This document shows positions 1-64,000 of a stretch of 64,000 nucleotides of DNA, piece by piece. Source of the DNA: Candidatus Collierbacteria bacterium UBA2277 (lineage in GTDB: Bacteria > Patescibacteriota > Microgenomatia > UBA1400 > MFAQ01); contig DDWV01000002.1 of the NCBI GenBank assembly GCA_002347045.1, forward strand, positions 8,551 through 72,550, given 5' to 3'. Each line of letters begins with the position of its first letter. Position 1 is the first letter of the stretch. The notes below the pieces were generated by a model. That model searched no databases, had not been told where the DNA came from, and worked only from the letters and a program-made list of their open reading frames with translations. Position numbers and translations under genes: made by a program.

Positions 1-89
1 TACTCCCACAATCACCATCAACAAACAAACAACCCCCAGTATCAATTGTTTCCTATTAGCTCGTTTCTCCTTCACAATATCATTCTACT

Positions 90-368
90 CTAATCAAAAA
101 AAGCTTTCATAACAATATCAAAAGAAATCTGCCTATTATCTTGATCAACCAAAACAAAGGCATTTTCTTGAAAATTTATATCCATCTCCGCTACAATCCC
201 TTGCTCAAGCATTTTCTCATTGGCAATAGCCAAAGTTTCCAAATGATTATCAAAATCCATACAAACAACAGCTCCTCCCTCCTGTGTTTCATAAACAGTT
301 GCCCATTTTTCAAAACTATCCAAATCAGTTGGCAACAAATAATTTATCCTTTCTCTACATAATCTCAT
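90..368 (-). CDS. hypothetical protein (92 aa)
   Basis: ORF track only. It sits downstream of the tRNA-Ile and repeat region, and I recognise no motif. Confidence 0.3.
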   Translation of the reverse strand: MRLCRERINYLLPTDLDSFEKWATVYETQEGGAVVCMDFDNHLETLAIANEKMLEQGIVAEMDINFQENAFVLVDQDNRQISFDIVMKAFFD

Positions 369-469
369 AACTTCAATATAGCAAATATAAAAAAATCACA
401 AAGTATACTCAAACTCCATGAGCATTTCTAATGTAAAACGAATCACCAAACGCCAAACATCAAAACAAA

Positions 470-546
470 GATCCAAGCTTATACAAAAAACGCAGAACGA
501 CATTTCAATAATGCAATTATTGAAAAGAAATCGAGCAAGCTCTTAT
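470..546. repeat. modular inverted-repeat element, copy A (partial; degenerate left half)
   Basis: Shares ...atttcaataatgcaattattgaaaagaaatcgagcaagctcttat with copies B-E. It is followed immediately by a degenerate tRNA-Ile-like fragment (547-585). Confidence 0.5.
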
Positions 547-584
547 CTTGGGGAGCAACCTTGTCACCTCAGTCTTAATTCTGA

Positions 585-688
585 GCATCGTAATTAAGCG
601 AAGCGGATTACGAGCCTGAACAAACAGGAAGCGCAAGATTGATATTTCAATAACTCGGTTATTGAAAAGAAATCGAGCAAGCTGTTAT
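585..688. repeat. modular inverted-repeat element, copy B
   Basis: Hairpin1 cgtaattaagcgaagcggattacg, then aggaagcgca, then hairpin2 tcaataactcggttattga, then gaaatcgagcaagctgttat. The following bases cttatcaggactgc mimic the tRNA-Ile anticodon arm. Confidence 0.55.
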
Positions 689-734
689 CAGGACTGCTTC
701 GCCGATAGGCGAATAAGTATAATCACTCTGAAAG

Positions 735-808
735 TGGGCGATCTTGGGGTCGAACCAAGCACCTCAGTCTTATCAGGACTGCGCTCTAACCAGATGAGCT
801 AATCGCCC
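735..808 (-). tRNA. tRNA-Ile (anticodon GAT)
   Basis: Reverse complement GGGCGAT-TA-GCTC-ATCTGGTTA-GAGC-G-CAGTC-CTGATAA-GACTG-AGGTG-CTTGG-TTCGACC-CCAAG-ATCGCCC-A. All four arms are canonical and no CCA is encoded. Confidence 0.9.
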
Positions 809-821
809 AAACAACTCACAT

Positions 822-830
822 ATTTTACCC
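822..830 (-). promoter_or_regulatory. extended -10 element GGGTAAAAT about 13 nt upstream of the tRNA-Ile 5' end
   Basis: Minus strand reads tatagGGTAAAATatgtgagttgtt then GGGCG (tRNA). The same motif recurs at 3270, 5492, 24660 and 31933. Confidence 0.45.
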
Positions 831-851
831 TATACCCACGATTACAGCAAC

Positions 852-877
852 AAAAAAGCCGAGGGTCTCCCCTCGGC
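852..877 (-). terminator. intrinsic terminator-like hairpin (gccgaggg tctc ccctcggc) with a U-run on the minus strand
   Basis: 8-bp GC stem flanked by an A-run on plus (a T-run on minus). It lies 13 bp downstream of the 890..1108 ORF stop. Confidence 0.5.
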
Positions 878-889
878 AAAACAAAACTG

Positions 890-1108
890 TCAATCATTAA
901 AAACATCTATGAAGGATTTGACACTCTGATAAAAAAAGGAAAAACACGCATAAATAACGGCCCAACGGAGCAAAAGCTCCCTAAGACCAATAAATTCACT
1001 CATATTTGACTGAACAACAAAAAGCAACACTGCAAGAAAAACATAAAAAATGCCCAAAATAAAATCAGCCAGTCTCATTATTTCCTCCAATACAATATCT
1101 CGCCTCAA
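890..1108 (-). CDS. small hydrophobic protein (72 aa), uncertain
   Basis: ORF in the 16S / tRNA-Ile spacer. A terminator hairpin follows it. It has one predicted TM segment and no SD sequence is evident. Confidence 0.3.
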   Translation of the reverse strand: MRRDIVLEEIMRLADFILGIFYVFLAVLLFVVQSNMSEFIGLRELLLRWAVIYACFSFFYQSVKSFIDVFND

Positions 1109-1187
1109 TCAGTTCAAGACGAGTTAAAATTAAAGTACAATAGACCGATAATATAACATTTTTTACTCAAAAAGTCAACCTATATAC

Positions 1188-1287
1188 AAAAAACCCACAT
1201 CCCTGTGGGTTTTTAAAACCTGTTCAAAGCAAAGCAGCCAATACCAAATCAATATCATCTCAAAAGTGACAAAGAGTCTAGGTTAGA
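1188..1287. repeat. 100-bp direct repeat DR1; begins with terminator-like hairpin aaaaacccacatccctgtgggttttt
   Basis: About 98 percent identical to 1409..1507. The hairpin has 11-bp arms with U-runs on both sides. Confidence 0.8.
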
Positions 1288-1300
1288 GCTATACCCAGAC

Positions 1301-1399
1301 CATAATGACGAAGTGATTATGGGCGCCAGGTATAAGAGGAAGCACAGTCTGGATACCTCAATAATAATATTATTGAGGAGAAGACGAGCAAGCTCTTAT
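1301..1399. repeat. modular inverted-repeat element, copy C (flanked by DR1 and DR2)
   Basis: cataatgacgaagtgattatg hairpin, tataagaggaagcaca, hairpin2 tcaataataatattattga, ggagaagacgagcaagctcttat. Confidence 0.6.
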
Positions 1400-1408
1400 T
1401 TAAACACT

Positions 1409-1507
1409 AAAAACCCACATTCCTGTGGGTTTTTAAAACCTGTTCAAAGCAAAGCAGCCAATACCAAATCGATATCATCTCAAAAGTGACAAAGAGTCTA
1501 GGTTAGA
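1409..1507. repeat. 100-bp direct repeat DR2. Its hairpin at 1409-1434 is about 145 nt downstream of the 16S 3' end and may act as a terminator on the minus strand.
   Basis: Near-identical to DR1 with two substitutions. The stem-loop is followed by a U-run on the minus strand. Confidence 0.8.
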
Positions 1508-1579
1508 TATATTTAAACACTCTCCAACCAATAGTGTGGCGATTATTATCATCGGTCTCGTGAAGACCTTTACTCCTAG

Positions 1580-3078
<1,499 letters not shown>

Positions 3079-3269
3079 AAATTGAATTTTAAAACGTCAC
3101 TCTCTGCCACTTTTCAAATGACAAAAATTTAGTATCAAATATACTGCTACGTATATTTGGCTGCTTCACTTGTTAATGAACTTCGCTATTGTAACAACCT
3201 AAACTAAGTTTGGCAAGTACAAATCAGAACTTCCACAAAAGGAAATTTAAGAACTTCGCGAACATCAAT

Positions 3270-3278
3270 ATTTTACCA
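3270..3278 (-). promoter_or_regulatory. candidate 16S promoter: extended -10 TGGTAAAAT about 190 nt upstream of the 16S 5' end
   Basis: Minus strand reads ctaTGGTAAAATattgatg. The -35 is weak (TGTTAC). Confidence 0.4.
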
Positions 3279-3404
3279 TAGACATTAAATAAGTAACAGG
3301 CTTTCACTCAAACTACTCACTACACTGCAAATTTGCACTTATAGGCCGTTTCATGATAAAATCCACCTGTTCTTTCCCATACTAAACGAAACCGGAGGAA
3401 AAAT

Positions 3405-3803
3405 ATGTATTGTTATTTACTTGTTTTTTGCTATGTTAAAAACAAAAACACTTACTCTTCAAATTTGACAGTCAATCAAATAAAACCGTTTTCAGATACT
3501 AACGTCAGTCATTATGAACAAGTAGCTTCGTATTTAAATGAAGGCAAAAGCAGGATTATAAATATTATTCCCATTGCGCAGGAGACCCACCAAGAAACAC
3601 AAAATAACAAAAGGGTCTTGTACAATTTCATTTACAAAGCAACGTACAAAGCAGATAAACCATCACTTGAAATAAGATCTCGTATTCTTGATCATTACGT
3701 AACAGACTCTTCAGTCGACAAAGATTACAAAAGCCTTATTCTCTTTTTGTTAGAAGAAGATCCTGATTTAGAGTACGAAGTAATCTCTCACATCAAAATC
3801 TAG
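3405..3803 (+). CDS. hypothetical protein (132 aa)
   Basis: Strong SD (ccggaggaaaaatATG) and a rho-independent terminator right after the stop. I recognise no domain. Confidence 0.6.
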   Translation: MYCYLLVFCYVKNKNTYSSNLTVNQIKPFSDTNVSHYEQVASYLNEGKSRIINIIPIAQETHQETQNNKRVLYNFIYKATYKADKPSLEIRSRILDHYVTDSSVDKDYKSLILFLLEEDPDLEYEVISHIKI

Positions 3804-3827
3804 CAAGAAAAAAGGGGACAAAAACCC

Positions 3828-3856
3828 AAGGAGGCCACAAGCCTCCTTTTTTTTGC
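3828..3856 (+). terminator. rho-independent terminator (ggaggccacaagcctcc + T8)
   Basis: 7-bp GC-rich stem followed by tttttttt. Confidence 0.75.
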
Positions 3857-3888
3857 CAAAAAAATAGTCCCTGGGTAAACCCAGGGAC
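3857..3888 (-). terminator. rho-independent terminator on minus (gtccctgggtaaacccagggac + U-run)
   Basis: 9-bp stem preceded on plus by aaaaaaa. Forms a convergent terminator pair with 3828-3856. Confidence 0.7.
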
Positions 3889-3898
3889 AAATAATATA

Positions 3899-4159
3899 CT
3901 ACCCACCTTCGAGCTCAGCGTCTCGAAGGGCAATCTGACGCTTTAAGTAGCGCTGATAATCGACCGGACACATCCGATCAAATCCTTCAGTGCTCTTATG
4001 GTTGCATCCAGAACCCGACACCCCGTGGCAGGTACGCCCATCGGGTTGAGTCTTTTTAGTTCCACCACCACGGCGAAACTTTTCTGTAGCTTCAATCTTC
4101 TCTGTGCTAGGCAGAATAGAAAGAAACTCCAGTGCATACCAAGGAAGAACTACTTTCAA
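3899..4159 (-). CDS. small Cys/His-rich protein (86 aa), possible metal-binding
   Basis: TTG start preceded by aaaaGGAGGgtgtt. Motifs CHGVSGSGCNH and CPVDYQRY. Family not recognised. Confidence 0.4.
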   Translation of the reverse strand: MKVVLPWYALEFLSILPSTEKIEATEKFRRGGGTKKTQPDGRTCHGVSGSGCNHKSTEGFDRMCPVDYQRYLKRQIALRDAELEGG

Positions 4160-4246
4160 AACACCCTCCTTTTAATAATGGTAGAAAGAAGAACGATTAA
4201 TGTACATCCAAAAGTATATCAAATTAGCCCTATAATGTCAAGCTAT

Positions 4247-5374
4247 CTAAACTATCACCCCTCCCCCTAAACACTCTCCATCTTCTCCATAAAACACCGC
4301 ACTCTGCCCACTGGCTATCCCACGAACTGGCTTATCCAGAACCACTAATAAGCCCTCTTTTGTTTCTTCTCCTCTAGCACTTATCAGTTCTCCCCCATGT
4401 CGAATTCTCACTTTGATGTGTTTCAAATTCCATTTTGTTTTCGATATCATATTTATCTCACCCACTTCGAAGTTATCTTCTCTAGCCAAACTCTCCTCGG
4501 CCACAACTAATATATTTTTCTTTGCATCTTTACGAACAATATAAAACACAGGTGTTACCCCACTTTCAGAAAACTTTCTCTGAGCCTCTGGCAATATCTT
4601 CCAACCGCCTCTTTGCCCAATGGTATAAAACCAAACTCCATCATGTTTTCCAATCACATCTCCGTTTACATCCATCACTTTCCCAGGATTGTCCTTAAAC
4701 TTCCTAGCCAAAAACTCTCTTGCCTCTACATTCCCCACAAAACAAATTCCCTGTGAATCTTTTCGTTTAGCCACACTTAATTTTGCTTTTTCTGCTAGAG
4801 CCCTCACCTCTCCTTTATCCACTCCACCCAAAGGAAATAGTGTATGTTTCAACTCATTTTGAGTTAACTTCCACAAAAAATACGTCTGATCTTTATGCTT
4901 ATCCTCCGGGATGAACAACTTGGCCTGCCCCTCGTAGTCCGAAGGACGAAGTAGGGCATAATGTCCCGTCGCAATATAGTCAAATCCATTCTCCAAAGCC
5001 CAAGTTAAAAACAACCCAAACTTAATCTCCGAGTTGCACATCACATCTGGATTTGGCGTTCTTCCAGTCTCATAACTATCATAAAAATACTTGATTACTT
5101 TCTCGTTATAATCTTCCGAAAAATCCAAAACCTTAAAAGGAATTCCAAGTTCCAAAGCAGTTTTCAAAGCAAAAGCTCTATCCTCGTCTGCCCTACAGCC
5201 ATTTTTCTTTATCCACTCTTCTCTAGTGACCCCATCTTTCTCTATCTCACTTTTTGGAGGCCAACAATAAAGATGAACTCCAGTCACATCATATCCTTGT
5301 TCCGTCAAAAGCAAAGCCGCTACGGCCGAGTCTACTCCTCCAGAAATTCCAACAGCTACTTTTTTTCGACTCAC
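4247..5374 (-). CDS. mnmA: tRNA-specific 2-thiouridylase MnmA
   Basis: PP-loop VAVGISGGVDSAVAA, NPDVMCN motif, 375 aa. GTG start. Confidence 0.9.
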   Translation of the reverse strand: MSRKKVAVGISGGVDSAVAALLLTEQGYDVTGVHLYCWPPKSEIEKDGVTREEWIKKNGCRADEDRAFALKTALELGIPFKVLDFSEDYNEKVIKYFYDSYETGRTPNPDVMCNSEIKFGLFLTWALENGFDYIATGHYALLRPSDYEGQAKLFIPEDKHKDQTYFLWKLTQNELKHTLFPLGGVDKGEVRALAEKAKLSVAKRKDSQGICFVGNVEAREFLARKFKDNPGKVMDVNGDVIGKHDGVWFYTIGQRGGWKILPEAQRKFSESGVTPVFYIVRKDAKKNILVVAEESLAREDNFEVGEINMISKTKWNLKHIKVRIRHGGELISARGEETKEGLLVVLDKPVRGIASGQSAVFYGEDGECLGGGVIV

Positions 5375-5387
5375 AGACTATATTCTA

Positions 5388-5491
5388 GCATCGTAATCAA
5401 GGTACTCCGAATTACGAGCGAATATAAGAGGAAGCGCACAATGACATATCAATAATGAATATTATTGATAGGAAGCGGAGCAAGCTCTTAT
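5388..5491. repeat. modular inverted-repeat element, copy D, in the mnmA 5' leader
   Basis: cgtaatcaaggtactccgaattacg hairpin, tataagaggaagcgca, tcaataatgaatattattga hairpin, ggaagcggagcaagctcttat. It lies directly downstream of -10 box TGGTAAAAT (5492-5500, minus). Confidence 0.65.
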
Positions 5492-7047
5492 TTTACCAAT
5501 CCCAAATTACCCTCACACAGATAAAATCCAGGTCTTTCCACCAAGCACTCCTCAAACTTTTCCATTGCCTTATCCTTATCCCCCGTCCACAAATAATACA
5601 TTCCCCAGTTATTCAAAAGCTCTGGATATTTGGGATATATTTCATCCGCCTTTTCCATTACTACCTTTCCACCCTCCAAATCATTACTCATAAGCAGTAT
5701 TGCTGCCTTATTACTCTGTGCCATCACACTATTTTGCACATAACCCGCATCATGAACAAAAAGCCTCTCCTGAGACAACCAATCAATATTCCTTACCATT
5801 GTTCTACTCAACAAAACCAATATCAATAGTAGTCCGAAGTACTTGTCCAATTTGGAAAAGATTGCGCAAAGCCAAAAAGCCTGGTCTTTTCGTACTCGAG
5901 AAGTTTTTGGCTGCAAGTCAGGACGGCTTTTGCGCAGGCAAAAGAGCGTCCGGTTTTTCAAATGGATATGTACTGCAGGACAAGAAATTGATAAGGCCAT
6001 CATCACCATCCCCAAACTCGGCCAAAACCAAAGCCTTTCACCAAATATCGTCCCAATCGGAAAAAGGAAATTTCCCGTGATCAGCAAAGGACCCCAGAAA
6101 AAGGCCTGTCCTAAAATCCACAATTTATTTCCACGAAGTTTAGTAAACAAGCTCCCAAGAGACATTGCCATCAACAAGATCCCCAACAGCACTTTCCAGT
6201 CAAACCAACCTGAAACCAACTTCAATTGATTAAAGGAATAGTCATAACTTAAATTAATAGGAAACACCACCTTTCCTATTCCAAAAGGAACCAAAGCGAA
6301 AGCATTTTGAACCCTCACCTCACTCGACACAAATCTCAAATGATTTTCCACCATAGTCGCATTGTTACTCAGGCCATTACCTCCCAACACCATCATCCGT
6401 AAAACCAAAAAGGTAACCGTTACAAACGCATAAAACATTGCTACTCCTACCTTTAGATCTTTCTTTCCCTTCCCAGTCAAAATCAAATACAACAAGACGG
6501 GCAGTCCTACAATGGCCGTTTCTTTCGACAACAAAGCCAAAAAGAAAGCAAAAGCACTCAACTCCCATTTTTTCTTATACTGCAAAATTATTGCCAATAA
6601 CACAAAACCCAAAGACAACATCTCCGCTCTCCCCACAATATTGTTCACCACCTCTGTATGAATCGGTAACACCAAAAACAACAAAGCAAAAAGGAAAGCC
6701 TCGTTTTTTGGAGATTTTTCATAATCCTCAAAAATCTTTTTAAACACTTCATACACCAAGAAGCAAACTCCAGAATAAAACAACACATTCACCAAACGAA
6801 ATCCCCAAGAATCGGTTCCCAAAACTAAGGCGTTAAGATACAAACTAAAACTAGTCAAAGGGCGATACACACCCGTCTCAGGCCCCTCTAAGTAGTAGTA
6901 TGGTCTCGTCCAAGTAGCCACCAAAGGACTTATTTTCCCCATCTCAGGATCTCCAGAGACTATTTTTAAATCATCTTGAATAAAACCGCCAAAAACACTC
7001 ACCCCATAAAGAACCAATGAAACCACAAAAATTATCCAACCCTTCAT
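5488..7047 (-). CDS. polytopic membrane protein with C-terminal TPR repeats (PMT/TMTC/ArnT-like glycosyltransferase candidate)
   Basis: About 10 TM segments, FIQDD motif near the N-terminus, TPR-like C-terminus, 519 aa. Confidence 0.5.
   Translation of the reverse strand: MKGWIIFVVSLVLYGVSVFGGFIQDDLKIVSGDPEMGKISPLVATWTRPYYYLEGPETGVYRPLTSFSLYLNALVLGTDSWGFRLVNVLFYSGVCFLVYEVFKKIFEDYEKSPKNEAFLFALLFLVLPIHTEVVNNIVGRAEMLSLGFVLLAIILQYKKKWELSAFAFFLALLSKETAIVGLPVLLYLILTGKGKKDLKVGVAMFYAFVTVTFLVLRMMVLGGNGLSNNATMVENHLRFVSSEVRVQNAFALVPFGIGKVVFPINLSYDYSFNQLKLVSGWFDWKVLLGILLMAMSLGSLFTKLRGNKLWILGQAFFWGPLLITGNFLFPIGTIFGERLWFWPSLGMVMMALSISCPAVHIHLKNRTLFCLRKSRPDLQPKTSRVRKDQAFWLCAIFSKLDKYFGLLLILVLLSRTMVRNIDWLSQERLFVHDAGYVQNSVMAQSNKAAILLMSNDLEGGKVVMEKADEIYPKYPELLNNWGMYYLWTGDKDKAMEKFEECLVERPGFYLCEGNLGLVK
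5492..5500 (-). promoter_or_regulatory. extended -10 TGGTAAAAT upstream of element D / mnmA
   Basis: Minus strand reads gattGGTAAAATaagagc. Same motif as at 822, 3270, 24660 and 31933. Confidence 0.4.
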
Positions 7048-7260
7048 TACTCAATTGTAAATCAATCTACTTTCTTAGTTCCTTAATTATCTTCCCCACT
7101 CGAAACTTGCTCTGACCTTGCTTCTCATCACGCTTAGAATGCTCTGCATTCTCAAACTTATTTTTATCTATCTCGTCAGATGTTTCCTGATACTGATTAT
7201 GAAAGCTAGGCATATAAACAGTATTCTTCTGTTTCATGCATAAATTGTAACATAAATTAC

Positions 7261-7689
7261 TTACTCAAAAATTAACTTTGGATTCCTACTAACAAACAAT
7301 TTTTCAGCCGCCTCTTCTCCTTCTCTATGTATCCTATTCCTAACATCGATATTAGTCTCCTTTAAGATACCAAATTTTTCTTCGAGGAGCTCCTTATATT
7401 GACCCAAATACAGTTCAAAACCACCATCAGCTTTCAGTCGATCTTTTATAATACCGACAAACATCTCATTAATTATCACGGACGACCCTTCCGTTTTATC
7501 AAAAAGCATTTCTCTTGCTTCATTTGCTTTACGAATTACTTTATCTCTTTCCTCCTTTGACCTCTCACCTGACACATAAAACATAAGATCTACTCCGGCA
7601 AGATAATCGTAACCAAAAGCTTTTCTTTCTTCCTCTGATATTTCTTTATTTTTTTGTCCACTAAACTCAGTAAAAAAACTCATATACAC
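7261..7689 (-). CDS. small acidic hypothetical protein (142 aa) ending ...KLIFE
   Basis: Translationally coupled (3-bp gap) to the upstream ATP-grasp gene. Glu/Lys-rich with no recognised domain. Confidence 0.55.
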   Translation of the reverse strand: MYMSFFTEFSGQKNKEISEEERKAFGYDYLAGVDLMFYVSGERSKEERDKVIRKANEAREMLFDKTEGSSVIINEMFVGIIKDRLKADGGFELYLGQYKELLEEKFGILKETNIDVRNRIHREGEEAAEKLFVSRNPKLIFE

Positions 7690-7692
7690 ATA

Positions 7693-8613
7693 CTAACACA
7701 CGATTTCTCTAGCCACGTTTATTTCCGGATGAGCCTTTTCAAACCATTTAAACTGGGCCGTTCTATTTACCTCAATTATTCTCCACATCTTTCCATCTTC
7801 ATCCCAAGCCACGTCCAACCCAGCATACTCAGCTCTCAACACCTTAGTTGCGCTCAAAGATAAACTTGCCAACTCATTCATTTGTTCTTCAGAAAAACTT
7901 GGTTTTACTTTTGATATCTCCTCTTGAAACTCCAATGTTTGGTATTTATTTTTCTGTTTATGTTTCATCATTCCTAAAACTCTATCTTGAAACACCAACA
8001 CCCTGTACCATCTTCGCACCTTCAAGACAGGCTGAATCAATACATCTCCCTCACTATATATCTGAGACAGTTTTACCAATCTTTTCATAGACTCGGCTAG
8101 TTTTACATTTTTCCCATGTGAACCAAATCTCGCTTTTACCATCACAGGAACAAAATCGCCCCTCCTTTTTGCAACTAGCTTCAGATATCTTTTCCATCCT
8201 CTCTCACCGTTAAAAGAAATAAACGGAATCACCGGTAATCCGGCTTGAGCCAACAAAACCCCTTGTTCTAATTTACCCATCAAAGGAAACAGTTTAAAAC
8301 TCTCACCATTAATTACCTTTGGCTTATTCTCTTCTATTTTTTCCACATACTCCAAAATAATCGTCTTCACCCCCAACATAGACTTTTCACCTCTCTTTGA
8401 AGCTGCCCTTGGTACAATCAATCCATACTCTTCCACTTTTATTCCATTTCCTAAATCAATGATTGGTTTTCCCTTACTACTTACCCCAAGCCTAACATGC
8501 TCATAATTCACCCTATCCACTTGGAAACCCAACTTTTCCGCCTCCTCAGCTAGCCTTTTTGGCTCATACTCGCCTTTAAATCTGGTCAAAATTAATACTT
8601 TTTTCATATACAA
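7693..8613 (-). CDS. RimK-type ATP-grasp ligase (alpha-L-glutamate-ligase-like), paralog 1
   Basis: VMVKARFGSHGKNV and GLDVAWDEDGKMWRIIEVNRTAQF resemble RimK/LysX ATP-grasp motifs. 306 aa. Confidence 0.7.
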   Translation of the reverse strand: MYMKKVLILTRFKGEYEPKRLAEEAEKLGFQVDRVNYEHVRLGVSSKGKPIIDLGNGIKVEEYGLIVPRAASKRGEKSMLGVKTIILEYVEKIEENKPKVINGESFKLFPLMGKLEQGVLLAQAGLPVIPFISFNGERGWKRYLKLVAKRRGDFVPVMVKARFGSHGKNVKLAESMKRLVKLSQIYSEGDVLIQPVLKVRRWYRVLVFQDRVLGMMKHKQKNKYQTLEFQEEISKVKPSFSEEQMNELASLSLSATKVLRAEYAGLDVAWDEDGKMWRIIEVNRTAQFKWFEKAHPEINVAREIVC

Positions 8614-8652
8614 ATTTGAATATTTCTTGGTAAATTCCGAAGTACGTGTCCT

Positions 8653-9567
8653 TTATTTCCCAAACTTACTAATACAATACTCAAGAATTATCTTCGGGGC
8701 ATTTATCTTCGTTCTCTTCTCAAACACCTTAAACTGAGGCGCCTCATTCACTTCAATTATGTAAACTTCACCAGTTTTCTTATCAATAACCAAGTCCGTT
8801 CCTGCCACCTCCACCTCCAAAACTTTTGCAGCTGCTTCTGCAACAGCAGTTACCTCTTTTGGCACTTCCTTTAGTCCCACAGAATTCCCCTGGCTTTTAT
8901 TCAAAATTAATTTCTCTTCCTTTACCTGTCTCTTAAACCCCCCAATGCATTTGTACCCAACAGTCATCACTCGATAGTCACCATCATTTTCAATATACTC
9001 TTGCACCAAAAAACCTCTCAGCGGTAATGCCTTTTCACCATTTACTTTTGCTTTCTTTTTTCTCTCTTCCAAAACAATTTTCAGTTTTCCCAAGTCTGAA
9101 TACTCTCTTATCCAAAAAGTTCCCATTCCATGTCTTCCACCTTGAGATAACTTCACAATCAAAGGGAACTTAGCTTCTCTCAAAAAAATCTCGAGGTCTT
9201 TCCAAGTTTCTATATACTCTGACTTTGGATACCTTACACCAGCCTCCTTCAACTGCCAGCTCATCACACTTTTAAAACGACGTAAAGGCCCCTCGCTTAT
9301 CAAGTACTCGTCTACCACTGGAATACTATGTTTCTTTGCATACAACTGCAACAATTTACTCCATTCCAACTCAGACCCTACAGATCGAAAATACCAGCCA
9401 TCAAAGTCACACATATCAACCTCCCCAAACATAATTTTTCCATTTACCATCTTTAGCTGTCGGTACTTAATCAAAACCAGCTCAACACCCAATAACTCTG
9501 CTTCTTTCAAAAATCGTTCTTCACTTTCATCAAAAGTAATTCTATGCAAATAAGCTATTTTCATCAT
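8653..9567 (-). CDS. RimK-type ATP-grasp ligase, paralog 2
   Basis: IVKLSQGGRHGMGTFWI and AGTDLVIDKKTGEVYIIEVNEAPQFKVF. 304 aa. 4-bp overlap with the upstream gene. Confidence 0.7.
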   Translation of the reverse strand: MMKIAYLHRITFDESEERFLKEAELLGVELVLIKYRQLKMVNGKIMFGEVDMCDFDGWYFRSVGSELEWSKLLQLYAKKHSIPVVDEYLISEGPLRRFKSVMSWQLKEAGVRYPKSEYIETWKDLEIFLREAKFPLIVKLSQGGRHGMGTFWIREYSDLGKLKIVLEERKKKAKVNGEKALPLRGFLVQEYIENDGDYRVMTVGYKCIGGFKRQVKEEKLILNKSQGNSVGLKEVPKEVTAVAEAAAKVLEVEVAGTDLVIDKKTGEVYIIEVNEAPQFKVFEKRTKINAPKIILEYCISKFGK

Positions 9568-10868
9568 TTTCTTGTTTTTATTAATCCAGGGTCAACCACA
9601 AACTCTTTCAGGTCGCGCCTTCCAATCAAAAGTTGTCTTCGTAAACCTTTTCTGTCTGTTAAATTTACCCTTGTACTTATCATTTTACCCTTTAACTTAA
9701 AGTCTAGAGCAATCAAAGTTCTCTCTTCTGTACCCAAAGAGTTTTTCACCCGTCTTTTCCATAAAGCATTTTCAGGAGTCACTAATCCAAGTTCAATTGC
9801 CAGATTTTTATCAATCGAGGTGCTTCTTGCTCCAGTATCAATTTTTGCTTCAACCTCTATCAATTTTCTTTTCCCATTTCTTACCCTCACAGTTTCAAAA
9901 ATACCAACCATCGGTTTTTCTTCACCAGAAAATCTCACTCTGTTTGCAAATTTACTTGCAAACAAAGCTTTTCCGATCCTTACACCTTTTTCTGGTTCAT
10001 CTACCTCCAGGCCCTCAACTCTCTGTAGCCGGCGCCTAAGACCTATCATATTCGCCAACTGAATCGAAAGACCTGGCTGGTCATTAAGTTCCAAAACCAC
10101 AGGCCCATTTTCTTCATCAATAAGCATGTCCACTGACAAGTAAGGAAGATTAGATACTTTTTGAGTTTTTACTGCCATTAACAAAATTCTATTCCAGTAA
10201 GGAATTGCAATTCCATTTACTTTTTTGTTAGAGTCCGGAAAATACTTTATTTGACGATTCTTATACACCCCATGAGTTGTAATCCCCGTAGCCATATCAA
10301 TTCCAAGACCAATAGCTCCCTGATGAAGGTTCGCTTTCCCAGCACTCTCTTCAGTTGGAAGTCGAAGCATGGCCATCACCGGAATCTGGTTGAACACAAT
10401 TATTCTTACATCAGGCGCCCCGCCGACCGCTAATTTCTTAAACTTTGGATGAATTTTTATTCTTTCCTCAATCATCACCTTATCAGGCAAATTGTTATGG
10501 GAATACTTTCCTTCCACAATATCAACAGCATGCAAAATTAGGTCCTCTACTCCAACCTTCTTTCCTTCTACCGTCAAAAATTTTCCCTCTTCTTTTGCCT
10601 GTCGACGAATCAACATAATTCCCTGGCCACCAAAACCTTGCACCGGTTTTATCGCAAATCCTCCATACAACTGACCCCAGTCAAAACTTCTTATCTCTGC
10701 AGGGTCAGAAAGAACTCCCATAAGTCCAGGGTGAGGTACACCAGCCTTACGAAGCATTCGTTTTGTCAAAAGCTTATCATCAGCTCTTTTTCTCGCCGAC
10801 TTTTTATTTAACAATAAATAGTCTGCCGACCTCGAATTTATTCCAAGAATATCGCTTAATCTTGGCAT
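9564..10868 (-). CDS. fusion protein: N-terminal ATP-grasp (RimK-related alpha-L-glutamate-ligase-like) plus C-terminal retropepsin-like aspartyl-protease domain (PF05618 / RimB-like, DTGA motif)
   Basis: FAIKPVQGFGGQGIMLI and VVLELNDQPGLSIQ in the ATP-grasp part. The C-terminal 130 aa are LIEVEAKIDTGARSTSIDKNLAIELGL... 434 aa. Confidence 0.7.
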   Translation of the reverse strand: MPRLSDILGINSRSADYLLLNKKSARKRADDKLLTKRMLRKAGVPHPGLMGVLSDPAEIRSFDWGQLYGGFAIKPVQGFGGQGIMLIRRQAKEEGKFLTVEGKKVGVEDLILHAVDIVEGKYSHNNLPDKVMIEERIKIHPKFKKLAVGGAPDVRIIVFNQIPVMAMLRLPTEESAGKANLHQGAIGLGIDMATGITTHGVYKNRQIKYFPDSNKKVNGIAIPYWNRILLMAVKTQKVSNLPYLSVDMLIDEENGPVVLELNDQPGLSIQLANMIGLRRRLQRVEGLEVDEPEKGVRIGKALFASKFANRVRFSGEEKPMVGIFETVRVRNGKRKLIEVEAKIDTGARSTSIDKNLAIELGLVTPENALWKRRVKNSLGTEERTLIALDFKLKGKMISTRVNLTDRKGLRRQLLIGRRDLKEFVVDPGLIKTRK

Positions 10869-10870
10869 GG

Positions 10871-11746
10871 TTATTTGGAAAGTAATTTTCTAAAACGCCA
10901 CACTTCCAGCAAACGAAGCCCTTTATATCTTCCAATAAGAAAATCTAAAGCCAAAATCAAGATTACCGATGTACCAGGGTGAAGCAACACCTGAGACTGC
11001 ACCCAAGGAGCACTCATTAGCTTGTACGCTATCAAAGCCAGGGTAACCGTCTCTACAGTCATCCACATAGATGTTCCAACACTTCTTGTAATCTGTGCTT
11101 CAATAAAAGTTTCAGCCAAAAGCACAAACAACATGATAGGGAAAATTCCAACCGTTGTTAGTTGCTTCAGTCCCAAACCCGTTGAAATAAGAAGCAAAAA
11201 CAAAACAGCCATTGAAACCATCCAAATTAAAATTGCAAGCTTTGGCAAATAAGGAACTCTAATCTTTTTAATTAACATCCTCCCAAGCGTAGCAACACCT
11301 ACAATATAAAATAACAAAATCAAGCCAGCAACTCCTCCTGTAGACAAAAACGCTACAGACAACAATGCTGGAGTAATTATTCCAAATCCTTTTACACCGA
11401 TTACCTGACGAGAAAAAGCTACCAAAGCAGCTACTAAAGGAAACAAAAACAACAAAACCAATGTATTTGGAGACACACCGGCAGCAACAGATTTTCTTAT
11501 TGCAATTTTCAAGATATCTCTACCCCACCAACTTGAAAGTTCTTGTTCTTTTAAGAGACTAGTCAACCTATCTCCTTTTTCAGTTGGCACAGTAATGTCC
11601 ACTGGTTTAGTCTCAACCACCTCTATTTCCTCAACCTCGGCTGAAACTGTTGACACAGGAATATCTTCTTTTATTGGAGCTCCCCAAACCTTAAATGGAA
11701 CTAAGAAAAAGGAAAATATTGCCAGAAACATCAATGCTTTTTTCAT
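10871..11746 (-). CDS. 7-TM membrane protein (7TM_transglut-like partner of RimK-related ligases) with signal peptide and a short extracellular acidic N-domain
   Basis: Signal peptide, about 110-aa acidic ectodomain, seven hydrophobic helices. 291 aa. 2-bp gap to the downstream ATP-grasp fusion gene. Confidence 0.55.
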   Translation of the reverse strand: MKKALMFLAIFSFFLVPFKVWGAPIKEDIPVSTVSAEVEEIEVVETKPVDITVPTEKGDRLTSLLKEQELSSWWGRDILKIAIRKSVAAGVSPNTLVLLFLFPLVAALVAFSRQVIGVKGFGIITPALLSVAFLSTGGVAGLILLFYIVGVATLGRMLIKKIRVPYLPKLAILIWMVSMAVLFLLLISTGLGLKQLTTVGIFPIMLFVLLAETFIEAQITRSVGTSMWMTVETVTLALIAYKLMSAPWVQSQVLLHPGTSVILILALDFLIGRYKGLRLLEVWRFRKLLSK

Positions 11747-11822
11747 GTCCTGTATTATACCAAAATCAAACTAATTTAGCGACAAAATACACGCTCCTCG
11801 CACAATATTTTTCTTATGTCTT

Positions 11823-12557
11823 CTACTGCTTAGCCATTACTATGAACATTTCATCATGCATCTCCCAAAACTTTCCTTGTTCTCCTGCACAAAGGGCTGC
11901 TTCAGCCGCTTTTTGTGCATCAGCATGAAAAGCCAAAGGGAAACTCTTATACTCCATACTTATTTTTTCTCCATATTTTTTCAACAAAGCCTCAATCGTT
12001 GGAAAAGAACGATTACAATAAGGGCACTCAAAGTCTGTGTACTCTACAATCTTAATTGTTGCGTTCTCCCCGCCTTTTATGTATCCATTACCATAAGGCA
12101 CTTTTGCCACTCTAGTAGAAACATCCCCAGTTGAGTCCAGCTTTACCTTATCACCGGTTCCATTTTTTAACTCTGCGTCAATCACTTTTTCAAAATCAGA
12201 CTGAGGCAAAGATCCTACAATCATAATTCCATTTATAAAAAATGTCGGCGTTCCTGACACTCCCAAATCTTGCCCTTCTTTATTTTCTGAAGCCACTCTA
12301 TCTGCCATTGCTCCATCATCTAAACACTTATTGAACTCTTTCATATCAAGACCAAAATTCTCAGCCATTGCTTTTACGGCATTCAAAGAGATACCTGATT
12401 CAGCAACTGCTGGAGTTACGGCTGTCTCAATACCGGCAACCTCTTTTCCTCCATTCATTTCTTTTACTTGGGCCGAAAGCCTACCCACAAAAAAAGAGGC
12501 TACAAGCAACATAAGTACTAATACCGGCGTATAAACTGAATTATTGTCTTTAAGCAT
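11823..12557 (-). CDS. membrane-anchored DsbA-like thiol:disulfide oxidoreductase with circularly permuted motif order
   Basis: N-terminal TM anchor. GVSGTPTFFING (cis-Pro region, normally C-terminal) comes before DFECPYC and FHADAQKAAEAALCAGEQGKFWEMHDEMF (normally N-terminal and helical insert). Confidence 0.7.
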   Translation of the reverse strand: MLKDNNSVYTPVLVLMLLVASFFVGRLSAQVKEMNGGKEVAGIETAVTPAVAESGISLNAVKAMAENFGLDMKEFNKCLDDGAMADRVASENKEGQDLGVSGTPTFFINGIMIVGSLPQSDFEKVIDAELKNGTGDKVKLDSTGDVSTRVAKVPYGNGYIKGGENATIKIVEYTDFECPYCNRSFPTIEALLKKYGEKISMEYKSFPLAFHADAQKAAEAALCAGEQGKFWEMHDEMFIVMAKQ

Positions 12558-12586
12558 GAAGACATATTACCACAAACCAAGAAGCC

Positions 12587-14902
12587 TTAACTCACAACGT
12601 AATTAATAGTCTTTCCTTTTACAAAAATAGTCTTTCGAATAGTCCCTCCTGCTAAATATTTCTGAATTTTTTCTTGTGCTTCAGCTAGCCTCTTTACTTC
12701 TGCCTCATTGGCCTCAGGACTAGCTTCCAAAGTACCTCTCAACTTTCCGTTTATCTGTATTGAAAAGACAATCGTCTCACTCACTAAATACTTCTTGTCA
12801 ACTTCTGGCCAACTCTCCGAGTGAACACTAAATTCTTGTCCCAAAATACTCCACATTTCTTCAGCTACAAAGGGGGCAAACAGGGACAGAGTTTTTACCA
12901 ACATCATCAATTCTTCCTTACCAATTTCCATACCATCTTTTGTCAAAATATTTACTGCCTCCATCATTTTGGCAATCGAAGTATTAAATTTAAACAACTC
13001 AATCTCATCTCCAACTTTTTGCACCACTTTATTCACAACTCTTTTTACCTCTACACAACTATTACCCTCAAAGGTTGCGTTTTTTTCTATCAGGCCAAAA
13101 AACTTTTCAATAAATCTTTTTACTCCCACAAGAGATCTTTCATTCCAAGCCATCGTTGAGTCAAATGGCCCCATAAACATCATATATGTTCTCAGTACAT
13201 CTGTACCATAAATATCAGCCACATTGTCAGGAACAACCACGTTTCCAGCACTCTTACTCATTCTGTTTCCATCAGGTCCCAAAATCACCCCATGAGACAT
13301 TCGCTTGATATATGGCTCAGGACAGCTCTGAGGAACAACACCCAAATCAAACAAGAACTGATAAATAAATCGTGAATAAAGTAAATGTAAGGTATTGTGC
13401 TCATCTCCTCCCATATATACATCTACACTCATCCAATACTTCATTTTTTCCATGTCAGCCAAAGCACTCTCATTCTTTGGATCGCAATATCTAAGAAAGT
13501 ACCAGTCACTTCCTGCCCAGTTAGGCATAGTATCTGTCTCTCGATTAGCCTCTCTTCCACACTTCGGACACTTTGTTTCAACCCACTCTGAAATACTAGC
13601 CAAGGGAGACTCTCCCGTATCGGTTGGTTGGTATTTTTCTACCTCGGGTAATCTAATAGGAAGCTGATCCTCAGGTACCGGTACCCATCCACATTTATCA
13701 CACTTCACCATCGGGATAGGCTCGCCCCAGTAATGTTGTCGACTAAAAATCCAGTCTCGCAAATGATAATTAACAGCCTTTTCACCAACGCCTCTTTCAA
13801 CTATTTTTTCAATCAACTTTTCATCTGGCTCATACTCAGATTTTATTGGCAAATCGTATCTCACTGCAAACTCTTCGTCCCTCTCATCATGACTTGGCAC
13901 AGCCATAATTGCACCAGTTCCATACGAAATCAACACATAGTCAGCAATCCAAATTGGGATCTCCTCATTGTTTATCGGATTAATTGCAAAAAGTCCTGAA
14001 AACACACCCGTCTTCTCTTTCGAGAGCTCAGACCTCTCCATCTCACTCTTGTTCTTAGTATCCTCAACATATTTTTTTATTGCTTCAACCTTCATGAGAT
14101 CACCCACAATTTTGTGCTCAGGTGCAATCACCATAAAAGTAGCTCCTGTAAGAGTATCCGGCCTTGTAGTAAACACCTCAAGCTCATCCTCACTATCCTT
14201 TATGGCAAAACGAATTTTCGCCCCTACTCTTTTATCAATCCAGTTTATTTGAGCCGCTTTTACTTTATCGATAAAGTTCGTTTCCTTTAATCCGTCCAAA
14301 AGTCTTTCAGCATAGTCCGTTATCTTGACTACCCACTGTGAGATATTTCTTCTTTCAGTCAAAGCTCCACACCGCTCACAACTTCCGTCAACAACTTCTT
14401 CATTCGCCAAACCAATCTTGCAAGAAGGACACCAATTTATTGCCATCTCCTGTTTCTCAGCCAAATCCTTCTCAAAGAGTTTTGTAAAAATCCACTGCGT
14501 CCATTTGTAATAACTGGGATCAGTCGTATCTACTTCACGATCCCAATCAAAAGAAAATCCCAATCGTCTCATCTGAGATTTGTATTTTTCTGTATTTTCT
14601 TTAGTTACCACCTGAGGTTTCAAACCCATCTTTATAGCGTAGTTTTCCGTTGGCAAACCAAAAGCATCCCAACCCATGGGAAACATCACATTAAACCCCT
14701 GCATTCTCATAAAACGAGCATAAATATCTGCACCCGTCATTGAAAAAGCGTGCCCCACATGCAATCCCGAACCTGAAGGATAGGGGAACTCTTGAAGTAC
14801 ATATTTCTTTTTTCGTTTATCAAAATCCACGCCACGATATCCTACAAACCCATCATATTTCTCAACCCACTTTTCCTCAATTTTTCTAAAATCGTAAGAC
14901 AT
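12587..14902 (-). CDS. leuS: leucyl-tRNA synthetase
   Basis: HVGHAFSMTGADIYARFMRMQG (HIGH), KMSKS, CP1 editing domain. 771 aa. Confidence 0.92.
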   Translation of the reverse strand: MSYDFRKIEEKWVEKYDGFVGYRGVDFDKRKKKYVLQEFPYPSGSGLHVGHAFSMTGADIYARFMRMQGFNVMFPMGWDAFGLPTENYAIKMGLKPQVVTKENTEKYKSQMRRLGFSFDWDREVDTTDPSYYKWTQWIFTKLFEKDLAEKQEMAINWCPSCKIGLANEEVVDGSCERCGALTERRNISQWVVKITDYAERLLDGLKETNFIDKVKAAQINWIDKRVGAKIRFAIKDSEDELEVFTTRPDTLTGATFMVIAPEHKIVGDLMKVEAIKKYVEDTKNKSEMERSELSKEKTGVFSGLFAINPINNEEIPIWIADYVLISYGTGAIMAVPSHDERDEEFAVRYDLPIKSEYEPDEKLIEKIVERGVGEKAVNYHLRDWIFSRQHYWGEPIPMVKCDKCGWVPVPEDQLPIRLPEVEKYQPTDTGESPLASISEWVETKCPKCGREANRETDTMPNWAGSDWYFLRYCDPKNESALADMEKMKYWMSVDVYMGGDEHNTLHLLYSRFIYQFLFDLGVVPQSCPEPYIKRMSHGVILGPDGNRMSKSAGNVVVPDNVADIYGTDVLRTYMMFMGPFDSTMAWNERSLVGVKRFIEKFFGLIEKNATFEGNSCVEVKRVVNKVVQKVGDEIELFKFNTSIAKMMEAVNILTKDGMEIGKEELMMLVKTLSLFAPFVAEEMWSILGQEFSVHSESWPEVDKKYLVSETIVFSIQINGKLRGTLEASPEANEAEVKRLAEAQEKIQKYLAGGTIRKTIFVKGKTINYVVS

Positions 14903-14942
14903 GCCCTTATTCTAACATTCACTCTCAACCAAAGGAAAGGCA

Positions 14943-15896
14943 CTACCACTCACCAACTCGCACTACACTCTCTACCAACTCTATTCCCAAAGACTCCCGA
15001 GCTCTTCTTTTAATTTCTTCAATTAATTTAACAAAGTCCTTCGCCGTTCCCCCTCCCAAGTTTTCAATTGAGTTCTGATTTGTTTTTGAAACACGAATCT
15101 TCCCTACAGAAAACCCTTTAAGGTTAAGCACTTCCCCGATTACATATCCCACATCTCTCGAAGGATAATTAAATATTTGCCTTTCTTCTTCATTAATATC
15201 TTCAAAAACTTTAAAGACAGTTTTTTTCTGTTGATTATCCCTATCTTTTTCAGACTTCACTCTATTTTTCCTCACCTTTCCCTTCTCCAACACAAAAGTA
15301 GCGTCAGTTACCACGCAACCACCTAGCTCCTTTTTTGAACCTACAGACTTTACTGCCCCATGAGAGTCAATTATAGAAATCTTTTTCAAATCCTCACCAC
15401 CCAAACCTCCAACAACAACTCCACCCACAGTCCCTTTATACACTTCAAAACTATCAAATCCATTTATTCCCAAAGAATGAAGTTTTTCTATAGCAAAGCT
15501 CAACTGCACTCCGCTATCCACAGTTACCTCCATGTTTTTACTCTCTACTCGTCTCAAAAACTCTCCCACACTTCTTCTTTGCTGTCTTACCTGAATTCGC
15601 TCACTTTTGTTGTATATCACCAGACCACGAATTCCTTTATCGGAAACTATCACACCACTTCCTTCACCGATAACAGTCATAGGTACAGAAAAAGATCGAC
15701 AGAGTCGGACAGCCTTAACTAAGTCTCCTGAAGTCTCAGTTATGTAAAATAAATCAGCAGGTCCTCCGATTTGAATTGTTGTGTGCAAAGACATTGGCTC
15801 GTTTATTCTTAGCCTATCTGCCTCCAAACACTTTGCCAAACTTTCTATATTTCCCAAAGCACTACCAATATACAACATTTCACCAAACCACTCCAA
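14943..15896 (-). CDS. murB: UDP-N-acetylenolpyruvoylglucosamine reductase MurB
   Basis: HTTIQIGGPADLF FAD-binding N-terminus and a MurB C-terminal domain. Contains a Lys-rich insertion. 317 aa. Confidence 0.75.
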   Translation of the reverse strand: MEWFGEMLYIGSALGNIESLAKCLEADRLRINEPMSLHTTIQIGGPADLFYITETSGDLVKAVRLCRSFSVPMTVIGEGSGVIVSDKGIRGLVIYNKSERIQVRQQRRSVGEFLRRVESKNMEVTVDSGVQLSFAIEKLHSLGINGFDSFEVYKGTVGGVVVGGLGGEDLKKISIIDSHGAVKSVGSKKELGGCVVTDATFVLEKGKVRKNRVKSEKDRDNQQKKTVFKVFEDINEEERQIFNYPSRDVGYVIGEVLNLKGFSVGKIRVSKTNQNSIENLGGGTAKDFVKLIEEIKRRARESLGIELVESVVRVGEW

Positions 15897-15928
15897 TCAC
15901 AAAAAACTCAATGACTGTTCAAAGTAAT

Positions 15929-17773
15929 TTAGACTACCTCACAATCATCAAAACTCTCTTTTAGCATTTCTTCAATTACCCTTTTTTCAGACTCTCCTGC
16001 TATCAATAAAACTCTAATATAAAAAGTCTCGTCGTCCTCAACTTTTTCTACCTTGCTTCTTGCATCTCCGCCATTTTCACCAATTATCCTTGCCACTTTT
16101 TCAGATACACCAATCGAATTTTTTCCTCTTACTAGGACTGATGTGTACACTCCCTTCACAACTCCAGCATCGTCGAGTTTCTTTGCTACCAGCTCAAGTT
16201 CCAATCCATTTGCTAATTTATAGTACAAAGTCTCCACTCCATTCCAACATCCCAACTCAAATAACAGTTTATCAACCACATCATTTTTCAGATCTTCCAA
16301 GTTTAAAACTCCTCTTTCTCGCAACACTTTATCTATCAAAAGCACCTCTCCTTTTTCTACTTCCATATCGTGTATTAAAACTTTCATCTGTTGTTCTAAT
16401 ATCTCTCTAGTCTCCTCATTACACACCTTCAGCCACTTCTTATCGGGCATATTCCTATGCGGATCAGTAATAATTTCAACCAGCGCTGCATTTGGTATTA
16501 CGTCCCCCAGCTCCATCTCCTTGCCATTTACCAACATTTTTGTTGCCCTAAGACCCAAAAGTGGATTCAGCTTATATGCCAAGTCAATTCCTGTCGCCCC
16601 AGGTTTCATAATCACCAACTCCTCTTTAGGGGTAAAAATCATAATTCTTTGATACTTCTCAGGATTATTTTTTATTTCCTCAATATCAACTGTCAAAACG
16701 CCCCTCATGTTAAACTCCTCTTTTTCTTCCGTCGTAATCGCAATTTCAACCAAACCAGCACCAAATCTGTATTTTTCGTGTATTGCACTATATCCATTCA
16801 TCTCGGGTTTTACCAAAGTATCATCTCCACCTCCATTGGTACAAAGCTTATCTCCAAAATTCGCTCTCAACTCACCCATAGCGCGGTAACATTCCCCCAA
16901 ATCATTATTGTCACCAAGCACTACTCGAAAACTGATCACGTCCGTAATATCAGAAAACTCCTTTGGCAAAGAATCAGACCTCATCGCCGACATCCTTTGT
17001 TTTTCTGCCAACTCCCAGTATCCTCCAATTTGATGCCTAACTTCAGCTTTCACACCCGCCTCGTTCAAAGTAGACTGAATCTCTTCTTTGGTATTCCTAA
17101 TAAACTCTGGATCAAGTCTTGGGTCGCTATCAATTGCTTCTTTTACTCTCTGATATCTTTCAGGATCCATATAAAAAAATGAAATGTCTGCCAAAGAGTT
17201 TTTTATCTGCCACAACCCCAACGATTCTGCCAAAGGTACATACATTGTCAAAGTCTCTTTTGCCTTCGCCATCTTTTTTTCTTTTGAAAATCCTTTACCC
17301 AAAGGACCATCTTCCATTGTCTTCATGTTGTGCAACCTATCAGCAAACTTTATCATCGACACTCTGAGCTCTACTCTAGCTTTTCTTGCCAACTTCTTCA
17401 GTGTCTCAAAATCATTATCCTTGCCAGTTGGTGATTTAAATTTACTTACTCCATCAACCGAATGTGCCACCCTTGGACTAAACATATCTTCAATCAGCTC
17501 TAAATTTATAGCATCAGGATGATCTTCAACAGTGTCATGCAGAATCCCCGCTATTACCGTATCCTCATCACACCCCCACTCAATAAGCAACTCCGCAACC
17601 GCTATACAGTGATTTACATAAGGCTCACCTGTAGTTTTTCTAAAGTCATTTTTATGAATTTCTTCGGCCAGACCTAAGGCCAATCTTTCTTTCTGGGATA
17701 ACTTTGCACAAAACTCATTTTTCTCAATTTTAAAATCAGCTCCCCTTTTTATATCTACAGCAGTTTCAGTCAT
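15929..17773 (-). CDS. rel: bifunctional (p)ppGpp synthetase/hydrolase Rel/SpoT homolog
   Basis: HD motif HDTVEDH, RLHNM, synthetase domain, TGS domain. 614 aa. Confidence 0.85.
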   Translation of the reverse strand: MTETAVDIKRGADFKIEKNEFCAKLSQKERLALGLAEEIHKNDFRKTTGEPYVNHCIAVAELLIEWGCDEDTVIAGILHDTVEDHPDAINLELIEDMFSPRVAHSVDGVSKFKSPTGKDNDFETLKKLARKARVELRVSMIKFADRLHNMKTMEDGPLGKGFSKEKKMAKAKETLTMYVPLAESLGLWQIKNSLADISFFYMDPERYQRVKEAIDSDPRLDPEFIRNTKEEIQSTLNEAGVKAEVRHQIGGYWELAEKQRMSAMRSDSLPKEFSDITDVISFRVVLGDNNDLGECYRAMGELRANFGDKLCTNGGGDDTLVKPEMNGYSAIHEKYRFGAGLVEIAITTEEKEEFNMRGVLTVDIEEIKNNPEKYQRIMIFTPKEELVIMKPGATGIDLAYKLNPLLGLRATKMLVNGKEMELGDVIPNAALVEIITDPHRNMPDKKWLKVCNEETREILEQQMKVLIHDMEVEKGEVLLIDKVLRERGVLNLEDLKNDVVDKLLFELGCWNGVETLYYKLANGLELELVAKKLDDAGVVKGVYTSVLVRGKNSIGVSEKVARIIGENGGDARSKVEKVEDDETFYIRVLLIAGESEKRVIEEMLKESFDDCEVV

Positions 17774-17833
17774 CTTAAAGTGAAAGTATACTCCTATAAC
17801 ATAGTCTTGTCACCACCCATTTGAACTCAACCC

Positions 17834-19165
17834 TTGTATAATAAACCTCAAATGGAAAGAACATACATTAAAGACATCAAAAACAACCTTGGAAAACAGG
17901 TCTCTCTTTCCGGTTTTGCCCAAACAATTAGGAAACAAGGAGGCATAATCTTCTTAATTCTTCGTGACATCACCGGAACCACTCAAGCTGTGGCCATAAA
18001 ATCCAACACACAAACTTTCCAAACACTTCAAGAGCTTTCTCTGGAGTCAGTCGTCACACTAACTGGAGAAGCAAAAGAAAACTCCCAAGCACCAAATGGT
18101 TTAGAAATTTTTATTGAATCCATTGAAGTCCTTTCTCGAGCAGAGCCAGAGCTACCAATTCCCGTCGATGAAAAAGGCGAAGGAGAAACCAATCTCGACA
18201 CACGTCTTGATTGGCGTTATCTTGACCTTCGCAAAGAAAAAAACGCCCTTATCTTCAAGGTTTGGACCACACTTGAACAGGCATTTAGAAACTACTGTAC
18301 AGGAAACGACTTCATAGAAATTCACTCTCCGAAGACCGTAGTTACTTCAACAGAATCAGGTTCAGAACTATTCGAAATTAAATATTTCGAAAACAAGGCA
18401 TTTCTCGCTCAATCTCCTCAGCTATACAAACAAATGGCCATGGCTGCTGGATTTGAAAAAGTTTTTGAAATTGGACCTGTCTTTAGGGCCAACCCTTCTT
18501 TCACTTCTCGTCACGACACTGAGTTCACCATGTATGACATAGAAATGTCATTTATTGCCTCACACCACGACCTAATGGACGTAGAAGAATCCATAATGGT
18601 CGACATTTTCAAGGCCTTAAAAGACAAGCACAGTGAAGAAATAAAACAAACTTTTGGACAAGAAATTGAAGTCCCCAAACGTCCTTTCCCTCGAGTTACA
18701 TTCAAAGAAGTCAAAAAAATACTTGCTGATCAAAAGATATCCAGTGAAAAAGAAAACGATCTCTGTCCAGAAGAAGAAAGAGCTATTTGTGAGTATTTCA
18801 AAAACAAAGAAGGGCACGACTTTGTTTTTATCCATGAGTTTCCAACAGAGTCGAGAGCTTTTTATAGCATGAGAGATGAAAAAGACCCAACAATTACAAA
18901 GAGTTTCGATCTCTTGTACAAAGGTCTCGAAATTACTAGTGGTGCCCAAAGAGAACACCGCTACGAAATCCTAAAAAGCCAAATCGAAGAAAAAGGGTTC
19001 GAACTAAAACCATTTAAAAGCTATCTAGATTTCTTCAAATATGGCTGTCCTCCACATGGCGGCTTTGCTCCAGGACCCTCAAGACTTGTTATGAAAATTC
19101 TTGGCCTTGCCAATGTCAGAGAGGTCACATATATTTATCGAGGGGTCAAGAGACTAACACCCTAA
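17834..19165 (+). CDS. aspS: aspartyl-tRNA synthetase, archaeal/eukaryal-type class IIb (AsnRS not excluded). Probable true start is ATG at 17852.
   Basis: FRANPSFTSRHDTEFTMYDIEM motif 2 region and PPHGGFAPGPSRLVM motif 3. The track start is TTG inside a TGTATAAT box. Confidence 0.75.
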   Translation: MYNKPQMERTYIKDIKNNLGKQVSLSGFAQTIRKQGGIIFLILRDITGTTQAVAIKSNTQTFQTLQELSLESVVTLTGEAKENSQAPNGLEIFIESIEVLSRAEPELPIPVDEKGEGETNLDTRLDWRYLDLRKEKNALIFKVWTTLEQAFRNYCTGNDFIEIHSPKTVVTSTESGSELFEIKYFENKAFLAQSPQLYKQMAMAAGFEKVFEIGPVFRANPSFTSRHDTEFTMYDIEMSFIASHHDLMDVEESIMVDIFKALKDKHSEEIKQTFGQEIEVPKRPFPRVTFKEVKKILADQKISSEKENDLCPEEERAICEYFKNKEGHDFVFIHEFPTESRAFYSMRDEKDPTITKSFDLLYKGLEITSGAQREHRYEILKSQIEEKGFELKPFKSYLDFFKYGCPPHGGFAPGPSRLVMKILGLANVREVTYIYRGVKRLTP

Positions 19166-19174
19166 TCAAAAACT

Positions 19175-20548
19175 ATGGAAAAACAAGACAATCAAGTCAC
19201 TCTAGAAAAGATTATTTCTCTTGCCAAACGCCGAGGTTTCGTCTTTCCTGGATCCGAAATTTATGGAGGTCTCGCCAACACCTACGACTTTGGCCCGCTT
19301 GGTACCGAACTAAAAAGAAACCTCATTAATATCTGGTGGAAAAAATTCGTTACCGACAGATCCGACATGTTTGGTCTTGATACATCTGTTCTCATGAGTC
19401 CAAAAGTATGGGAAGCTTCAGGTCACACAGAGAACTTCACCAATGTCATGATTGACTGCCTTACATGCAACTACCGTACCAGAGCTGATCACCTAATAGA
19501 AGAAAAGGTCAAAGGAGCCGAGAATGTTGAAGGTAAACCTTTGAAAGAACTAGATAAAATAATCAAAGACAACGATATCAAATGTCCCAAGTGTGGCAAA
19601 AAAAACTGGACCAAAACTAGAACCTTCAACCAGCTTTTTGAAACTCAGATTGGTATCATCACCGAAGGAAAAAGTACCGCATATCTTCGTGGCGAACTCG
19701 CTCAAGGCATGTTCGTTGACTTCAAACAAGTCCTAGATTCTCTTCACCCCAAACTCCCCTTTGGTCTAGCTCAATCCGGCAAAGCTTTCAGAAACGAAAT
19801 CACCATGGGAAAGTTTACTTTCAGAACCTTAGAGTTTGATCTTGCTGAGTTCGAATACTTTGTCAAGCCAGAAGACTGGGAACAATATTTCGAGTACTGG
19901 AAAAAAGAAATGTTTACCTTTGCTATCTCTCTAGGAATACCAGAAACAAAACTTCGCTGGAGAGCTCACACCAAAGAAGAGCTCAGTCACTATAGTTCTC
20001 GTACCGAAGATCTCGAGTACGAATTCCCATGGGGCTTCAAAGAAATGTTTGGACTCGCTTATCGAACCGACTTCGACCTTAAAAACCACATCGAAAAATC
20101 TGGTGTCGATCTGCGTTACACAGATCCTTACACTCAGGAAAAATTTATTCCCCACGTCGTCGAGCCAACATTTGGCCTTTCACGGCTTCTCACTATTGTT
20201 CTGATGAATTCATATTTTGAAGACACAGAAAAAAAGAGGGTTGTTATGAAATTTCCCAAGGCCTTAGCCCCATACAAGGTTGCTGTATTCCCCCTTGTTG
20301 GAAACAAAGAGGAATTAAGCACCAAAGCCAAAGAAATTTTCGAAATGCTTAAAACCGAAATGAATGCCGTTCTAGATGAGCGTGGCAATATTGGTAAGCG
20401 TTACTTCACACAAGACGAGGTAGGTACGCCCTACTGTGTAACAGTAGACTACACCACCCTCGAAGACAACACGGTTACAGTAAGAGAAAGAGACACCGCA
20501 AAACAAACCCGAGTCGATATAAATAACCTTCTTCAGTTTTTCAAGTAA
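19175..20548 (+). CDS. glyQS: glycyl-tRNA synthetase (dimeric alpha2 type)
   Basis: EIYGGLANTYDFGPLG, class II motifs. 457 aa. Confidence 0.88.
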   Translation: MEKQDNQVTLEKIISLAKRRGFVFPGSEIYGGLANTYDFGPLGTELKRNLINIWWKKFVTDRSDMFGLDTSVLMSPKVWEASGHTENFTNVMIDCLTCNYRTRADHLIEEKVKGAENVEGKPLKELDKIIKDNDIKCPKCGKKNWTKTRTFNQLFETQIGIITEGKSTAYLRGELAQGMFVDFKQVLDSLHPKLPFGLAQSGKAFRNEITMGKFTFRTLEFDLAEFEYFVKPEDWEQYFEYWKKEMFTFAISLGIPETKLRWRAHTKEELSHYSSRTEDLEYEFPWGFKEMFGLAYRTDFDLKNHIEKSGVDLRYTDPYTQEKFIPHVVEPTFGLSRLLTIVLMNSYFEDTEKKRVVMKFPKALAPYKVAVFPLVGNKEELSTKAKEIFEMLKTEMNAVLDERGNIGKRYFTQDEVGTPYCVTVDYTTLEDNTVTVRERDTAKQTRVDINNLLQFFK

Positions 20549-20654
20549 ACCAATTATCTTCCGTCTTGGGAAAAACAACCCCTACTAAAACAGCGTTTTT
20601 TCTTAGTGAGAATATCTTATACTTCTATAATTTTTCACAAAGAGAAGTGTAAAG

Positions 20655-20729
20655 GGTGGATGACGGGAATCGAACCCGCTACCTCCTCCTCCACAGGGAG
20701 GCGCTCTAACCAGATGAGCTACACCCACC
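20655..20729 (-). tRNA. tRNA-His (anticodon GTG) with encoded G-1
   Basis: Reverse complement G-GTGGGTG-TA-GCTC-ATCTGGTTA-GAGC-G-CCTCC-CTGTGGA-GGAGG-AGGTA-GCGGG-TTCGATT-CCCGT-CATCCAC-C. The extra 5' G is typical of tRNA-His. It sits directly downstream of hisS. Confidence 0.88.
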
Positions 20730-20787
20730 AAAAAAGGTGAACTCCTACATTTTACAACACATTAACCTCAGGAACACATTCTCCCTA

Positions 20788-22104
20788 TTATATATTTTGT
20801 ATCTTTTTTATTACAGTTTTTATATCTAGTAGTTCTTGATCCCCTGTTTCCATATTTTTTAGAGCTATCTTCTTCAGCTTCTCTTCTTCCTCTCCAATAA
20901 TTGCTATATAGGGAACTCCAACTTTATTAGCATATGTTAATTTCTTTCTAAACTTATCATCCTCAGTAAACACCTCAACTGGGATACCAGCCATACGCAT
21001 TTCACTAGCTGTTTTCAATGAAAAGGCCGACACCTTATCCATCGGCACAATAAGAACTTTTGCCACAGCAGACGTATCTGCTTTAACAATCCCTACACTA
21101 ATTAGCTGTGAAAAAAGCCTGGTAAGTCCAATCGAAACACCCACACCAGGGAGTCTTTGATTCGTATAACTATCTGCTAAATTATCAAATCTTCCTCCCC
21201 CGCAGACACTACCTTTTATCCTATCATCAAGAAGTTTTGTTTCATAAACTGTACCAGTGTAATAAGACAGCCCTCGTGCAATTGAAAGGTCTATCTGCAA
21301 ATTCTTCTCTGGTACTCCAAAATCAAACGCCATCTTAACCACTTCTTTCAATTCATTCACACCAGTATCAAATAAATCGTTCTTTATATCAAAAGACTCC
21401 AATTTATCGATAATCTGTTTATTTGATCCAGTTATCTTTACAAACTCAATAATTTTTTCAACATCACCAGACTTTATCCCCAAATCCTCAATCAACATCA
21501 AACGTACTGTTTCTTGCCCCACCTTCTCAAGCTTATCAATTGCCCTCAAAATTTCGTCTATTTTATTCAATGAACCCAAAGAATCCACCAAACCGCTTAA
21601 AATTTTTCTATTGTTAATGCTAATTAAAAAATCTCCCAAATCAAGCTTCTCAAATACTCTATTGATTACAGCAGGAATCTCAGCATCATTCGCAAGGCTT
21701 AAACTTCCATTTCCAATTATGTCAATATCACATTGATAAAACTCACGAAAACGCCCCTTCTGAGGTCTTTCACCGCGATACACCTTTCCTATCTGATACC
21801 TTCTATAAGGAAAGGTAAGCTGGTTATAATACATCGCCACATACCTCGCCAAAGGTACTGTTAAGTCAAATCTCAACCCCAAATCATCTCCACCTTTAGA
21901 AAATCGATAAATTTCCTTCTTAGTATCTTCACCTATCTCAGAAAATAAAATGTCGGCATTTTCTACAATTGGAGTATCTTGTGGTACAAAACCATACTCT
22001 TCATAAGTGTCTCGAATGATTTTTAGATATTTGTTAAAAAGAATCTGCTCCCCAGGTAGAAGCTCCATAAACCCGGCCTGAATTCTTGGTGTTACTTTTG
22101 TCAT
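20788..22104 (-). CDS. hisS: histidyl-tRNA synthetase
   Basis: Class II motifs (YRGERPQKGRFREFYQ, GGGRFDNL). 438 aa. Confidence 0.9.
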   Translation of the reverse strand: MTKVTPRIQAGFMELLPGEQILFNKYLKIIRDTYEEYGFVPQDTPIVENADILFSEIGEDTKKEIYRFSKGGDDLGLRFDLTVPLARYVAMYYNQLTFPYRRYQIGKVYRGERPQKGRFREFYQCDIDIIGNGSLSLANDAEIPAVINRVFEKLDLGDFLISINNRKILSGLVDSLGSLNKIDEILRAIDKLEKVGQETVRLMLIEDLGIKSGDVEKIIEFVKITGSNKQIIDKLESFDIKNDLFDTGVNELKEVVKMAFDFGVPEKNLQIDLSIARGLSYYTGTVYETKLLDDRIKGSVCGGGRFDNLADSYTNQRLPGVGVSIGLTRLFSQLISVGIVKADTSAVAKVLIVPMDKVSAFSLKTASEMRMAGIPVEVFTEDDKFRKKLTYANKVGVPYIAIIGEEEEKLKKIALKNMETGDQELLDIKTVIKKIQNI

Positions 22105-22109
22105 TTTTA

Positions 22110-23312
22110 CTATTTTACAATTTTTATATATTTTCGTTTTCCCACACGCACTACTCCGTCACCCACAGCTATCTCTTCACTGTTTTTCTCTACCCTCACT
22201 TCATTCAAATAAACCCCTCCTTGTTCAACCAATCTTTTTGCTTCACCCTTACTTGATGCCATCCCATTATCTACAATCATTTTAATTATTTCCTCCGTAG
22301 TCACAAAACTCTTCTCCCATTTTACTTCAGGTGCATTTTCATCCACCTTCTTCTCCACCACAGTTTTTTGAAAAAACTCCTCCGCAGCTTCTACCTCATT
22401 TTTTCCACAAAGCTCACGAACTATTATTCTTCCTAACTCTCGCTTAATGTTCATTGGATTTTCACCACTTTCAAGCCTAATTTTGGCTTCATCTATTACA
22501 GAAACATCCACATTAGTACCCATTGTGTAGTAAGGAATTATCATATCATCACTTACAGACATAATTTTTCCAAATATCTCCTCAGGTGAGTCCTCAAGCC
22601 ATACAGCATTTCCCCAAGTTTTACTCATTTTCCTACCGTCGGTTCCTGGCAAAAATCCATTAGCTACAATACAGGAATCTTTTCCCTTAAGGTCATGAAT
22701 CAAAGTTCTTCCTGCTTGCATATTAAATGTCTGATCAGTTCCACCTAGTTGAATATCCGTGTCCAGTGCAAAACTATCATACCCCTGCATAATTGGATAA
22801 AGCACTTCTGGCAAACTTACACTTTTCCCCTCGGTAAGTCGTTTCTTAATTAACTCTCGACCGATAAAGTCGTTCAAAGAAAAGTGACTCGTCAGTTTCA
22901 ACACTCCAGCAAAATCGAGCTTACTAAGCCACTCGCTATTAAATCGAACTTCTATTTTAGAATAATCCAAAAACTTTTTTGCCTGCCTCTTGTACGTCTG
23001 AAAATTTTCTTCAACCTGTTCTCTTGTCAAAACAGGCCTCTCACTTTCTTTATCGGAAGTATCTCCGACTGTAGCGGTAAAGTCTCCTATCAAAAATGTT
23101 ACATGATGTCCCAACTCTGCCAATATTTGCAACTTTCTCAAAGGAAAAGCATGTCCAAGATGAATTCTTGTGGCCGTTGGGTCAATACCCATATATACAT
23201 TAAGCACCTTTCCAGAACTCAATAGTTTTTCAACTTCCTCCTTGCCCGGAATAATGTTTTCTACTCCACGAGTCAAAAAGCTTTCAATTAATTCGCCTTC
23301 TTTTGTTGTCAT
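22110..23312 (-). CDS. tyrS: tyrosyl-tRNA synthetase
   Basis: HLGHAFPLRKLQ (HIGH), KMSKT, C-terminal S4 domain. 400 aa. Confidence 0.9.
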   Translation of the reverse strand: MTTKEGELIESFLTRGVENIIPGKEEVEKLLSSGKVLNVYMGIDPTATRIHLGHAFPLRKLQILAELGHHVTFLIGDFTATVGDTSDKESERPVLTREQVEENFQTYKRQAKKFLDYSKIEVRFNSEWLSKLDFAGVLKLTSHFSLNDFIGRELIKKRLTEGKSVSLPEVLYPIMQGYDSFALDTDIQLGGTDQTFNMQAGRTLIHDLKGKDSCIVANGFLPGTDGRKMSKTWGNAVWLEDSPEEIFGKIMSVSDDMIIPYYTMGTNVDVSVIDEAKIRLESGENPMNIKRELGRIIVRELCGKNEVEAAEEFFQKTVVEKKVDENAPEVKWEKSFVTTEEIIKMIVDNGMASSKGEAKRLVEQGGVYLNEVRVEKNSEEIAVGDGVVRVGKRKYIKIVK

Positions 23313-23336
23313 TTATCTTATTGTAATCATTAATAA

Positions 23337-24425
23337 TTATATTGTTAAGCCCAAGTATTCACACATTCCTTGAAAAAATGTCATTACTGAACTCAAACTT
23401 ATCCATTCTCCGTCAGAGTGAATCTCGCCGCCTATTGGTTTATGCATAATCACCGGTACCTTCAAATCGGCAAAGTGTCTCGCGTCAGACGCTCCATAAG
23501 TGGGTCGGACCATGATCTCTCTCCCAAACGCCTTATTCATCGTCTCGATATACTTCACTACTCTTGGCTCAGACACTTCGGTAAACGTCGGCATCCCTGT
23601 GCTCATCAATGAAATATTCCATTCTCCATCAATTTCATTGGTCAACACTTCTACCTTATTTTTAATATTTTCAATCGAATCACTTTCCGAATAACGAAAA
23701 TCCAATTTCACCTCTGCCTCGGCGCATACTTGGTTAGTTGAGATTCCGCCGTTAATTACTCCAATATTCATTGTAGTATTCCAACCTTCGACCAAGTTAT
23801 ATTGTTCGTAATCATCCAGCAATTTTTGTACTAATTTAACGATATTAGCTAATGCGTTTTTTCCCTGCCATGGCCTAGAAGCGTGGGCTGGTTTACCCTT
23901 AGCCACTACCCGGATCTGACAAACTCCTTTTGCCTTATCCACAAAGTTAAGGTCTTCACCGCCATCGGGAACGATTAGCAATTTGGGCGAAAAGTTTAAT
24001 ACCTCTCTCAAATATTTCGCTCCCTCCAACCCACCGGTTTCTTCATCAGTGGTAATAATCAAACAAAGGTCTAGGTTTTTAGCTACAGCCTCATTGATCA
24101 GCTCCACACCCAAAGGAATTGAGAACTTCATATCACAAGTACCTCTTCCAAAAAGTTTATCCCCAACAATTTTTAATTTAAATTGTTTATCCGTACCGGC
24201 CACCACATCCATATGCACCATGTAGCAAATTTCGGGTGACATTCCCTTATTAACAGAAGCAACCATCACTTCAGCTTTCCCATTCTTGTATCTCTCTATG
24301 TTTATCTTTTTATCGAGCCATGTCTCTACCAGGTCAAGTGCTTTTTTATTTGCCTCCACTTCTCCGGACAAAGTCCGTATTTCTACCAATTGTTTTAATT
24401 GTTCTACAAATTTTTTTTTATTCAT
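23337..24425 (-). CDS. M20 family metallopeptidase (DapE/ArgE-like)
   Basis: HMDVV, GRGTCDMKF and other metal-ligand motifs. 362 aa. Confidence 0.7.
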   Translation of the reverse strand: MNKKKFVEQLKQLVEIRTLSGEVEANKKALDLVETWLDKKINIERYKNGKAEVMVASVNKGMSPEICYMVHMDVVAGTDKQFKLKIVGDKLFGRGTCDMKFSIPLGVELINEAVAKNLDLCLIITTDEETGGLEGAKYLREVLNFSPKLLIVPDGGEDLNFVDKAKGVCQIRVVAKGKPAHASRPWQGKNALANIVKLVQKLLDDYEQYNLVEGWNTTMNIGVINGGISTNQVCAEAEVKLDFRYSESDSIENIKNKVEVLTNEIDGEWNISLMSTGMPTFTEVSEPRVVKYIETMNKAFGREIMVRPTYGASDARHFADLKVPVIMHKPIGGEIHSDGEWISLSSVMTFFQGMCEYLGLTI

Positions 24426-24468
24426 AGTATTTAGTATATTTTTTGTTATTTTTTTAATTTAACTAACG

Positions 24469-24551
24469 TGCCGAGGACAAGATTCGAACTTGTGTAGGCT
24501 TGCGCCCCGGGTTTTACAGACCCGAGTATTTGTCCACTCTACCACCTCGGC
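24469..24551 (-). tRNA. tRNA-Tyr (anticodon GTA), type II with long variable arm
   Basis: Reverse complement GCCGAGG...CGGGT-CTGTAAA-ACCCG-GGGCGCAAGCCTACA-CAAGT-TCGAATC-TTGTC-CTCGGC-A. Confidence 0.88.
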
Positions 24552-24556
24552 AGATA

Positions 24557-24586
24557 CAAAAAAACCTCTCCGGACGGAGAGGTTTT
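24557..24586 (-). terminator. terminator hairpin cctctcc-ggac-ggagagg with U8 on minus. A downstream 11-nt repeat (24599-24609) can form a competing antiterminator-like helix.
   Basis: 7-bp GC-rich stem. plus a557-564 gives a U8 run on the minus strand. It lies between thrS and tRNA-Tyr. Confidence 0.65.
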
Positions 24587-24659
24587 ATATCCAAAAAAGC
24601 TCTCCGTCCTAAAAGAAGAAATAGTGATAACCGAAAGCTTTATTAATCATATCTAACAT

Positions 24660-24690
24660 ATTTTACCATACAAAAATCCGCACCCGTCAA
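24660..24690 (-). promoter_or_regulatory. candidate promoter: -35 TTGACG (24685-24690), 19-bp spacer, extended -10 TGGTAAAAT (24660-24668)
   Basis: Minus strand reads TTGACGggtgcggatttttgtaTGGTAAAATatg. Confidence 0.5.
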
Positions 24691-24694
24691 AAAT

Positions 24695-26461
24695 CTATAA
24701 TGATTTATCCTTCACTTCCTTATTAATCTTAGACACAAAATCGGCAATCGTCATTACCCCCAAATCCTTTTGCCCTCGTTGGCGAACTGACACTTTTTTT
24801 GCTTCCGCCTCTTTCTCTCCAATAATCAGCATGTATGGAACTTTACAAACCTCCGCTTTATGAATCTTTTTTCCCAAAGAATCAGCGTCTTCGTTAAGTT
24901 CAACTCTAATACCTTTTTCAACCAGTTTTTCCATCACTGTCTCTGAATAATTATTCGTCTTCTCGGAAATTGGTAAAATTTCTACTTGCACGGGAGACAA
25001 CCAAAGTGGCAAATTACCAGCAGTGTGTTCTAATAGCAAACCCATAAAACGTTCCGGGGACCCCAAAATTGCCCTATGGATCATCACCGGTGTTTTTGCA
25101 GTGCCATCGCTATCAGTATACTCAAGCCCAAAACGTACCGGCATTATCATATCAAGCTGGATTGTAGAAATCTGCCATTCGCGACCCAAAGCGTCTACTG
25201 CAATAAAGTCCAATTTTGGTCCATAAATTGCCGCCTCTCCTTCCACTTTTTTATACTCCAATTTATTTTTAATCAATATTTCTTCCAAAAGTTTTTGTGA
25301 ACTTTCCCATACGTCAGGTGATCCCAAATACTTCTCTTTGTTCGTAGGATCCCACAAAGAAAGCCTAGTCCAGTACTTCATACCAAAAGGCTTCAGGGCT
25401 TTATCTATTATCTTTATGACATTCTCAAACTCCCCCTCAATTTGATCTTCCCTGCAAAAACTATGTCCATCATCCTGGCTAAAAGCTCTCAAACGAATCA
25501 ACCCAGACAACTCGCCTGGTTTTTCATCTCGATAAAGATTAGCAAAGTCAGACATACGAATAGGCAAGTCTTTATAACTTCTCTGTTTGCTGGCAAAAAT
25601 CTGCGTATGCATAGGGCAGTTCATTGGTTTCACAAAATACTCTTCTTTTGTGTAGTTACTAGCCACTCGCAACATAGAATCTTGATACTTTTCATAGTGA
25701 CCGGAAGTTTTAAAAAGATCTGCTTTTGTTATTTGTGGAGTCCACACTTCTTCGTAGCCAATACTTTTTTGCAATTCATTGGCCCACTCTTGCAACTGCC
25801 TTCTAACAAAGGCCCCTTTTTTGGTATACAAAGGCATCCCAGAACCCACCAAGTCTGAAAAAACGAACAAGTCCATTTCCTTCCCGATTTTACGGTGGTC
25901 TCTTTTTTTTGCCTCATCCAACTGCCATAGGTATTTGTCCAACTCTTCCTGTGTTTCAAAAGCTGTTCCATAAATTCTTGTCAACATCTTATTTTTTTCG
26001 TCTCCGTGCCAGTAAGCCCCAGCAATCGACAAAAGTTTAAAAGCTTTCAGCTCACCCGTCCTAGCCACATGAGGGCCAGAGCAAAGATCTACAAAAGACC
26101 CCACTCTATTTGGTTCACCAGTCCAATACACCGATATCTTTTCATTTTCCTCTTCAGCCTTTTCAATCCACTCCTGCTTGTAAGGATTATCTCTAAATAT
26201 TTTCTCTGCCAGCTCTGCCGTAACAATCATTTTTTCAAAAGGCAAGTTTTCACTAACGATCTTTTTCATCTCCTTTTCAATTTTTGGAAAATCTGACTCA
26301 GTTACCCTGAACCCGTTTGTTGTATCAAAATCAAAATAGAAGCCATTTTCTATCGAGGGCCCCATGGCTTTTATTATCTGACCAGGCCAAAGCCTCTCCA
26401 TTGCCTGAGTTAGTATATGTTCTGCACTATGTCTAAGTGCATGTAGTTTATTTTCTTCCAT
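24695..26461 (-). CDS. thrS: threonyl-tRNA synthetase (lacks N-terminal TGS domain)
   Basis: tRNA_SAD HxxxH region, class II core HRAILGSPERFMGLLLEH. 588 aa. Confidence 0.9.
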   Translation of the reverse strand: MEENKLHALRHSAEHILTQAMERLWPGQIIKAMGPSIENGFYFDFDTTNGFRVTESDFPKIEKEMKKIVSENLPFEKMIVTAELAEKIFRDNPYKQEWIEKAEEENEKISVYWTGEPNRVGSFVDLCSGPHVARTGELKAFKLLSIAGAYWHGDEKNKMLTRIYGTAFETQEELDKYLWQLDEAKKRDHRKIGKEMDLFVFSDLVGSGMPLYTKKGAFVRRQLQEWANELQKSIGYEEVWTPQITKADLFKTSGHYEKYQDSMLRVASNYTKEEYFVKPMNCPMHTQIFASKQRSYKDLPIRMSDFANLYRDEKPGELSGLIRLRAFSQDDGHSFCREDQIEGEFENVIKIIDKALKPFGMKYWTRLSLWDPTNKEKYLGSPDVWESSQKLLEEILIKNKLEYKKVEGEAAIYGPKLDFIAVDALGREWQISTIQLDMIMPVRFGLEYTDSDGTAKTPVMIHRAILGSPERFMGLLLEHTAGNLPLWLSPVQVEILPISEKTNNYSETVMEKLVEKGIRVELNEDADSLGKKIHKAEVCKVPYMLIIGEKEAEAKKVSVRQRGQKDLGVMTIADFVSKINKEVKDKSL

Positions 26462-26640
26462 GTTGGTTTGGGCCGTCAGTCTTTGTTCTTTATGCGACGC
26501 TACGCAGACTTGAATTGCTTGGTTCCACGAAGTGGAAATTCAAGTCGAGTATCGAGATAATTGTCGTTCGCAGGAAACGACAAATTATCGGTCGCCAATT
26601 AAGAATGAAGACAGAAGGCGATAAATAATATGTTAAAAAC

Positions 26641-26678
26641 AAAAAAACCACCCTTCTTGCAAGAACCCTTTCGGGTGG
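26641..26678 (-). terminator. rho-independent terminator (ccaccc...gggtgg enclosing palindrome ttcttgcaagaa) with U7 on minus
   Basis: Hairpin followed on the minus strand by ttttttt. Downstream of the 26814..27848 gene. Confidence 0.65.
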
Positions 26679-26813
26679 TTCCATCTTGCTTGCTAGGTAG
26701 CCTCTTAGTTCAAAGCGTTAGTGCTTTAGACTTGTTTTTCCCCGGTTGGTAGTCGGATCAACAAAACAATTCACTTGTAATCATGAGTATATCACTCTCC
26801 AAACAAAAAAATA

Positions 26814-27848
26814 CTATTTCAAAGTTTCACTGAACTCTTTGAAAGATGGTGACTTCATGTCTCGTTCCGATCTGATTATCTTGTCCATAGGTACATATTT
26901 TTCCCAAGAAATTGCCAACTTCTCATCAAAAGGATTCACTGCAAATGTCGCCGTGTCAGGCCTCCACAAATCATCCACGACATATGCATAATCTAGTTTT
27001 TCAGACAAAACCATAAAAGAATTCGCTATACCAGGTTCCACGAATATTGCTCCACCATTTATTTGTTGACCATCAGGAGTTTTTCCAAATCCTAAATAAA
27101 TTGTTTCCATCTTTCCATATGTTCTCGACTTTGACCTACAATCCAAAAGTACACACACCGCCAATCCCGAAATAACAGTTACTAGTTTTGCCCATGGCTC
27201 CACATGTAATCCACGCAGTGTTCCATAAATTGAATAGGAATGATTTACTTGTTTCCCCACAAAGTCATAACCAGTAAGTAGCTCTATCTCTGGAAAACGA
27301 ACAACCTCTCGAAAGCTTCCTCTATCATCCCCCCTAGTCTGTGACAAAATATGAAACAAACCCCTTATTTTTGTTTCTTCAACTTTGGCCGTTAATTTTG
27401 ACCGCACAGCTTCTTTCTCCGTCACGATTTCATCAGCTAATTTTTTCAAAAACTCACTTCCACCCCTATCATAACCTCTTTGCTCCATCTCGATTCCCAC
27501 TTGCCTAATTTCTTCTATAATCCACTCTGGCAAGAATCCCAAATCCAAAATATCATCCTTTTCGCCTTTCTTTCCTCTCACAAATCTCTCAAAATACAAC
27601 TTTTCCTCTCCATCTATACTCATTGCCATCAAATTCCAGTACTGCTGCGATCTTCTTTCCTCAATCTTCAAACTCCATGGTAATTTTTGAGAATAACTTC
27701 CACCCTTATTCGTCATTTTTTCTACCGAAATAATCACCAATCTGTCATTTCCATATCTCAAATCGCAAAACTCCCTTCGAAACCAGTACCTCTTTGACTC
27801 AGACATCTCTGCCACTTCATAAACTGCGTCGTTAATATTTTTTTTCAT
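26814..27848 (-). CDS. two-domain protein: unknown N-terminal domain plus C-terminal RmlC-like cupin (dTDP-sugar 3,5-epimerase-like)
   Basis: C-terminal half has RmlC-like motifs GDDRGSFREV, NHSYSIYGTLRGLHVE and GGAIFVEPGIANSF. 344 aa. Confidence 0.55.
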   Translation of the reverse strand: MKKNINDAVYEVAEMSESKRYWFRREFCDLRYGNDRLVIISVEKMTNKGGSYSQKLPWSLKIEERRSQQYWNLMAMSIDGEEKLYFERFVRGKKGEKDDILDLGFLPEWIIEEIRQVGIEMEQRGYDRGGSEFLKKLADEIVTEKEAVRSKLTAKVEETKIRGLFHILSQTRGDDRGSFREVVRFPEIELLTGYDFVGKQVNHSYSIYGTLRGLHVEPWAKLVTVISGLAVCVLLDCRSKSRTYGKMETIYLGFGKTPDGQQINGGAIFVEPGIANSFMVLSEKLDYAYVVDDLWRPDTATFAVNPFDEKLAISWEKYVPMDKIIRSERDMKSPSFKEFSETLK

Positions 27849-27851
27849 TTT

Positions 27852-28424
27852 TTATAAGGATGCAATAAAATCTTTTAAATTCAAAATCTCTGTTTCTTCA
27901 TTTTTATCCAACTCACTAGTACCCTCTGGCCAGCTTACACCAAGTGCTGGATCAAACAAATCAAGTGTTTTCAAAGAATCAAATCTGTTAAAAGGTCTGT
28001 CTCCAACGGCAATATACATACTATCATCATCTATTGGCACAAAGGAATCAATCACACCATCAGGTACCAAAATTGAGTTCCCCCAGGCACGTTCATCTTC
28101 TCCCACAAGCAACTGAACCACCTTACCCTGACTACTTCCAGGTCTCATGTCAACCAGTACATGGAAAGTCATACCCTTAACCGTAACAATTTTTGACCTT
28201 CCTTCGAGATGACCACCCCTTATAACTCCTTTTTCAGACCAAATTGAATACATTGTTCTTGGCTCAAATCGATAACCCAAATAATAAGATATCTCGTTAA
28301 AATCAACATTCTCCATCAACCAACCATTTGCCTTTTCCTGATATTTTTTGGAACGGATAGAAATTAACCCAGGAATTTCCAGTTGTTTATAAGATCGAGA
28401 ACTCTGAGATTCATTTAGCTCCAT
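27852..28424 (-). CDS. RmlC-like cupin sugar-nucleotide epimerase/isomerase
   Basis: IRGGHLE and other RmlC/FdtA-like cupin motifs. 190 aa. Confidence 0.55.
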   Translation of the reverse strand: MELNESQSSRSYKQLEIPGLISIRSKKYQEKANGWLMENVDFNEISYYLGYRFEPRTMYSIWSEKGVIRGGHLEGRSKIVTVKGMTFHVLVDMRPGSSQGKVVQLLVGEDERAWGNSILVPDGVIDSFVPIDDDSMYIAVGDRPFNRFDSLKTLDLFDPALGVSWPEGTSELDKNEETEILNLKDFIASL

Positions 28425-28433
28425 TTTTATATT

Positions 28434-29912
28434 TTATACCTTATTTTTTATTCTCATTGGTGGAAACAGAGTCCCCTCACGTGCAGAAACATCTTCCATA
28501 AACCAGAAAAGTCGCTCCGACATCCCAAATCCAGAGGTCGGTGCCATCCCATACTCCAGCATCTCCACAAAGTCCGTATCCATCATTTGAGCTTCATCAT
28601 CTCCTTTTTCTCTTGCTTTTTGCTGTTCTTCAAAACGATCTCTCTGATCAACTGGATCATTCAACTCTGAGTACCCATTACCTAGCTCAGATCCAGCAAT
28701 TATTATGTGGAACCTTTCAGTCAACTCTGGATCTTCAGGCTTACTCTTAGCTAAAGGCGACATAAATTTAGGTTCATTCAGAAGAAATGCTGGCCCAGCG
28801 ATTGTCTTACGTACTATCTTCCAACAATTATCTATCAGCCTAGCCCTACTTATCTCTCCAGTTAACTTCACTCCAGCATTTTTAATCGCTTCCAGCATTT
28901 CTTTGTCGGTCGATTTAACAATATCAACTCCAATTTTTTCTTTTATTACTTTTAGATAATCAATTTCCTCCCATTCATCATTCAAATCATACTCCATTCC
29001 GCGACTCACAAATTTTGTTTTTCCATACACTTTTTTTGCAACATGGCGATATAACTCACGAGTCAACTGCATATTATCTCGATAGTCAGCAAAAGCCCAG
29101 TACCACTCTAAGGAGTAATACTCTGGAAGATGTTCATCATCCATTCCTTCGTTTCGGAAATTTGGTGCCAATGTATATATCTTCTCAAAACCAGCTCCTA
29201 TTAGCCTCTTTTGATAAAGCTCTGTCGAAATACGAAGATAAAAATCTTGATCAATTGAGTTCATGTGTGTCACAAAAGGTCTAGCATCAGCTCCTCCGGT
29301 TACAGACTCCAAAACTGGAGTCTCAACTTCCATAAAACCTTTATCAGCCATAAAAGATCTACACTCTGCCCAAAATTTTGCTTTTCTTTCAAACCTCTTA
29401 ATTTTTTCTTGATCCATCAATAAATCCAAATACCTCTTTCGAAAGGCATCATCTGGATCTACAATTCCCGCCCATTTTTCAGGTAATGGTAGTCTCGACT
29501 TTGTTAGTAATTTTATTTCTTTGACCTGAATCGAGACCTCACCTGTTCTTGTTTTTACCACCTCTCCCGTAGCTTGAATAATGTCACCAATATCCAGAAA
29601 ATCCAACTCATCAAAGCCAAGAGTTTGCTTTGTCTTATCAAACTTCGACATCATGTCAGAACGAATAAAAAGTTGAATTCTCCCGCTTTGGTCTTGAATT
29701 TGACCAAAAATCAGCTTACCGTGTTCTCGCCAGGCCATAACTCTCCCTGCTAATGTCAAAGTCTTACCTTCATATTTCTCAAAGTTTTCTACAACTTCAT
29801 TATTTGTTGTTTCTTTGATTGACCTTGCAGGATATAAATCAATACCCTTTTTTTTCAAGGAATCCACCTTCTTTTCTCGCTCTTTAAGTATTTCGTCTAG
29901 TCTGCTTGCCAT
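28434..29912 (-). CDS. lysS: lysyl-tRNA synthetase, class II
   Basis: N-terminal OB fold, FRNEGMDDEHLPEYYSLEWY. 492 aa. Confidence 0.9.
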   Translation of the reverse strand: MASRLDEILKEREKKVDSLKKKGIDLYPARSIKETTNNEVVENFEKYEGKTLTLAGRVMAWREHGKLIFGQIQDQSGRIQLFIRSDMMSKFDKTKQTLGFDELDFLDIGDIIQATGEVVKTRTGEVSIQVKEIKLLTKSRLPLPEKWAGIVDPDDAFRKRYLDLLMDQEKIKRFERKAKFWAECRSFMADKGFMEVETPVLESVTGGADARPFVTHMNSIDQDFYLRISTELYQKRLIGAGFEKIYTLAPNFRNEGMDDEHLPEYYSLEWYWAFADYRDNMQLTRELYRHVAKKVYGKTKFVSRGMEYDLNDEWEEIDYLKVIKEKIGVDIVKSTDKEMLEAIKNAGVKLTGEISRARLIDNCWKIVRKTIAGPAFLLNEPKFMSPLAKSKPEDPELTERFHIIIAGSELGNGYSELNDPVDQRDRFEEQQKAREKGDDEAQMMDTDFVEMLEYGMAPTSGFGMSERLFWFMEDVSAREGTLFPPMRIKNKV

Positions 29913-29929
29913 GTGTCTATTATATCTGA

Positions 29930-31672
29930 CTACATCTTCTCCACTGTCTCAATTCCCAAAAGCCATAGTCCATTTGATAGTATCTGAGAAACAGCCTTAG
30001 TCAAAGCCAATCTAAACACTTCCTTGTCCGTTCCAACTATCTTACAGTTAGCATAAAAAAGATTAAATCTTGATGAAAGCTCGATCAGATAAGAACAAAT
30101 CAAATTAGGTGACAAATTTTTTCCTGACACCTCTACTATTTCAGGAAAACGATACATCCATCTAGTAAGATTCTTTTCTTCGCTCGATACCTTTGTATCT
30201 GTCTTAACTAAAAACTCATATTTCCCAGACTTCTCTATTACACTCATAGCTCTCGCATAGGCATACTGCAAATACGGACCACTGTCCCCCTCAAAAGAAA
30301 GGGATGTCTCAAAGTCAAACAAAATATCCTTTCCGGGACTTTGTTTTAACATTGAGTATTTTATCGCCCCAACAGCCACCTTAGTTACTACCCTTTCAAC
30401 GTCTTTAATATCTTTACCTCTTCCTGTTTCAGCCATCTTTTTATCAATCTCTTCACTCACACTTTCCATCAAACTCTCTCCCGTAACAACCTGACCCGTC
30501 CTTGAAGACATTTTGCCATTTTTTAGCCTCAACATCCCATGACCCACATGAACCGTTTTTATAGCCAAATCTGGATAAATCAAGCTAGCCGCCTTCAAAA
30601 GCACTTTAAAATACTCGTTTATTTCATTTGCCGTCACAACGACAGATAAATCATAAGCAAATCTTTCAAACTTAGTATTCATCAGAGCAAGATCTTTTGC
30701 TTCGTATGTAGGCAGTCCCAACTTATTTCTGAAAACTCTTGTGTGAAGACCGTATCTTTCTCCCTCAAAAACCACAGCGCCCTTACTCTTCACAAACACT
30801 CCTTTTTTCAAAAACTCGTTCACCAAGTCGAGACTCAAATCACTCATCTCACTTTCATAAAAGCTCTCATCAAACTTCGTTCCAAGTTTTAGATATATTT
30901 TATCAAAGTACTCCATACTCCACTCTCTACCGAGATCGTAAACTATGTTTACCTTTTCATCCTCTCTTTTATAAATAATCTTATTCAGCAAATCAATTTC
31001 TTCCTTCACTTTCTCCATCTCCTCATATTCTTTTGCTCCACGAACATAAGCTTCTCCCATAAATCCTACTCGACTTTCGAGATCCATTTTCTCAAGTTGA
31101 TCAATATCAATATTCTTCTCAGCAAACAGCTCTCTTAATCCATAGATACACTTTGCCACATGCAAACCCACATCCCCCTGATAATTTGCCCTTCGAATAT
31201 CAGCACCCTGAAACTCCATCAATCTCGACAGAGACTCACCAATAGCATTACTCATTAGGTGACCTATGTGAAATAATTTAAAAGGATTTGGATCCGTATA
31301 CTCCACCATTACTTTCTTATCCGCCAAAGCTTTATTACTGCCAAAATATTCCTTTTCAGCCAAGACTCTTTTGACTTCACTAAGAAGAAACTCATCTTTC
31401 AAATAAAAATTTACAAATCCAGGACCAGCAGGCTCAATATCTTTTACATACTCAGCCAAAGTTTTGTTCGCTTGTAGCTTACCAATAAGATCAACAGCCA
31501 GCTCCCTTGGATTCCTTTTTAGCTCACTAGCCAATACTAAGGCAATATTTGTAGAATAGTCACCCAATTTTTCATCTTGAGGATGTTCCACAGCAAACTC
31601 TTTTCCCAATGATAGTTCGGCTACTGCATCATTTATTTTTTCTTTAATATTCATTGTATTGTTTATAATCAA
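29930..31672 (-). CDS. argS: arginyl-tRNA synthetase. Probable true start is ATG at 31654 (MNIKEKINDAV).
   Basis: HIGH-like PNPFKLFHIGHLMS, KMSSRTG, DALR anticodon-binding domain. 580 aa. The track start is TTG. Confidence 0.9.
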   Translation of the reverse strand: MIINNTMNIKEKINDAVAELSLGKEFAVEHPQDEKLGDYSTNIALVLASELKRNPRELAVDLIGKLQANKTLAEYVKDIEPAGPGFVNFYLKDEFLLSEVKRVLAEKEYFGSNKALADKKVMVEYTDPNPFKLFHIGHLMSNAIGESLSRLMEFQGADIRRANYQGDVGLHVAKCIYGLRELFAEKNIDIDQLEKMDLESRVGFMGEAYVRGAKEYEEMEKVKEEIDLLNKIIYKREDEKVNIVYDLGREWSMEYFDKIYLKLGTKFDESFYESEMSDLSLDLVNEFLKKGVFVKSKGAVVFEGERYGLHTRVFRNKLGLPTYEAKDLALMNTKFERFAYDLSVVVTANEINEYFKVLLKAASLIYPDLAIKTVHVGHGMLRLKNGKMSSRTGQVVTGESLMESVSEEIDKKMAETGRGKDIKDVERVVTKVAVGAIKYSMLKQSPGKDILFDFETSLSFEGDSGPYLQYAYARAMSVIEKSGKYEFLVKTDTKVSSEEKNLTRWMYRFPEIVEVSGKNLSPNLICSYLIELSSRFNLFYANCKIVGTDKEVFRLALTKAVSQILSNGLWLLGIETVEKM

Positions 31673-31673
31673 G

Positions 31674-31768
31674 CATAATAACGAAGTTATAAGTGATTAT
31701 AAGAGGAAGCGCAGTCTGGATATTTCAAGAATAATATATTCTTGAAAAGAAGACGAGCAAGCTCTTAT
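31674..31768. repeat. modular inverted-repeat element, copy E, in the argS 5' leader
   Basis: cataataacgaagttataagtgattata, tataagaggaagcgcagtctggata, ttcaagaataatatattcttgaa hairpin, aagaagacgagcaagctcttat. Confidence 0.65.
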
Positions 31769-31774
31769 ATAAAT

Positions 31775-31930
31775 AAAACCCCTCACCAAAATCAAGATAG
31801 TTAATCTTAACTTAAGTCAGGGGTTCTTGAGAGAACGGTACCACCCTTCTATACTCTTTGTGCTTTGACGGGCTACCCCGGTGAACTTCTTCACTAGCTC
31901 CGAAGGTCGCGACCCTTCATCAACACCTTT
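31775..31930 (-). promoter_or_regulatory. candidate T-box riboswitch leader for the argS-lysS operon
   Basis: Minus strand carries AGAAGGGTGGTACCGTTCTC (31829-31848), matching the T-box core AGGGUGGNACCG. The leader begins GGUGUUGAUGAAGGG (GA/K-turn-like Stem I start). It is GC-rich relative to its surroundings. Confidence 0.45.
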
Positions 31931-31932
31931 AT

Positions 31933-31941
31933 TATTTTACC
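31933..31941 (-). promoter_or_regulatory. extended -10 GGGTAAAAT just upstream of the candidate T-box leader
   Basis: Minus strand reads aagtaGGGTAAAATaataaaGGTGTTGATGA. Confidence 0.4.
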
Positions 31942-31958
31942 CTACTTAGTGAAAAAAA

Positions 31959-32948
31959 CTAATAACTACTCGTTCTTCCAGTTAGATATTTCTCCACATC
32001 CAATGCAGCCTGACACCCCATACCCGCTGCCGTCACTGCTTGTCGATATCGATAATCCACCACATCTCCACAACCAAAAACACCTTCCACAGATGTCATC
32101 GTGGGATACCCCTCAAGCCAAACATCTTTTTCACTTACACGCCATTTAGTGTCAGACATCAAACTAGTCATTGTTGTAGTTAAATATCCCTTTTTGTCCA
32201 ACTCCAACAAACCTTCAAACAGCTTTGTAGTTGGTACATGTCCAATAGCTACAAACAAACCATCCGCTGAAAGCTCCTCAACCTTACCAGTTTTTATATT
32301 TTTTACTTTAATTGTTTGAAGTACTGCCTCTCCACTCACACCAACAATCTCACTATCCCATATCACTTTTATTTTTGAGTTAGCCAGCACCCTTTCTTGC
32401 ATGATTTTGCTTGCTCGAAATTCATCCCTTCTATGTATTATTGCCACCTCGCTAGCAAACTTTGATAACGCAATCGCATCTTCAATAGCCGCATCTCCTC
32501 CACCAACCACATAAGTCTTTTTATTTTTGTAAAAAGCCGCATCACACACAGCACAAGTACTAACTCCACGCCCAATATATTCCTCCTCTCCCACCCCAAT
32601 CATCTTAGACGAAGCTCCTGTAGATATCACTACAGCCTTTGCTCGATACTCTTCTTTTCCAACCCATACTTTTTTAGTCGTAGAAGACAACTCCACTTTT
32701 GTAACCTCAGAATACACCACTTCGGATCCAAATCTTTTTGCTTGTTTCTCCATCTCCATCATCAAATCAGGTCCCATTATTCCCTTAGAAAAGCCAGGAT
32801 AGTTCTCAACCTCAGTAGTATTCATCAACTGACCACCAGGATGATTTCCAGACAGCACCAACACAGACAAGGTTGCTCTAGAAAGATAGATCGCCGCCGT
32901 ATAACCACTTGGTCCACCACCCACAACGATCACATCCCACATTTTCAT
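31959..32948 (-). CDS. trxB: thioredoxin-disulfide reductase
   Basis: VVGGGPSGYTAAIY, redox-active CAVCD. 329 aa. Confidence 0.9.
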   Translation of the reverse strand: MKMWDVIVVGGGPSGYTAAIYLSRATLSVLVLSGNHPGGQLMNTTEVENYPGFSKGIMGPDLMMEMEKQAKRFGSEVVYSEVTKVELSSTTKKVWVGKEEYRAKAVVISTGASSKMIGVGEEEYIGRGVSTCAVCDAAFYKNKKTYVVGGGDAAIEDAIALSKFASEVAIIHRRDEFRASKIMQERVLANSKIKVIWDSEIVGVSGEAVLQTIKVKNIKTGKVEELSADGLFVAIGHVPTTKLFEGLLELDKKGYLTTTMTSLMSDTKWRVSEKDVWLEGYPTMTSVEGVFGCGDVVDYRYRQAVTAAGMGCQAALDVEKYLTGRTSSY

Positions 32949-32949
32949 A

Positions 32950-33273
32950 TTACTTTAAAACTTTCTTAATCATCTCTTCATACACCTCTTTACCTCCAAA
33001 ACCTACCTGACGAGCCACTTCTTTTCCCTCATTAAACATTACTACCGTTGGAATACTCATCACTCCATATTTTCCTGCCACTCCAGAGTTTGCATCAACA
33101 TCAACCTTTCCTACAATTATCTTTCCATCAAAAGTCTTTGCCATTTCTTCGATAACGGGAGCAACCATTCTACAAGGACCACACCAATCAGCGAAAAAAT
33201 CAACCAAAACTGGTTTGTCTGCTTTTAAAACTACCTCTTCAAAATTACCATCTGTAAATTGTGCTATTTCCAT
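32950..33273 (-). CDS. trxA: thioredoxin
   Basis: WCGPC active site. 107 aa. Confidence 0.9.
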   Translation of the reverse strand: MEIAQFTDGNFEEVVLKADKPVLVDFFADWCGPCRMVAPVIEEMAKTFDGKIIVGKVDVDANSGVAGKYGVMSIPTVVMFNEGKEVARQVGFGGKEVYEEMIKKVLK

Positions 33274-33303
33274 ATTTTTATATATTTATAATTTGATTAA
33301 TAA

Positions 33304-33531
33304 TCAAAGGAATCTCTTCAGTAATTTAGTATATTCTTCTTTTGAACAACTACCAACTGCTTCGGCCAGCAAGGTTTTTGCTACACTCTTTAGCGAACTC
33401 ATAGAAGCCACAACCTGAGTCACAATAGCTTCACAGTCTTTATCGTCTCCGACCATACGCTCAATACCACCTACTTGTCCTTGAATTCTCTTCAACATTA
33501 CCTGCATTTTTTTCTTTTCTTCTATAGTCAT
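33304..33531 (-). CDS. CsoR/RcnR/CstR-family metal- or thiol-sensing transcriptional repressor with only two Cys
   Basis: RIQGQVGGIERMV...C33...C62 spacing as in CstR. No His ligand. 75 aa. Confidence 0.6.
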   Translation of the reverse strand: MTIEEKKKMQVMLKRIQGQVGGIERMVGDDKDCEAIVTQVVASMSSLKSVAKTLLAEAVGSCSKEEYTKLLKRFL

Positions 33532-33614
33532 GATTGCTCAAGAAATTTATAATTGTAACCTTTCACCATATACCCCCCATGGTATAGCAATAATACCATT
33601 TAGTCAATCTCCCT

Positions 33615-34190
33615 CTATAAATTTATTGCCAATAAAACAAAGACCAGGCTCATTATTATTACAAACCAACGCTTTTCTTCCGGTTCTAAAGTTCTTTTTA
33701 TCTGCCAAAACCATAAATCAAACTTTTCCTTATCTTTCACATAGTCATAAATCATGTCAAATATAAGGTGTATTCCTATTCCCAACACTAAACCTCTTGC
33801 AAAAGAATTTACCACACTAGACATAGCAAAAAAGGCCAAGGTAGTCCAGACTACCAAAAACAAAAAACTTCTAGCTACCAACTCTTTTTGATCATATTCC
33901 TCTAACAACAAAAGATTTAGTTCTTTCACAAAATTTCCTTTTCTAAATATTTCACCAAATCTTACACGTAAAGAATCATCAGCGTTCACCACCAAGCTAT
34001 ACACAACCCTATCTCCAAACACAAACAAGAAACCTATCACAGCACCAAGTAACCACCACAATAAGGAAACATTGAAAACGAAACTTCCTTTTATTAAATT
34101 AAGTAACAACAACACACCCAATACCCCAAATAACACCACCTGATGAAACCATAATTTTCCCTTAGTCATCCAAATATCATTGTACAGCAA
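33615..34190 (-). CDS. hypothetical membrane protein (191 aa)
   Basis: About 5 hydrophobic helices. Abuts the MFS gene. Confidence 0.45.
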   Translation of the reverse strand: MLYNDIWMTKGKLWFHQVVLFGVLGVLLLLNLIKGSFVFNVSLLWWLLGAVIGFLFVFGDRVVYSLVVNADDSLRVRFGEIFRKGNFVKELNLLLLEEYDQKELVARSFLFLVVWTTLAFFAMSSVVNSFARGLVLGIGIHLIFDMIYDYVKDKEKFDLWFWQIKRTLEPEEKRWFVIIMSLVFVLLAINL

Positions 34191-35450
34191 CTAAATATTT
34201 GTTTCCCATTCAGCTATCTCTGACTGAGGCAGTCTCAACTTCTTTGGTGTTGTAAAAAGTAATAGTACACTTACCATCACCACAAGCATTCCCACTAAAG
34301 AAAATGTCATCTTTTCACCAACAAAGCTTGCAACTAAGCCAGCAATTACTGGACCAAGAATATGCGCAAGACTAACCGTTGAACTGGACAAGCCAATCAT
34401 ATGCTTTCTTTCCTTCCCCATACGAACCAAAATATCTGAATAAACAGCGTCAGTCATCGGCCAAGCTACTGCCAAACATACTCCAACTAGCAATGAAAGA
34501 ATAAGCATTATTTCGACACTTCTACTAATACCTAGAAGAATCAAAAAGACACCCGCCAACAAAGCAAACAACTCCGCAATTTTTTTCTTTCCTTTATAAA
34601 CACCCAGTTTTACCAATATAATACCCAAAAATACTGGCGGTAACATATACAAAGGCAAAAACAAACCCCCTGCAAAATGACTTTTCGCCAGATTATCAGA
34701 AAGAACAGTTCCTGTTGTCCAATAAGTTGCATCAACTATTCCAATCGTTAAACTTACCAACAAAATTTGCCACACATGACTAAAAAGTGTTTTCCACCTT
34801 TTTAATTCTTCGACAATATTGATTGTTTCAATTGTTTGGTTATCTATCTCAACAGATTTTTCTTTTTTCCCTGTCAATGCCCAAATTATGTATCCTACAC
34901 ACACCAACGAAGCCGCTGTGACCACCACCTCCATGTTACCTCTGCTAATTGCCAGCCAACTTCCAATAATTGGTCCCGCAAAATACGCCAAACTTTTAAA
35001 AACACCAAGTATTGCCCAAACTCCAGATCTTGAGGCTACGGGAATAAAGTCAGACACGTACTGAGCAGATCCGAATCGCAACAGCTCATAATAAACTCCC
35101 CAAATCGCCATACCCACAAGAAACAATATCAACCAAGGCCATGAAGTTGTCCAAAGAAGTATCCCCGCAAAAATCAAGTTAGCTCCTATCGCCATTAAAA
35201 TAAGCCGTCTTGTTTTGGCACCCTTCAAAAGTTGAGGGGAAAGAATATCAGTCACAAATCCCACCATTGAAGAAAATGACATCACTAAACCCATCAGGAG
35301 TGACCCTCCCAAAACCGTCTGCATGTAAGCAGGAACCCAATCGCTTAATATAGCATCCCCCAAATAAACAAAAAATAATATCAAAGACATCGTTAAAACT
35401 CTCGTCCACATCGTATCCTTATACAAACCTAAATAAGATCTTTTTATCAT
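34191..35450 (-). CDS. MFS-type transporter
   Basis: 12 predicted TM helices. 419 aa. Confidence 0.6.
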   Translation of the reverse strand: MIKRSYLGLYKDTMWTRVLTMSLILFFVYLGDAILSDWVPAYMQTVLGGSLLMGLVMSFSSMVGFVTDILSPQLLKGAKTRRLILMAIGANLIFAGILLWTTSWPWLILFLVGMAIWGVYYELLRFGSAQYVSDFIPVASRSGVWAILGVFKSLAYFAGPIIGSWLAISRGNMEVVVTAASLVCVGYIIWALTGKKEKSVEIDNQTIETINIVEELKRWKTLFSHVWQILLVSLTIGIVDATYWTTGTVLSDNLAKSHFAGGLFLPLYMLPPVFLGIILVKLGVYKGKKKIAELFALLAGVFLILLGISRSVEIMLILSLLVGVCLAVAWPMTDAVYSDILVRMGKERKHMIGLSSSTVSLAHILGPVIAGLVASFVGEKMTFSLVGMLVVMVSVLLLFTTPKKLRLPQSEIAEWETNI

Positions 35451-35463
35451 CCCCTCAATCTTA

Positions 35464-35787
35464 TCAAACCTCTTGTTTATGCTCTTCTCTAAGCTGTTTC
35501 AATTTCCACATGAAGAGCCTCCCTTTATTTTTCGGATTATGAGCACCCAAAACAAACAGTCTTGCCTGCTCAACCAAAGATCGAGGTGTATTCTTGGCCA
35601 ATCTCATGTATATAGCTGTATGCGCTGTATCACCCAGCTCAACTGCAAGCCGATAGGCATAATCCTGAAACTCACGACTAATTCGCTTTTGTTTAGTCTC
35701 ATCCAAATCATACCTATCTAAAATACTCTCAATTGGTTTAAATCCTTTTTTATCCATCTTTTTATATATAATATCTTCTAGTGCCAA
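35464..35787 (-). CDS. hypothetical protein (107 aa; may start at internal Met at 35757)
   Basis: ORF track only. Its 5' end overlaps the divergent ABC gene by 7 bp. Confidence 0.35.
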   Translation of the reverse strand: MALEDIIYKKMDKKGFKPIESILDRYDLDETKQKRISREFQDYAYRLAVELGDTAHTAIYMRLAKNTPRSLVEQARLFVLGAHNPKNKGRLFMWKLKQLREEHKQEV

Positions 35788-37595
35788 AAATCACAAAATA
35801 CTTCGTCAACATCAAAGAGTTTATCAGAACATACTCTTCTACAGTAAAAATTGCTTGGAGAACCAACAAATCCCTACTTGTAAAGGTCACCCTAGCCAAC
35901 GCATCCCGAGGAGCGTTGGTATATCCTTCCCTTCTAGTTTCCAAACTTCTTATAGACTCTGTAATGATAGCGATTACAACAAACAACGTCCAATCTGGTA
36001 TGAGGGGTATGGTCACTGCCACGATTTTTGGTTTTTTGATCGAAAAAACACTATTAATTCTCGAGGAAATTGACCACGTATATAGCAGTCAGCTATCTAG
36101 TCTTCTTTCAGAAAAAATTCAAATTTCTATCTCAAGAAAAATTAATCTACTTCCTGTAATCACCGCCGAGTCTCCAGAAACAAGAAACGTCCTCCAAAAA
36201 GTACTCGACAATGCCGGAAGATCTGTCTGGTCATTAATCACTCCAATTTCCACCTTTCCAGAGCTAATTCTTACCATCATATCGACCGCCATACCAATTA
36301 TCACTTTCCAACCGCTTATTATTATCCCCTGCATAATTCTTGCCATCCCAAATATCATCATTGGAGTAGGTTCATCCAAAGCAAAACATGCCCTCTCAAC
36401 CGAAGTCTCTCCAAAATGGAGAGTTTGGGGTGCTCTTGAAGATTTTGCAATTAAAGGGAAATATCTTTATGAAAACAAAATTCTTGCTCATGTTGAGATT
36501 CTCCTCACCCGACGTTTAAAAATGGCTCAATCAATTTTCAAACGTCGACAAAAACTCAACGCAGACTTTGCCAAAAAAAGGCAGATTGCTTCCTTGCCGC
36601 TTTCCATTTTCGAGTCAGCTTCAAGACTTTATTTTTACTATCTCGCTATTACTCAAATTCTTACGCTTGGTACTGCCCAAATTATTAGCAACTCAATCGG
36701 TAGATTTATTCAAAGCATAAGTCGTTTATTAAGACAAGCCAACGATGTATTTCAAAATTATCTATTCATTACCGACTACGAAACATTTATGGCCTTACCC
36801 GAAGAAGACCAAATAACAGGACATCATTTCCCAGAAGTAATAACTCAAGGAATAGAATTTCAACATGTTTGGTTTAAATATCCTCAATCCTCCGACTGGA
36901 TACTAAAGGATGTCTCTTTCAAAATCGAATCAGCTGAAAACATTGCCATCGTCGGCCAAAATGGAGCCGGAAAAACAACTCTCATCAAACTTATTTGTCG
37001 TTTTTACAAACCTCAGAAAGGAAGCATTCTCGTTAATGGTCAAAACATCGATGAATACAACCTAAAAGAGTATCGTTTCCAAATCTCAGCTCTATTCCAA
37101 GACTTTGCTCAGTACCCTTTCTCTGTCGAAGACAATATCCTTTTTGGAGACATCTCTAAAAAGAAAAGTCTCAAAAACATTAAGAGGGTAGCAAAACTTA
37201 CCAGTATTGACAAATTCGTTAATTCTTTGCCCCTAAAATACAAAAATCCTCTTGACAAAGAGTATGACAATGGAGTTGAACCGTCAAAAGGTCTCTGGCA
37301 ACGAGTTGCTCTAGCTAGAATTCTTTACCGACCTTCTGAAATTCTTATTCTTGACGAACCAACTTCAAATGTTGATCCCGAATCAGAAGAAGAAATCTTC
37401 ACAAAAGTTCTTGAGATTGCCAAGGAGAAAATTATATTTCTCGTTTCTCACCGTTTTTCGACTGTCAGAAAAGCTGACGAAATTCTCGTCCTCGAAAACG
37501 GATCAGTAATCGAATACGGCAAACACAAAGATCTCATGCAAAAAAACGGCCGTTACAAGGAGCTATTTGATATCCAAGCCCAAAGCTACCTCTAA
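35781..37595 (+). CDS. ABC transporter, fused permease/ATPase (type I exporter) with degenerate signature motif
   Basis: 6-TM N-domain, Walker A GQNGAGKTTL, Walker B ILILDEPTS, H-loop VSHR. The C-loop reads PSKGLWQRVALAR instead of LSGGQ. Confidence 0.8.
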   Translation: MPKITKYFVNIKEFIRTYSSTVKIAWRTNKSLLVKVTLANASRGALVYPSLLVSKLLIDSVMIAITTNNVQSGMRGMVTATIFGFLIEKTLLILEEIDHVYSSQLSSLLSEKIQISISRKINLLPVITAESPETRNVLQKVLDNAGRSVWSLITPISTFPELILTIISTAIPIITFQPLIIIPCIILAIPNIIIGVGSSKAKHALSTEVSPKWRVWGALEDFAIKGKYLYENKILAHVEILLTRRLKMAQSIFKRRQKLNADFAKKRQIASLPLSIFESASRLYFYYLAITQILTLGTAQIISNSIGRFIQSISRLLRQANDVFQNYLFITDYETFMALPEEDQITGHHFPEVITQGIEFQHVWFKYPQSSDWILKDVSFKIESAENIAIVGQNGAGKTTLIKLICRFYKPQKGSILVNGQNIDEYNLKEYRFQISALFQDFAQYPFSVEDNILFGDISKKKSLKNIKRVAKLTSIDKFVNSLPLKYKNPLDKEYDNGVEPSKGLWQRVALARILYRPSEILILDEPTSNVDPESEEEIFTKVLEIAKEKIIFLVSHRFSTVRKADEILVLENGSVIEYGKHKDLMQKNGRYKELFDIQAQSYL

Positions 37596-38093
37596 CTCCT
37601 TCAAAATATCTACAAAAACCACCTTAAGATCTTTTACTTCCTCCTTGCTAACTTTCGACAAAACATAATCAGCTCCAGTGCCATAATTTACACTAGGTTG
37701 ACGATTGTCTACTCCAACTCTAACACGCCAAAAATCATCTGTTCCCAAACTCTGCTCAATTGATTTTATTCCATTATGAACTTTTGGTCCCACCCCTTTT
37801 TGAATCTTATACTCACCAAAAGCGATATCCAAGTCATCATGAATTACAACAACATCATTTGAGGAAAGTTTATAAAAATCCAAAATTTTTCTTACTGCTC
37901 TCCCCGACTCATTCATAAATGTCTGGGGTTTTACTATTATTAAGCCATCTTTCTTTACCATCAAAGCCTCTTTTTTACTATCCAAAGAGAACTCTTCTCT
38001 TCGCAGTATTTGATCCAAAAACATAAAGCCCACATTATGTCTAGTTTTCTCATACTCTTCACCTGGATTTCCTAAACCTACAATTATTTTCAT
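37563..38093 (-). CDS. pth: peptidyl-tRNA hydrolase
   Basis: MKIIVGLGNPGEEYEKTRHNVGF. 176 aa. Confidence 0.88.
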   Translation of the reverse strand: MKIIVGLGNPGEEYEKTRHNVGFMFLDQILRREEFSLDSKKEALMVKKDGLIIVKPQTFMNESGRAVRKILDFYKLSSNDVVVIHDDLDIAFGEYKIQKGVGPKVHNGIKSIEQSLGTDDFWRVRVGVDNRQPSVNYGTGADYVLSKVSKEEVKDLKVVFVDILKELEVALGLDIK

Positions 38094-38317
38094 CGTAATA
38101 AAATTTTAACAAATATTATTCTCACACCCACATATTACAGTAACACAGATTTGATAATCTCCTAACTCTTTTAACTCTCTTTTCTTAGAGGTCATTATTT
38201 TCCCATCAATCAACAAAAGGCAGCCTAATTTTCTTAGACAATATCTTTACAGGTATCTAAACACCACCATTACAGAATTAACTCAGCACATATCTAGATA
38301 ATGTATATAATCAGCTT

Positions 38318-39184
38318 ATGGTAAAGCAAAGCTCACCTTTTTTTTCGATCATCATCCCTGCACTAAATGAAGAGAAATCCCTACCTCTTCTTTTAAAAGA
38401 TCTCTCAAATCAGACACTACAAGACTTTGAGGTTATTTTGGTCGATGGCCAATCCAAAGACAAAACAGTCGAAAAGGCCAAAAAATTCCAAAAGCTACTT
38501 CCTTCTCTCACTATTCTCTCTAGTAAGATAAAAAATGTATCTGTTCAAAGAAACATGGGGGCTGAAGAAGCAAAAGGAATTTGTCTTCTATTTAACGATG
38601 CCGACAACAGGCTACCAAAACACTTTCTTGAAGGTGTCAAGTACCAACAAGGTGTAAGGCCAACAGACATGTTTACCACCTGGTGTTTACCAGACTCCAA
38701 CAAGCGCTCAGACAAAGCCATCGCTACTTATCTCAACCTTTTGACAGAAACAGGCTTTCTCCTTGGTACCCCTGGAGCCCTTGGAGCCATGATAGGTTGT
38801 CTCCGCAAACATTTTGGCAAGATTGGTGGCTTCAATCCGGAGGTTGGATTTGCAGAAGACACAGATTTCATCAGACAAGGATACCGAAAGGGTTACTCCT
38901 ACTCCATTATTCACGAACCACGCTATGTCTACTCACTCAGACGTTTCCGAAAAGTGGGGACATTAAAACTACTTCAAAAATACGCTGTTCTAAACCTAAA
39001 ATACATTACCAACCAAAAAGTCGACCAAAAAAAAGAGTACCCCATGGGTGGAGAGTACTTAAAAGCCAACAAAACTCAACCAGAATTTTTTGAAAAACTT
39101 CAGTCTATCTTTATCAAAAAAGGACCAAAAAAGAAAATAGCAGACAGGATTAGAGCGCTCTTAAGTCTCGAGGAAAGTAACTGA
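38318..39184 (+). CDS. glycosyltransferase family 2
   Basis: FFSIIIPALNEE ... DGQSKD. 288 aa. Confidence 0.75.
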   Translation: MVKQSSPFFSIIIPALNEEKSLPLLLKDLSNQTLQDFEVILVDGQSKDKTVEKAKKFQKLLPSLTILSSKIKNVSVQRNMGAEEAKGICLLFNDADNRLPKHFLEGVKYQQGVRPTDMFTTWCLPDSNKRSDKAIATYLNLLTETGFLLGTPGALGAMIGCLRKHFGKIGGFNPEVGFAEDTDFIRQGYRKGYSYSIIHEPRYVYSLRRFRKVGTLKLLQKYAVLNLKYITNQKVDQKKEYPMGGEYLKANKTQPEFFEKLQSIFIKKGPKKKIADRIRALLSLEESN

Positions 39185-39196
39185 GTAAACCATTAG

Positions 39197-40126
39197 TTAA
39201 GCAAACAGAAACTGTAGTCCGATAAACATCAGATAGACTCCAATCATCACAACGCCCTCCCAGCGCTCCAATTTTCTCTTTGATTTTGTAAACAGCCAAA
39301 ACAATCCTAATATTACTACCAAAAACACCCCTGAGATACCTCTTTGTATCGACTCGTATAGAATCATTGGTTGAAATATAGCAACTATCCCCAAAACCAA
39401 AGTCGAGTTCATCACAACACTCCCCAATAAACTTGGTAGCAGCAAAGTAACTCGTCTCTTCTTTTGAAACGCTAACAAAAGCTCAGGCAAAGTAGTACCA
39501 AAAGCAACCAGAATTAATCCCATCCAAAACCAGCTAACTCCCCAGAAAGCCGCTACTCGAATTGTTAATTGAACCAAAAGCCAGGCACTCGAGGCCATAA
39601 TCAAAAGACCCAAAAGTAAAATAGCGCCCCAGAGCCACTGCTCCCCCTTAACCAACCTTTGCTTTTTCTGGTTCATAATCACCTTCTCGTCAGACACAAA
39701 CACCGCATATACAAAATAAACAACCAAAAGCAAAAGGCCCTCATTTGCAGAAATAACTCCATCAGTAAGCATAAAGAAAGGTAGTAAAACTAAACCTACC
39801 ACTATCCATAGATCTCGAGCTAAGTACTCTCCGACTACCGGAATTGACCTATTTACAAAAGCAGCCCCCCCAACAACCAAGCTCAAGTTAGCCATATTAG
39901 CACCAATCACCACTCCCAACGCCATCTGAGATTTTCCGTCCAGTGCTGCCGCAAGTCCAACAAACAGTTCAGGTAAAGCTAAAGAAATTCCAAGCAGCAA
40001 TGAAGACAGGGTTTGTTTTTTTACAGGTAAACGAAAGGCCAACTTTTCTACCACATCCACAATCACACCAGAAGCAAAAACCATAACCAGTAACAAACTA
40101 AATCCAGCAATTATGTTCCAAACCAT
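39197..40126 (-). CDS. Ca2+/cation antiporter (CaCA, YrbG-like)
   Basis: Two alpha-repeats GISLALPEL and GTTLPEL. 309 aa. Confidence 0.7.
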   Translation of the reverse strand: MVWNIIAGFSLLLVMVFASGVIVDVVEKLAFRLPVKKQTLSSLLLGISLALPELFVGLAAALDGKSQMALGVVIGANMANLSLVVGGAAFVNRSIPVVGEYLARDLWIVVGLVLLPFFMLTDGVISANEGLLLLVVYFVYAVFVSDEKVIMNQKKQRLVKGEQWLWGAILLLGLLIMASSAWLLVQLTIRVAAFWGVSWFWMGLILVAFGTTLPELLLAFQKKRRVTLLLPSLLGSVVMNSTLVLGIVAIFQPMILYESIQRGISGVFLVVILGLFWLFTKSKRKLERWEGVVMIGVYLMFIGLQFLFA

Positions 40127-40234
40127 AATTCATTTTAACATCCAAAAAACATATGTTACACTTTCAAACTCAATCCAATTATCTCGTTTCAGGATATACA
40201 ATAAATAGTCTACCAATTATATATAATTCATAAT

Positions 40235-40879
40235 ATGCACGAAATTCTTCAAATGATTCTCGATATGGTCAAAACCCATGGGTCCTTAGCAATGTTTATA
40301 GGAGGTATAGTCGAACAGATTATTGTTCCCATACCCTCACCAATTATTACCATGTCTGGAGGAGCTTTTTTAATTAATAATGGCACACCCCTACTTCAAG
40401 CTCTTTGGGGAATTATTGCAGAAGTTTCTCTTCCTTACTCGATCGGCGCGATTATTGGCACCAGTCTTATCTTTTTCATCGCCTATTTTGGAGGACAACC
40501 ACTTATCGACAAATTTGGTAAATACATCGGTATTAAATGGTCACTGATAGAAAAAATTAAAATTGATTTCCAAAAAACAATTAGAGATGAACTCTTTATC
40601 CTTATCTCCGTCTCTATCCCTGTCGTTCCCGTTTCATTAATCTCTGCTTTTTGTGGCGGTTTCCGTATCACCCCAGCCAAATTTTACCCCATTATGTTTG
40701 TTGCTTTAATAATTAGATCAATCATTTTAGGAATTATTGGCTGGCAAATGGGAGAAGCTTTCACCGGACTAGCAAATGGTCTAGGAAAAATTGAAAGCAT
40801 ACTTACTATCGTTGGAGCTTTCTTAATTCTAGGTTTTCTCTTCATCAAAAGAGAAAAGTGGCTCAAAAAAAATAGTTAG
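40235..40879 (+). CDS. DedA/TVP38-family membrane protein
   Basis: VPIPSP motif and DedA-like topology. 214 aa. Confidence 0.65.
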   Translation: MHEILQMILDMVKTHGSLAMFIGGIVEQIIVPIPSPIITMSGGAFLINNGTPLLQALWGIIAEVSLPYSIGAIIGTSLIFFIAYFGGQPLIDKFGKYIGIKWSLIEKIKIDFQKTIRDELFILISVSIPVVPVSLISAFCGGFRITPAKFYPIMFVALIIRSIILGIIGWQMGEAFTGLANGLGKIESILTIVGAFLILGFLFIKREKWLKKNS

Positions 40880-40882
40880 TTT

Positions 40883-42610
40883 TTAGGGATTTGAAATTCT
40901 TGCAATTTCTTTTACTTCTCTCCAGGTTGTTGATTGGTCCGCTGCTTTGTCTTGTCTAAATCTTACTAACCTAGGAAAACGCAAGGCCACACCAGCCGCA
41001 TGGATAGTACTCTTAGTAATTTCATCAGCCGCCACTTCCACCACAAACTTAGGCTCAACCCACACGTCTGCAATCAAAGACCCTTCAACCAAGTAATTAT
41101 CTGGTTTCTCCGATAGTTCTATAGTATCCAAACTTTTCCTCAAACTTCGAAACTCGTCATCGGTTAAACCTGTTCCAATCTTAGCCAGAGACACCCATAA
41201 ATCACTCTTTTTTATTCCTACTAAAAATGCCCCTATTCCAAAACCAGCCCTCTTTCCTCTCCCGTAGTAATACCCCAAAACAACCAAGTCTAAAGTATCA
41301 GACAACTTACCACTTACTCCTTCAATCTCCTTAATCTTTACCCAGTTCCAACCCTGTCTTCCAGGAAGATAACCGCCGTCCCATACCTTCATCACTGCAC
41401 CTTCAAAACCTTCATCAAGATATTTCTGATGAAGACTCATAACCTCCTTGGCGCTATCCACTCTTTCATACTCATCAACAACTCCTACTTCGTTTGAAGA
41501 CACCGTCTCAGCTAACACCTTTCTTCGTTTAGAATATGGCATATCCAACAAACTAACATTGTCTTTACATAAAATATCAAACAAGAAAAAACGAATCGGA
41601 ACTGCCTCAGCCGTGTTCGCGATATTGTGTTTTCTTTTTCTGGTCATCGTCACTTGAAAAGGCAATACCTTACCCGTCTCTTTATCATATCCAGCCGCTT
41701 CACAGTCCAAAATCACCTGATCCGCTTTTATCCATTTCCCCATATCAAAAAGCTCAGGAAACATCCAACTATTTTCTTCTAAATTCCTCGTGAAAGTTTT
41801 TACTTCATTCGTTTGGCGATTAAAATGAATCTGTACTCGTGTTCCATCAAACTTTCTTTCTACAGCCAAGTTTTTCATCTTTTTAACAATCTCATCGTAT
41901 TCGTTCAAACGCTGGCACAAAGCTGGCACAACTGGAACGCCAACCTGCACTCTTATCTCGCTCAATCCCGCAAACCCTTTTTCTTTTACAACCTTCGCTA
42001 TATGTCCGGGGTCAGGATATATCTGAAAAACTGAGTCCAATCTTTTTCTCAAAGACTTGTCTCCATTCTCCATTTGAGACAAAGCATCAAAAATTGTTTT
42101 CGAAGAAAAACCCAGTCGCAGTCTTCCCACAACCATCCTCGCAATATATTTTCTTTCCAGAACACTCACTTCCAAAAATACTTTTGAAAGTTCATTTACT
42201 TTTCTATCTTGGCTACCCTGACCGCTATCTTTAGCAATCGTCAACAAAGACTCATATATCTCTGTCAAGCTATGTCCTACCCATTTTTCATTCATAAACA
42301 GAGTTTTTTCCAACAGCAGCCCCAAATCTCCTTTTTGTTTATAGTCTGTTGTAATCTCCTCTATCGACTTATCGGTAGCCATCGCAATGGCCCTTATAAC
42401 CATTTTTACAGCCATTCCAAACTCTATATTCGCAAAGTCTGGTCCTAACTGTCCCAGCACCAAATAAATCCCTCTATCTGTCTCCGAAACATCCATTTCC
42501 TGAATCAAATCAGACAACACATCTGTAATCTCTAATCTCGAAGAAATTTTTTCTAGTTTTTCTAAATACTCGGCGAATTTCTTGAACTGCATACTCACAT
42601 TGTAACCCAC
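40883..42610 (-). CDS. lig: ATP-dependent DNA ligase
   Basis: KFDGTRVQIH adenylation motif, OB domain. 575 aa. Confidence 0.85.
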   Translation of the reverse strand: MGYNVSMQFKKFAEYLEKLEKISSRLEITDVLSDLIQEMDVSETDRGIYLVLGQLGPDFANIEFGMAVKMVIRAIAMATDKSIEEITTDYKQKGDLGLLLEKTLFMNEKWVGHSLTEIYESLLTIAKDSGQGSQDRKVNELSKVFLEVSVLERKYIARMVVGRLRLGFSSKTIFDALSQMENGDKSLRKRLDSVFQIYPDPGHIAKVVKEKGFAGLSEIRVQVGVPVVPALCQRLNEYDEIVKKMKNLAVERKFDGTRVQIHFNRQTNEVKTFTRNLEENSWMFPELFDMGKWIKADQVILDCEAAGYDKETGKVLPFQVTMTRKRKHNIANTAEAVPIRFFLFDILCKDNVSLLDMPYSKRRKVLAETVSSNEVGVVDEYERVDSAKEVMSLHQKYLDEGFEGAVMKVWDGGYLPGRQGWNWVKIKEIEGVSGKLSDTLDLVVLGYYYGRGKRAGFGIGAFLVGIKKSDLWVSLAKIGTGLTDDEFRSLRKSLDTIELSEKPDNYLVEGSLIADVWVEPKFVVEVAADEITKSTIHAAGVALRFPRLVRFRQDKAADQSTTWREVKEIARISNP

Positions 42611-42624
42611 GCCAACCTAGATGA

Positions 42625-43725
42625 TTATCTAAACTTTTTCGACTTCCCCATCACATAAACAGCTCCTTTTGTTTTACCCTTCTTTTTCAAAAGCTTTTTC
42701 GACATTAAATCTTTAAGATCGCGCAATATTGTGTCATCAGATACCATCGGAAGCACCAAACGTATCTCTTTTATAGTCATCTCATTCTGGATAGTCATCT
42801 CTTCCATAATTTGAATCTGCCTTTCAGTCAACGAAATTGTCCTCCCCATCTCAGACTTAAACAACGGTCTATCTCCAATCAAATTCATAATTTTTACTTT
42901 AGTTTTATTTGCAGAATCAGCCATAGACTTCGTCAAAAACTCAAACCAACCAGTCATATCTCCGTTTTCGGAACTCACCATTACAAGATCAATCAAACGT
43001 TGTTTATTTTTCAAGATATCTTCTTCATAGGCCCAAAGTTCATTCATACCCAAACCTTCACACGAGGCGGCCAAACCAAAGAAAAACAAACCAGACATTA
43101 AATTGTTTTTAACAAACGGTCTTATCCTAATTATTTCAAACAACATTGCCCCAGCTTTTATCAAAGGATGCATATCACCTCTTTTAACTCCCCTAAACCA
43201 GATAAACAGGTCCTCCATCTGATAAGACAACTCCACAGAAGGAGTAACTTTTACTTCTTTCATTTCATTAGTCAATCCGCTTCGATACTCACCCAACTCT
43301 GTCGAACTTACAACTCTTTCTCCCAAGAGTGAATTCAAAGAGACCAAATCTTTTTCAGAGAAACCTTCCTGCTTAAACTTACTCGAAAGATATGCTGTCT
43401 GATTTATTAGCTTATTTGCATTTAACCAGTTCATTGCTTCCTGCATATCTATCTCTTTTGCCACAATACCAGTTCTCAAAGCCACTTCGGTTGGCTTGTC
43501 ATCTCTACCGGGGTCATCCAATACAATCTTTACAATATCCGCATTACTTAGTTGATTATCATAAAAAGACATCACCGACCAGGCTCTACGAGCCAGACAC
43601 TCCTGCTTCAAACGAGCCTCCCAATCCGGCTCAAGACTTGCCAGTTCCAGTATCTGAGCCAACCTCACAATCTCTATTAGATTTCCAAGAATTTTGTTGG
43701 TCAATATGAATCGCGGGGTAAACAC
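42625..43725 (-). CDS. Fic-family-like protein with degenerate active-site motif and C-terminal wHTH-like region
   Basis: HPLIKAGAMLFEIIRIRPFVKNNLMSG replaces the HPFxDGNGRxxR consensus. 366 aa. Confidence 0.5.
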   Translation of the reverse strand: MFTPRFILTNKILGNLIEIVRLAQILELASLEPDWEARLKQECLARRAWSVMSFYDNQLSNADIVKIVLDDPGRDDKPTEVALRTGIVAKEIDMQEAMNWLNANKLINQTAYLSSKFKQEGFSEKDLVSLNSLLGERVVSSTELGEYRSGLTNEMKEVKVTPSVELSYQMEDLFIWFRGVKRGDMHPLIKAGAMLFEIIRIRPFVKNNLMSGLFFFGLAASCEGLGMNELWAYEEDILKNKQRLIDLVMVSSENGDMTGWFEFLTKSMADSANKTKVKIMNLIGDRPLFKSEMGRTISLTERQIQIMEEMTIQNEMTIKEIRLVLPMVSDDTILRDLKDLMSKKLLKKKGKTKGAVYVMGKSKKFR

Positions 43726-43754
43726 GCTTTTATTTTCGCATCATTTGCGGAAAA

Positions 43755-44627
43755 TCACAACCCTGTTGTTGTCACTACTCGTCCATATGTGGTCGGAACC
43801 ATGTCCACAAGATCATCTGAGTTAAACATAAAACTATTTGTTTTAGTCAACTCTTCAGCAGCCTTCTTTACTAAAAAAGTAGCCGCACACGCTGCAAACA
43901 AGGGATCATCTTTTGCTAAAAATCCCAGGGTCAAACCAGCAATTACATCTCCAACCCCACCCTTCACCAAACCATCACTTCCCCCCTCTACTGTCCAAAG
44001 CTCGACACCATTACTTGCAATTGCCACTGCATCCTTAGTCAAAATAACCAATCCATGTTTCTTTGATAAATCAAAGACCTGTTCACATCTCTCATCAAAA
44101 TCATCTCTCAACTTCTCCCCAAAAAGCATCTCAAACTCTTTCTTGTTTGGAGTGACAACAGAACCCCGAGGGATATCCTTCACCGACACTACCTGAAGAG
44201 TACCTCCATCTACCACCCATTTTTTGTCTGGAAATTTTTTAAACAAATTTAGGCTTAAATTTCTAGTTACTTCACCCTCAGAGTCACAAACAAATTTTTG
44301 CTCTTTAATATGGCTTCTCATCAATCCAGGTCCAATTAATATAGCGTCAGACTTAGCAATATAACTGTCAACTTGTTCTCTTTCTACCCACACAAAACTC
44401 GACAAGCTAGACTTAATTTTCTCTGCAATACCTTTGTCCTCACTTGGACTAGAAAAATAAGTCATGCTAACCAAACGAGAAGCAGCCTTCAAAGAAAGAA
44501 TCGGGGCACCATGAAACAGACTACTTCCCCCAATTATCACCACCTGACCGGCCAAATACTTATCCCCAGAACTTACCAAGGACCTACTTTTTGCAAACTC
44601 ACTTATCAAAAACTTCTTCATTTCCAT
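43755..44627 (-). CDS. nnrD: ADP-dependent NAD(P)H-hydrate dehydratase (YjeF C-terminal family)
   Basis: GQVVIIGGS...GAP and GGVGDVIAG motifs. 290 aa. Confidence 0.75.
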   Translation of the reverse strand: MEMKKFLISEFAKSRSLVSSGDKYLAGQVVIIGGSSLFHGAPILSLKAASRLVSMTYFSSPSEDKGIAEKIKSSLSSFVWVEREQVDSYIAKSDAILIGPGLMRSHIKEQKFVCDSEGEVTRNLSLNLFKKFPDKKWVVDGGTLQVVSVKDIPRGSVVTPNKKEFEMLFGEKLRDDFDERCEQVFDLSKKHGLVILTKDAVAIASNGVELWTVEGGSDGLVKGGVGDVIAGLTLGFLAKDDPLFAACAATFLVKKAAEELTKTNSFMFNSDDLVDMVPTTYGRVVTTTGL

Positions 44628-44663
44628 GTCACTAGTATATAAGCAACATGATAAACTTTCCTT

Positions 44664-44927
44664 ATGAAATCATCCAAAGAAAAAAGGAACAAACTTTCTC
44701 AAGAAATTGCCATCCAAACTCTCACCTTAGTCTCCTCTTCTCTCGGACTCGTTGCCGCTTTAGCTTGGAACGAAGCCATCAAAGAATACATCAATGTCTA
44801 CATCAAGCCATTTCTACCCAAAGGCTCAGGAGCCCTTTCTCTTTTAATTTATGCAGTTTTAATTACCGTCATCACCGTTATTGTCGCTATGCAAATGGCA
44901 AAAATTAAAAAAAGGCTAGGCTCTTAA
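44664..44927 (+). CDS. small membrane protein (87 aa)
   Basis: Two hydrophobic helices. Lies between convergent and divergent minus-strand genes. Confidence 0.4.
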   Translation: MKSSKEKRNKLSQEIAIQTLTLVSSSLGLVAALAWNEAIKEYINVYIKPFLPKGSGALSLLIYAVLITVITVIVAMQMAKIKKRLGS

Positions 44928-45973
44928 CTAAGTTCAATTATCTTCGCTTCTAAAAACATCTCCAAATCTTCTAAATTTGCAGTCGTCACAATTACTTGTC
45001 TCCCAGTCATTACCCTTAGGACCTCTTGTCTATGTCCTTCATCAAGCTCAGAAAAAATATCGTCAAGCAACAAGGTTGCTTTTTTACTTCCCTTTTCCTC
45101 TAAATAATAAATCTCTCCCATTTTCAGCGCTAATACGGCCATTCTCTGCTCTCCTCTAGAACCATAAGTGGACAAAACTCTTGTGCCTTCTTTTACTATC
45201 AAATCGTCTTTATGCGGACCCACTAAAGTATAACCAACAGCGACCTCTGCATCAGCATACTGACTTAGTCTACTCTCACTTATTGCACTCATATCATAAA
45301 CAACTTTCAAACTTCGAAAAAGTTCACTTTTCTCAAACAGCTCATTTATATAGTCCACCAACTCTCGCCGTTTATCCTGAATCACCTGACCATGCTTAAT
45401 CAAAAGCCCATCCCAATAAGCTAATGAGTATCTGCTTGCTTTTCCTTCACGTATTGCAGTCAAAACTTTATTTCTTCTTCTCAAGGCTTGTTCATAAGTC
45501 GACAAACTGTGCTCATACAAACTATCAACTTGAATCATCAATCTGTCCAAAAACTTACGCCTCACATCAGGAGATCCACTAATCAAATCAACATCTTCAG
45601 GTCGAAAAAGAACCAAAGGAAACAAACCTAAAATATCCTTTCTATGTTTTGAGACACCATCAATCAAAAATTTCCTTTTGTTTACAGTTTTCCCCATTAC
45701 CACCCCCCCATTAACAATTATTTCCAAAGACAATTTATCTTTTTTCGACACCTCTATTTCTCCAGACACTCTTCCTAGTTCTTCACCAAAACGGACCATT
45801 TCTTCAGTTCTTTTTGCCCTAAAACTCTCACCCACTCCCAACAAATACACCGCCTCAAGAATATTAGTTTTCCCTTTTGCATTTTCACCAGCAATCACCG
45901 TGATACCATCAGAAAAACTGACAGTTTTGTTATCATAATTCCGAAAATCAACAAGGGTTATCTCTCGTACCAT
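44924..45973 (-). CDS. recF: DNA replication and repair protein RecF
   Basis: Walker A GENAKGKTNILEAV, SMC-like signature. 349 aa. Confidence 0.85.
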   Translation of the reverse strand: MVREITLVDFRNYDNKTVSFSDGITVIAGENAKGKTNILEAVYLLGVGESFRAKRTEEMVRFGEELGRVSGEIEVSKKDKLSLEIIVNGGVVMGKTVNKRKFLIDGVSKHRKDILGLFPLVLFRPEDVDLISGSPDVRRKFLDRLMIQVDSLYEHSLSTYEQALRRRNKVLTAIREGKASRYSLAYWDGLLIKHGQVIQDKRRELVDYINELFEKSELFRSLKVVYDMSAISESRLSQYADAEVAVGYTLVGPHKDDLIVKEGTRVLSTYGSRGEQRMAVLALKMGEIYYLEEKGSKKATLLLDDIFSELDEGHRQEVLRVMTGRQVIVTTANLEDLEMFLEAKIIELS

Positions 45974-45992
45974 AGTTATCCTATTCTACAGC

Positions 45993-46538
45993 TCAAACCT
46001 TATCTTGATGAAACAAACCTAAAAACCAATCAATCGGACTAAACTCCAATTTATGCACCACATACTCCTGAACAGTCTTAACTAAAATAATTACTAAAAA
46101 AGCAATTAACATCGAACTTACTTTTGTATAGGCATCAGGGAAAATCAACAACAACCAAAACAAAGGTTCAATGTAATTTGGAAAATACATAAGCAAAGTC
46201 TCATTTTTTGAAACAGAAAAAAATATCATTCCAACCAACCTCAACAACAAAAAGAAAGCAATCAAAATTTTTACTACTAGCAAATACGGACCACTCAACA
46301 CATACACCGCTATCAAAATATACCAATAAAAATCCAAATACTTATCTTGAAGTTCATACACCTTCCTCGAAACTCCAAAATAATTCACCAAAGGTTGATA
46401 ATCAATACAGTCAGTTATTAGTGCGATTACTGCCCCCAGATAAGGGTTCACAAAAACCCACAAAGGCAACACCACTCTTATGACCACGTTAACCGCAATG
46501 GCTATTTTTTGAGTACCAGATAACTCGTCATTCTTCAT
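45993..46538 (-). CDS. hypothetical membrane protein (181 aa)
   Basis: About 5 TM helices. ORF track only. Confidence 0.4.
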   Translation of the reverse strand: MKNDELSGTQKIAIAVNVVIRVVLPLWVFVNPYLGAVIALITDCIDYQPLVNYFGVSRKVYELQDKYLDFYWYILIAVYVLSGPYLLVVKILIAFFLLLRLVGMIFFSVSKNETLLMYFPNYIEPLFWLLLIFPDAYTKVSSMLIAFLVIILVKTVQEYVVHKLEFSPIDWFLGLFHQDKV

Positions 46539-47152
46539 TTGTCTTTTTCAATTACAAATAAGGTTTGTCTTCCATACATTCCATAAAATGCCACACTTGA
46601 CCACTCCTTTTTATGGATTACTTTCCAACCTTTATTTTTAAAAATCTCTTGCCAGCCACTCGTTGAACGATACTCATGTGGATAAAACTCAAAATTACCC
46701 ACACTGTCTCTTGCAGATATCATCATTTTTTCAAAAACACTTCTATAAGTATCTTCGATAATAATTACCCTTTTACTCACTCTCATCGTCTCCTCCAATA
46801 CCTTCAACTGCTTAGGGCAGTGATGCAACACACATATCAACAAACCCACGTCATACTTCTCGTCTTTACTTGGAATATTTTCGCCGTCATAAATGATAGG
46901 TTTCAATTCAGGATATAAAGAAGTTTCTGTTACATCAATTCCTTTTACATCAAAATCTTTTATTGAAATGATATGAGCCATCGAACCAGATCCAAGTCCC
47001 ACATCAAGAATCTTTTTTCCGTTTAAATATTTTTCGAACAACTTCAATCGAGACTTCGCGGTCTTTTCTAAAATTCGCCTACCAAGAACACTTCCAATAC
47101 TCCCCACAAAACTATCCCTCCTAATTATATCTGTAATCTGTTTAACTGGCAT
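46535..47152 (-). CDS. class I SAM-dependent methyltransferase
   Basis: Motif I KILDVGLGSGSMA. 205 aa. Confidence 0.65.
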   Translation of the reverse strand: MPVKQITDIIRRDSFVGSIGSVLGRRILEKTAKSRLKLFEKYLNGKKILDVGLGSGSMAHIISIKDFDVKGIDVTETSLYPELKPIIYDGENIPSKDEKYDVGLLICVLHHCPKQLKVLEETMRVSKRVIIIEDTYRSVFEKMMISARDSVGNFEFYPHEYRSTSGWQEIFKNKGWKVIHKKEWSSVAFYGMYGRQTLFVIEKDK

Positions 47153-47201
47153 GTCCTTAAATTATATATGCGTTCACCAGCTTCTACTAGGACCAAACAA
47201 C

Positions 47202-48053
47202 TCATTTCTGACACCTCGGACAATAAAAACTTCCCCGACCCCCAATCCGCATCTTACGAATCTTTCCACCACACACACTGCATTCTTGTCCATCTTTTTT
47301 ATAAACCAAAAAATGATCTTGGTATGTCCCTCCCAAACCCTTGCTATCTACATAGTTCGCTGCACTTGCACCACCATATTTTATCCCCTCACCAATTACA
47401 AACCGCACAGCACTCCACAACCTTTTCAGTTCTCCCTTCGTTAAACTGCTCGCTCTCCGATCAGGCATCACTTTAGCCAAATAAAGTGCATCGTTTGCAT
47501 AAATATTACCAACTCCACCAATTTTGTCCTGATCCATCAAAACCAACTTCACACTCTTTTTAGATTTTTCGAAAACACCTTCCAAATACTCACAAGAAAA
47601 CTCTTTATCAACTACATCAGGAACTGCTTTTCTAAGCTCTTTTTCATATTTTTCCTTTTCAACAATTTTCATCCACCCAAACCGTCTCATATCATTAAAA
47701 AACAGCTTACTACCATCCATAAACTCAATTATTACCCTAGTATGCTTACTTGGTAATTTTCCCACCCAATCTGCCGTCGGATGTCCACCAACCACTCTGT
47801 CTTCCCCATTGTCAAACACTAACTGACCGGTCATTTTCAAATGAACAATTACTACTCTTTCTTTACCCAAGAAATAGATCTCAATTATCTTTGATTTTCT
47901 AAACACCCTCTCAACTTCCCAACCCACCAAATCCTGAGCATTCCCTTCAATACTTTTTTTCGTGAAGACCTCAACTCTTCTTATCACTCTTCCAACTAAA
48001 ACACTATTTAGTTGTCTTCTAATTGTTTCTACTTCAGGTAACTCTGGCATCAA
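47202..48053 (-). CDS. mutM: formamidopyrimidine-DNA glycosylase
   Basis: N-terminal MPELPEVE, C-terminal zinc finger CSVCGG...CPRCQK. 283 aa. Confidence 0.88.
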   Translation of the reverse strand: MMPELPEVETIRRQLNSVLVGRVIRRVEVFTKKSIEGNAQDLVGWEVERVFRKSKIIEIYFLGKERVVIVHLKMTGQLVFDNGEDRVVGGHPTADWVGKLPSKHTRVIIEFMDGSKLFFNDMRRFGWMKIVEKEKYEKELRKAVPDVVDKEFSCEYLEGVFEKSKKSVKLVLMDQDKIGGVGNIYANDALYLAKVMPDRRASSLTKGELKRLWSAVRFVIGEGIKYGGASAANYVDSKGLGGTYQDHFLVYKKDGQECSVCGGKIRKMRIGGRGSFYCPRCQK

Positions 48054-48064
48054 TAAAAATTGTT

Positions 48065-49201
48065 TTATTTTTCAATTATTTTATCAAGTACTCGGGTCAC
48101 ATTTTTTACAAACTCATCCCTAGAAAATCTTTTTGCATTTTCTACAATTTTTTTTCTATCCCATTTTATTTTATTAAAACGTCTCATTGCCTTTTCAATA
48201 GTCTTCTCATCGGTTCCTTTAATCAAAATTCCTGTCTCACCATCAATCACAGACTCTCGAAAGCCACCCCCATCATACGCAATTACTGGTGTCCCAGCTG
48301 CCATTGCCTCGACCACAGTTATTCCAAAATCTTCTTCTTTAGCCAAAGCTATAAACCCTCTTGCTTTAGCATATATTTTTCTCAAACTTTCATCATCCAC
48401 CCTCCCTAGAAGTTCCACCCCTTTTATTCTTTTCAAACTCTTTTCAATCCGAGAAAATCCAACCGCTTCACCCACAATTTTAAGAGAAAAACCTTGTCTT
48501 TGTGCCGCTTTTGCAGCCTCCTCCAAACCCTTAGCACCCACAATTCTTGACACAATTAAAAAATAGTCCTCTTTTTCTGTTTCTTTGCTTACTTTTATCA
48601 ACTCATCTACCTGTACAGGTGGATATACAACCACAGACTCTCTTCTGTAGTACTTCATTACTCTCGACTGAACGTTTTTCGAGTTAACCATCCAAATATC
48701 TACCATCTGAGAAGACCAAGAGTCAAAAATTCTTAAAAAATGATTTACTACAACAGCATATACTCGCACTATCCAATACTTCATCAGATTTATACTTGTT
48801 TCATAGCCATACAAAAACCTCGGAGGTGTATGACAATAGGCCACAACACTAGTTTTTGGACCAACTTTAAATCCCCTTGCAAAGTAAGAGGAACAAGAAG
48901 TGATTACCAGATCATACGAAGACAAATCAATAGAGCCCCAAATTAGTGGAGCCAAAAATCTCAATGGACTGTGAAAATTTGCTTGTTTTATCAACCAACC
49001 CCACTTACTTTCAATTATTTTTCTATCTTCAAACTCAAGATCACAGCTCGAACCCCTTACCCTAAAAGCAGTGTATATTGGAGCCGTGGGGTACATATCT
49101 GCCAATACACGCAGTACTCTCTCAGCACCCCCAAACTCTTTTATATAATCGTGTACTAGTGCAATTTTCATAAAAAGATCTCTTCCGTTTCTTTTTCCCA
49201 A
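48065..49201 (-). CDS. glycosyltransferase family 4
   Basis: EDFGITVVEAMAAGTPVIA. 378 aa. Confidence 0.75.
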   Translation of the reverse strand: MGKRNGRDLFMKIALVHDYIKEFGGAERVLRVLADMYPTAPIYTAFRVRGSSCDLEFEDRKIIESKWGWLIKQANFHSPLRFLAPLIWGSIDLSSYDLVITSCSSYFARGFKVGPKTSVVAYCHTPPRFLYGYETSINLMKYWIVRVYAVVVNHFLRIFDSWSSQMVDIWMVNSKNVQSRVMKYYRRESVVVYPPVQVDELIKVSKETEKEDYFLIVSRIVGAKGLEEAAKAAQRQGFSLKIVGEAVGFSRIEKSLKRIKGVELLGRVDDESLRKIYAKARGFIALAKEEDFGITVVEAMAAGTPVIAYDGGGFRESVIDGETGILIKGTDEKTIEKAMRRFNKIKWDRKKIVENAKRFSRDEFVKNVTRVLDKIIEK

Positions 49202-50085
49202 GAATCACGAGGCATTCGTGGAACAAGGCTTCGAAAACCCAACTCTTCAAAAAGCAACAAAGCCTTGGACTTATCATAATTTGTCAACAGACAATCTTCC
49301 CAATCAATCTTTAGAGGAGCTTCGTTGTTTATCTCTGCCAACTCATAGCTTTGCATTGCCATCTCTTTATCTGCAATCAATAACTCTCTTACTCTTTTGC
49401 TAATCTTGTCACTCTCAATGTTCTCATACACTCCCTTCAAACATCCAAACTCTTGTACTAGCTTTGTAGCTGTTACTTTTCCCACACCTTTCACACCAGG
49501 AATATTATCAGAAGAATCTCCCATCAAGCTCTTCAAATCCACTATCTGTTTCGGTTTAAAACCATAAGTTTCCACTACTTTTTCTTCATCAAACACAGTT
49601 GCTTGTGAAGCTTTATTTTGCAAAGGTAAATAGACTACAATTTGCTTCCCTTTAATCAATTGAAGTGCATCTCTATCTGCCGTAGCTATTACCACCTGAG
49701 TATCAGACTCACTCTCTTCATCAGTCGCCAATCTTGCCAAGGTACCTATCAGATCATCTCCTTCGTATCCCTCAATCCCAAACTGAGGTATGTTCAAAAC
49801 TTCTACAACTTGCTTTGTTCTTTCAATCTGTGATACCAGCTCATCATCCATAGGACTACGATTAGCCTTGTATTTATCGTACTTCACTTTTCGAAAAGTA
49901 GGTCCTTTCAAATCCCAAGTAACTGCAGCATGAGTAGGGCCAAGCTTGCTTAGGATAGTAAGTAACATCGAAGTAAAACCATAAACAGCATTTATCAATT
50001 CACCCTTGGGCGTCGAAAGAGGAGGAAAACCATGATATGCCCTATGCAGCAATGAATTTCCGTCAATCAATATCAATTTCCTCAT
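49168..50085 (-). CDS. stand-alone 5'-3' exonuclease (Pol I N-terminal / FEN-like domain)
   Basis: [20 protein letters not shown]3TH region GDSSDNIPGVKGVG. 305 aa. Confidence 0.8.
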   Translation of the reverse strand: MRKLILIDGNSLLHRAYHGFPPLSTPKGELINAVYGFTSMLLTILSKLGPTHAAVTWDLKGPTFRKVKYDKYKANRSPMDDELVSQIERTKQVVEVLNIPQFGIEGYEGDDLIGTLARLATDEESESDTQVVIATADRDALQLIKGKQIVVYLPLQNKASQATVFDEEKVVETYGFKPKQIVDLKSLMGDSSDNIPGVKGVGKVTATKLVQEFGCLKGVYENIESDKISKRVRELLIADKEMAMQSYELAEINNEAPLKIDWEDCLLTNYDKSKALLLFEELGFRSLVPRMPRDSWEKETEEIFL

Positions 50086-51947
50086 TTTTTTATCTCAAAA
50101 AATACCTTTGGTAGACCAACCAATTTCTCAAACGCTTCTTGCTCCAAAGTCTCAACTTTCATCAGCCTAACAACAATACTGTCTAATACTTTTCTATTGT
50201 CTTTTAGTATTTTTACTGCCGTCAGATATCCTTCATCAACCAGTTTTTTAATTTCTTTATCAACTTTTGCTTGAGTAGCCTCAGACAACCTAATCGAGTC
50301 TCCATAAGAAAAGCCCCAACTATTCATCTCAGATCGAAGCCCCATAGACACAGGACCCAAATCACTCATTCCGAAATCAACTACCATTCTCCTAGCCAGC
50401 ATTGTCGCTCTTTCTATGTCCGATGAGGCTCCTGCTGTCAGTTCATTAAAAACAAGCTTCTCTGCAGCTCGCCCACCCAAAGACATCGCAATCTCATCTT
50501 TTAGCTCAGATCTGGTCTGTTGATACTTATCTGTCTTTGGTCTACTCATGGTAAAACCTAGAGCCATTCCTCTTGAGACAATACTCAAACGATGAATCGG
50601 ATCAGTACCTGGTAACAGGTGTCCCACAAGAGCGTGGCCAGCTTCATGATAAGCTGTCATTTTCTTTTCTAAAACCGACTGGAGTCTCTTTTTCTCGGGC
50701 CCCATCTTTACTTTCATGGCCGCCTCTTCAATGTCTTCCATCAAAATTTCTTTTCGATCATCTCTAGCCGCTAAAATTGCAGCTTCATTTAACATATTTT
50801 CCAAGTCTGCTCCTGAAAAACCTACAGTTCTTTCAGCCACTTTATCCCAATTCATTTTTTTTCCAAAAGGCTTGCCTCCTCGATGAATCTCAACAATTGC
50901 CTTCCTACCGGCAATATCCGGCAGATCCAAATTCACTCGTCTATCAAAGCGCCCTGGTCGAATTAAGGCTGGGTCAAGCACATCAGGTCTATTTGTTGCC
51001 GCAATAACAATTACATTGTCTGTTTGCGTAAATCCATCCATCTCAACTAATATCTGGTTAAGTGTTTGCTCTCTCTCATCATGTCCTCCCATACCACCAC
51101 CCACACCTCTAGTTCTACCAATAGCGTCAACCTCATCAATGAAAATAATAGCCGGTGAGGCTTTCTTTGCTGTATCAAACAGGTCACGCACACGACTTGC
51201 GCCTACTCCAACCAACATCTCCATAAACTCACTCCCAGCCATAGAGAAAAAGGGCACTCCTGCTTCACCAGCAACAGCTCTAGCCATCAAAGTTTTTCCT
51301 ACGCCCGATGGTCCAGTCAAAAGAACTCCCTTTGGTGTTCTTGCACCCAAGTCACAATATTTTTTTGGGTTCTTCAGAAAATCTACTACCTCTTCAAGCT
51401 CTTTTTTAGCCTCATCCACACCGGCTACATCTTTAAACTTCACGTTTTGCTTACCCTTTGAAAACAACTTAGCTTTACTTTTACCCATACCAAACATATC
51501 TCCTCCTCCGCCTTGTTTGCGCATCAAAAAAAACATTAACACTCCAAACCCCAAGATTGGCAAAACCAAAGACAACACACCCCACACAGCCTTACTAAAG
51601 TCCTGAGATGACACTGAAACCTTTATTTTGCCTTCATCTATTCCTGCCTTCTGTAACTGATCCATAAAACTAGAACCTTCCTCTTTTCTTGAGGTACCAA
51701 TCACCTGTTTGCCTTCTTCGTCTTTTGGATAAACCAAAATCAAGTCATCTCCTTTTATCTCAACCGACTCTACTTTTCCTTCTTTTATCTCAGATATTGC
51801 AGAAGACAAAGGCATCTCTATAACCGCTCCCGTTGTACTTAGTAAATATCTAGCGATATATGGAACAAACAAAAACAATATCAAAAACCACACCAAAATT
51901 CTTCTCAAATTAAAATTCATTTTAAACTCTACTTTTTTTGTTTGCAT
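50082..51947 (-). CDS. ftsH: ATP-dependent zinc metalloprotease FtsH
   Basis: N-terminal TM, AAA Walker [14 protein letters not shown] zinc motif. 621 aa. Confidence 0.92.
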
Positions 51948-51962
51948 ATATATTTTATCTCC

Positions 51963-52298
51963 CTATCTTATCATCGTTCCAAGCACGACACTCTCATCCA
52001 AAAATATCAATTTAGGTCCATCCTTATCATCAATCATAATTGTCATCCCCTGACTAATCTCATCTCCCATTTTTTTAGGCTCCATATTTATAATCACAGG
52101 CATAATCTTTCCAATCATGTCTTCTGCTGAGTACCACTTTCTTATTCCACTAAAAAGAACTCTTTTACCCAGCTCTTTCCCAAAGTCCATCTCATATCGA
52201 ATTAGTTTTTCACTCCACTCAGGAGCCGAAGCAGCGACAACTTTACCTGCTCGGATATCGAGTTTGTCAAACTCAGAATAGGTAATTAAGTCTTTCAT
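51963..52298 (-). CDS. tRNA-binding protein (Trbp111/CsaA/EMAP-like OB domain)
   Basis: 111 aa. Homology to the C-terminal tRNA-binding domain of MetRS. Confidence 0.65.
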   Translation of the reverse strand: MKDLITYSEFDKLDIRAGKVVAASAPEWSEKLIRYEMDFGKELGKRVLFSGIRKWYSAEDMIGKIMPVIINMEPKKMGDEISQGMTIMIDDKDGPKLIFLDESVVLGTMIR

Positions 52299-52299
52299 A

Positions 52300-53298
52300 T
52301 TAGAATTTATAATTAATTTTCATTGCCGTCTTTACTGAACTTAGCGTTTCTTCAGTCACAGCCACCCCTTTTATAACACCATCTTTCAAAATCTCATTTA
52401 CTTTGTCCGGATTACTTTCTAAAGCTAATCTTCGAACTCTCATAGGTTCAAGAAAGTCATTGATTGCAATTATCAATTTTTGCTTTACCTCAACATCCCC
52501 TACAGCTCCCTCACGATATCTAACTTTCAAATCCTCGACCTCTTTTCTATTTTTATTAAAAGCATCATGATAAATAAACACCGGATTACCCTCAACCGTT
52601 CCTGGGTCTGTTGGCTTAAGCCTGTTTGGATCTGTGTACATACTCATCACTTTCTTTTTTACCTCATCTGCACTATCTGACAAATATATACAGTTTCCCA
52701 AACTTTTACTCATTTTTGCTTTTCCATCCAACCCAACCAACCTTGGATAATCTCCAATTAAAGCCTCAGGCTCAACCAAAGTCTCACCATACAAAGAATT
52801 AAATTTACGCACTATCTCTCTTGTTTGTTCAATCATTGGAAGCTGATCATCCCCCACAGGAACCAAATCAGCAGCAAAGGCAGCTATATCTGCCGCCTGG
52901 GACACTGGATACATCGCGAAACCTGAAGGAACAGACTCTCCAAAACCTTTTAGCTCTATCTCAGTCTTAACAGTCGGATTTCTCAAAACTCTATTCAAAC
53001 TAACCAAATTCATAAAGAAAACAGTCAGTTCAGCTATGGCGGGTATCCTTGACTGCACCACAATGGTACTTTTCTCTGGGTCAATCCCCGCGGCAACGTA
53101 ATCGAGAACCAAATCTCTAACTGAATCAGCAACCACCTGAGGATTAGCAAAATTATCCGTCAAAGCCTGAACGTCCGCAATCAAAACATACTGTTCATAC
53201 TCATCCTGAAGCCGAACCCTATTGGACAAAGAACCCACATAATGTCCCAAATGCAATCGGCCGCTAGGCCTGTCACCAGTTAAAATTCTTTTCTTCAT
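52300..53298 (-). CDS. trpS: tryptophanyl-tRNA synthetase
   Basis: GDRPSGRLHLGHY (HIGH region), KMSKS. 332 aa. Confidence 0.88.
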   Translation of the reverse strand: MKKRILTGDRPSGRLHLGHYVGSLSNRVRLQDEYEQYVLIADVQALTDNFANPQVVADSVRDLVLDYVAAGIDPEKSTIVVQSRIPAIAELTVFFMNLVSLNRVLRNPTVKTEIELKGFGESVPSGFAMYPVSQAADIAAFAADLVPVGDDQLPMIEQTREIVRKFNSLYGETLVEPEALIGDYPRLVGLDGKAKMSKSLGNCIYLSDSADEVKKKVMSMYTDPNRLKPTDPGTVEGNPVFIYHDAFNKNRKEVEDLKVRYREGAVGDVEVKQKLIIAINDFLEPMRVRRLALESNPDKVNEILKDGVIKGVAVTEETLSSVKTAMKINYKF

Positions 53299-53332
53299 TT
53301 TTCAATTTTATCCTAATTTGCTCACCAAAAAG

Positions 53333-53406
53333 TAGCAAGGGTGGGTATCGAACCCACTACCTGCGGTTTATGAATCCGCCGCTCTAACCATTTGAGCTAC
53401 CTTGCC
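53333..53406 (-). tRNA. tRNA with CAT anticodon (elongator Met or Ile2-lysidine type; not initiator-like)
   Basis: Reverse complement GGCAAGG-TA-GCTC-AAATGGTTA-GAGC-G-GCGGA-TTCATAA-ACCGC-AGGTA-GTGGG-TTCGATA-CCCAC-CCTTGCT-A. The anticodon stem lacks the three consecutive G-C pairs of initiator tRNA. Confidence 0.8.
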
Positions 53407-53417
53407 AAACATCAATA

Positions 53418-53426
53418 TTATATCAA
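53418..53426 (-). promoter_or_regulatory. extended -10 TGATATAAT about 10 nt upstream of the tRNA(CAT) 5' end
   Basis: Minus strand reads tgtcTTGATATAATattgatgttt then GGCAAGG. Confidence 0.4.
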
Positions 53427-53499
53427 GACAACTATACGTAAGCTACAAAAATATTTTTATATAACCTAAAAAACATAAAAAATTGATAGTTAGCCTCAA

Positions 53500-53600
53500 T
53501 TGTGCTAAACTACGGTTGTTCGTATACTTGCGGGTGGAAGGTGAGTATCTTGCGAGGCTCATAATCTCGCTTAACTAGGGAGCGTGACCCTAGACCCGCA
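53500..53600. other. GC-rich structured element of unknown function (three nested hairpins closed by a 7-bp long-range helix)
   Basis: ttgcggg...cccgcaa encloses gcgagGCTCATAATctcgc and ctagggAGCGTGAccctag. It lies between the ftsB-like stop and the tRNA promoter. Confidence 0.35.
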
Positions 53601-53605
53601 ACCAA

Positions 53606-53983
53606 TTATTTCAAAAGTAACCACCACTGCTTCCAGTTTGGAATACTGCTTTCTGTATTTTCTTCTCCATTTTCCATAGTAACCCCTTCTTTAGGCAAAA
53701 CAGCCACTACTTCTCCAATTTTTTGCATATTAAGCTGTTCCCTAATTAACCTTTCCTTGTATTCATCGGTCATTACTAAGCTCAATTTCTCTTTTAGCTC
53801 TGAGTTCTTCATTTCTTCTGCCTCCAACCTCTTTTTTGAGTCTTCAATTCTCAAATAACCTTTTTTCACCTTCGACAAATCTCGAATCATAGAAAAAATC
53901 AGTATCCAGGCAATAATCAAAATTATTCCTTTAATCCAACCCTTTTCATCCGCTTTATTGTTATATCTATTTCCTGCTTGCAT
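53606..53983 (-). CDS. septum formation initiator family protein (FtsB/DivIC-like)
   Basis: N-terminal TM then coiled coil. 125 aa. Confidence 0.55.
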   Translation of the reverse strand: MQAGNRYNNKADEKGWIKGIILIIAWILIFSMIRDLSKVKKGYLRIEDSKKRLEAEEMKNSELKEKLSLVMTDEYKERLIREQLNMQKIGEVVAVLPKEGVTMENGEENTESSIPNWKQWWLLLK

Positions 53984-54037
53984 TTTATAAACCTAGAGTG
54001 TTATAATAAGTGACATAAATAATATTGAACCAAAAAT

Positions 54038-54913
54038 ATGGAACAAATAGATCAAAATATCTTACAAGCTATTACTGCTTTCAAAAGTCATTTGGCTTCT
54101 CAAGGCAGAGCTTCTGCTACCATTTTAGCCTACTCCAAAGACATTGAGCAGTTAGCAAACTTTGTTGCAAAATCAAACAAAACTAATCTCGATCAAGTTA
54201 CCAAAGCTGATATTGATGCTTTTAAAGAGAGTTTATCCTCAGCAAACTACACCACCAAATCAATTTCTCGCAAGATAAACTCTATCAAATCATTCTTTGG
54301 ATACGTTCAATCCAAAGGGGCCATCACCGAAAATCCGGCAACTGAAGTCACACACCCTAAATATGACATCAAACCTCCTCGTATTCTAAACAAAATTGAG
54401 TATCGCGCACTTCGTGACGCTTGTCGTGAAGACCTTCGTATGGCTGCAATTGTTGAACTCTTACTTCAAACAGGCATGAGAATTTCAGAACTTGCCAACC
54501 TAAAAATATCTGATATCGATTCAAACAATAATCAAATTACTATCAAGGCTTACGAATCTCACCCAGAACGAGTCATTCCTTTAAACCAGCCAGTGAAAGA
54601 GTCTTTAGCTCGCTACATGGACATCAGACCAAAAAGTGGCAACACCTATGTATTCATCACAAAGACAGGTAATCCTTTTCTCATCAGAAATATCCGTTCA
54701 AATCTTGACCGCTATTTCCACATTGCTGGAATCGAAAATGCCAAGGTAAATGATCTGCGTCACACATTTATAGCCCAGCAACTCACTTCAGGCAGTCCTC
54801 TTGTTTACATCAGTAAGCTCGTCGGCCACAAAAGACTATCTACTACAGAAAAATATCTTGAGTTCATCTCTGAAAAACCAGCTAAGGACAAGCCAAAGCT
54901 CATCGATCTTTAA
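54038..54913 (+). CDS. tyrosine recombinase XerC/XerD family
   Basis: SAM-like N-domain, catalytic R...HxxR...Y (LRHTFIAQQL ... GHKRLSTTEKYL). 291 aa. Confidence 0.85.
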   Translation: MEQIDQNILQAITAFKSHLASQGRASATILAYSKDIEQLANFVAKSNKTNLDQVTKADIDAFKESLSSANYTTKSISRKINSIKSFFGYVQSKGAITENPATEVTHPKYDIKPPRILNKIEYRALRDACREDLRMAAIVELLLQTGMRISELANLKISDIDSNNNQITIKAYESHPERVIPLNQPVKESLARYMDIRPKSGNTYVFITKTGNPFLIRNIRSNLDRYFHIAGIENAKVNDLRHTFIAQQLTSGSPLVYISKLVGHKRLSTTEKYLEFISEKPAKDKPKLIDL

Positions 54914-54932
54914 TCGTCACATAAAATTAATT

Positions 54933-54965
54933 AAAAAAACTAGCCTTTTTTGGCTAGTTTTTTTA
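54933..54965. terminator. bidirectional terminator (aaaaaaactagcc tttttt ggctagttttttt)
   Basis: 6-bp stem flanked by A-runs and T-runs on both sides. Serves the convergent genes. Confidence 0.65.
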
Positions 54966-55302
54966 ATGTCTCCAAGGTAGTCTGCGACAAAAAACCTAAA
55001 ACCTCTCCCATCTTGTCAACCGAACCTACGGCCATTGCCAACCAGCCAGAAGTTGATTTCCTTGTGTCCTCAATTACTACAAACGCATTTTTGACACCGG
55101 TAATCTCCATTTGTTCACCCGTAGCCTCATCTTCAACAAAAATTGTTACCGGATTACCACTTTTGCCTAAATTAATATTTCCAGAAATAACCATCTCGGA
55201 TGACCATGCCCCTCCATTAACTACATCTCCCAACTCCTCATTAGGAAGAGCCAGCCTCAAAAACTTGTCATTCTTCAACTTCACTTTTGTCTTTCTCTTC
55301 AT
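54940..55302 (-). CDS. hypothetical protein (120 aa)
   Basis: ORF track only. It starts 6 nt after tRNA-Ile(TAT). Confidence 0.35.
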   Translation of the reverse strand: MKRKTKVKLKNDKFLRLALPNEELGDVVNGGAWSSEMVISGNINLGKSGNPVTIFVEDEATGEQMEITGVKNAFVVIEDTRKSTSGWLAMAVGSVDKMGEVLGFLSQTTLETLKKLAKKG

Positions 55303-55307
55303 ACTTG

Positions 55308-55381
55308 TGGGCCGACTAGGATTCGAACCTAGGACATCGAAGGTATAAGCTTCGCGCTCTAACCAGCTGAGCTATCGGCCC
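55308..55381 (-). tRNA. tRNA-Ile with anticodon TAT (UAU)
   Basis: Reverse complement GGGCCGA-TA-GCTC-AGCTGGTTA-GAGC-G-CGAAG-CTTATAC-CTTCG-ATGTC-CTAGG-TTCGAAT-CCTAG-TCGGCCC-A. Perfect cloverleaf, U33, A37. Confidence 0.85.
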
Positions 55382-55409
55382 AATTTCCAATATTCTACCA
55401 TTTTTTAAC

Positions 55410-57731
55410 CTAAAGTTTACTTCTTTTCTCAATTTCTTCATCCACCTCGGCAACATCTCTTCCATACTTTAATCTAGACAATTCTTTAATCATTCTAGCC
55501 ACCTCAGGGCTTCCTTGAGCCCTCTCAGCCTTAAGATCTCGACTAACATCCATCGAAAAGGGAGGGACTGGAGAAGAATTAATTATAGTTTTTGTATAAA
55601 CCATCTGTGCCGGCACATTGGTCAAGTCAGTTTCGTTAAACATTGGGTCAAACTCTTTAGACAAGATAGCGGCATCTTGCATACCGACACGATAAGACAT
55701 CAATGTACCAACATTTCCAAAAATAGCGTCACGCACCTGTTCGTCTAGTTGACTCACAAACTGATTTGCCAAAATCAAAGAAACCGCATATTTACGAACT
55801 TCAGAAAGCATCTGAGCAAAGTCTGGTGTTGCAAAATTTTGAAACTCGTCAACATAAAGATTAAATGGTCTCCTTTGATCTGCTGGAATATCTTGCCTAG
55901 ACAAAGCAGCAGCCAAAATTTTTGGGATCAAAATCAAACCCAAAAAACTTGCGTCCTCTTCTCCCAAGAGACCCTTGGCTAACTTAAGGAAAACTATCTT
56001 GCCCGTATCCATTGCATCACGGAAATTCAACGAACTTTTTGATTGACCAATGATATTTCGTATCATTTTGTTTGTTACGAATCGTCCAAACTTAGAAGAA
56101 ATATAGTCCAGCGTCTCACTCTTATGAAAATCTGAAGTTTGAGCAATCTGATCCGTCCAGTATCGCCTTACAATAGGATCCTTTACCAGAGGTAGAATTT
56201 CCTGAACATATTTCTGGTCAGTCAACACTCTATTAACCTCAATAAAGGTAGAGCCCGGAACAACAGCGACAGTCAACATAGCATTGCGAACAGCGTGTTC
56301 AAATCTAGCACCCACCATTCCAGTTCGATGTGGATCAAAAAGCTTGTACATCAAATTTATGATTGACGAAGCCACTTGATACATCTCATCATAACTACTA
56401 ACCTCCAAAAGATTAAAACCAATCGGCCTTTCCTTATCAGATGGATCGAAAAAGATAACATCTTCAGCTCTCTCAGGAGGAACAAGCTCCATTAATTGTT
56501 CAATTCCTTCACCATGAGGCTCCAAGAAACAAAGGCCTTTCCCTGCTCTCATGTCCTGAATAATCATCGATTTTAATAACTCAGTCTTTCCGGTTCCGGT
56601 TCTTCCAATTATGTACATATGGCGCATTCTGTCTTGCTCGCTCATATAAATATTTCTTTCCTGACCGCGATACACAGATCTACCCAACCACAGGCCGGAA
56701 GGAGGAAAGCCACCGGTTGCCGGAGCAGACTTAGCTGTCAGCCAAAAAATATGCGGTGTGTCCACCAATTTATTTGGAAGATGCCAAATAGAAGCCAGTT
56801 CATCACTTGACAACACAGAGTTGTTTCCCCACAAGTTTTGATATCGATAAATAAAGTCCGTCATAAACATCTGTTTAAGTCGAATCTTTTTCCCAGAAAA
56901 ACTATTCTGGTTCCCCGCAAACTGAGAAAAAGTACTTTTTAAGTTCGAAAGATTCGCTTTTGCCTGCCCTTCACTTGAGGCCACACTTATCATTCTCACG
57001 CTAGTTAAAAATCCAACTTTGCTACATTTGCTCGTGATGGCTTCCATCTCTTGAGGATTCATCTTGTACTTTGCTTTTTCAGGACTAGATTCATCTTTTT
57101 TTAGTTTTGACACATATCCTTCCCCAGACTTACTCCAGTCAGACTCAGCAGGAGACACTATTATCTGAACTACAGCAGCCTCATTATCAGAAAACTTTGC
57201 CATAGAAGCTGTAATTGCAGAAAGCGAATCTACCGGTAAATCTTTATATGTTTTTATTGGCATAAAACTTGGATTTTTCAAAGAAAGCTCTGCAAAGGCT
57301 ATCGACGCATCCTTGTAAAAAACGTTATATTCATCAACCTGCTTTACCTGAACTCCGGAATATGTCCCTGCAATCATCTTTTCAATTAGCTCAACATTAT
57401 CTTTATGGCAAGAAACATAAAATCGAATATCTTCTTTTTTACCAACTATCTCCAAAGATATGTGCTGTTGTGACTTAAACTTCTGCCAAAAACCTCCTTT
57501 CTTTATTGAAAACAATGACGAAAACATCTGCTCAACTGCATCCACTTTCACTTCATTATCTCTTGGTACAGCAACCTCCATCAAAACAAAATTCATACTC
57601 ACCTCTTCTCTATTTTTATTTCTAAGCCAGATCACGAAAGCCATCCAACAGACAATCAGTAAGCCAATTACTACAACCAACCCGACAATCAATACTACGA
57701 AATACTGAATTATTTCACTAGAATTAATCAT
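55410..57731 (-). CDS. TraD/TrwB/VirD4-like (type IV coupling protein family) membrane ATPase with large N-terminal extra domain
   Basis: Two N-terminal TM segments, Walker A IIGRTGTGKTELLKSM, CFLEPHGE, Walker B LYVDEFQNF. 773 aa. Confidence 0.6.
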   Translation of the reverse strand: MINSSEIIQYFVVLIVGLVVVIGLLIVCWMAFVIWLRNKNREEVSMNFVLMEVAVPRDNEVKVDAVEQMFSSLFSIKKGGFWQKFKSQQHISLEIVGKKEDIRFYVSCHKDNVELIEKMIAGTYSGVQVKQVDEYNVFYKDASIAFAELSLKNPSFMPIKTYKDLPVDSLSAITASMAKFSDNEAAVVQIIVSPAESDWSKSGEGYVSKLKKDESSPEKAKYKMNPQEMEAITSKCSKVGFLTSVRMISVASSEGQAKANLSNLKSTFSQFAGNQNSFSGKKIRLKQMFMTDFIYRYQNLWGNNSVLSSDELASIWHLPNKLVDTPHIFWLTAKSAPATGGFPPSGLWLGRSVYRGQERNIYMSEQDRMRHMYIIGRTGTGKTELLKSMIIQDMRAGKGLCFLEPHGEGIEQLMELVPPERAEDVIFFDPSDKERPIGFNLLEVSSYDEMYQVASSIINLMYKLFDPHRTGMVGARFEHAVRNAMLTVAVVPGSTFIEVNRVLTDQKYVQEILPLVKDPIVRRYWTDQIAQTSDFHKSETLDYISSKFGRFVTNKMIRNIIGQSKSSLNFRDAMDTGKIVFLKLAKGLLGEEDASFLGLILIPKILAAALSRQDIPADQRRPFNLYVDEFQNFATPDFAQMLSEVRKYAVSLILANQFVSQLDEQVRDAIFGNVGTLMSYRVGMQDAAILSKEFDPMFNETDLTNVPAQMVYTKTIINSSPVPPFSMDVSRDLKAERAQGSPEVARMIKELSRLKYGRDVAEVDEEIEKRSKL

Positions 57732-58096
57732 TGTGCATTTTCAGGAGGAAGATAAAAAACTCTTCCTGGATACTTTTTAATCATCATTACACACCACTCA
57801 GAAAGCCATCTCACGCTATCCTTTACTGTATGACGCAAACCCTCAGACACGTCTTCTTGACCCATAGGTAACACAATTTTATTTTGCCCTTGTACGGCAA
57901 ACTGAGCCGAAACAATCTTTCCCATGTCATCACTTGGCTGTTTTTGATTTGAAACATTCTGCTGTGAAGGCACACTTACTTTCTGTTGTGTCTCAGCCTG
58001 TTTCTCCACCTTCTCAACATAACCAACAGCCTCAACACCTGAAGGTGCTTGTTCTGTAATAACTGGACGTTCAATTTCCTTACCTGGTGCAGGCAT
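57728..58096 (-). CDS. hypothetical protein (122 aa)
   Basis: 4-bp overlap with the T4CP-like gene. Gln/Ser-rich. Confidence 0.4.
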   Translation of the reverse strand: MPAPGKEIERPVITEQAPSGVEAVGYVEKVEKQAETQQKVSVPSQQNVSNQKQPSDDMGKIVSAQFAVQGQNKIVLPMGQEDVSEGLRHTVKDSVRWLSEWCVMMIKKYPGRVFYLPPENAQ

Positions 58097-58110
58097 ACTT
58101 TAACTATACC

Positions 58111-58701
58111 TTAAAAATCTAACCCAGAAACTGCCAAAATTCCTTTGTCGTATGGATGTTTTATCTTTTTCATATAAGTAACAAGATCAGCATATTCATC
58201 CAGTTCTTTAATGTGTTTATGACCAGTCAACACCATATGAGTACTTCCTCTGCTCTTAATCAAACTCAATATGTCACCAACCGCAAGTAGTCCATCACTT
58301 ACCGCCCTAATCACCTCGTCAAGAACCAACAAATCTACTCCCATACCCCCACCCTCCTCATTTTTCATCAAAACCTCTTTTGCAAGCAAAAGGGCCTTCT
58401 CAGCCGATTTCTTATGCCCCTCTAGGGTATCTATATCATGAAGTATATTTCCATTAACTATGCTCACCTTTTTCGTATTTCCCAAAAAGAAGCCATCACC
58501 CATCCAATACATTTCCAAATCTTTTTTAAACTTTTTCGACATCCCCATCTCCGATAATTTCCACAACGAATTTTTGTACCACGAAATCCATACAACTTTT
58601 TTTCTTAACATCAGCATCCGACAAACTACACCAAGAGCCGCACTGGTCTTTCCCTTACCGTTACCCTCAAAAATATATACCAGTCCAGGTTTTTTAGTCA
58701 T
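58111..58701 (-). CDS. cobO: cob(I)alamin adenosyltransferase CobA/CobO/BtuR family
   Basis: P-loop GNGKGKTSAALG, VLDE. 196 aa. Confidence 0.75.
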   Translation of the reverse strand: MTKKPGLVYIFEGNGKGKTSAALGVVCRMLMLRKKVVWISWYKNSLWKLSEMGMSKKFKKDLEMYWMGDGFFLGNTKKVSIVNGNILHDIDTLEGHKKSAEKALLLAKEVLMKNEEGGGMGVDLLVLDEVIRAVSDGLLAVGDILSLIKSRGSTHMVLTGHKHIKELDEYADLVTYMKKIKHPYDKGILAVSGLDF

Positions 58702-58977
58702 ACATATAAAATATATCTCAAAAATAATAAAATATATATAAAACTATAGTGTTTTGCCACTGTCTACTCCAACTAATAATCTGCCTCAAAAAAATGCAGC
58801 ATAGACACTAAAAAAGGACGGATACTAAGGGATAATATACACACAACCAAGCATTAGCAATGTCAACAAAAGACTGATAGTAAACAAGATTACCTACTAA
58901 CCATTAAACACTACTACAAAGTCCTTGTCAAATAATTATATATACAATCAGACTATATCATATATGGTCTATTTACA

Positions 58978-61401
58978 TCAGCACTTACTAGCACCACAGT
59001 TGTAGCATTTTTGACAACCCTCTTCAAGTGCCAAGGTAGCTTGACCGCACTCAGGACAAAGGTCCCCTCTTTTTATCGACAAAGGCAGTTCCTGTTGAGT
59101 GGCCAGCAGCTCTGGTTCGCTTTCATCATCAGAAGCACCGTTTTGCTCACCATTATTAAGATAATCTCTCAGTACTTTTGCCACACCATCAGCCAAACTT
59201 CGTACCCGATTAGTGCCAAAACCGACACTGTCGGCCCCCCCAATCCCCGACAACTGCTTCACAACAGCTTCTGCTACAGCTTTAGCCGGAAACAAAGAAG
59301 GAACCCTTAAAGACAAAGAGATTAGTCTACCAATAGCTTCAGCGTCCGCCATTACATGAGTACCGGCTTTCCCTACATTGATGAATACCTCAAAAGGATT
59401 ACCATTCTCATCCGCATTTATAGCAACAAAAGCAGTCCCAACAGGAGTCTCCACTTTATATGTATTACCCTGAAGCTTACTTGGTCGAACCCTCATCGAA
59501 ATAATTTCTTTTTCCTCTGGCACCTCTTTCACCTCATCTTTTGTTCCCACATTCAATACTTGCCAATCTTTACACCCATCTCGATAAATAGTTATTCCCA
59601 TGCACCCCAACTCATAGGCCATTAAATATGCCCTAGCAACATCATCAACCAAAGCATCATTGGGTAAATTTATAGTCTTACTCACGGCATTATCAAGATT
59701 CTTTTGCCAAGCAGCCTGCATCTTCACATGCCAGTCTGCAGTCACATCATGAGCTGTTACAAAAACCTTCTGCCATTTTTCTGGAACTTCATCAACACCA
59801 TGTACGCTCCCGCTCTTCGCTACCTGAGAAGCTAACTTTTCACTCCAAAAACCCTCTCTTTCAGCCACCTCTTTAAAGGCTGGATCAGTAAAGTACATCT
59901 CTCTATCCAAAGACTCATCCTTCACCATATGCTTATACGCCAAAGCAAACACCGGTTCACAACCTCCACTTGTATTAGCCAAAATACCAATTGTTCCCGT
60001 CGGTGCAATTGTAGTTATCGCTGAGTTACGAATTGGACCCCTGTTCTTGTATATGCTTTTACTCCAAAGCGGGAATGATCCTCTTACCAAGGCGAGCTCC
60101 TCACTTGCTTCTCTTGCAGCCTCACTTATCGTCTTCATTATCTTTTCAGCTAAACTCAATGCCTTATCTGAGTTATAAGGAATGCCTAATAAATAAAGCA
60201 TATCCGCCCATCCCCCAACTCCTAAACCTATCCTTCTAATTGACCTTACTGTGTCCCAGATTTGCTTAAGAGGAAAAGGGTTCACCTCAACCACGTCATC
60301 CAAAAACCTCACTGCTTCCTTAGCAACGGCTTTCAGTTGATTCCAGTCAACCTCTTGCTTTCCATTCTTTTCTACAACAAAATAATTTAAAAATATACTT
60401 CCAAGATTGCATGCGTCAAAAGGATACAAAGGTTGCTCACCGCAAGGATTAGTACTTTCTACCGGCCCAAGAGAAGGGACTGGGTTTGCGGCACTATTAT
60501 TCACCTGATCAATAAAAATCATCCCAGGATCACCTGATTTCCACGCACAATCACAGATCATATTAAAAATCTTTCGTGCATCTTCCTGAGACACAACTTT
60601 TCCCGTATGTGGCTCAATCAAGTCATACTTTGTCCCCTCAGCAACAGCCTTCATAAATTTATCAGTAGCTGCGACAGAAATATTAAAATTTGTTAGTCCT
60701 CCATCTAGCTTACAAGTGATAAACTCAGCAACATCAGGGTGGTCTACCTGTAGTATCCCCATGTTTGCACCTCTTCTTGTTCCCCCTTGTTTAATCTGTT
60801 GAGTTGCTTCATTGAACACTTTCATAAAACTAATAGGTCCACTAGCAACACCCCTGCTTCTCTTAACCATCGCACCTCTCTGACGAAGCCTGTTAAACGA
60901 AAACCCTGTTCCTCCCCCAGATTGGTGAATTATCGCTTGGAACTTAATCGCATCAAAAATTCCCTCAAGAGAGTCTGGCACAGGCAACACAAAACAAGCA
61001 GAATACTGCAATCCATTATTTTTTCCAGCATTCATCAAAGTTGGTGAGTTTGGCAAAAATTTTTTACTATTCATTAATCGGTAAAAACTCTTTGCTGTTT
61101 CCAAGACATCAGCCTTATCGGACCCCCAACGTGACTCTGCACTCGCAATAGCAAAGGATACTCTCCAAACAAGCTCATCAGGTGTCTCGGTCACTACGCC
61201 CTCACTGTCTTTATCTAAATATCTTTCTTCTAAAACTTTTTTAGCCTGATCAGACCACTCACCAGACTTAAGATCCGCAGGCATTTTTGGCTGCTTTCCT
61301 ACTTTTGAAGAGATCTCTTTTATTACCTCTTCATAAGTCTCACTGATAATTTCTTCGTCTTTTTTCTTCATATTCTGATAAATTGTGGATGATACTGACA
61401 T
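58978..61401 (-). CDS. nrdJ: class II (adenosylcobalamin-dependent) ribonucleotide reductase
   Basis: RNR class II core, C-terminal Cys-rich tail CPECGQ...CQKCYNCG. 807 aa. Confidence 0.88.
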   Translation of the reverse strand: MSVSSTIYQNMKKKDEEIISETYEEVIKEISSKVGKQPKMPADLKSGEWSDQAKKVLEERYLDKDSEGVVTETPDELVWRVSFAIASAESRWGSDKADVLETAKSFYRLMNSKKFLPNSPTLMNAGKNNGLQYSACFVLPVPDSLEGIFDAIKFQAIIHQSGGGTGFSFNRLRQRGAMVKRSRGVASGPISFMKVFNEATQQIKQGGTRRGANMGILQVDHPDVAEFITCKLDGGLTNFNISVAATDKFMKAVAEGTKYDLIEPHTGKVVSQEDARKIFNMICDCAWKSGDPGMIFIDQVNNSAANPVPSLGPVESTNPCGEQPLYPFDACNLGSIFLNYFVVEKNGKQEVDWNQLKAVAKEAVRFLDDVVEVNPFPLKQIWDTVRSIRRIGLGVGGWADMLYLLGIPYNSDKALSLAEKIMKTISEAAREASEELALVRGSFPLWSKSIYKNRGPIRNSAITTIAPTGTIGILANTSGGCEPVFALAYKHMVKDESLDREMYFTDPAFKEVAEREGFWSEKLASQVAKSGSVHGVDEVPEKWQKVFVTAHDVTADWHVKMQAAWQKNLDNAVSKTINLPNDALVDDVARAYLMAYELGCMGITIYRDGCKDWQVLNVGTKDEVKEVPEEKEIISMRVRPSKLQGNTYKVETPVGTAFVAINADENGNPFEVFINVGKAGTHVMADAEAIGRLISLSLRVPSLFPAKAVAEAVVKQLSGIGGADSVGFGTNRVRSLADGVAKVLRDYLNNGEQNGASDDESEPELLATQQELPLSIKRGDLCPECGQATLALEEGCQKCYNCGASKC

Positions 61402-61405
61402 ACTG

Positions 61406-61879
61406 TTAATGATTAATAATTAGCCTCTTTGAACCTGCAACAAAATCTTGAAACTCTCGAGCATCTGCAAAATCTAGGTAAACGCTGGCAAATCTCATAT
61501 ACGCCAAATCATCTAATCTCAAGAGTCTAGATAAAACCATTTTTCCTATATCGCTGGACTTAATTTCTACTGTTTTTCTATTCAGCAACTTTGTTTCAAT
61601 CTCATCAACCAAATTTTCAATGTCAGTGTTATCTACTTTTCGCTTATAACAGGCCTTTTTTATTCCTTTAAGTAATTTCTCTCTGTTATACAGTTCTACT
61701 CTCCCGCTCTTCTTAATAACCTTCAAGTCAATATTTACCACTCTTTCATGAGTAGTAAATCGTTTTCCACATTTCTTACACTCTCGTCGTCGACGAATAC
61801 CTGCCTCACCAGGCAATCCTCGACTTTCAAGAACAGATGTGTCTTCGTTGTTACAATAAGGACAATTCATATTACACAA
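61406..61879 (-). CDS. nrdR: transcriptional repressor NrdR. Probable true start is ATG at 61870 (MNCPYCN).
   Basis: Zinc ribbon CPYC...CKKC plus ATP-cone. The track start is TTG. Confidence 0.88.
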   Translation of the reverse strand: MCNMNCPYCNNEDTSVLESRGLPGEAGIRRRRECKKCGKRFTTHERVVNIDLKVIKKSGRVELYNREKLLKGIKKACYKRKVDNTDIENLVDEIETKLLNRKTVEIKSSDIGKMVLSRLLRLDDLAYMRFASVYLDFADAREFQDFVAGSKRLIINH

Positions 61880-61889
61880 TATTTAGTGT
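61874..61889. promoter_or_regulatory. candidate NrdR box ACACAATATTTAGTGT overlapping the -10 region, 4 nt upstream of the nrdR ATG
   Basis: 16-bp imperfect palindrome matching the acaCwAtATaTwGtgt NrdR-box consensus. Only one copy found. Confidence 0.45.
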
Positions 61890-61985
61890 TGCTTATCATC
61901 ATGAAACACTACCCGTAGCAAATCAACTATCACTTACAACATCACAAAACATCACCGAACCTAATCTCCGCAGAATCTTCTTCAT

Positions 61986-62600
61986 TTATGTCAGAGCCGC
62001 TACATTCATTATCACCCGAGCTATAATTGACCCAATCACGTTTCCTGTTCGAACTCGGATCCAAGCATTAATTCCACCACTCGCAAACGACACCATCATT
62101 ACTCCAAAAATCTCTTTTCCTCCTACTCGATACACAAACAGTAACACTGGCAATCGAATAATTGACACCATCAAACCCACAATAACCAGATTAAACCAGC
62201 TTCCTTTTTTGTGTCTCTCCAGAAAACCTGCAACAAACCCGCTAAAAACCAGCTCTTCTGTTATCGCTGTTGCCAAAGCTATTCCCACTAAATCTACACT
62301 AAAATAAAAGCCGCTCAAACTTTTATATTTCAAAATCAAAAAATACAAAATTCCTACTCCAAAGCCGGTCACTAGAGATTCTTTCCATTTCTTGCCAAAC
62401 ATCACAACTCTTTTTTCCAATGATATATTCCACCAAAATAGAGGAATTAACCACAAAACAGGTTTAAACCACAACTCTTCAATTACTACAGGAAGTTGAA
62501 CAAAATAACGAAACAATCCCCAAGATATAAACAAGTACAAATAGTAGTACCAAAGACGTTTCACAACTCCATCGTACCACAGCAGGTATAATGTATTCAC
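61986..62600 (-). CDS. CPBP-family (CAAX-protease-like) intramembrane metalloprotease
   Basis: EELVFSGF...FLERH motif, multi-pass membrane protein. 204 aa. Confidence 0.6.
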   Translation of the reverse strand: MNTLYLLWYDGVVKRLWYYYLYLFISWGLFRYFVQLPVVIEELWFKPVLWLIPLFWWNISLEKRVVMFGKKWKESLVTGFGVGILYFLILKYKSLSGFYFSVDLVGIALATAITEELVFSGFVAGFLERHKKGSWFNLVIVGLMVSIIRLPVLLFVYRVGGKEIFGVMMVSFASGGINAWIRVRTGNVIGSIIARVIMNVAALT

Positions 62601-62601
62601 T

Positions 62602-64000
62602 ATGGCGCTTACTCGAAAACAATTATTTCGATCGATCGAAAAAAGCTATAAAAAATGTATAAAAACTCGGAAATCTCGAGTCATCTCAATATTATCAATC
62701 GTCGTAGTCCTTTCTCTCTTTAGTCTAGTAATTCTCTTCAAAGACGTTCCCAACCCATCAAAACTCACTAAGACTCCGGCCCCAATAAGTACCCAAATAT
62801 TAGACCGCAACGGCAAACTTTTGTATGAGGTCTACACCGAGTACAAAAGAACTCCTGTCTCCTTCGAAAACATTCCAGACTACGTAAAAAATGGAACTAT
62901 TGCCATCGAAGACAAAAACTTTTATTTTCATCACGGCGTCGACATCACAGGGATTATCCGTGCCGCCTTCAACACCCTTACAAAAGGAAAGCGTCTCGCA
63001 GGAGGCTCGACCATCACCCAACAGCTAGTAAAAAACTCCCTTCTCTCGGACACAAACCGCACCTTATCTCGCAAAATAAAGGAAGCAGCTTTGGCCTTAG
63101 TCACGGAGATTATTTACTCAAAAGACCAAATTCTCGAACTCTATCTTAACTACACTCCTTATGGAGGTACAACTTACGGAATCGAGTCAGCTGCAAAAAC
63201 CTATTTTGGCAAAAGCGCCAAAGATCTCAGTCTTGCCGAATCCGCCCTTCTAGCTGGTCTTCCACAGTCACCAACTACCTACTCCCCTTTTGGTGCACGC
63301 CCAGAGCTAGCAACCAAACGTCAACATGAAGTGCTTCGTCGCATGGTTGAAGACAAATATATCTCTCAAGAAGAAGCAGACAATGCAAAAGAAGAAAAGC
63401 TCGCTTTCGCAAAGAAAAACATAGTTCTAAACGCACCACACTTCTCACTTCTGGTACGTGATGCATTAGTCCAAAAATATGGAGAGGACAAAGTAAATCT
63501 TGGAGGACTTAGAGTAACAACCACACTCGATCTTGATTTACAACAATACTTTGAGGCTTCTCTCTCAGCCGAGATGAGGAAAATAGCAAAGCTAAAAATT
63601 AGTAACGGTGCCGCCGTTGTTACCAAACCAAACACAGGAGAAATTATTTCACTTATTGGTTCAAAAGACTACTTTAACGACGATATTGATGGACAGGTCA
63701 ACATCACCACAGCTTTTCGTCAACCAGGATCATCCATTAAGCCAATCAACTATGCCGTCGGATTACTTAAAGGTTGGCCAACAAGCACTACTTATCTTGA
63801 CGTTCCAACTTGTTTCAATGTATCAGGCCAAAAACAATACTGTCCCAAAAACTACGACAACACCTTCCGTGGCCCAGTTTCCATGCGACAGTCTCTCGCA
63901 AGTTCTCTAAATATCTCTGCCGTAAAACAACTAGCCCTCAACGGTATTGATTCTTTTATCGCCACTGCTTCGGCCATGGGAATATCTACCTGGAAAAATC
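62602..64000 (+). CDS. penicillin-binding protein 1A-like (GT51 transglycosylase domain), 3' end truncated by the window
   Basis: Hand translation gives MALTRKQLF...TM...EDKNFYFHHGVDITGIIRA...GGSTITQQLVKN. The frame stays open to the window end. It is absent from the ORF track because there is no stop within the window. Confidence 0.8.
   Translation, partial: MALTRKQLFRSIEKSYKKCIKTRKSRVISILSIVVVLSLFSLVILFKDVPNPSKLTKTPAPISTQILDRNGKLLYEVYTEYKRTPVSFENIPDYVKNGTIAIEDKNFYFHHGVDITGIIRAAFNTLTKGKRLAGGSTITQQLVKNSLLSDTNRTLSRKIKEAALALVTEIIYSKDQILELYLNYTPYGGTTYGIESAAKTYFGKSAKDLSLAESALLAGLPQSPTTYSPFGARPELATKRQHEVLRRMVEDKYISQEEADNAKEEKLAFAKKNIVLNAPHFSLLVRDALVQKYGEDKVNLGGLRVTTTLDLDLQQYFEASLSAEMRKIAKLKISNGAAVVTKPNTGEIISLIGSKDYFNDDIDGQVNITTAFRQPGSSIKPINYAVGLLKGWPTSTTYLDVPTCFNVSGQKQYCPKNYDNTFRGPVSMRQSLASSLNISAVKQLALNGIDSFIATASAMGISTWKN

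Follow-up and report, generated by a model that had tools for sequence, protein, structure and literature searches.

The five minus-strand genes at positions 7261 to 11746 of the 64,000-nucleotide stretch from Candidatus Collierbacteria bacterium UBA2277 analyzed here (the window) form an operon that, judged by its sequence, is a fused variant of the Rlo and Rim systems of Pseudomonas described in 2025. With a probability of roughly one half, we read it as the Microgenomates version of such a ligase and retropepsin system, in which a two-gene core, assisted by accessory ligases, builds and trims acidic chains at the membrane. By analogy, a poly-alpha-glutamate-like chain would be the best reading of the product. 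The features concerned are the following:

11754..11759, minus strand: TATAAT -10 box read from the sequence, with its end 7 nt upstream of the 7-TM start codon ATG
10871..11746, minus strand: RloB-like 7-TM membrane protein, 291 aa (PF14402, 5.9e-26 over residues 95-288)
9564..10868, minus strand: fusion of an RloC-type ATP-grasp and a retropepsin-like protease, 434 aa (PF14397, 4e-65; TIGR02291, 8e-84; PF05618, 7e-10)
10014..10817, minus strand: ATP-grasp ligase domain of the fusion, aa 18-285 (the stretch matched by Pfam PF14397)
9576..9911, minus strand: retropepsin-like protease domain of the fusion, aa 320-431, with DTGA at 9828-9839 (from translations and the PF05618 match)
8653..9567, minus strand: RKa, accessory RimK-family ATP-grasp ligase, 304 aa (PF08443, 1.6e-20; rimK_fam, 1e-25)
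7693..8613, minus strand: RKb, the other accessory ligase of the RimK family, more divergent and with RimK_N as pre-ATP-grasp domain, 306 aa (PF08443, 4.8e-11; PF18030, 4e-6)
7261..7689, minus strand: lineage-specific gene for a 142-aa protein (ORF without family match)
7067..7237, minus strand: conserved small ORF of 56 aa, a neighbour of the operon (homologues at loci L005/L006, L008, L009, L010 and L087)

Translation of the window sequence verified all five ORFs of the initial annotation; RKb starts with TTG and the 142-aa ORF with GTG, each with an ATG two codons further in. The packing by 2-4 bp claimed for the block holds for three junctions, namely a 2-nt gap between the 7-TM and fusion genes, a 4-nt overlap of the fusion stop with the RKa start and a 3-nt gap between RKb and the 142-aa ORF, but not for RKa and RKb, which are 39 nt apart. 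The TATAAT box likely serves as the promoter of a leaderless operon mRNA. In 31 of 77 related loci, the distance from the end of a TA[TA]AAT motif to the 7-TM start is 6-7 nt, while any other distance occurs at most three times. The proposed HMM searches (Pfam, NCBIfam/TIGRFAM) gave domain matches far beyond chance, with the E-values listed above, and bore out the earlier recognition of a trio of RimK-related ligase, PF05618 retropepsin and 7TM_transglut protein by a profile match to each. None of six proteins tested matched a PADLOC defence-system model.

The fusion protein carries neither a transmembrane segment nor a Cys in sequence analysis and is putatively a bifunctional cytoplasmic enzyme. 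In its AF2 model (pLDDT 79.7), residues 306-316 form a low-confidence linker between two folded domains. The N-terminal part is an RloC-type ATP-grasp domain by its PF14397 match on residues 18-285 (220 bits; cut-off 31.4). The best NCBIfam match is TIGR02291 (alpha-L-glutamate ligase-like), which we take to be the RloC family, with 281.3 bits under a cut-off of 314.2. The N-terminal pre-ATP-grasp domain of RimK, which LysX also has, is missing, the alignment beginning only at RimK residue 88-108; the acceptor may therefore be quite different from that of RimK or LysX. Structural matches of the domain are, best first, RimK (5zk6, 4iwx, 5zct, 7qys), ArgX/LysX and cyanophycin synthetase, all of them ligases of amino acids onto peptide or protein carboxylates. 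K74, E134, D247, E260 and N262 are invariant, and the domain retains its ATP/Mg residues.

The C-terminal domain matches PDB chains 9g58, 2pma and 9g59 in sequence, and the DTGA retropepsin-like domain that had been noted as fused to the ligase is real and intact. The motifs K-x-DTGA, [KE]R-P and NLT[DN]R of these solved RloA-type structures have their aligned counterparts in K342-x-D344-T-G-A, R383 and R406. In a comparison of 37 sequences, K342, D344, G346, A347, R383, R406 and the segment I415-L420 (IGRRDL) never vary, and T345 is kept in at least 90%. The domain is strongly basic (27 K+R versus 14 D+E) and has no Cys. In 9g58, the distances from DTG to Arg (66 and 89 residues) equal those from D48 to R114 and R137 in RloA, and by this spacing the basic residues of the fusion would be equivalent to RloA K46, R114 and R137. 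Replacement of R114 or R137 by alanine abolishes poly-Glu cleavage and complementation (PMC12239564). To judge from these alignments, the fused retropepsin keeps both the catalytic DTGA and the basic residues that RloA requires for poly-glutamate cleavage. Within the window, no run of five or more Asp/Glu and no acidic C-terminus is encoded, so that the substrate of the protease is probably made post-translationally.

The 7-TM protein scores 91.9 bits against PF14402. The NCBIfam RloB model NF052267 gives 58.7 bits (cut-off 900) and aligns only over model positions 313-506 of 508; the protein thus corresponds to the C-terminal half of RloB, its 7-TM module. Domain searches found no transglutaminase domain, and the short 7-TM partner without one that had been pointed out recurs in relatives. 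Behind a signal-like N-terminus lies a conserved segment of about 70 aa outside the cytoplasm; then come seven TM helices, taken from an AF2 model of low confidence (pLDDT 56.7), and a cytoplasmic tail that is basic. An N-out/C-in orientation is predicted from hydropathy and the positive-inside rule. The conserved polar residues are R113, Q114, E212, E216, E232 and D268.

The conserved core of the system is the 7-TM gene with the fusion gene directly behind it. The two are adjacent in 77 of 78 related Microgenomates loci, drawn from Collier-, Woese-, Blackburn- and Shapirobacteria. Of the rest of the five-gene block, the ligases vary and the 142-aa gene is absent from 86 other related loci. 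Outside the block, only mnmA (19/82), dsbA (14/82) and leuS (6/82) recur. Full-length relatives of the fusion protein occur in at least 80 species genomes, and among the closest relatives it is conserved like LeuRS (L007: fusion 80% identical, LeuRS 74%). Of the 150 best cluster representatives at 50% identity, at least 85 share the ligase-protease architecture, and about 46 combine ATPgrasp_ST and retropepsin with a MATCAP carboxypeptidase. In other lineages, single polypeptides join 7TM_transglut to ATPgrasp_ST, or Transglut_core and 7TM to ATPgrasp_ST. All these fusions serve as Rosetta-stone evidence for the preferred reading. At locus L089 of a distant lineage, a PKD-7TM gene, a ligase-protease-carboxypeptidase gene and two RimK-like ligase genes follow one another in the order seen in the window.

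By their Pfam profile, the two further ligases are RimK-family proteins. Against Pfam RimK (PF08443; cut-off 21), RKa scores 74 and RKb 43 bits, and RKb also passes the RimK_N cut-off. RKa is nearest to PDB chains of RimK (7qys, 7qyr) and ArgX (3vpb), while a PDB sequence search with RKb gave no match. The D..E.N Mg triad is kept in RKa, in the RKb orthologue group and in all RimK-like copies. Including the window copies, the orthologue groups of RKa and RKb count 16 and 11 members. Across the related loci, the RimK-like ligases are a variable, usually operonic accessory. The additional ligases of the initial annotation are real and conserved, but an expansion to three is no fixed trait, as the number of RimK-like domains per locus ranges from 0 to 3; the copies form at least seven sequence clusters.

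This variability feeds the strongest alternative, namely that the operon houses two unrelated functions, with the 7-TM protein and the fusion forming an Rlo-like envelope module and RKa and RKb working independently of it as conventional RimK enzymes whose glutamylation target is S6 or a different ribosomal protein. Both appear to share the complete three-domain layout of RimK, RimK_N included, and about 30 related loci lie beside secE-nusG-rplKAJL. The lack of a RimK-like gene nearby in 11 of 70 loci and its placement on the opposite strand in three (L003, L019 and L061) likewise allow that the accessory ligases have a separate function. Yet in 65 of 68 loci the first RimK-like gene follows the fusion gene on its strand, in 48 of those 65 starting within 50 nt of the fusion stop and in the window overlapping it by 4 nt, and at L089 a different fusion is again directly followed by two such genes. 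Moreover, RimB-type proteases bind and stimulate RimK (PMC11957791), and neither RKa (90.5 bits) nor RKb (65.3 bits) reaches the curated rimK_fam cut-off of 143.4. Two unrelated functions are on balance unlikely.

The trio had initially been taken as experimentally uncharacterized, which no longer applies: it corresponds to rloABC of Pseudomonas aeruginosa and P. fluorescens (Lormand et al., mBio 2025, PMC12239564), with a PF14397/TIGR02291-type ATP-grasp (RloC), a PF14402 module (RloB) and a PF05618 DTGA retropepsin (RloA), whose poly-Glu-binding Lys/Arg residues the window protease retains. In P. aeruginosa, RloA cuts runs of at least eight Glu, and deletion of rloB or rloC suppresses a triple rloA mutant, i.e., the loss of the RloA proteases (PMC12239564). 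The RloABC system is also linked to hypo-osmotic tolerance. The differences are nonetheless substantial. RloA is a stand-alone protein that is secreted into the periplasm, bearing a signal peptide as well as a conserved disulfide, whereas the window protease is an internal domain at the C-terminal side of the ligase without signal peptide, hydrophobic segment or disulfide Cys, which places it in the cytoplasm. The logic of the two systems may differ accordingly. Its flap region is also about 27 residues shorter (39 versus 66 residues from DTG to Arg). RloB consists of an inactive transglutaminase domain and the 7-TM module, instead of which the window protein has its conserved extracytoplasmic segment, and in Microgenomates one to three RimK-type ligases are added. 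All curated NCBIfam Rlo models score far below cut-off on the window proteins, those for RloA1, RloA2 and RloA3 at 23-27 bits against cut-offs of 210-280. The host differs as well: rloABC is proteobacterial, as are 96% of RloB matches (PMC12239564), and the window comes from a tiny, uncultured Microgenomates (candidate phyla radiation) bacterium. Such a cell presumably has no periplasm.

The second parallel is RimK-RimB and its hybrid RimBK (Little et al., JBC 2025, PMC11957791), in which a cytoplasmic ATP-grasp is likewise physically coupled to a retropepsin-like protease. RimK produces poly-alpha-Glu, RimB cuts poly-Glu tails and also stimulates their synthesis, and a purified RimBK hybrid is proteolytically active (PMC11957791). 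The fusion, considered new in the initial annotation, is real and conserved, but it has a precedent in RimBK and, as shown above, is widespread. In RimBK, the protease precedes a true three-domain RimK, whereas in the window it follows an RloC-type ligase without pre-ATP-grasp; the opposite domain order and the other ATP-grasp subfamily mark it as an independent fusion event. Rim systems also lack a membrane partner such as the 7-TM protein, and rpsF, the gene of the RimK substrate S6 with its C-terminal Glu, is not in the window. A looser parallel exists with the tubulin tyrosine/glutamate ligases (TTL/TTLL), ATP-grasp enzymes that add amino acids to a protein C-terminus from which dedicated peptidases such as the MATCAP carboxypeptidase remove them. 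Relatives of the fusion carry MATCAP (PF08014) in the same polypeptide, whereas the window protein does not; this is an analogy of logic and not orthology.

In the Rlo/Rim-like reading that we prefer, the ligase would dock to the 7-TM protein from the cytoplasmic side and add amino acids, most probably alpha-linked L-glutamate, onto a carboxylate acceptor, giving an acidic chain, which may be free or carried by a protein or an envelope component. The choice of glutamate is an extrapolation from RimK and from the residues of the protease. As a dimer, the protease of the fusion would cut the chains, thereby limiting their length or allowing release and recycling, and it might further stimulate the ligases, like RimB with RimK. 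The 7-TM protein could pass or present the product at the membrane, or gate the enzyme according to the state of the envelope, and RKa and RKb, as accessories of the operon, would serve to prime, lengthen or vary the chain.

A different product is conceivable, in that the ligases load amino acids onto a lipid-linked glycan, a peptidoglycan precursor or a surface polymer, with the 7-TM protein flipping or holding the lipid-linked intermediate. Pfam describes PF14397 as 'sugar-transfer associated ATP-grasp', a name that points to surface polysaccharide chemistry and that we count against the preferred reading, and phenotypes concerning cell shape and beta-lactams are described for rlo mutants of P. 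aeruginosa (PMC12239564). A PMT_2/TMTC-type glycosyltransferase is encoded downstream of the operon here, as it is in 3 of 82 non-duplicate relatives; further neighbours are a MurB-like gene at 14943-15896 and, upstream at L003, Ddl, a Mur ligase and alanine racemase. These neighbours are, however, not conserved with the core, and the glycosyltransferase has its own promoter-like box. The fused protease keeps its poly-Glu-binding residues, the MATCAP-type carboxypeptidase of relatives points to peptide-chain chemistry, and the nearest structures are C-terminal ligases of peptides and proteins. Together, these make envelope decoration quite improbable.

The 142-aa protein had been proposed as the substrate or LysW-like carrier. 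Its ORF is a real coding gene, since it differs from its sister-species counterpart at the same position (L087) by 26 synonymous and 28 non-synonymous codon changes, and no -10 box of its own was found; it is probably co-transcribed here, though outside the conserved system. The described C-terminus is correct (...LIFE) and its ...FE end is retained at L087, but the protein is only mildly acidic (29 D+E versus 24 K+R). Pfam, NCBIfam and PADLOC searches gave no match, and among 5.8 billion proteins only the protein itself and one 73%-identical fragment from the sister species were retrieved; it is therefore neither a conserved component nor the general substrate. Within the preferred reading, it is a strain-level passenger. 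A system of the LysX/LysW or RiPP kind, with this protein as the carrier or precursor that the three ligases load through its C-terminal Glu, could draw on the ORF's coding nature, its retained end, its missing promoter box and its position just after RKb, and ArgX and LysX are indeed RimK-family ATP-grasps among the best structural matches, but this reading is very improbable and largely refuted by the lack of conservation. Against it also speak the absence of Cys and hence of a zinc ribbon, the absence of LysZ, LysY, LysJ and LysK genes near the operon, and scores of 68, 33.7 and 25.7 bits for the three ligases against the LysX equivalog TIGR02144 (cut-off 275.6) and at most 26.6 bits against the graspetide maturase TIGR04187 (cut-off 350). 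No conserved small ORF accompanies the 7-TM/fusion core in the related loci. The neighbouring 56-aa ORF has its own leaderless-type TACAAT box, which ends 6 nt before its ATG.

The five minus-strand ORFs described in the initial annotation are all present in the sequence, arranged as follows.

10871-11746, minus strand: 7-TM gene, encoding an RloB-like membrane protein (291 aa); 2-nt gap to the fusion gene
9564-10868, minus strand: fusion gene, encoding a 434-aa RloC-type ATP-grasp ligase joined to a retropepsin; 4-nt overlap with RKa
8653-9567, minus strand: RKa, a RimK-family ATP-grasp ligase (304 aa); 39-nt gap to RKb
7693-8613, minus strand: RKb, a second RimK-family ATP-grasp ligase (306 aa); 3-nt gap to the 142-aa ORF
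7261-7689, minus strand: 142-aa ORF with a GTG start, 3 nt after RKb, encoding a protein that ends in ...FE

The gaps or overlaps of 2-4 bp that had been reported throughout the block hold for the 7-TM/fusion, fusion/RKa and RKb/142-aa junctions, but not for the 39 nt between RKa and RKb. The block has an even base composition, and every neighbouring gene lies on the same strand. A perfect TATAAT box (11754-11759, minus strand) ends 7 nt 5' of the 7-TM ATG. This start codon is not preceded by a spacer-separated Shine-Dalgarno sequence, as the sole SD-like AGGA ends 1 nt before it. A box at 6-7 nt spacing before the 7-TM start recurs in 31 out of 77 related loci, compared to at most three at any other distance. 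Such a -10 box is absent before the fusion gene, RKa, RKb and the 142-aa gene, and the next two genes downstream, a 56-aa ORF and a glycosyltransferase gene, each have one of their own. The transcript is probably leaderless and probably spans all five genes, with the 142-aa gene as the last one. A scan for sigma-70 and terminator consensus sequences was uninformative (20 promoter-like sites versus 22.7 expected), and a -10 box at leaderless spacing falls outside its search pattern. Across the window, a TA[TAC]AAT box ends 4-9 nt before the start codon of about 17 out of 47 long ORFs, Shine-Dalgarno-like motifs are nearly absent from gene starts, and operon-internal genes carry neither signal. 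The box spacing and the scarcity of SD motifs suggest that leaderless mRNAs are widespread in the host genome.

The ATP-grasp, PF05618 and 7TM_transglut domains proposed for these proteins were all recovered with Pfam and NCBIfam. In the fusion protein, ATPgrasp_ST (4e-65) and TIGR02291 (8e-84, slightly under its curated cut-off) match over residues 5-289, while residues 371-431 match PF05618 (7e-10) and, weakly, RloA1-3. The AlphaFold2 model, based on 37 sequences (pLDDT 79.7), places residues ~30-300 in an ATP-grasp domain and 320-430 in a beta-rich domain, joined by a linker of low confidence (306-316). Its closest structures are, in ranked order, RimK (5zk6, 4iwx, 5zct, 7qys, 7qyr), ArgX/LysX and cyanophycin synthetase. 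Because the alignment with RimK only begins at RimK residue 88-108, the ligase lacks the N-terminal pre-ATP-grasp domain. Its own N-terminus (aa 1-45) is basic, with 12 K/R. Its residues K74, E134, D247, E260 and N262 are invariant.

In an alignment, the protease domain shares three motifs with the RloA-type chains of known structure (9g58, 9g59 and 2pma), namely AK(I/L/M)DTGA, (E/K/A)R-x-(V/L)I and NLT(D/N)R. Invariant in the 37 sequences are K342, D344, G346, A347, R383, R406 and the stretch IGRRDL, and T345 is kept in at least 90%. In RloA of Pseudomonas aeruginosa, mutation of R114 or R137 abolishes both poly-Glu cleavage and complementation (PMC12239564). The Asp-to-Arg spacings in 9g58 (66 and 89 residues) are identical to those of RloA (D48-R114 and D48-R137), and from this spacing we infer that R383 is the equivalent of R114 and R406 that of R137. 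The first spacing in the fusion protein is only 39 residues, so its flap is shorter by some 27 residues. With 27 K+R versus 14 D+E, the domain has a strongly basic composition, and it contains no Cys, unlike the periplasmic RloA but like the cytoplasmic RimB (PMC12239564).

The 7-TM protein is the only operon product with hydrophobic segments. It matches Pfam 7TM_transglut over residues 95-288 (5.9e-26), and its match to the NCBIfam RloB model is limited to the C-terminal 7-TM half of that model; no transglutaminase domain was detected in it with Pfam or NCBIfam. Its AF2 model is poor (pLDDT 56.7), and an N-out/C-in topology is predicted by the positive-inside rule applied to loops and tail. 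RKa and RKb belong to the RimK family according to Pfam, with scores under the curated rimK_fam cut-off, and RKb additionally carries a RimK_N domain. None of the operon proteins matches an anti-phage defence-system model.

Relatives of the fusion protein form more than 120 database clusters of equal length (62-83% identity), the nearest being labelled Candidatus Collierbacteria or Microgenomates. Scanning one genome per species yielded 567 confirmed stretches with similarity to the fusion. The best 80 of these are all full-length (42-80% identity) and are hosted by Collier-, Woese-, Blackburn-, Shapirobacteria and other Patescibacteria. Complete Woesebacteria genomes with the locus are CP066693, CP066686 and OY970314. 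The 7-TM gene immediately precedes the fusion gene in 77 out of 78 loci with room to show it. The number of RimK-like domains within 5 kb downstream of the fusion varies between zero (11 loci), one (24), two (31) and three (4). Sequence clustering divides the ligases into at least seven groups; occasionally they are fused in tandem, as in a 613-aa protein of locus L068. The first RimK-like gene has the same strand as the fusion gene in 65 out of 68 loci, starting at most 50 nt from the fusion stop in 48 of these 65, and the D..E.N magnesium triad is kept in all copies. Other families from the window flanks recur less widely (mnmA in 19, dsbA in 14 and leuS in 6 out of 82 loci), with none else recurrent, and clustering of all neighbouring ORFs of the related loci revealed no conserved small ORF or precursor accompanying the core. 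These pairing and recurrence counts identify the 7-TM gene and the fusion gene as the invariant unit; judged by gene order, RimK-like ligases are an accessory that is often present and operonic but varies between loci. Synteny of the five-gene block is retained for the 7-TM/fusion pair, but not for the number of ligases or for the 142-aa gene. In 16 related loci (e.g., L028, 5893-6108), a 72-aa MerR/HTH_17 DNA-binding gene that may be a dedicated regulator is located directly upstream of the 7-TM gene; it is absent from the window. Many of the related MAG contigs (L007, L010, L012, L033, L040 and others) bear titles that name 'uncultured Pseudomonadales', 'Gammaproteobacteria', 'Spirochaetia', 'Bathyarchaeia' or 'Woesearchaeota'. 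In gene content and synteny they agree with Collierbacteria/Woesebacteria MAGs, so the record taxonomy is probably wrong and such titles were treated as unreliable.

A full HMMER search among 1.84 billion representatives returned 2101 fusion relatives, of which the best 150 were sorted by architecture. Most common are ligase-retropepsin (n = 49), ligase-(retropepsin)-MATCAP carboxypeptidase (n = 46) and the ligase alone (n = 45). In eight proteins the 7-TM region is N-terminal to the ligase within one polypeptide, one of them also with Transglut_core. Single cases are ligase-retropepsin-YdjC and a ligase followed by a putative match to the transglutaminase-region query. A groundwater metagenome contig (L089; AMFJ01026683.1, 101-6166) encodes, in order, a PKD+7TM_transglut protein, an 800-aa triple fusion (ATP-grasp, retropepsin and MATCAP carboxypeptidase) and two RimK-like ligases; this order indicates that the same system logic recurs with different accretions. 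Scanning metagenomes with the MATCAP triple fusion returned no contig besides its own.

The trio of ligase, retropepsin and 7-TM protein, initially regarded as experimentally uncharacterised, corresponds to the published rloABC (PMC12239564). There, the RloA proteases are retropepsins that are secreted, form dimers and cut at least eight consecutive Glu residues, the mutant in all three proteases is suppressed when rloB or rloC is deleted, and RloB matches are 96% proteobacterial (PMC12239564). In the Rim system, RimB removes poly-Glu from S6 and stimulates the synthesis of poly-alpha-Glu by RimK, and the RimB-RimK hybrid of Desulfotalea, an architecture present in 12% of rim-bearing genomes, is proteolytically active (PMC11957791). 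A literature search found no paper on an RloC-retropepsin fusion, nor on the system in candidate-phyla-radiation bacteria. By its sequence, the locus is a ligase-protease system of the Rlo/Rim type in which the protease is fused and cytoplasmic, the 7-TM partner has no transglutaminase domain, and RimK-like ligases are accessory. Conserved across Microgenomates, it is not categorically new, yet instructive for enzymology. The initial interpretation is retained for the domains, the fusion, the extra ligases and the short 7-TM protein, but neither for the uncharacterised trio nor for the 142-aa protein as substrate or carrier.

At the sequence level, the domain identities, intact active sites, a basic cleft of the poly-Glu type, the close pairing of the two genes and their fusions elsewhere are established; the enzyme is predicted to be cytoplasmic and its membrane partner N-out/C-in. 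Judged by the bacterial 16S rRNA gene of the window and the closest protein relatives, the host belongs to the candidate phyla radiation, and as such it presumably lacks a periplasm. In the model that we favour (probability about 0.5), the ligase would act where the 7-TM protein faces the cytoplasm and make an acidic chain, most likely of alpha-glutamate, though this specific chemistry is less certain than the model as a whole. The fused protease would trim or release the chain and may activate the RimK-type partners, and the 7-TM protein would export it, present it or act as a gate. Alternatively, RKa and RKb may have an independent RimK/S6 function, which we consider unlikely. In approximately 30 Woesebacteria-type loci (e.g., L022, 9233-15128), the ligase cluster is convergent with secE-nusG-rplK-rplA-rplJ-rplL (names judged by eye), an arrangement that may reflect ancestry or hint at a connection with the ribosome. 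Decoration of an envelope glycan or of peptidoglycan is less probable still.

Two wider readings are together about as doubtful as the glycan one. The core and the RimK-like ligases could form a ribosome-independent line for peptide assembly and export, in which every ATP-grasp paralogue could be responsible for one particular residue or for one phase, either priming or elongation. The fused retropepsin could set the length or free the product, and the 7-TM protein could bring this product to the cell surface. On equal footing, the core pair could be a membrane-gated glutamate or poly-glutamate 'osmolyte capacitor'. If either were true, the Rlo family would gain a biochemical function, and a conserved process of the envelope or of osmotic control that has so far gone unnoticed would come to light in Microgenomates. 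The ligase and 7-TM pair reaches beyond Proteobacteria: an entire class of ultra-small bacteria has it as a highly conserved core. The protease can apparently act in the cytoplasm, the system can do without the transglutaminase domain, and the ligase has repeatedly been joined to the 7-TM protein and to the peptidases retropepsin and MATCAP. Together, these features constrain models towards a membrane-made peptide chain that is trimmed by dedicated peptidases. As a minimal two-protein system with a Cys-free soluble enzyme, the locus is suited to heterologous reconstitution. It also marks a conserved, probably important function of candidate-phyla-radiation bacteria, for which present annotations offer no more than 'alpha-L-glutamate ligase-like protein' or '7TM domain-containing protein'.

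The 142-aa protein had been put forward as substrate or carrier. It has no family match in Pfam, NCBIfam or the defence-system models and no homologue in 86 related loci by BLAST and tblastn, even at E = 10. A search of 5.8 billion proteins recovered nothing beyond the protein itself and a single fragment with 73% identity. The latter sits in a sister-species contig (L087), where RKb, the 142-aa gene, the 56-aa ORF and the glycosyltransferase gene follow each other as in the window. Both versions keep the ...FE end, and their codon differences (26 synonymous and 28 non-synonymous) are as expected of a genuine coding gene. In L007 (80% fusion identity), RKb is directly followed by mnmA; this interval is variable, with two short unidentified ORFs in L009 and a 220-aa gene in L010. 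Absence from relatives rules the protein out as the system's general substrate or carrier, and the carrier/precursor idea retains only a very slight probability. Acidic runs or acidic C-termini that could be protease substrates are not encoded in the window, and rpsF is absent from it as well.

Other small ORFs do recur 3' of RKb. A conserved Lys-rich 56-aa ORF (7067-7237, minus strand; MKQKNTVY..HNQ[FY]..K[EQ]GQS.[FY]R, 12 invariant columns) has its own leaderless-type TACAAT box, no family match and homologues in L005/L006, L008, L009, L010 and L087. A second family, ending in ..GITGKEAPKL(D/E)VVGGGGEKRG, follows RKb in L008 (10283-10525), L009 (6276-6491) and L012 (10438-10647); in L008 and L009, it overlaps out of frame with the 5' end of the longest ORF holding the 56-aa family gene. 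Further downstream, a PMT_2/TMTC-like membrane glycosyltransferase with a C-terminal TPR (5488-7047, minus strand) occupies the same place in only 3 out of 82 non-duplicate relatives (L005, L009, L016) and in L087. Upstream of the operon, a DsbA-like protein (11823-12557, minus strand) matches its Pfam models in permuted order, with the DSBA C-terminal half at aa 60-126 preceding the N-terminal thioredoxin half, which includes CPYC, at aa 159-238; this may reflect a circular permutation or two partial domains; its gene adjoins the 7-TM gene in about 15 relatives. Also near the locus are a complete bacterial 16S rRNA gene (1580-3079), a MurB-like reductase gene (14943-15896) and a gene for an HD/RelA-SpoT/TGS protein (15929-17773), all on the minus strand. 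Finally, besides tRNA-Ile(GAT) at 734-808, the window encodes a tRNA-Ile with anticodon TAT (UAU) at 55307-55381 (minus strand), an uncommon bacterial means of reading AUA.

What the first reader, a model, noticed from the sequence alone, without database searches (positions are those of the whole stretch)
11823..12557. Circularly permuted DsbA-like oxidoreductase with N-terminal membrane anchor
Within one continuous 244-aa ORF, verified by hand translation of both ends, the DsbA hallmark segments appear in swapped order. The C-terminal-type segment GLDMKEF..CLDD...GVSGTPTFFING (cis-Pro loop region) comes first. The N-terminal-type segment IKIVEYTDFECPYC ... FHADAQKAAEAALCAGEQGKFWEMHDEMF follows and ends the protein. 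In canonical DsbA/BdbD the CxxC precedes the FW..HD helical insert, which precedes the TPT..NG strand. The gene sits directly upstream of the 7-TM/ATP-grasp operon and downstream of leuS with a 29-bp gap.
Basis: seen in the sequence. Interest (0 to 1): 0.7.

Follow-up and report, generated by a model that had tools for sequence, protein, structure and literature searches.

The report
Naturally circularly permuted DsbA oxidoreductase
This gene encodes a membrane-tethered disulfide-bond enzyme (DsbA type) whose two halves are in swapped order; hundreds of relatives in at least three unrelated microbial lineages share this rearrangement, and it falls in the same loop that protein engineers cut to make an artificial permuted DsbA.

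Summary
ORF 11823-12557 (-) encodes 244 aa. Residues 53-132 match the C-terminal part of DsbA/Thioredoxin_4 (helices 4-7 and the Thr-cisPro loop). Residues 148-244 match the N-terminal part (strand 1, the CPYC helix, helices 2-3). Re-joining the halves in silico gives one full-length Pfam match.

It is not a misassembly. The identical protein sits on 7 contigs, and more than 100 homologues at 54-73% identity keep the order under purifying selection.

The same loop is cut in two further families: DPANN archaea (13 clusters) and Chloroflexota (at least 120 clusters). These never group with the Microgenomates clade in bootstrapped trees, which suggests at least three independent origins.

A second cysteine pair (C223/C78), equivalent to the helix 2-helix 5 disulfide of MtbDsbA and PaDsbA2, is kept in all 242 permutants examined and would bridge the new termini.

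The enzyme is most likely an extracytoplasmic thiol oxidase. No DsbB or VKOR partner lies in the window. I found no published natural permuted DsbA.

The parts
11823..12557 (-). Complete CDS (244 aa plus stop) of the circularly permuted DsbA-family protein
   Evidence: ORF list; Pfam Thioredoxin_4 and DSBA in swapped order; 100% identical protein P0001 in public assemblies.
12474..12533 (-). aa 9-28: N-terminal hydrophobic segment (signal anchor or signal peptide), YTPVLVLMLLVASFFVGRLS
   Evidence: Conserved in 42 homologues (Y9, L17, F22, G25, L27, S28 invariant). Modelled as a long helix, aa 6-35. One TM segment by hydropathy.
12402..12473 (-). aa 29-52: variable, low-confidence tether between the anchor and the folded domain
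   Evidence: pLDDT 45-49 for aa 31-50; length and sequence vary in alignment A1.
12162..12401 (-). aa 53-132: C-type block, i.e. helical-domain helices 4 and 5, connecting helix 6, Thr103-cisPro104 loop, strands 4-5 and helix 7
   Evidence: DSBA profile 124-190; 4PWO residues 168-241; secondary structure H58-67, H72-80, H85-97, E105-108, E111-114, H119-132.
12246..12251 (-). Thr103-Pro104 (cis-Pro loop, codons ACG CCG)
   Evidence: Invariant in A1. G-T-P is conserved in 179-180 of 180 DsbA units. Codons read.
12324..12326 (-). Cys78 (helix 5), partner in the predicted structural disulfide
   Evidence: Invariant. Co-occurs perfectly with Cys223: 40 units have both, 139 have neither, none has one alone. 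Present in all 242 permutants examined.
12117..12161 (-). aa 133-147: new linker joining old helix 7 to the old N-terminal strand region
   Evidence: Spans the gap between the two Pfam/PDB-matched blocks. Ordered in the model, pLDDT 87-94. Length differs between the three permuted lineages.
11826..12116 (-). aa 148-244: N-type block, i.e. strands 1-2, active-site helix 1, strand 3, helical-domain helices 2 and 3, then the stop codon
   Evidence: Thioredoxin_4 profile 6-87; 4PWO residues 55-151; E160-162, E168-174, H179-198, E199-205, H214-225, H230-243.
12015..12026 (-). Active site Cys178-Pro-Tyr-Cys181 (TGC CCT TAT TGT)
   Evidence: Both cysteines invariant in A1 and in 180 of 180 units. Codons read.
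11889..11891 (-). Cys223 (helix 2), partner in the predicted structural disulfide; 45 residues after the first active-site Cys, the same spacing as C66 to C111 in PaDsbA2
   Evidence: PaDsbA2 C111-C157 and MtbDsbA C140-C192 disulfides are described in PMC3870256 and PMC3792642.

Best explanation
The gene encodes a real, functional, naturally circularly permuted member of the DsbA (Pfam Thioredoxin_4/DSBA) family of thiol-disulfide oxidoreductases. The polypeptide starts with a membrane anchor or signal segment and a flexible tether. It then runs through helices 4-7 with the Thr-cisPro loop, a roughly 15-residue linker that closes the old termini, strands 1-3 with the CPYC active-site helix, and helices 2-3, where it stops. 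The new termini lie in the loop between helices 3 and 4 of the inserted helical domain. This is the loop cut in the engineered, active E. coli variant cpDsbA_Q100T99. All elements of the fold are retained, so the catalytic face (CPYC plus cis-Pro loop) should be assembled as in ordinary DsbA. A second, non-catalytic disulfide (Cys223 in helix 2 to Cys78 in helix 5) would covalently tie the C-terminal segment to the N-terminal segment across the cut. Shown: swapped order, complete fold, conservation, purifying selection, recurrence in other lineages. Inferred: the protein sits outside the cytoplasmic membrane and oxidises cysteine pairs of exported proteins; it is re-oxidised by a DsbB/VKOR-type partner encoded elsewhere; it arose from a tandem DsbA-DsbA fusion by loss of the first N-half and the last C-half.
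Against: No DsbB, VKOR or CcdA-like gene (multi-TM protein with CxxC) lies in the 64-kb window, so the redox partner and direction are unproven. CPYC/CPFC with Thr-cisPro also occurs in reductase/isomerase relatives such as ScsC, which are among the PDB hits. No direct tandem ancestor or half-truncated intermediate was identified. There is no biochemical evidence of any kind.
Confidence: 0.85

Rival explanations
1. The fold is permuted as described, but the protein is not a general DsbA-type oxidase. It would instead be a reductase or isomerase (ScsC/DsbC-like), or a dedicated partner of the adjacent 7TM_transglut/ATP-grasp gene set.
For: ScsC proteins are significant PDB hits (4GXZ, 4XVW, 6NEN, 7RGV). 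Thr-cisPro and CPYC are shared with non-oxidase relatives. The permuted gene stays next to the 7TM_transglut-ATPgrasp_ST-RimK-RimK genes even where leuS is displaced (L007, L008). No DsbB or VKOR is in the window.
Against: The best sequence matches are DsbA-type oxidases of Gram-positive bacteria (C. diphtheriae DsbA/TsdA, BdbD). The 7TM protein has no cysteine and the ATP-grasp proteins lack signal sequences, so they are not obvious substrates. The synteny extends over many housekeeping genes in these closely related genomes. The archaeal and Chloroflexota permutants do not show this neighbourhood, and the archaeal one sits near DsbB. No CcdA/DsbD-like reductant supplier was seen.
Confidence: 0.2
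2. The ORF is a decaying remnant of a tandem DsbA-DsbA gene, with the first N-half deleted and the second C-half truncated. Under this reading it no longer makes a functional enzyme.
For: Tandem DsbA-DsbA proteins align across their junction with the query (P0101, P0103, P0116, P0118, P0120). That is the expected precursor architecture.
Against: More than 100 orthologues at 54-73% identity keep exactly this architecture, with invariant catalytic residues. Omega is well below 1 in both halves. The element set is complete. The single-domain model is confident. An engineered protein with the same topology is folded (1UN2).
Confidence: 0.03
3. Each chain supplies half a DsbA domain to a partner chain, forming a segment-swapped dimer, rather than folding as a monomeric permuted domain.
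For: The order C-half, linker, N-half is in principle compatible with intermolecular complementation. Only monomer models were computed.
Against: The monomer model is confident, with an ordered linker (pLDDT 87-94). The 15-residue linker suffices because the DsbA termini are close together; from memory, a 5-residue linker was enough in the 1UN2 construct. The linker is only about 7 residues in the archaeal family, which still models as a monomer.
Confidence: 0.05
4. The swapped order is an assembly or gene-calling artefact, such as a chimeric join inside the gene.
For: None beyond the unusual order itself. Reads could not be examined.
Against: The identical 244-aa protein is on 7 contigs, with ENA ERZ27315057 and JGI 3300002702 shown. 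Orthologues lie on contigs of up to 905 kb from many studies. Two more families have the same order.
Confidence: 0.01

Closest known systems
Engineered circular permutant cpDsbA_Q100T99 of E. coli DsbA (PDB 1UN2; derived from the random circular permutation library of Hennecke, Sebbel & Glockshuber 1999, cited in PMC3281007 and PMC13552848)
   Same: Same topology. The chain starts at helix 4 of the helical domain, runs to helix 7, crosses a linker into strand 1, and ends after helix 3. It is the top structural match for both natural permutant models. A simple motif alignment places query E53/S54 at about Q100 and query Q244 at about T99.
   Different: 1UN2 is a laboratory construct of a soluble periplasmic enzyme (CPHC, Val-cisPro, no second disulfide), only 15-17% identical to the query. 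The natural proteins belong to the Thioredoxin_4 branch (CPYC/CPFC, Thr-cisPro). They carry an N-terminal membrane segment, a longer natural linker and an extra helix 2-helix 5 cysteine pair, and they are evolutionarily conserved.
Canonical-order DsbA-like oxidases of the Thioredoxin_4 (PF13462) branch: C. diphtheriae DsbA/TsdA (4PWO, 7UNN), B. subtilis BdbD (3EU3), P. aeruginosa DsbA2 (4N30), M. tuberculosis DsbA Rv2969c, Wolbachia alpha-DsbA1
   Same: Clear sequence homology in both halves. CxxC plus Thr-cisPro. Membrane or lipid tethering in Gram-positive-type organisms. The non-catalytic disulfide between helices of the helical domain is at the same spacing as in PaDsbA2 and MtbDsbA.
   Different: The order of the two halves is swapped, so the membrane tether enters the helical domain (helix 4) instead of strand 1 of the thioredoxin domain. 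The active-site segment is the last part to be synthesised and exported.
Tandem and multi-domain DsbA arrays (for example P0101, 412 aa; P0121, 1163 aa with 9 matched stretches; many from Myxococcota)
   Same: The query aligns colinearly across a domain 1-domain 2 junction of these proteins. This is the architecture required by the permutation-by-duplication model.
   Different: They contain whole domains in canonical order. None sampled is a direct ancestor: half-by-half identities give no domain-specific signal.
Permuted DsbA families of DPANN archaea (P0269, P0274-P0283, P0300; locus L013) and Chloroflexota (P0389-P0508, including entries named Tepidiforma sp., Dehalococcoidia and Anaerolinea; loci L023, L028)
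   Same: The same block swap behind an N-terminal anchor. The cut falls in the same helix 3-helix 4 loop. The extra Cys pair is kept.
   Different: Only 38-51% identical to the window's clade, and closer to canonical DsbAs than to it. The chain ends at different points after the FWExHD motif: 7 residues in archaea, mostly 7-9 in Microgenomates, 13-15 in Chloroflexota. The linkers are about 7, 15 and 28 residues respectively. The public databases name them simply 'DsbA family protein'.

Membership tests
DsbA family (Pfam PF13462 Thioredoxin_4 / PF01323 DSBA) | Significant match to the family profile | tested here: met
   Thioredoxin_4 88 bits (cut-off 23.2) and DSBA 76.1 bits (cut-off 25.6), each as two stretches. 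After in-silico un-permutation, one stretch covers positions 6-165 of 165 at 95.3 bits.
DsbA family (Pfam PF13462 Thioredoxin_4 / PF01323 DSBA) | CxxC active site at the start of helix 1 | tested here: met
   C178-P-Y-C181, invariant in 42 homologues and in 180 of 180 units. Helix 179-198 in the model.
DsbA family (Pfam PF13462 Thioredoxin_4 / PF01323 DSBA) | cis-Pro loop facing the active site | tested here: met
   G102-T103-P104 is invariant and immediately precedes strand 105-108. The cis conformation itself could not be checked.
DsbA family (Pfam PF13462 Thioredoxin_4 / PF01323 DSBA) | Thioredoxin fold with an inserted helical domain | tested here: met
DsbA family (Pfam PF13462 Thioredoxin_4 / PF01323 DSBA) | Canonical N-to-C order: strand 1, CxxC helix, helical domain, cis-Pro strand, helix 7 | tested here: not met
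   The order is circularly permuted. Native DsbAs superpose over only about 85-100 residues. It is a homologue with non-canonical connectivity.
DsbA family (Pfam PF13462 Thioredoxin_4 / PF01323 DSBA) | Extracytoplasmic location | tested here: inconclusive
   A conserved N-terminal hydrophobic segment, aa 9-28, is followed by ...LSA-Q. No signal-peptide or topology predictor was available.
DsbA family (Pfam PF13462 Thioredoxin_4 / PF01323 DSBA) | Thiol oxidase activity and re-oxidation by DsbB or VKOR | not testable with these tools
   No DsbB or VKOR candidate is in the window. A DsbB gene lies next to the archaeal permutant in L013. Activity needs biochemistry.
Circular permutants of DsbA with termini in the helix 3-helix 4 loop (known only as the engineered cpDsbA_Q100T99, PDB 1UN2) | Chain starts at helix 4 and ends after helix 3, with the old termini joined by a linker | tested here: met
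   Secondary-structure order. 1UN2 is the top hit by two methods, with 163-204 aligned positions. phmmer aligns query 62-184 colinearly with 1UN2 chain residues 10-131, across the engineered junction.
Natural permutation by duplication (tandem fusion followed by loss of both outer halves) | Existence of tandem-domain relatives and of partially truncated intermediates | tested here: inconclusive
   Tandem relatives are abundant. No convincing intermediate was found: L031 ends after helix 3 but looks like a frameshift. No domain-specific ancestry signal.

The most novel reading that the evidence does not exclude
Circular permutation of DsbA has happened repeatedly and independently in nature, at least three times (Microgenomates/Patescibacteria, DPANN archaea, Chloroflexota). 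Each time the cut fell in the helix 3-helix 4 loop that engineers found to be permissive. On this reading the rearrangement is tolerated, or even favoured, because the pre-existing helix 2-helix 5 disulfide staples the new termini together. It also moves the membrane tether from the thioredoxin domain to the helical domain and makes the active-site segment the last part exported. This would be a natural replicated experiment on which permutation sites evolution can reach, and it is unannotated in hundreds of database entries.
Probability: 0.45. Interest if true: 0.75.

Novelty: new variant of a known kind. Interest (0 to 1): 0.6.

Why it matters
DsbA is a textbook model for oxidative protein folding and for experimental circular permutation. 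A conserved natural permutant shows that the laboratory result has an evolutionary counterpart, cut in the same loop as the crystallised engineered variant.

The apparently independent recurrences in three lineages give a rare replicated case for studying how permutations arise from tandem fusions, and which structural features make a site permissive. Here the candidate feature is a disulfide that spans the cut.

There are practical consequences too. Sequence- and structure-search tools that assume colinearity split or under-score these proteins, and current annotation ('DsbA family protein', 'thioredoxin domain-containing protein') hides the rearrangement.

The relocated tether and the late-emerging active site may also matter for how disulfide formation is coupled to secretion in Patescibacteria and DPANN archaea. 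I do not know of any study of their oxidative-folding machinery, and a Patescibacteria + DsbA literature search returned only one incidental hit.

Tried and rejected
1. The AlphaFold-database fold search (afdb50), meant to list permuted UniProt entries and their taxa, was not available.

2. The exhaustive representative search was swamped by multi-domain DsbA arrays. Their summed scores fill the top 150 and no 240-290 aa representative appears, so it could not count permuted clusters.

3. The genome-contig scan hit its 600-stretch limit on generic patterns. It therefore gave no proper taxonomic census of the Microgenomates clade. It did, by chance, reveal the archaeal and Chloroflexota permutants through a motif-order script.

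4. I searched for the direct tandem ancestor by comparing each half with domain 1 and domain 2 of tandem proteins. There was no domain-specific signal.

5. I searched for half-truncated intermediates. Most apparent cases were artefacts of my motif pattern failing to match variant sequences, and L031 looks like a frameshift in a long-read MAG.

6. The first NJ bootstrap with Biopython timed out and was re-implemented. NJ did not recover the archaeal permutants as one clade, but P0269 and the P0274 group share an insertion. I therefore do not claim several origins within archaea.

7. The promoter/terminator scan of 8.5-15.1 kb found nothing beyond the shuffled expectation in the intergenic gaps.

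8. A DsbB/VKOR search of the window, both for multi-TM ORFs with CxxC and by tblastn with the L013 DsbB, found nothing.

9. dN/dS is mostly not computable because dS is saturated.

10. Five literature searches on permuted DsbA and related topics found only the engineered permutants. The library lacks most subscription journals, so absence is not proof.

Full report
**1. The observation**

The minus-strand ORF 11823-12557 encodes 244 aa.

Pfam finds the family in two pieces in the wrong order. Thioredoxin_4 profile positions 6-87 match aa 159-238. DSBA profile positions 124-190 match aa 60-126. Both whole-protein scores are far above the gathering cut-offs.

Against solved structures, residues 55-151 of C. 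diphtheriae DsbA (4PWO) align to query 140-238. Residues 168-241 align to query 61-133.

I cut the protein at the linker and re-joined it as aa 140-244 + 46-139. That sequence matched Thioredoxin_4 in one stretch covering positions 6-165 of 165, and matched 4PWO in one stretch, 62-240. This is therefore a clean circular permutation with no element lost. It is neither a partial domain nor a chance arrangement of motifs.

**2. It is real**

- The identical protein (P0001) is on 7 contigs. The two shown come from an ENA and a JGI sample.
- The protein search returned over 100 full-length homologues, 54-73% identical and 229-290 aa. Where a source names them they are Candidatus Woesebacteria, Collierbacteria or 'Microgenomates group'.
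- 111 of the proteins fetched from that search have the order cis-Pro motif then CxxC.
- In an alignment of 42 of them, the CxxC cysteines (C178, C181), G102-T103-P104, two further cysteines (C78, C223) and many core residues are invariant.
- Among five orthologues with DNA in hand, dN is 0.15-0.41 while dS is saturated. Where omega can be computed it is 0.05-0.22, in both halves.

Together these results exclude misassembly and a decaying pseudogene.

**3. Fold**

AlphaFold2 with alignment A1 gives mean pLDDT 87.9, above 90 for most of aa 50-244. The elements run in this order:
- a TM-like helix (aa 6-35) and a disordered tether;
- three helices, two strands and a helix (old helices 4-6, strands 4-5, helix 7);
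- an ordered linker;
- strand, strand, long helix, strand (old strands 1-2, active-site helix 1, strand 3);
- two helices (old helices 2-3).

Foldseek against the PDB ranks 1UN2 first. 1UN2 is the crystal structure of circularly permuted cpDsbA_Q100T99. It aligns over 204 columns with TM 0.70 normalised to the target and E 1.5e-5. Every native DsbA-like structure aligns over only about 85-90 columns.

phmmer even aligns query 62-184 colinearly with 1UN2 chain residues 10-131, that is, across the engineered junction. I also aligned the query to the E. coli sequence as I recalled it. That places query S57 on S104 and the query C-terminus within a few residues of T99 (the E. coli sequence and the GGGTG linker are from memory).

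The natural termini therefore lie in the same helix 3-helix 4 loop of the helical domain that was opened in the engineered variant. From memory of Hennecke et al. 1999, the active permutants they characterised had near wild-type properties. That paper is cited in PMC3281007 and PMC13552848.

**4. A disulfide across the cut**

C223 lies in old helix 2, 45 residues after the first active-site Cys. C78 lies in old helix 5.

In 179 DsbA units, permuted and canonical, the two positions are both Cys in 40 and neither Cys in 139. There is never one without the other. That test does not correct for relatedness among the sequences.

Crystal structures of relatives show this bond. MtbDsbA C140-C192 'links helices H2 and H5' of the four-helix bundle (PMC3792642). 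PaDsbA2 C111-C157 is the equivalent bond in the helical domain, and its C66-to-C111 spacing is also 45 (PMC3870256).

The permutation point lies between helices 3 and 4. In the permuted protein this bond therefore joins the C-terminal segment to the N-terminal segment.

All 242 permuted proteins I examined in three lineages keep both cysteines. So do 96 of 98 canonical archaeal relatives. The pair is thus ancestral to the subfamily and not special to permutants. That the bond stabilises the permuted topology is an inference. I could not measure the distance in the model because coordinates are not returned.

**5. The same rearrangement elsewhere**

A motif-order script on loci from the species-representative genome scan found permuted ORFs in three further genomes:
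- a Woesearchaeota archaeon (L013);
- Thermoflexus (L023);
- a Dehalococcoidia MAG (L028).

Pfam confirms the swapped order in all three.

Searching with the archaeal protein found 13 permuted clusters of 229-253 aa, some from TARA marine samples. All complete ones end ...F-x-x-G-V. About 98 canonical archaeal DsbAs continue at that exact point (...LFEKGV|SGGVSSFKQFAKDIGL...). These canonical proteins share the N-terminal 'TITIKK..LWK' anchor with the permutants.

Searching with the Thermoflexus protein gave 120 of 120 listed hits permuted, so the list is saturated. They are 55-98% identical, and the names include Tepidiforma sp., Tepidiformaceae, Dehalococcoidia and Anaerolinea.

The three groups differ in where the chain stops after the FWExHD motif and in linker length:

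| Lineage | Residues after FWExHD | Linker length |
|---|---|---|
| DPANN archaea | 7 | about 7 |
| Microgenomates | mostly 7-9 | about 15 |
| Chloroflexota | 13-15 | about 28 |

After un-permuting, each group is more similar to canonical-order domains (49-71%) than to the other permuted groups (35-56%).

In neighbour-joining bootstraps the Microgenomates clade and the Chloroflexota pair were each recovered 200 of 200 times. Any union of permuted groups was recovered 0-1 of 200 times.

I conclude that there were probably at least three independent permutations in the same loop. Three caveats apply:
- the trees rest on about 165-172 columns;
- the method is NJ with a simple distance;
- the canonical sample is biased by the search patterns.

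NJ also failed to unite the archaeal permutants, although P0269 and the P0274 group share an insertion. I therefore do not claim multiple origins within archaea.

**6. Origin**

Tandem DsbA-DsbA proteins (P0101, P0103, P0116, P0118, P0120) align with the query across their domain junction. Arrays giving up to 9 matched stretches (roughly four or five domains) are very common.

This fits the standard duplication model: anchor-A-B-A-B loses the first A and the last B. I found no direct ancestor and no convincing intermediate, so this step remains inferred.

**7. Function**

The catalytic elements (CPYC, or CPFC in relatives; Thr-cisPro) and the best sequence matches point to an extracytoplasmic thiol-disulfide oxidoreductase. 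Those matches are DsbA-type oxidases of Gram-positive bacteria such as C. diphtheriae DsbA/TsdA and BdbD. The protein would be tethered by, or exported through, its N-terminal hydrophobic segment.

The direction of electron flow cannot be read from sequence. ScsC-type reductases and isomerases are also significant hits.

The 64-kb window contains no multi-TM protein with a CxxC motif and no DsbB homologue. In the archaeal locus, a BdbC-like DsbB (PF02600, E 4.5e-14) lies about 850 bp from the permuted gene. An unassigned 6-TM ORF with CxxC lies between them.

Two consequences of the permutation follow from the topology, though their importance is speculative. First, the tether now enters the helical domain rather than strand 1. 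Second, the active-site segment is the last part to leave the ribosome and translocon.

**8. Context**

The order permuted dsbA, 7TM_transglut, ATPgrasp_ST (with a C-terminal retropepsin/RimB-like domain), RimK, RimK is conserved in all six distinct Microgenomates contexts examined (the window's own locus, L003, L005, L007, L008). It holds even where leuS is not adjacent.

The 7TM protein has no cysteine, and the wider neighbourhood of aminoacyl-tRNA synthetases, relA/spoT and murB is also syntenic. I therefore read this as inherited gene order rather than evidence of a shared function. No promoter or terminator signal separates the genes.

**9. Novelty**

Full-text searches found only the engineered DsbA permutants and general circular-permutation methods papers. 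None reports a natural permuted DsbA. The library omits most subscription journals.

Public databases name these proteins 'DsbA family protein', 'protein-disulfide isomerase' or 'thioredoxin domain-containing protein'.

I rate it a new variant of a known kind. The family and chemistry are ordinary. The connectivity, its conservation, its apparent recurrence and its coincidence with the engineered site are new and of real interest for protein evolution and oxidative-folding research.

Noticed in passing
window 7693-11746 (-): Directly downstream of the permuted dsbA lie four genes: a cysteine-free 7TM_transglut membrane protein (10871-11746), an ATPgrasp_ST ligase fused to a C-terminal retropepsin/'Zn_protease' (RimB-like) domain (9564-10868), and two RimK-type ATP-grasp genes (8653-9567, 7693-8613). 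The set is conserved in order in every Microgenomates locus examined. Its product or substrate is unknown.
   Followed up: partly
L013:2686-3207 (+): In the Woesearchaeota locus, a 173-aa ORF with about 6 TM segments and a membrane-embedded PGCATCG motif sits between a DsbB gene (1864-2403, -) and the permuted DsbA (3272-3973). It has no Pfam match and may be a further redox component.
   Followed up: partly
proteins P0121-P0268; loci L009-L053 (mostly Myxococcota): Very long proteins made of tandem DsbA domains are abundant, especially in Myxococcota: up to 9 matched half-domain stretches (roughly four or five domains) and up to about 1200 aa. Their function is not obvious.
   Followed up: no
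window 12587-23312: An unusually dense run of aminoacyl-tRNA synthetase genes flanks the locus: leuS, two aspS/asnS-like genes, glyS-like, hisS and tyrS, interleaved with murB and a relA/spoT-type HD_4 protein. The run is conserved across related genomes.
   Followed up: no
window 31959-33273 (-): A cytoplasmic thioredoxin (32950-33273, CxxC at aa 31) lies next to a thioredoxin-reductase-like flavoprotein (31959-32948). This is the ordinary reducing system and is unrelated to the permuted protein.
   Followed up: yes
L008 (CAYTOI010000009.1): This contig is labelled 'uncultured Pseudomonadales bacterium'. It carries the Microgenomates-type permuted dsbA with the same leuS...7TM/ATP-grasp neighbourhood, so the bin's taxonomic label is probably wrong.
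   Followed up: partly
L031:6489-8225 (+): A tandem DsbA ORF ends right after helix 3 of its last domain (...FWEMHDILFKNQQALICGRSR*). It could be a truncated intermediate, but it looks more like a frameshift in a long-read MAG.
   Followed up: no

Follow-up and report, generated by a model that had tools for sequence, protein, structure and literature searches.

T-box riboswitches serve as a model system for how an RNA reads both the identity of a tRNA and its charging state. For transcriptional T-boxes, the long Stem I platform is considered essential and Stem III indispensable (PMC7583486), and the motif RRRxG ... AA that flanks Stem III is defined in the same source. T-boxes with an ultrashort Stem I (class II) have been reported to regulate ileS only and to act on translation (bioRxiv 10.1101/2023.02.28.530422); in the literature, they are known solely as translational ileS T-boxes of Actinobacteria. 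The TBDB model for short Stem I elements was run only on Actinobacteria and on sequences that the class I (RF00230) model had picked up beforehand. Our literature search found no published link between T-boxes and the CPR/Patescibacteria, including Saccharibacteria and Parcubacteria.

The window analyzed herein, a stretch of 64,000 nucleotides, belongs to a Patescibacteria (CPR) genome with 39% G+C, and the best relatives of its ArgS protein are Patescibacteria MAGs throughout. The gap of 304 nt between trxB and argS carries a complete T-box-type leader (31927-31769, minus strand). We consider this leader, with a probability of about 85%, to be a tRNA-Arg-specific T-box riboswitch of miniature plan that would act by transcription attenuation on argS and lysS, which are separated by 17 nt and are both regulated genes in the T-box reading. 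The features of the locus are as follows.

32950-33273, minus strand: trxA
31959-32948, minus strand: trxB
31941-31933, minus strand: GGGTAAAAT, upstream of the leader
31933-31938, minus strand: -10-like hexamer TAAAAT, putative own promoter of the leader
31927-31913, minus strand: GGUGUUGAUGAAGGG, leader start
31895-31927, minus strand: Stem I, ultrashort type
31927-31925 / 31898-31896, minus strand: Stem I basal helix GGU / GCU
31924-31922, and 31921-31920 opposite 31900-31899, minus strand: K-turn-like loop with bulge GUU and GA opposite GA
31919-31914 / 31906-31901, minus strand: Stem I 6-bp helix UGAAGG / CCUUCG
31913-31907, minus strand: Stem I 7-nt terminal loop GUCGCGA
31911-31909, minus strand: specifier codon CGC (Arg), loop positions 3-5, followed by the purines G and A
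31881-31894, minus strand: Stem II, 5-bp hairpin GUGAA-GAAG-UUCAC with an all-purine loop
31860-31880, minus strand: Stem IIA/B pseudoknot with F-box-like CCCGUCAAAGC
31880-31878 / 31871-31869, minus strand: Stem IIA, CGG / CCG
31876-31872 with 31863-31860, minus strand: Stem IIB, loop GU(A)GC with GCAC
31848-31859, minus strand: purine linker AAAGAG-UAUAG-A into helix A1 (AAAGAG at 31859-31854)
31850-31831, minus strand: AGAAGGGUGGUACCGUUCUC, which contains the T-box word
31819-31847, minus strand: antiterminator with T-box sequence, AGGG-[UGGUACC]-GUUCU/AGAAC-CCCU, -6.9 kcal/mol
31847-31844 / 31822-31819, minus strand: helix A1, AGGG / CCCU, 4 bp
31843-31837, minus strand: 7-nt T-box bulge UGGUACC
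31836-31832 / 31827-31823, minus strand: helix A2, GUUCU / AGAAC, 5 bp, loop CUCA
31769-31827, minus strand: intrinsic terminator, a long interrupted hairpin (31827-31775) plus U tract, -27.5 kcal/mol
31778-31769, minus strand: U tract UUUUAUUUAU
31698-31773, minus strand: repeat element E, 76 nt, hairpin-forming, outside the riboswitch
29930-31654, minus strand: argS (Pfam tRNA-synt_1d/DALR_1/Arg_tRNA_synt_N), ATG at 31654
28434-29912, minus strand: lysS (Pfam tRNA-synt_2)
26770-26640: thrS leader, specifier ACC
24695-26461, minus strand: thrS, further downstream of argS-lysS

A sequence-only reading of this region had proposed a T-box leader for argS-lysS. The three words it placed on the minus strand (GGGTAAAAT, GGUGUUGAUGAAGGG, and AGAAGGGUGGUACCGUUCUC) are located as described, and its remark that the element is GC-rich is borne out by a G+C content of 46-53%, compared with 26-33% elsewhere in the intergenic gap. 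The T-box word it recognized is also sound: the 12-mer AGGGTGGNACCG has a single occurrence in the window and is missing from all 100 shuffles, and AGGGUGGUACCGUU agrees with 12 of the 14 positions of the conserved T-box sequence AGGGUGGNACCGCG. The T-box core AGGGUGGUACCG, likewise unique in the window (0/100 shuffles), sits in an antiterminator formed by helix A1, the 7-nt bulge, and helix A2. The first A2 pair next to the bulge is G31836-C31823 rather than the conserved G-U wobble that sterically senses a 3′-aminoacyl group in T-boxes, and G-C is present at this position also in the leaders of L143, L154, and L089 and in the orthologs.

Other parts of the sequence-only reading did not survive, namely a terminator displaced by repeat E, a specifier that could not be placed, and, before thrS, a terminator of the ordinary kind. 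The terminator hairpin (31827-31775) is intact and runs into the U tract UUUUAUUUAU, and repeat E begins only beyond the terminator. The 5′ strand of this terminator consists of the 3′ strands of A2 and A1, making the two structures mutually exclusive, and the terminator is about 20 kcal/mol stronger than the antiterminator (-27.5 versus -6.9 kcal/mol). The antiterminator topology, an equivalent terminator, the energy asymmetry, and the U run are all found in 8 of 8 diverse family members. Two absences had been named as evidence against a T-box, with divided results: a match to RF00230 is indeed missing, but an antiterminator/terminator topology is present.

Stem I is composed of a 6-bp helix and a 7-nt specifier loop, which leaves no space for a distal T-loop platform. 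The expected Stem I was of the classical type, with its specifier in an internal loop, whereas the element here is ultrashort and carries CGC at 31911-31909 within the terminal loop GUCGCGA. The register of this loop, N-N-codon-R-A, is shared with ileS leaders (AUC) and thrS leaders (ACC), and this common register therefore identifies CGC as the Arg specifier. The GUCGCGA loop is invariant in 12 leaders that precede argS, argG/argH, or operons holding argS. The GAAG loop of the second hairpin offers AGA or AAG as alternative specifiers; these were rejected, because distant members have CAAAAU there while GUCGCGA is invariant. The base of Stem I, 5′-GGU-GUU-GA-UGAAGG ... CCUUCG-GA-GCU-3′, matches the K-turn consensus at the sequence level, in agreement with the K-turn-like base proposed earlier; this sequence is kept in four of the five orthologous leaders and is absent from some distant members.

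Comparative data support each helix of the 5′ domain. In eight diverse family members, pairing in the Stem I helix is complete (100%), 5 of 5 counted pairs carry compensatory changes, and all five pairs of Stem II (three of five among close orthologs) show such changes as well. The loop of Stem II reads GAAG or GAAA in the orthologs, and most of the distant members have CAAAAU. Class II T-boxes carry a Stem II S-turn with a string of five purines; here Stem II has no S-turn internal loop, and its all-purine tetraloop GAAG (GAAA/CAAAAU in relatives) is the only possible source of stacked purines. Stem IIB, which is absent from the covariance model described below, covaries at 4 of 4 pairs and is 90.6% paired in the eight members, while it is invariant among the five close orthologs. 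A free-standing small RNA was also considered for this domain, either an SRP RNA or, in view of UGAUGA...CUGA, a C/D-box-like one, as was the tRNA-like four-way junction of the MFE fold. Both ideas were rejected after the comparative data had resolved Stem I, Stem II, and IIA/B into separate helices.

The purines that flank Stem III, a helix that stacks on the antiterminator in known T-boxes, are kept in the linker (RRRxG-like AAGAG ... AA), with only 5 nt (UAUAG) between them, and a Stem III helix is therefore impossible. This linker is near-invariant and helix-free in the five orthologous leaders, and it is also helix-free in the ileS leaders L048, L070, and L072. From Stem I base to antiterminator end, the argS leader measures about 109 nt.

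The leader shares with classical transcriptional T-boxes (RF00230; for example, Bacillus tyrS and glyQS) the T-box sequence (12/14), the A1/bulge/A2 antiterminator, a terminator built on the antiterminator 3′ strands, the K-turn at the Stem I base, the F-box/IIA-B pseudoknot, the purines before A1, and an aminoacyl-tRNA synthetase gene downstream. In contrast, it does not have the classical long Stem I, the specifier internal loop with its S-turn, the platform of AG bulge and distal loop, the Stem III helix, or the G-U pair at the base of A2. Because the RF00230 score, the long Stem I with its platform, the Stem III helix, and the A2 G-U pair are all absent, we do not assign the leader to class I.

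The ultrashort class II ileS T-boxes of Actinobacteria (Mycobacterium, Nocardia) resemble it in a terminal-loop specifier on a short Stem I followed by a purine, in the absence of the distal double-T-loop platform, in a decoding module completed by the Stem II region and the IIA/B pseudoknot, and in a UGGN bulge. However, class II is reported as ileS-only and as sequestering the ribosome-binding site, whereas the argS leader has an Arg specifier and an intrinsic terminator, and its sister leaders have Thr and Ile specifiers. The argS leader also differs in that Stem II is a 5-bp hairpin without S-turn, in having no Stem III helix, and in its occurrence in Patescibacteria. Given Arg in place of Ile and a terminator in place of a sequestrator, the leader falls outside class II as currently defined. 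The combination of an ultrashort Stem I, a transcription terminator, Arg/Thr specificity, and an absent Stem III is new. The leader has the elements that define the T-box core: the T-box sequence and bulge, a competing terminator, a matching specifier, a K-turn, and the IIA/B pseudoknot.

Bulged antiterminators were sought in 160 Patescibacteria loci that surround argS, 1.46 Mb in total. Matches were obtained upstream of ileS (five loci), thrS, argH-argG, argG-argH, and argS-containing operons. The heptamer GTCGCGA occurs 107 times in these 1.46 Mb; 13 of them form the loop on a stem of 4 bp or more, and for 11 of these 13 a UGGNAC[CA] follows 60-175 nt later. The genes after these GUCGCGA leaders are argS, argH-argG, argG-argH, or argS-containing operons, and the arginine-linked leaders all present GUCGCGA as a 7-nt hairpin loop. 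The supporting stems differ (GAAGG/CCUUC, CCAGA/UCUGG, CUGGA/UCCAG, UCGAC/GUCGG, UCGGA/UCCGA, CCGGA/UCCGG, and GCAGA/UCUGU). When the 600 nt preceding argS were searched for TGGNACC in 80 genome loci, no match was obtained; this result was misleading in that the leaders of some members are located further upstream (L014) or precede argG/argH.

A covariance model, R1, was built from the 5′ domains of seven Patescibacteria Arg leaders from outside the window, all with the GUCGCGA loop and the T-box bulge and at least six of them preceding argS or argG/argH. With filters off, R1 matches positions 31853-31929 (minus strand) of the window end to end with 33.3 bits (E = 6.5e-10), whereas the runner-up in the window reaches 9.8 bits. 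Its matches to ileS leaders are weak. For eight diverse members, the paired fraction of cells is 90.2%, compared with 18-40% in slid controls, and both sides have changed in 14 of 18 pairs.

Rfam models did not recover these elements. For the argS leader, RF00230 gave nothing at the gathering score (93 bits) and nothing at E ≤ 10 (31600-32050); the thrS leader yielded nothing relevant at either setting, and the loci of nine relatives yielded tRNAs alone at the gathering score. The Patescibacteria ileS leader L048 scores 47.3 bits against RF00230, below the gathering score of 93, in an alignment that includes Stem II, IIA/F-box, the purine linker, and the T-box and in which Stem III is deleted. 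Its IIA/F-box segment aligns to the IIA/F-box columns of RF00230. This subthreshold alignment, together with the R1 results, indicates that the family is a divergent T-box branch below the Rfam threshold. The proposal of a T-box leader for argS-lysS is thus upheld by the antiterminator/terminator topology, the R1 score of 33.3 bits, and the link to ileS leaders that match RF00230 below its threshold.

Protein searches and contig look-ups identified orthologous leaders in L162, L161, L164, and L166, whose ArgS proteins are 69-75% identical to that of the window. These four leaders score 18.9-35.9 bits with R1. The five leaders are 87% identical (versus 69-75% for the ArgS proteins), and by this measure of sequence identity the leader is more conserved than the gene downstream. 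Invariant blocks are GUCGCGA, UUGAUGAAG, CGGGGUAGCCCG, AGCACAAAGAGU, GGGUGGUACCGU, CCCCUGAC, and GUGAGGGGUU. Compensatory changes occur at the Stem I closing pair (G-C to A-U), at three Stem II pairs, and in the terminator, which is 94% paired in the orthologs; overall, 96.2% of cells are paired, compared with 31-49% when slid. A hexamer TAAAAT or TATAAT is found at a constant 10-11 nt upstream of all five aligned leaders, including that of the window. No consensus -35 element was found for this putative promoter, and no sigma-70-like promoter was detected on the minus strand across 31400-32300.

Conservation upstream of argS is nevertheless divided, as the leader is absent from the close relatives L001, L163, L081, and L165, where the trxB-argS gap is only 10-33 nt. 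That clade can thus do without the element, which, as read from these sequences, is repeatedly lost or gained. An insertion artefact had been considered, given that the closest GTDB relative L001 and also L081 are leaderless, and this idea was dropped once the four orthologous leaders were found.

Repeat E, which might act as a promoter or a boxA-like element, occurs in five copies in the window (folding z = -5), and no copies were found in the other loci. It is also absent from the four orthologous leaders, where the ATG is located approximately 8-50 nt past the terminator stem; in the window, where E intervenes, the distance from terminator to argS ATG is about 115 nt. Because E is missing from the orthologs, we interpret it as a later lineage-specific insertion downstream of the switch rather than as an interruption of it. 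Transcription from a promoter within E would escape the switch. On this basis, the leader might be a T-box by descent that became decoupled, such that argS transcription starts within or after E and is unregulated, while the leader only terminates trxA-trxB or leader transcripts. The window-specific position of E between terminator and argS is compatible with this scenario, as is the fact that some close relatives live without any leader, and in one assembly of the same organism the sequence breaks off inside E, 73 nt ahead of argS. However, all functional elements are intact and near-identical to those of orthologs that carry no E, possible -10 positions in E vary among its copies, and the promoter search over 31400-32300 was negative. 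We therefore regard a decoupled relic as unlikely.

A switch acting on translation or RNA stability instead of termination, in the manner of the actinobacterial ileS T-boxes, is less likely still. It would agree with the exclusively translational record of ultrashort Stem I elements, and the "terminator" of the orthologs L166 and L164 has a G-rich 3′ strand (GUGAGGGG) that, at 10-24 nt ahead of the ATG, could also serve as a Shine-Dalgarno sequence. The window, however, has its ATG about 115 nt downstream of the hairpin, too far for the hairpin to sequester a ribosome-binding site, and all family members have a strong hairpin followed immediately by a U run. We give almost no credence to a chance resemblance, wherein an ordinary trxB terminator and a structured spacer happen to include a word resembling the T-box, or the gap holds an unrelated small RNA gene. 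The missing RF00230 match is in keeping with such a coincidence, as is the 9-mer GGTGGNACC (up to one mismatch), whose frequency in the window is not above that in shuffles. Against it stand the 12-mer found in 0 of 100 shuffles, the match to the independent R1 model (E ~1e-9), and a leader that is conserved and covaries both in orthologs and in distant arginine-linked members. The T-box reading draws on sequence and structure elements, covariation, conservation among orthologs, and exclusive association with arginine genes.

If the argS leader is a T-box riboswitch, its own promoter would drive a transcript starting near 31927. The anticodon of tRNA-Arg (ICG/ACG or GCG) would pair with CGC in the 7-nt terminal loop of the short Stem I, which is set on the K-turn, and the small purine-looped Stem II hairpin together with the IIA/B pseudoknot would provide the remainder of the decoding pocket. 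The 3′ NCCA of uncharged tRNA would then pair with UGGU of the bulge and stabilize the weak antiterminator, such that RNA polymerase reads into argS-lysS. With charged tRNA, the stronger terminator would form and transcription would end near 31769. The binding of tRNA, discrimination between charged and uncharged tRNA, and the effect on transcription are inferred.

The bulge UGGU predicts A73 as the discriminator of the cognate tRNA-Arg. No tRNA-Arg gene is present in the window or in the orthologous loci, and Patescibacteria tRNA-Arg genes carry A73 or G73. The leader of L040 has the bulge UGGC, and the tRNA-Arg gene in the same locus has G73, a match that may be taken as indirect support for pairing between bulge and discriminator.

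The plan is not restricted to arginine. The GGGUGG word upstream of thrS, previously assigned to an ordinary terminator, belongs to a second T-box-like leader, where it forms the 3′ strand of the terminator; the bulge of this leader is UGGAACC (26683-26677). Short leaders were found for ileS in L041, L048, L070, L072, and L074, and for thrS in the window (26770-26640), L001, L163, and L083, with loops CAAUCAA in the ileS leaders and C(U/A)ACCAA in the thrS leaders. They share with the argS leader the overall plan, the loop register N-N-codon-R-A, the terminator with U tract, and Rfam scores that are subthreshold or absent, and they differ in their specifiers (AUC and ACC instead of CGC). The ileS leaders have a larger Stem II than the argS leader. 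In the thrS leaders, a Stem III of 3 bp is retained between RRRxG and AA, no F-box or IIA/B pseudoknot is recognizable by eye, and the terminator pairs with the ACC of the bulge and the 5′ strand of A2.

We lean toward the view that Patescibacteria hold an unannotated class of functional miniature transcriptional T-boxes for Arg, Thr, and Ile, which would decode through a terminal-loop specifier, a hairpin Stem II, and the IIA/B pseudoknot only, and some of which, including the argS leader, would sense aminoacylation without a Stem III helix or an A2 G-U pair. If this is true, then no natural T-box would be smaller than the argS leader, with its approximately 109 nt to the antiterminator end, and neither the elbow-docking platform nor Stem III would be a universal need of co-transcriptional tRNA sensing. 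The Patescibacteria family conflicts with the statements that the platform and Stem III are required (PMC7583486) and that ultrashort elements are ileS-only and translational (bioRxiv 10.1101/2023.02.28.530422). Annotation in the style of Rfam or TBDB overlooks the T-boxes of CPR genomes, and a natural tRNA sensor of about 110 nt may be usable in structural and engineering work. For the organisms themselves, the reduced-genome Patescibacteria appear to keep tRNA-charging feedback on their aminoacyl-tRNA synthetase and arginine-biosynthesis genes.

The gene thrS is preceded by a second short T-box-like leader, which spans window positions 26640-26770 on the minus strand and drew no match when searched with Rfam. 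It contains the following elements, all on the minus strand:

Within 26640-26770, K-turn-like Stem I, UUGUUUU-GUU-GA-UCCG ... CGGG-GA-AAAACAA
26750-26748, specifier in the Stem I loop, the Thr codon ACC
Stem III of 3 bp, between AAGAG and AA
Antiterminator GCAAGA-[UGGAACC]-ACCC-GAAA-GGGU-UCUUGC, with UGGAACC at 26683-26677
Terminator ACCACCC/GGGUGGU, followed by U7

Orthologs of this leader are present in three loci from Patescibacteria relatives (L001, L163, and L083).

T-boxes with an ultrashort Stem I also lie upstream of Patescibacteria ileS genes at five loci, each with a terminator and with the loop sequence CAAUCAA or a variant of it:

L041:6134-6330, ileS leader
L048:5647-5860, ileS leader
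L070:5846-6020, ileS leader
L072:5972-6150, ileS leader
L074:2250-2420, ileS leader

Three of the five lack Stem III, and none of the five reaches the gathering threshold of Rfam, with the L048 example scoring 47 bits.

Repeat element E occurs in five copies that share one orientation:

31698-31773, repeat E
1331-1404, repeat E
636-693, repeat E
494-551, repeat E
5459-5496, repeat E

The element is approximately 75-110 nt long, with the consensus ATAAGAGCTTGCTCG..TTCTTTTCAATAAT..ATTATTGAAATATC..CTGCGCTTCCTCTTATA...CTTCGTTATTATG, and folding predicts a long hairpin (z = -5). Its copies occupy the spacers that follow the 16S rRNA gene and surround tRNA-Ile, or lie directly upstream of two protein genes. 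When the repeat was sought in the relatives' loci, it was absent except for one 12-mer match in L108. The UGCUCG...UUUUCAA stretch bears what we take to be a faint resemblance to the boxA antitermination element. The E copy that comes shortly after the 16S rRNA gene is flanked on both sides by a 112-nt direct repeat (1181-1292 and 1401-1512; 94% identity), each copy of which includes a terminator-like hairpin, AAAAACCCACA...TGTGGGTTTTT. The window carries two tRNA-Ile genes, one with anticodon GAU (734-808) and one with anticodon UAU (tat; 55307-55381, minus strand). Decoding of AUA by a tRNA-Ile with anticodon UAU is uncommon among bacteria.

The Arg-specific T-box design, recognizable by its GUCGCGA loop, is found in other Patescibacteria upstream of argH-argG and argG-argH, which serve arginine biosynthesis, and it also heads other operons (L040:410-620 and L089:840-1070, as well as L143, L154, and L139). 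A T-box-like antiterminator (UGGC) precedes a further gene, of 285 aa (L029:1930-2200). As for argS itself, some relatives carry a gene for a B3_4 domain protein (PF03483) between the T-box and argS, adjoining the latter with overlapping stop and start codons, and two other relatives encode fusions of B3_4 with ArgS of 851-861 aa (B3_4/argS cases: L161:7249-9725; proteins P0038 and P0046).

A longer T-box-like leader, with the bulge UGGUACC and a terminator, was observed at L101:2830-3363, and a tRNA-Arg(UCU) gene lies approximately 150 nt downstream. If this tRNA gene is its target, the arrangement would be unusual for a T-box.
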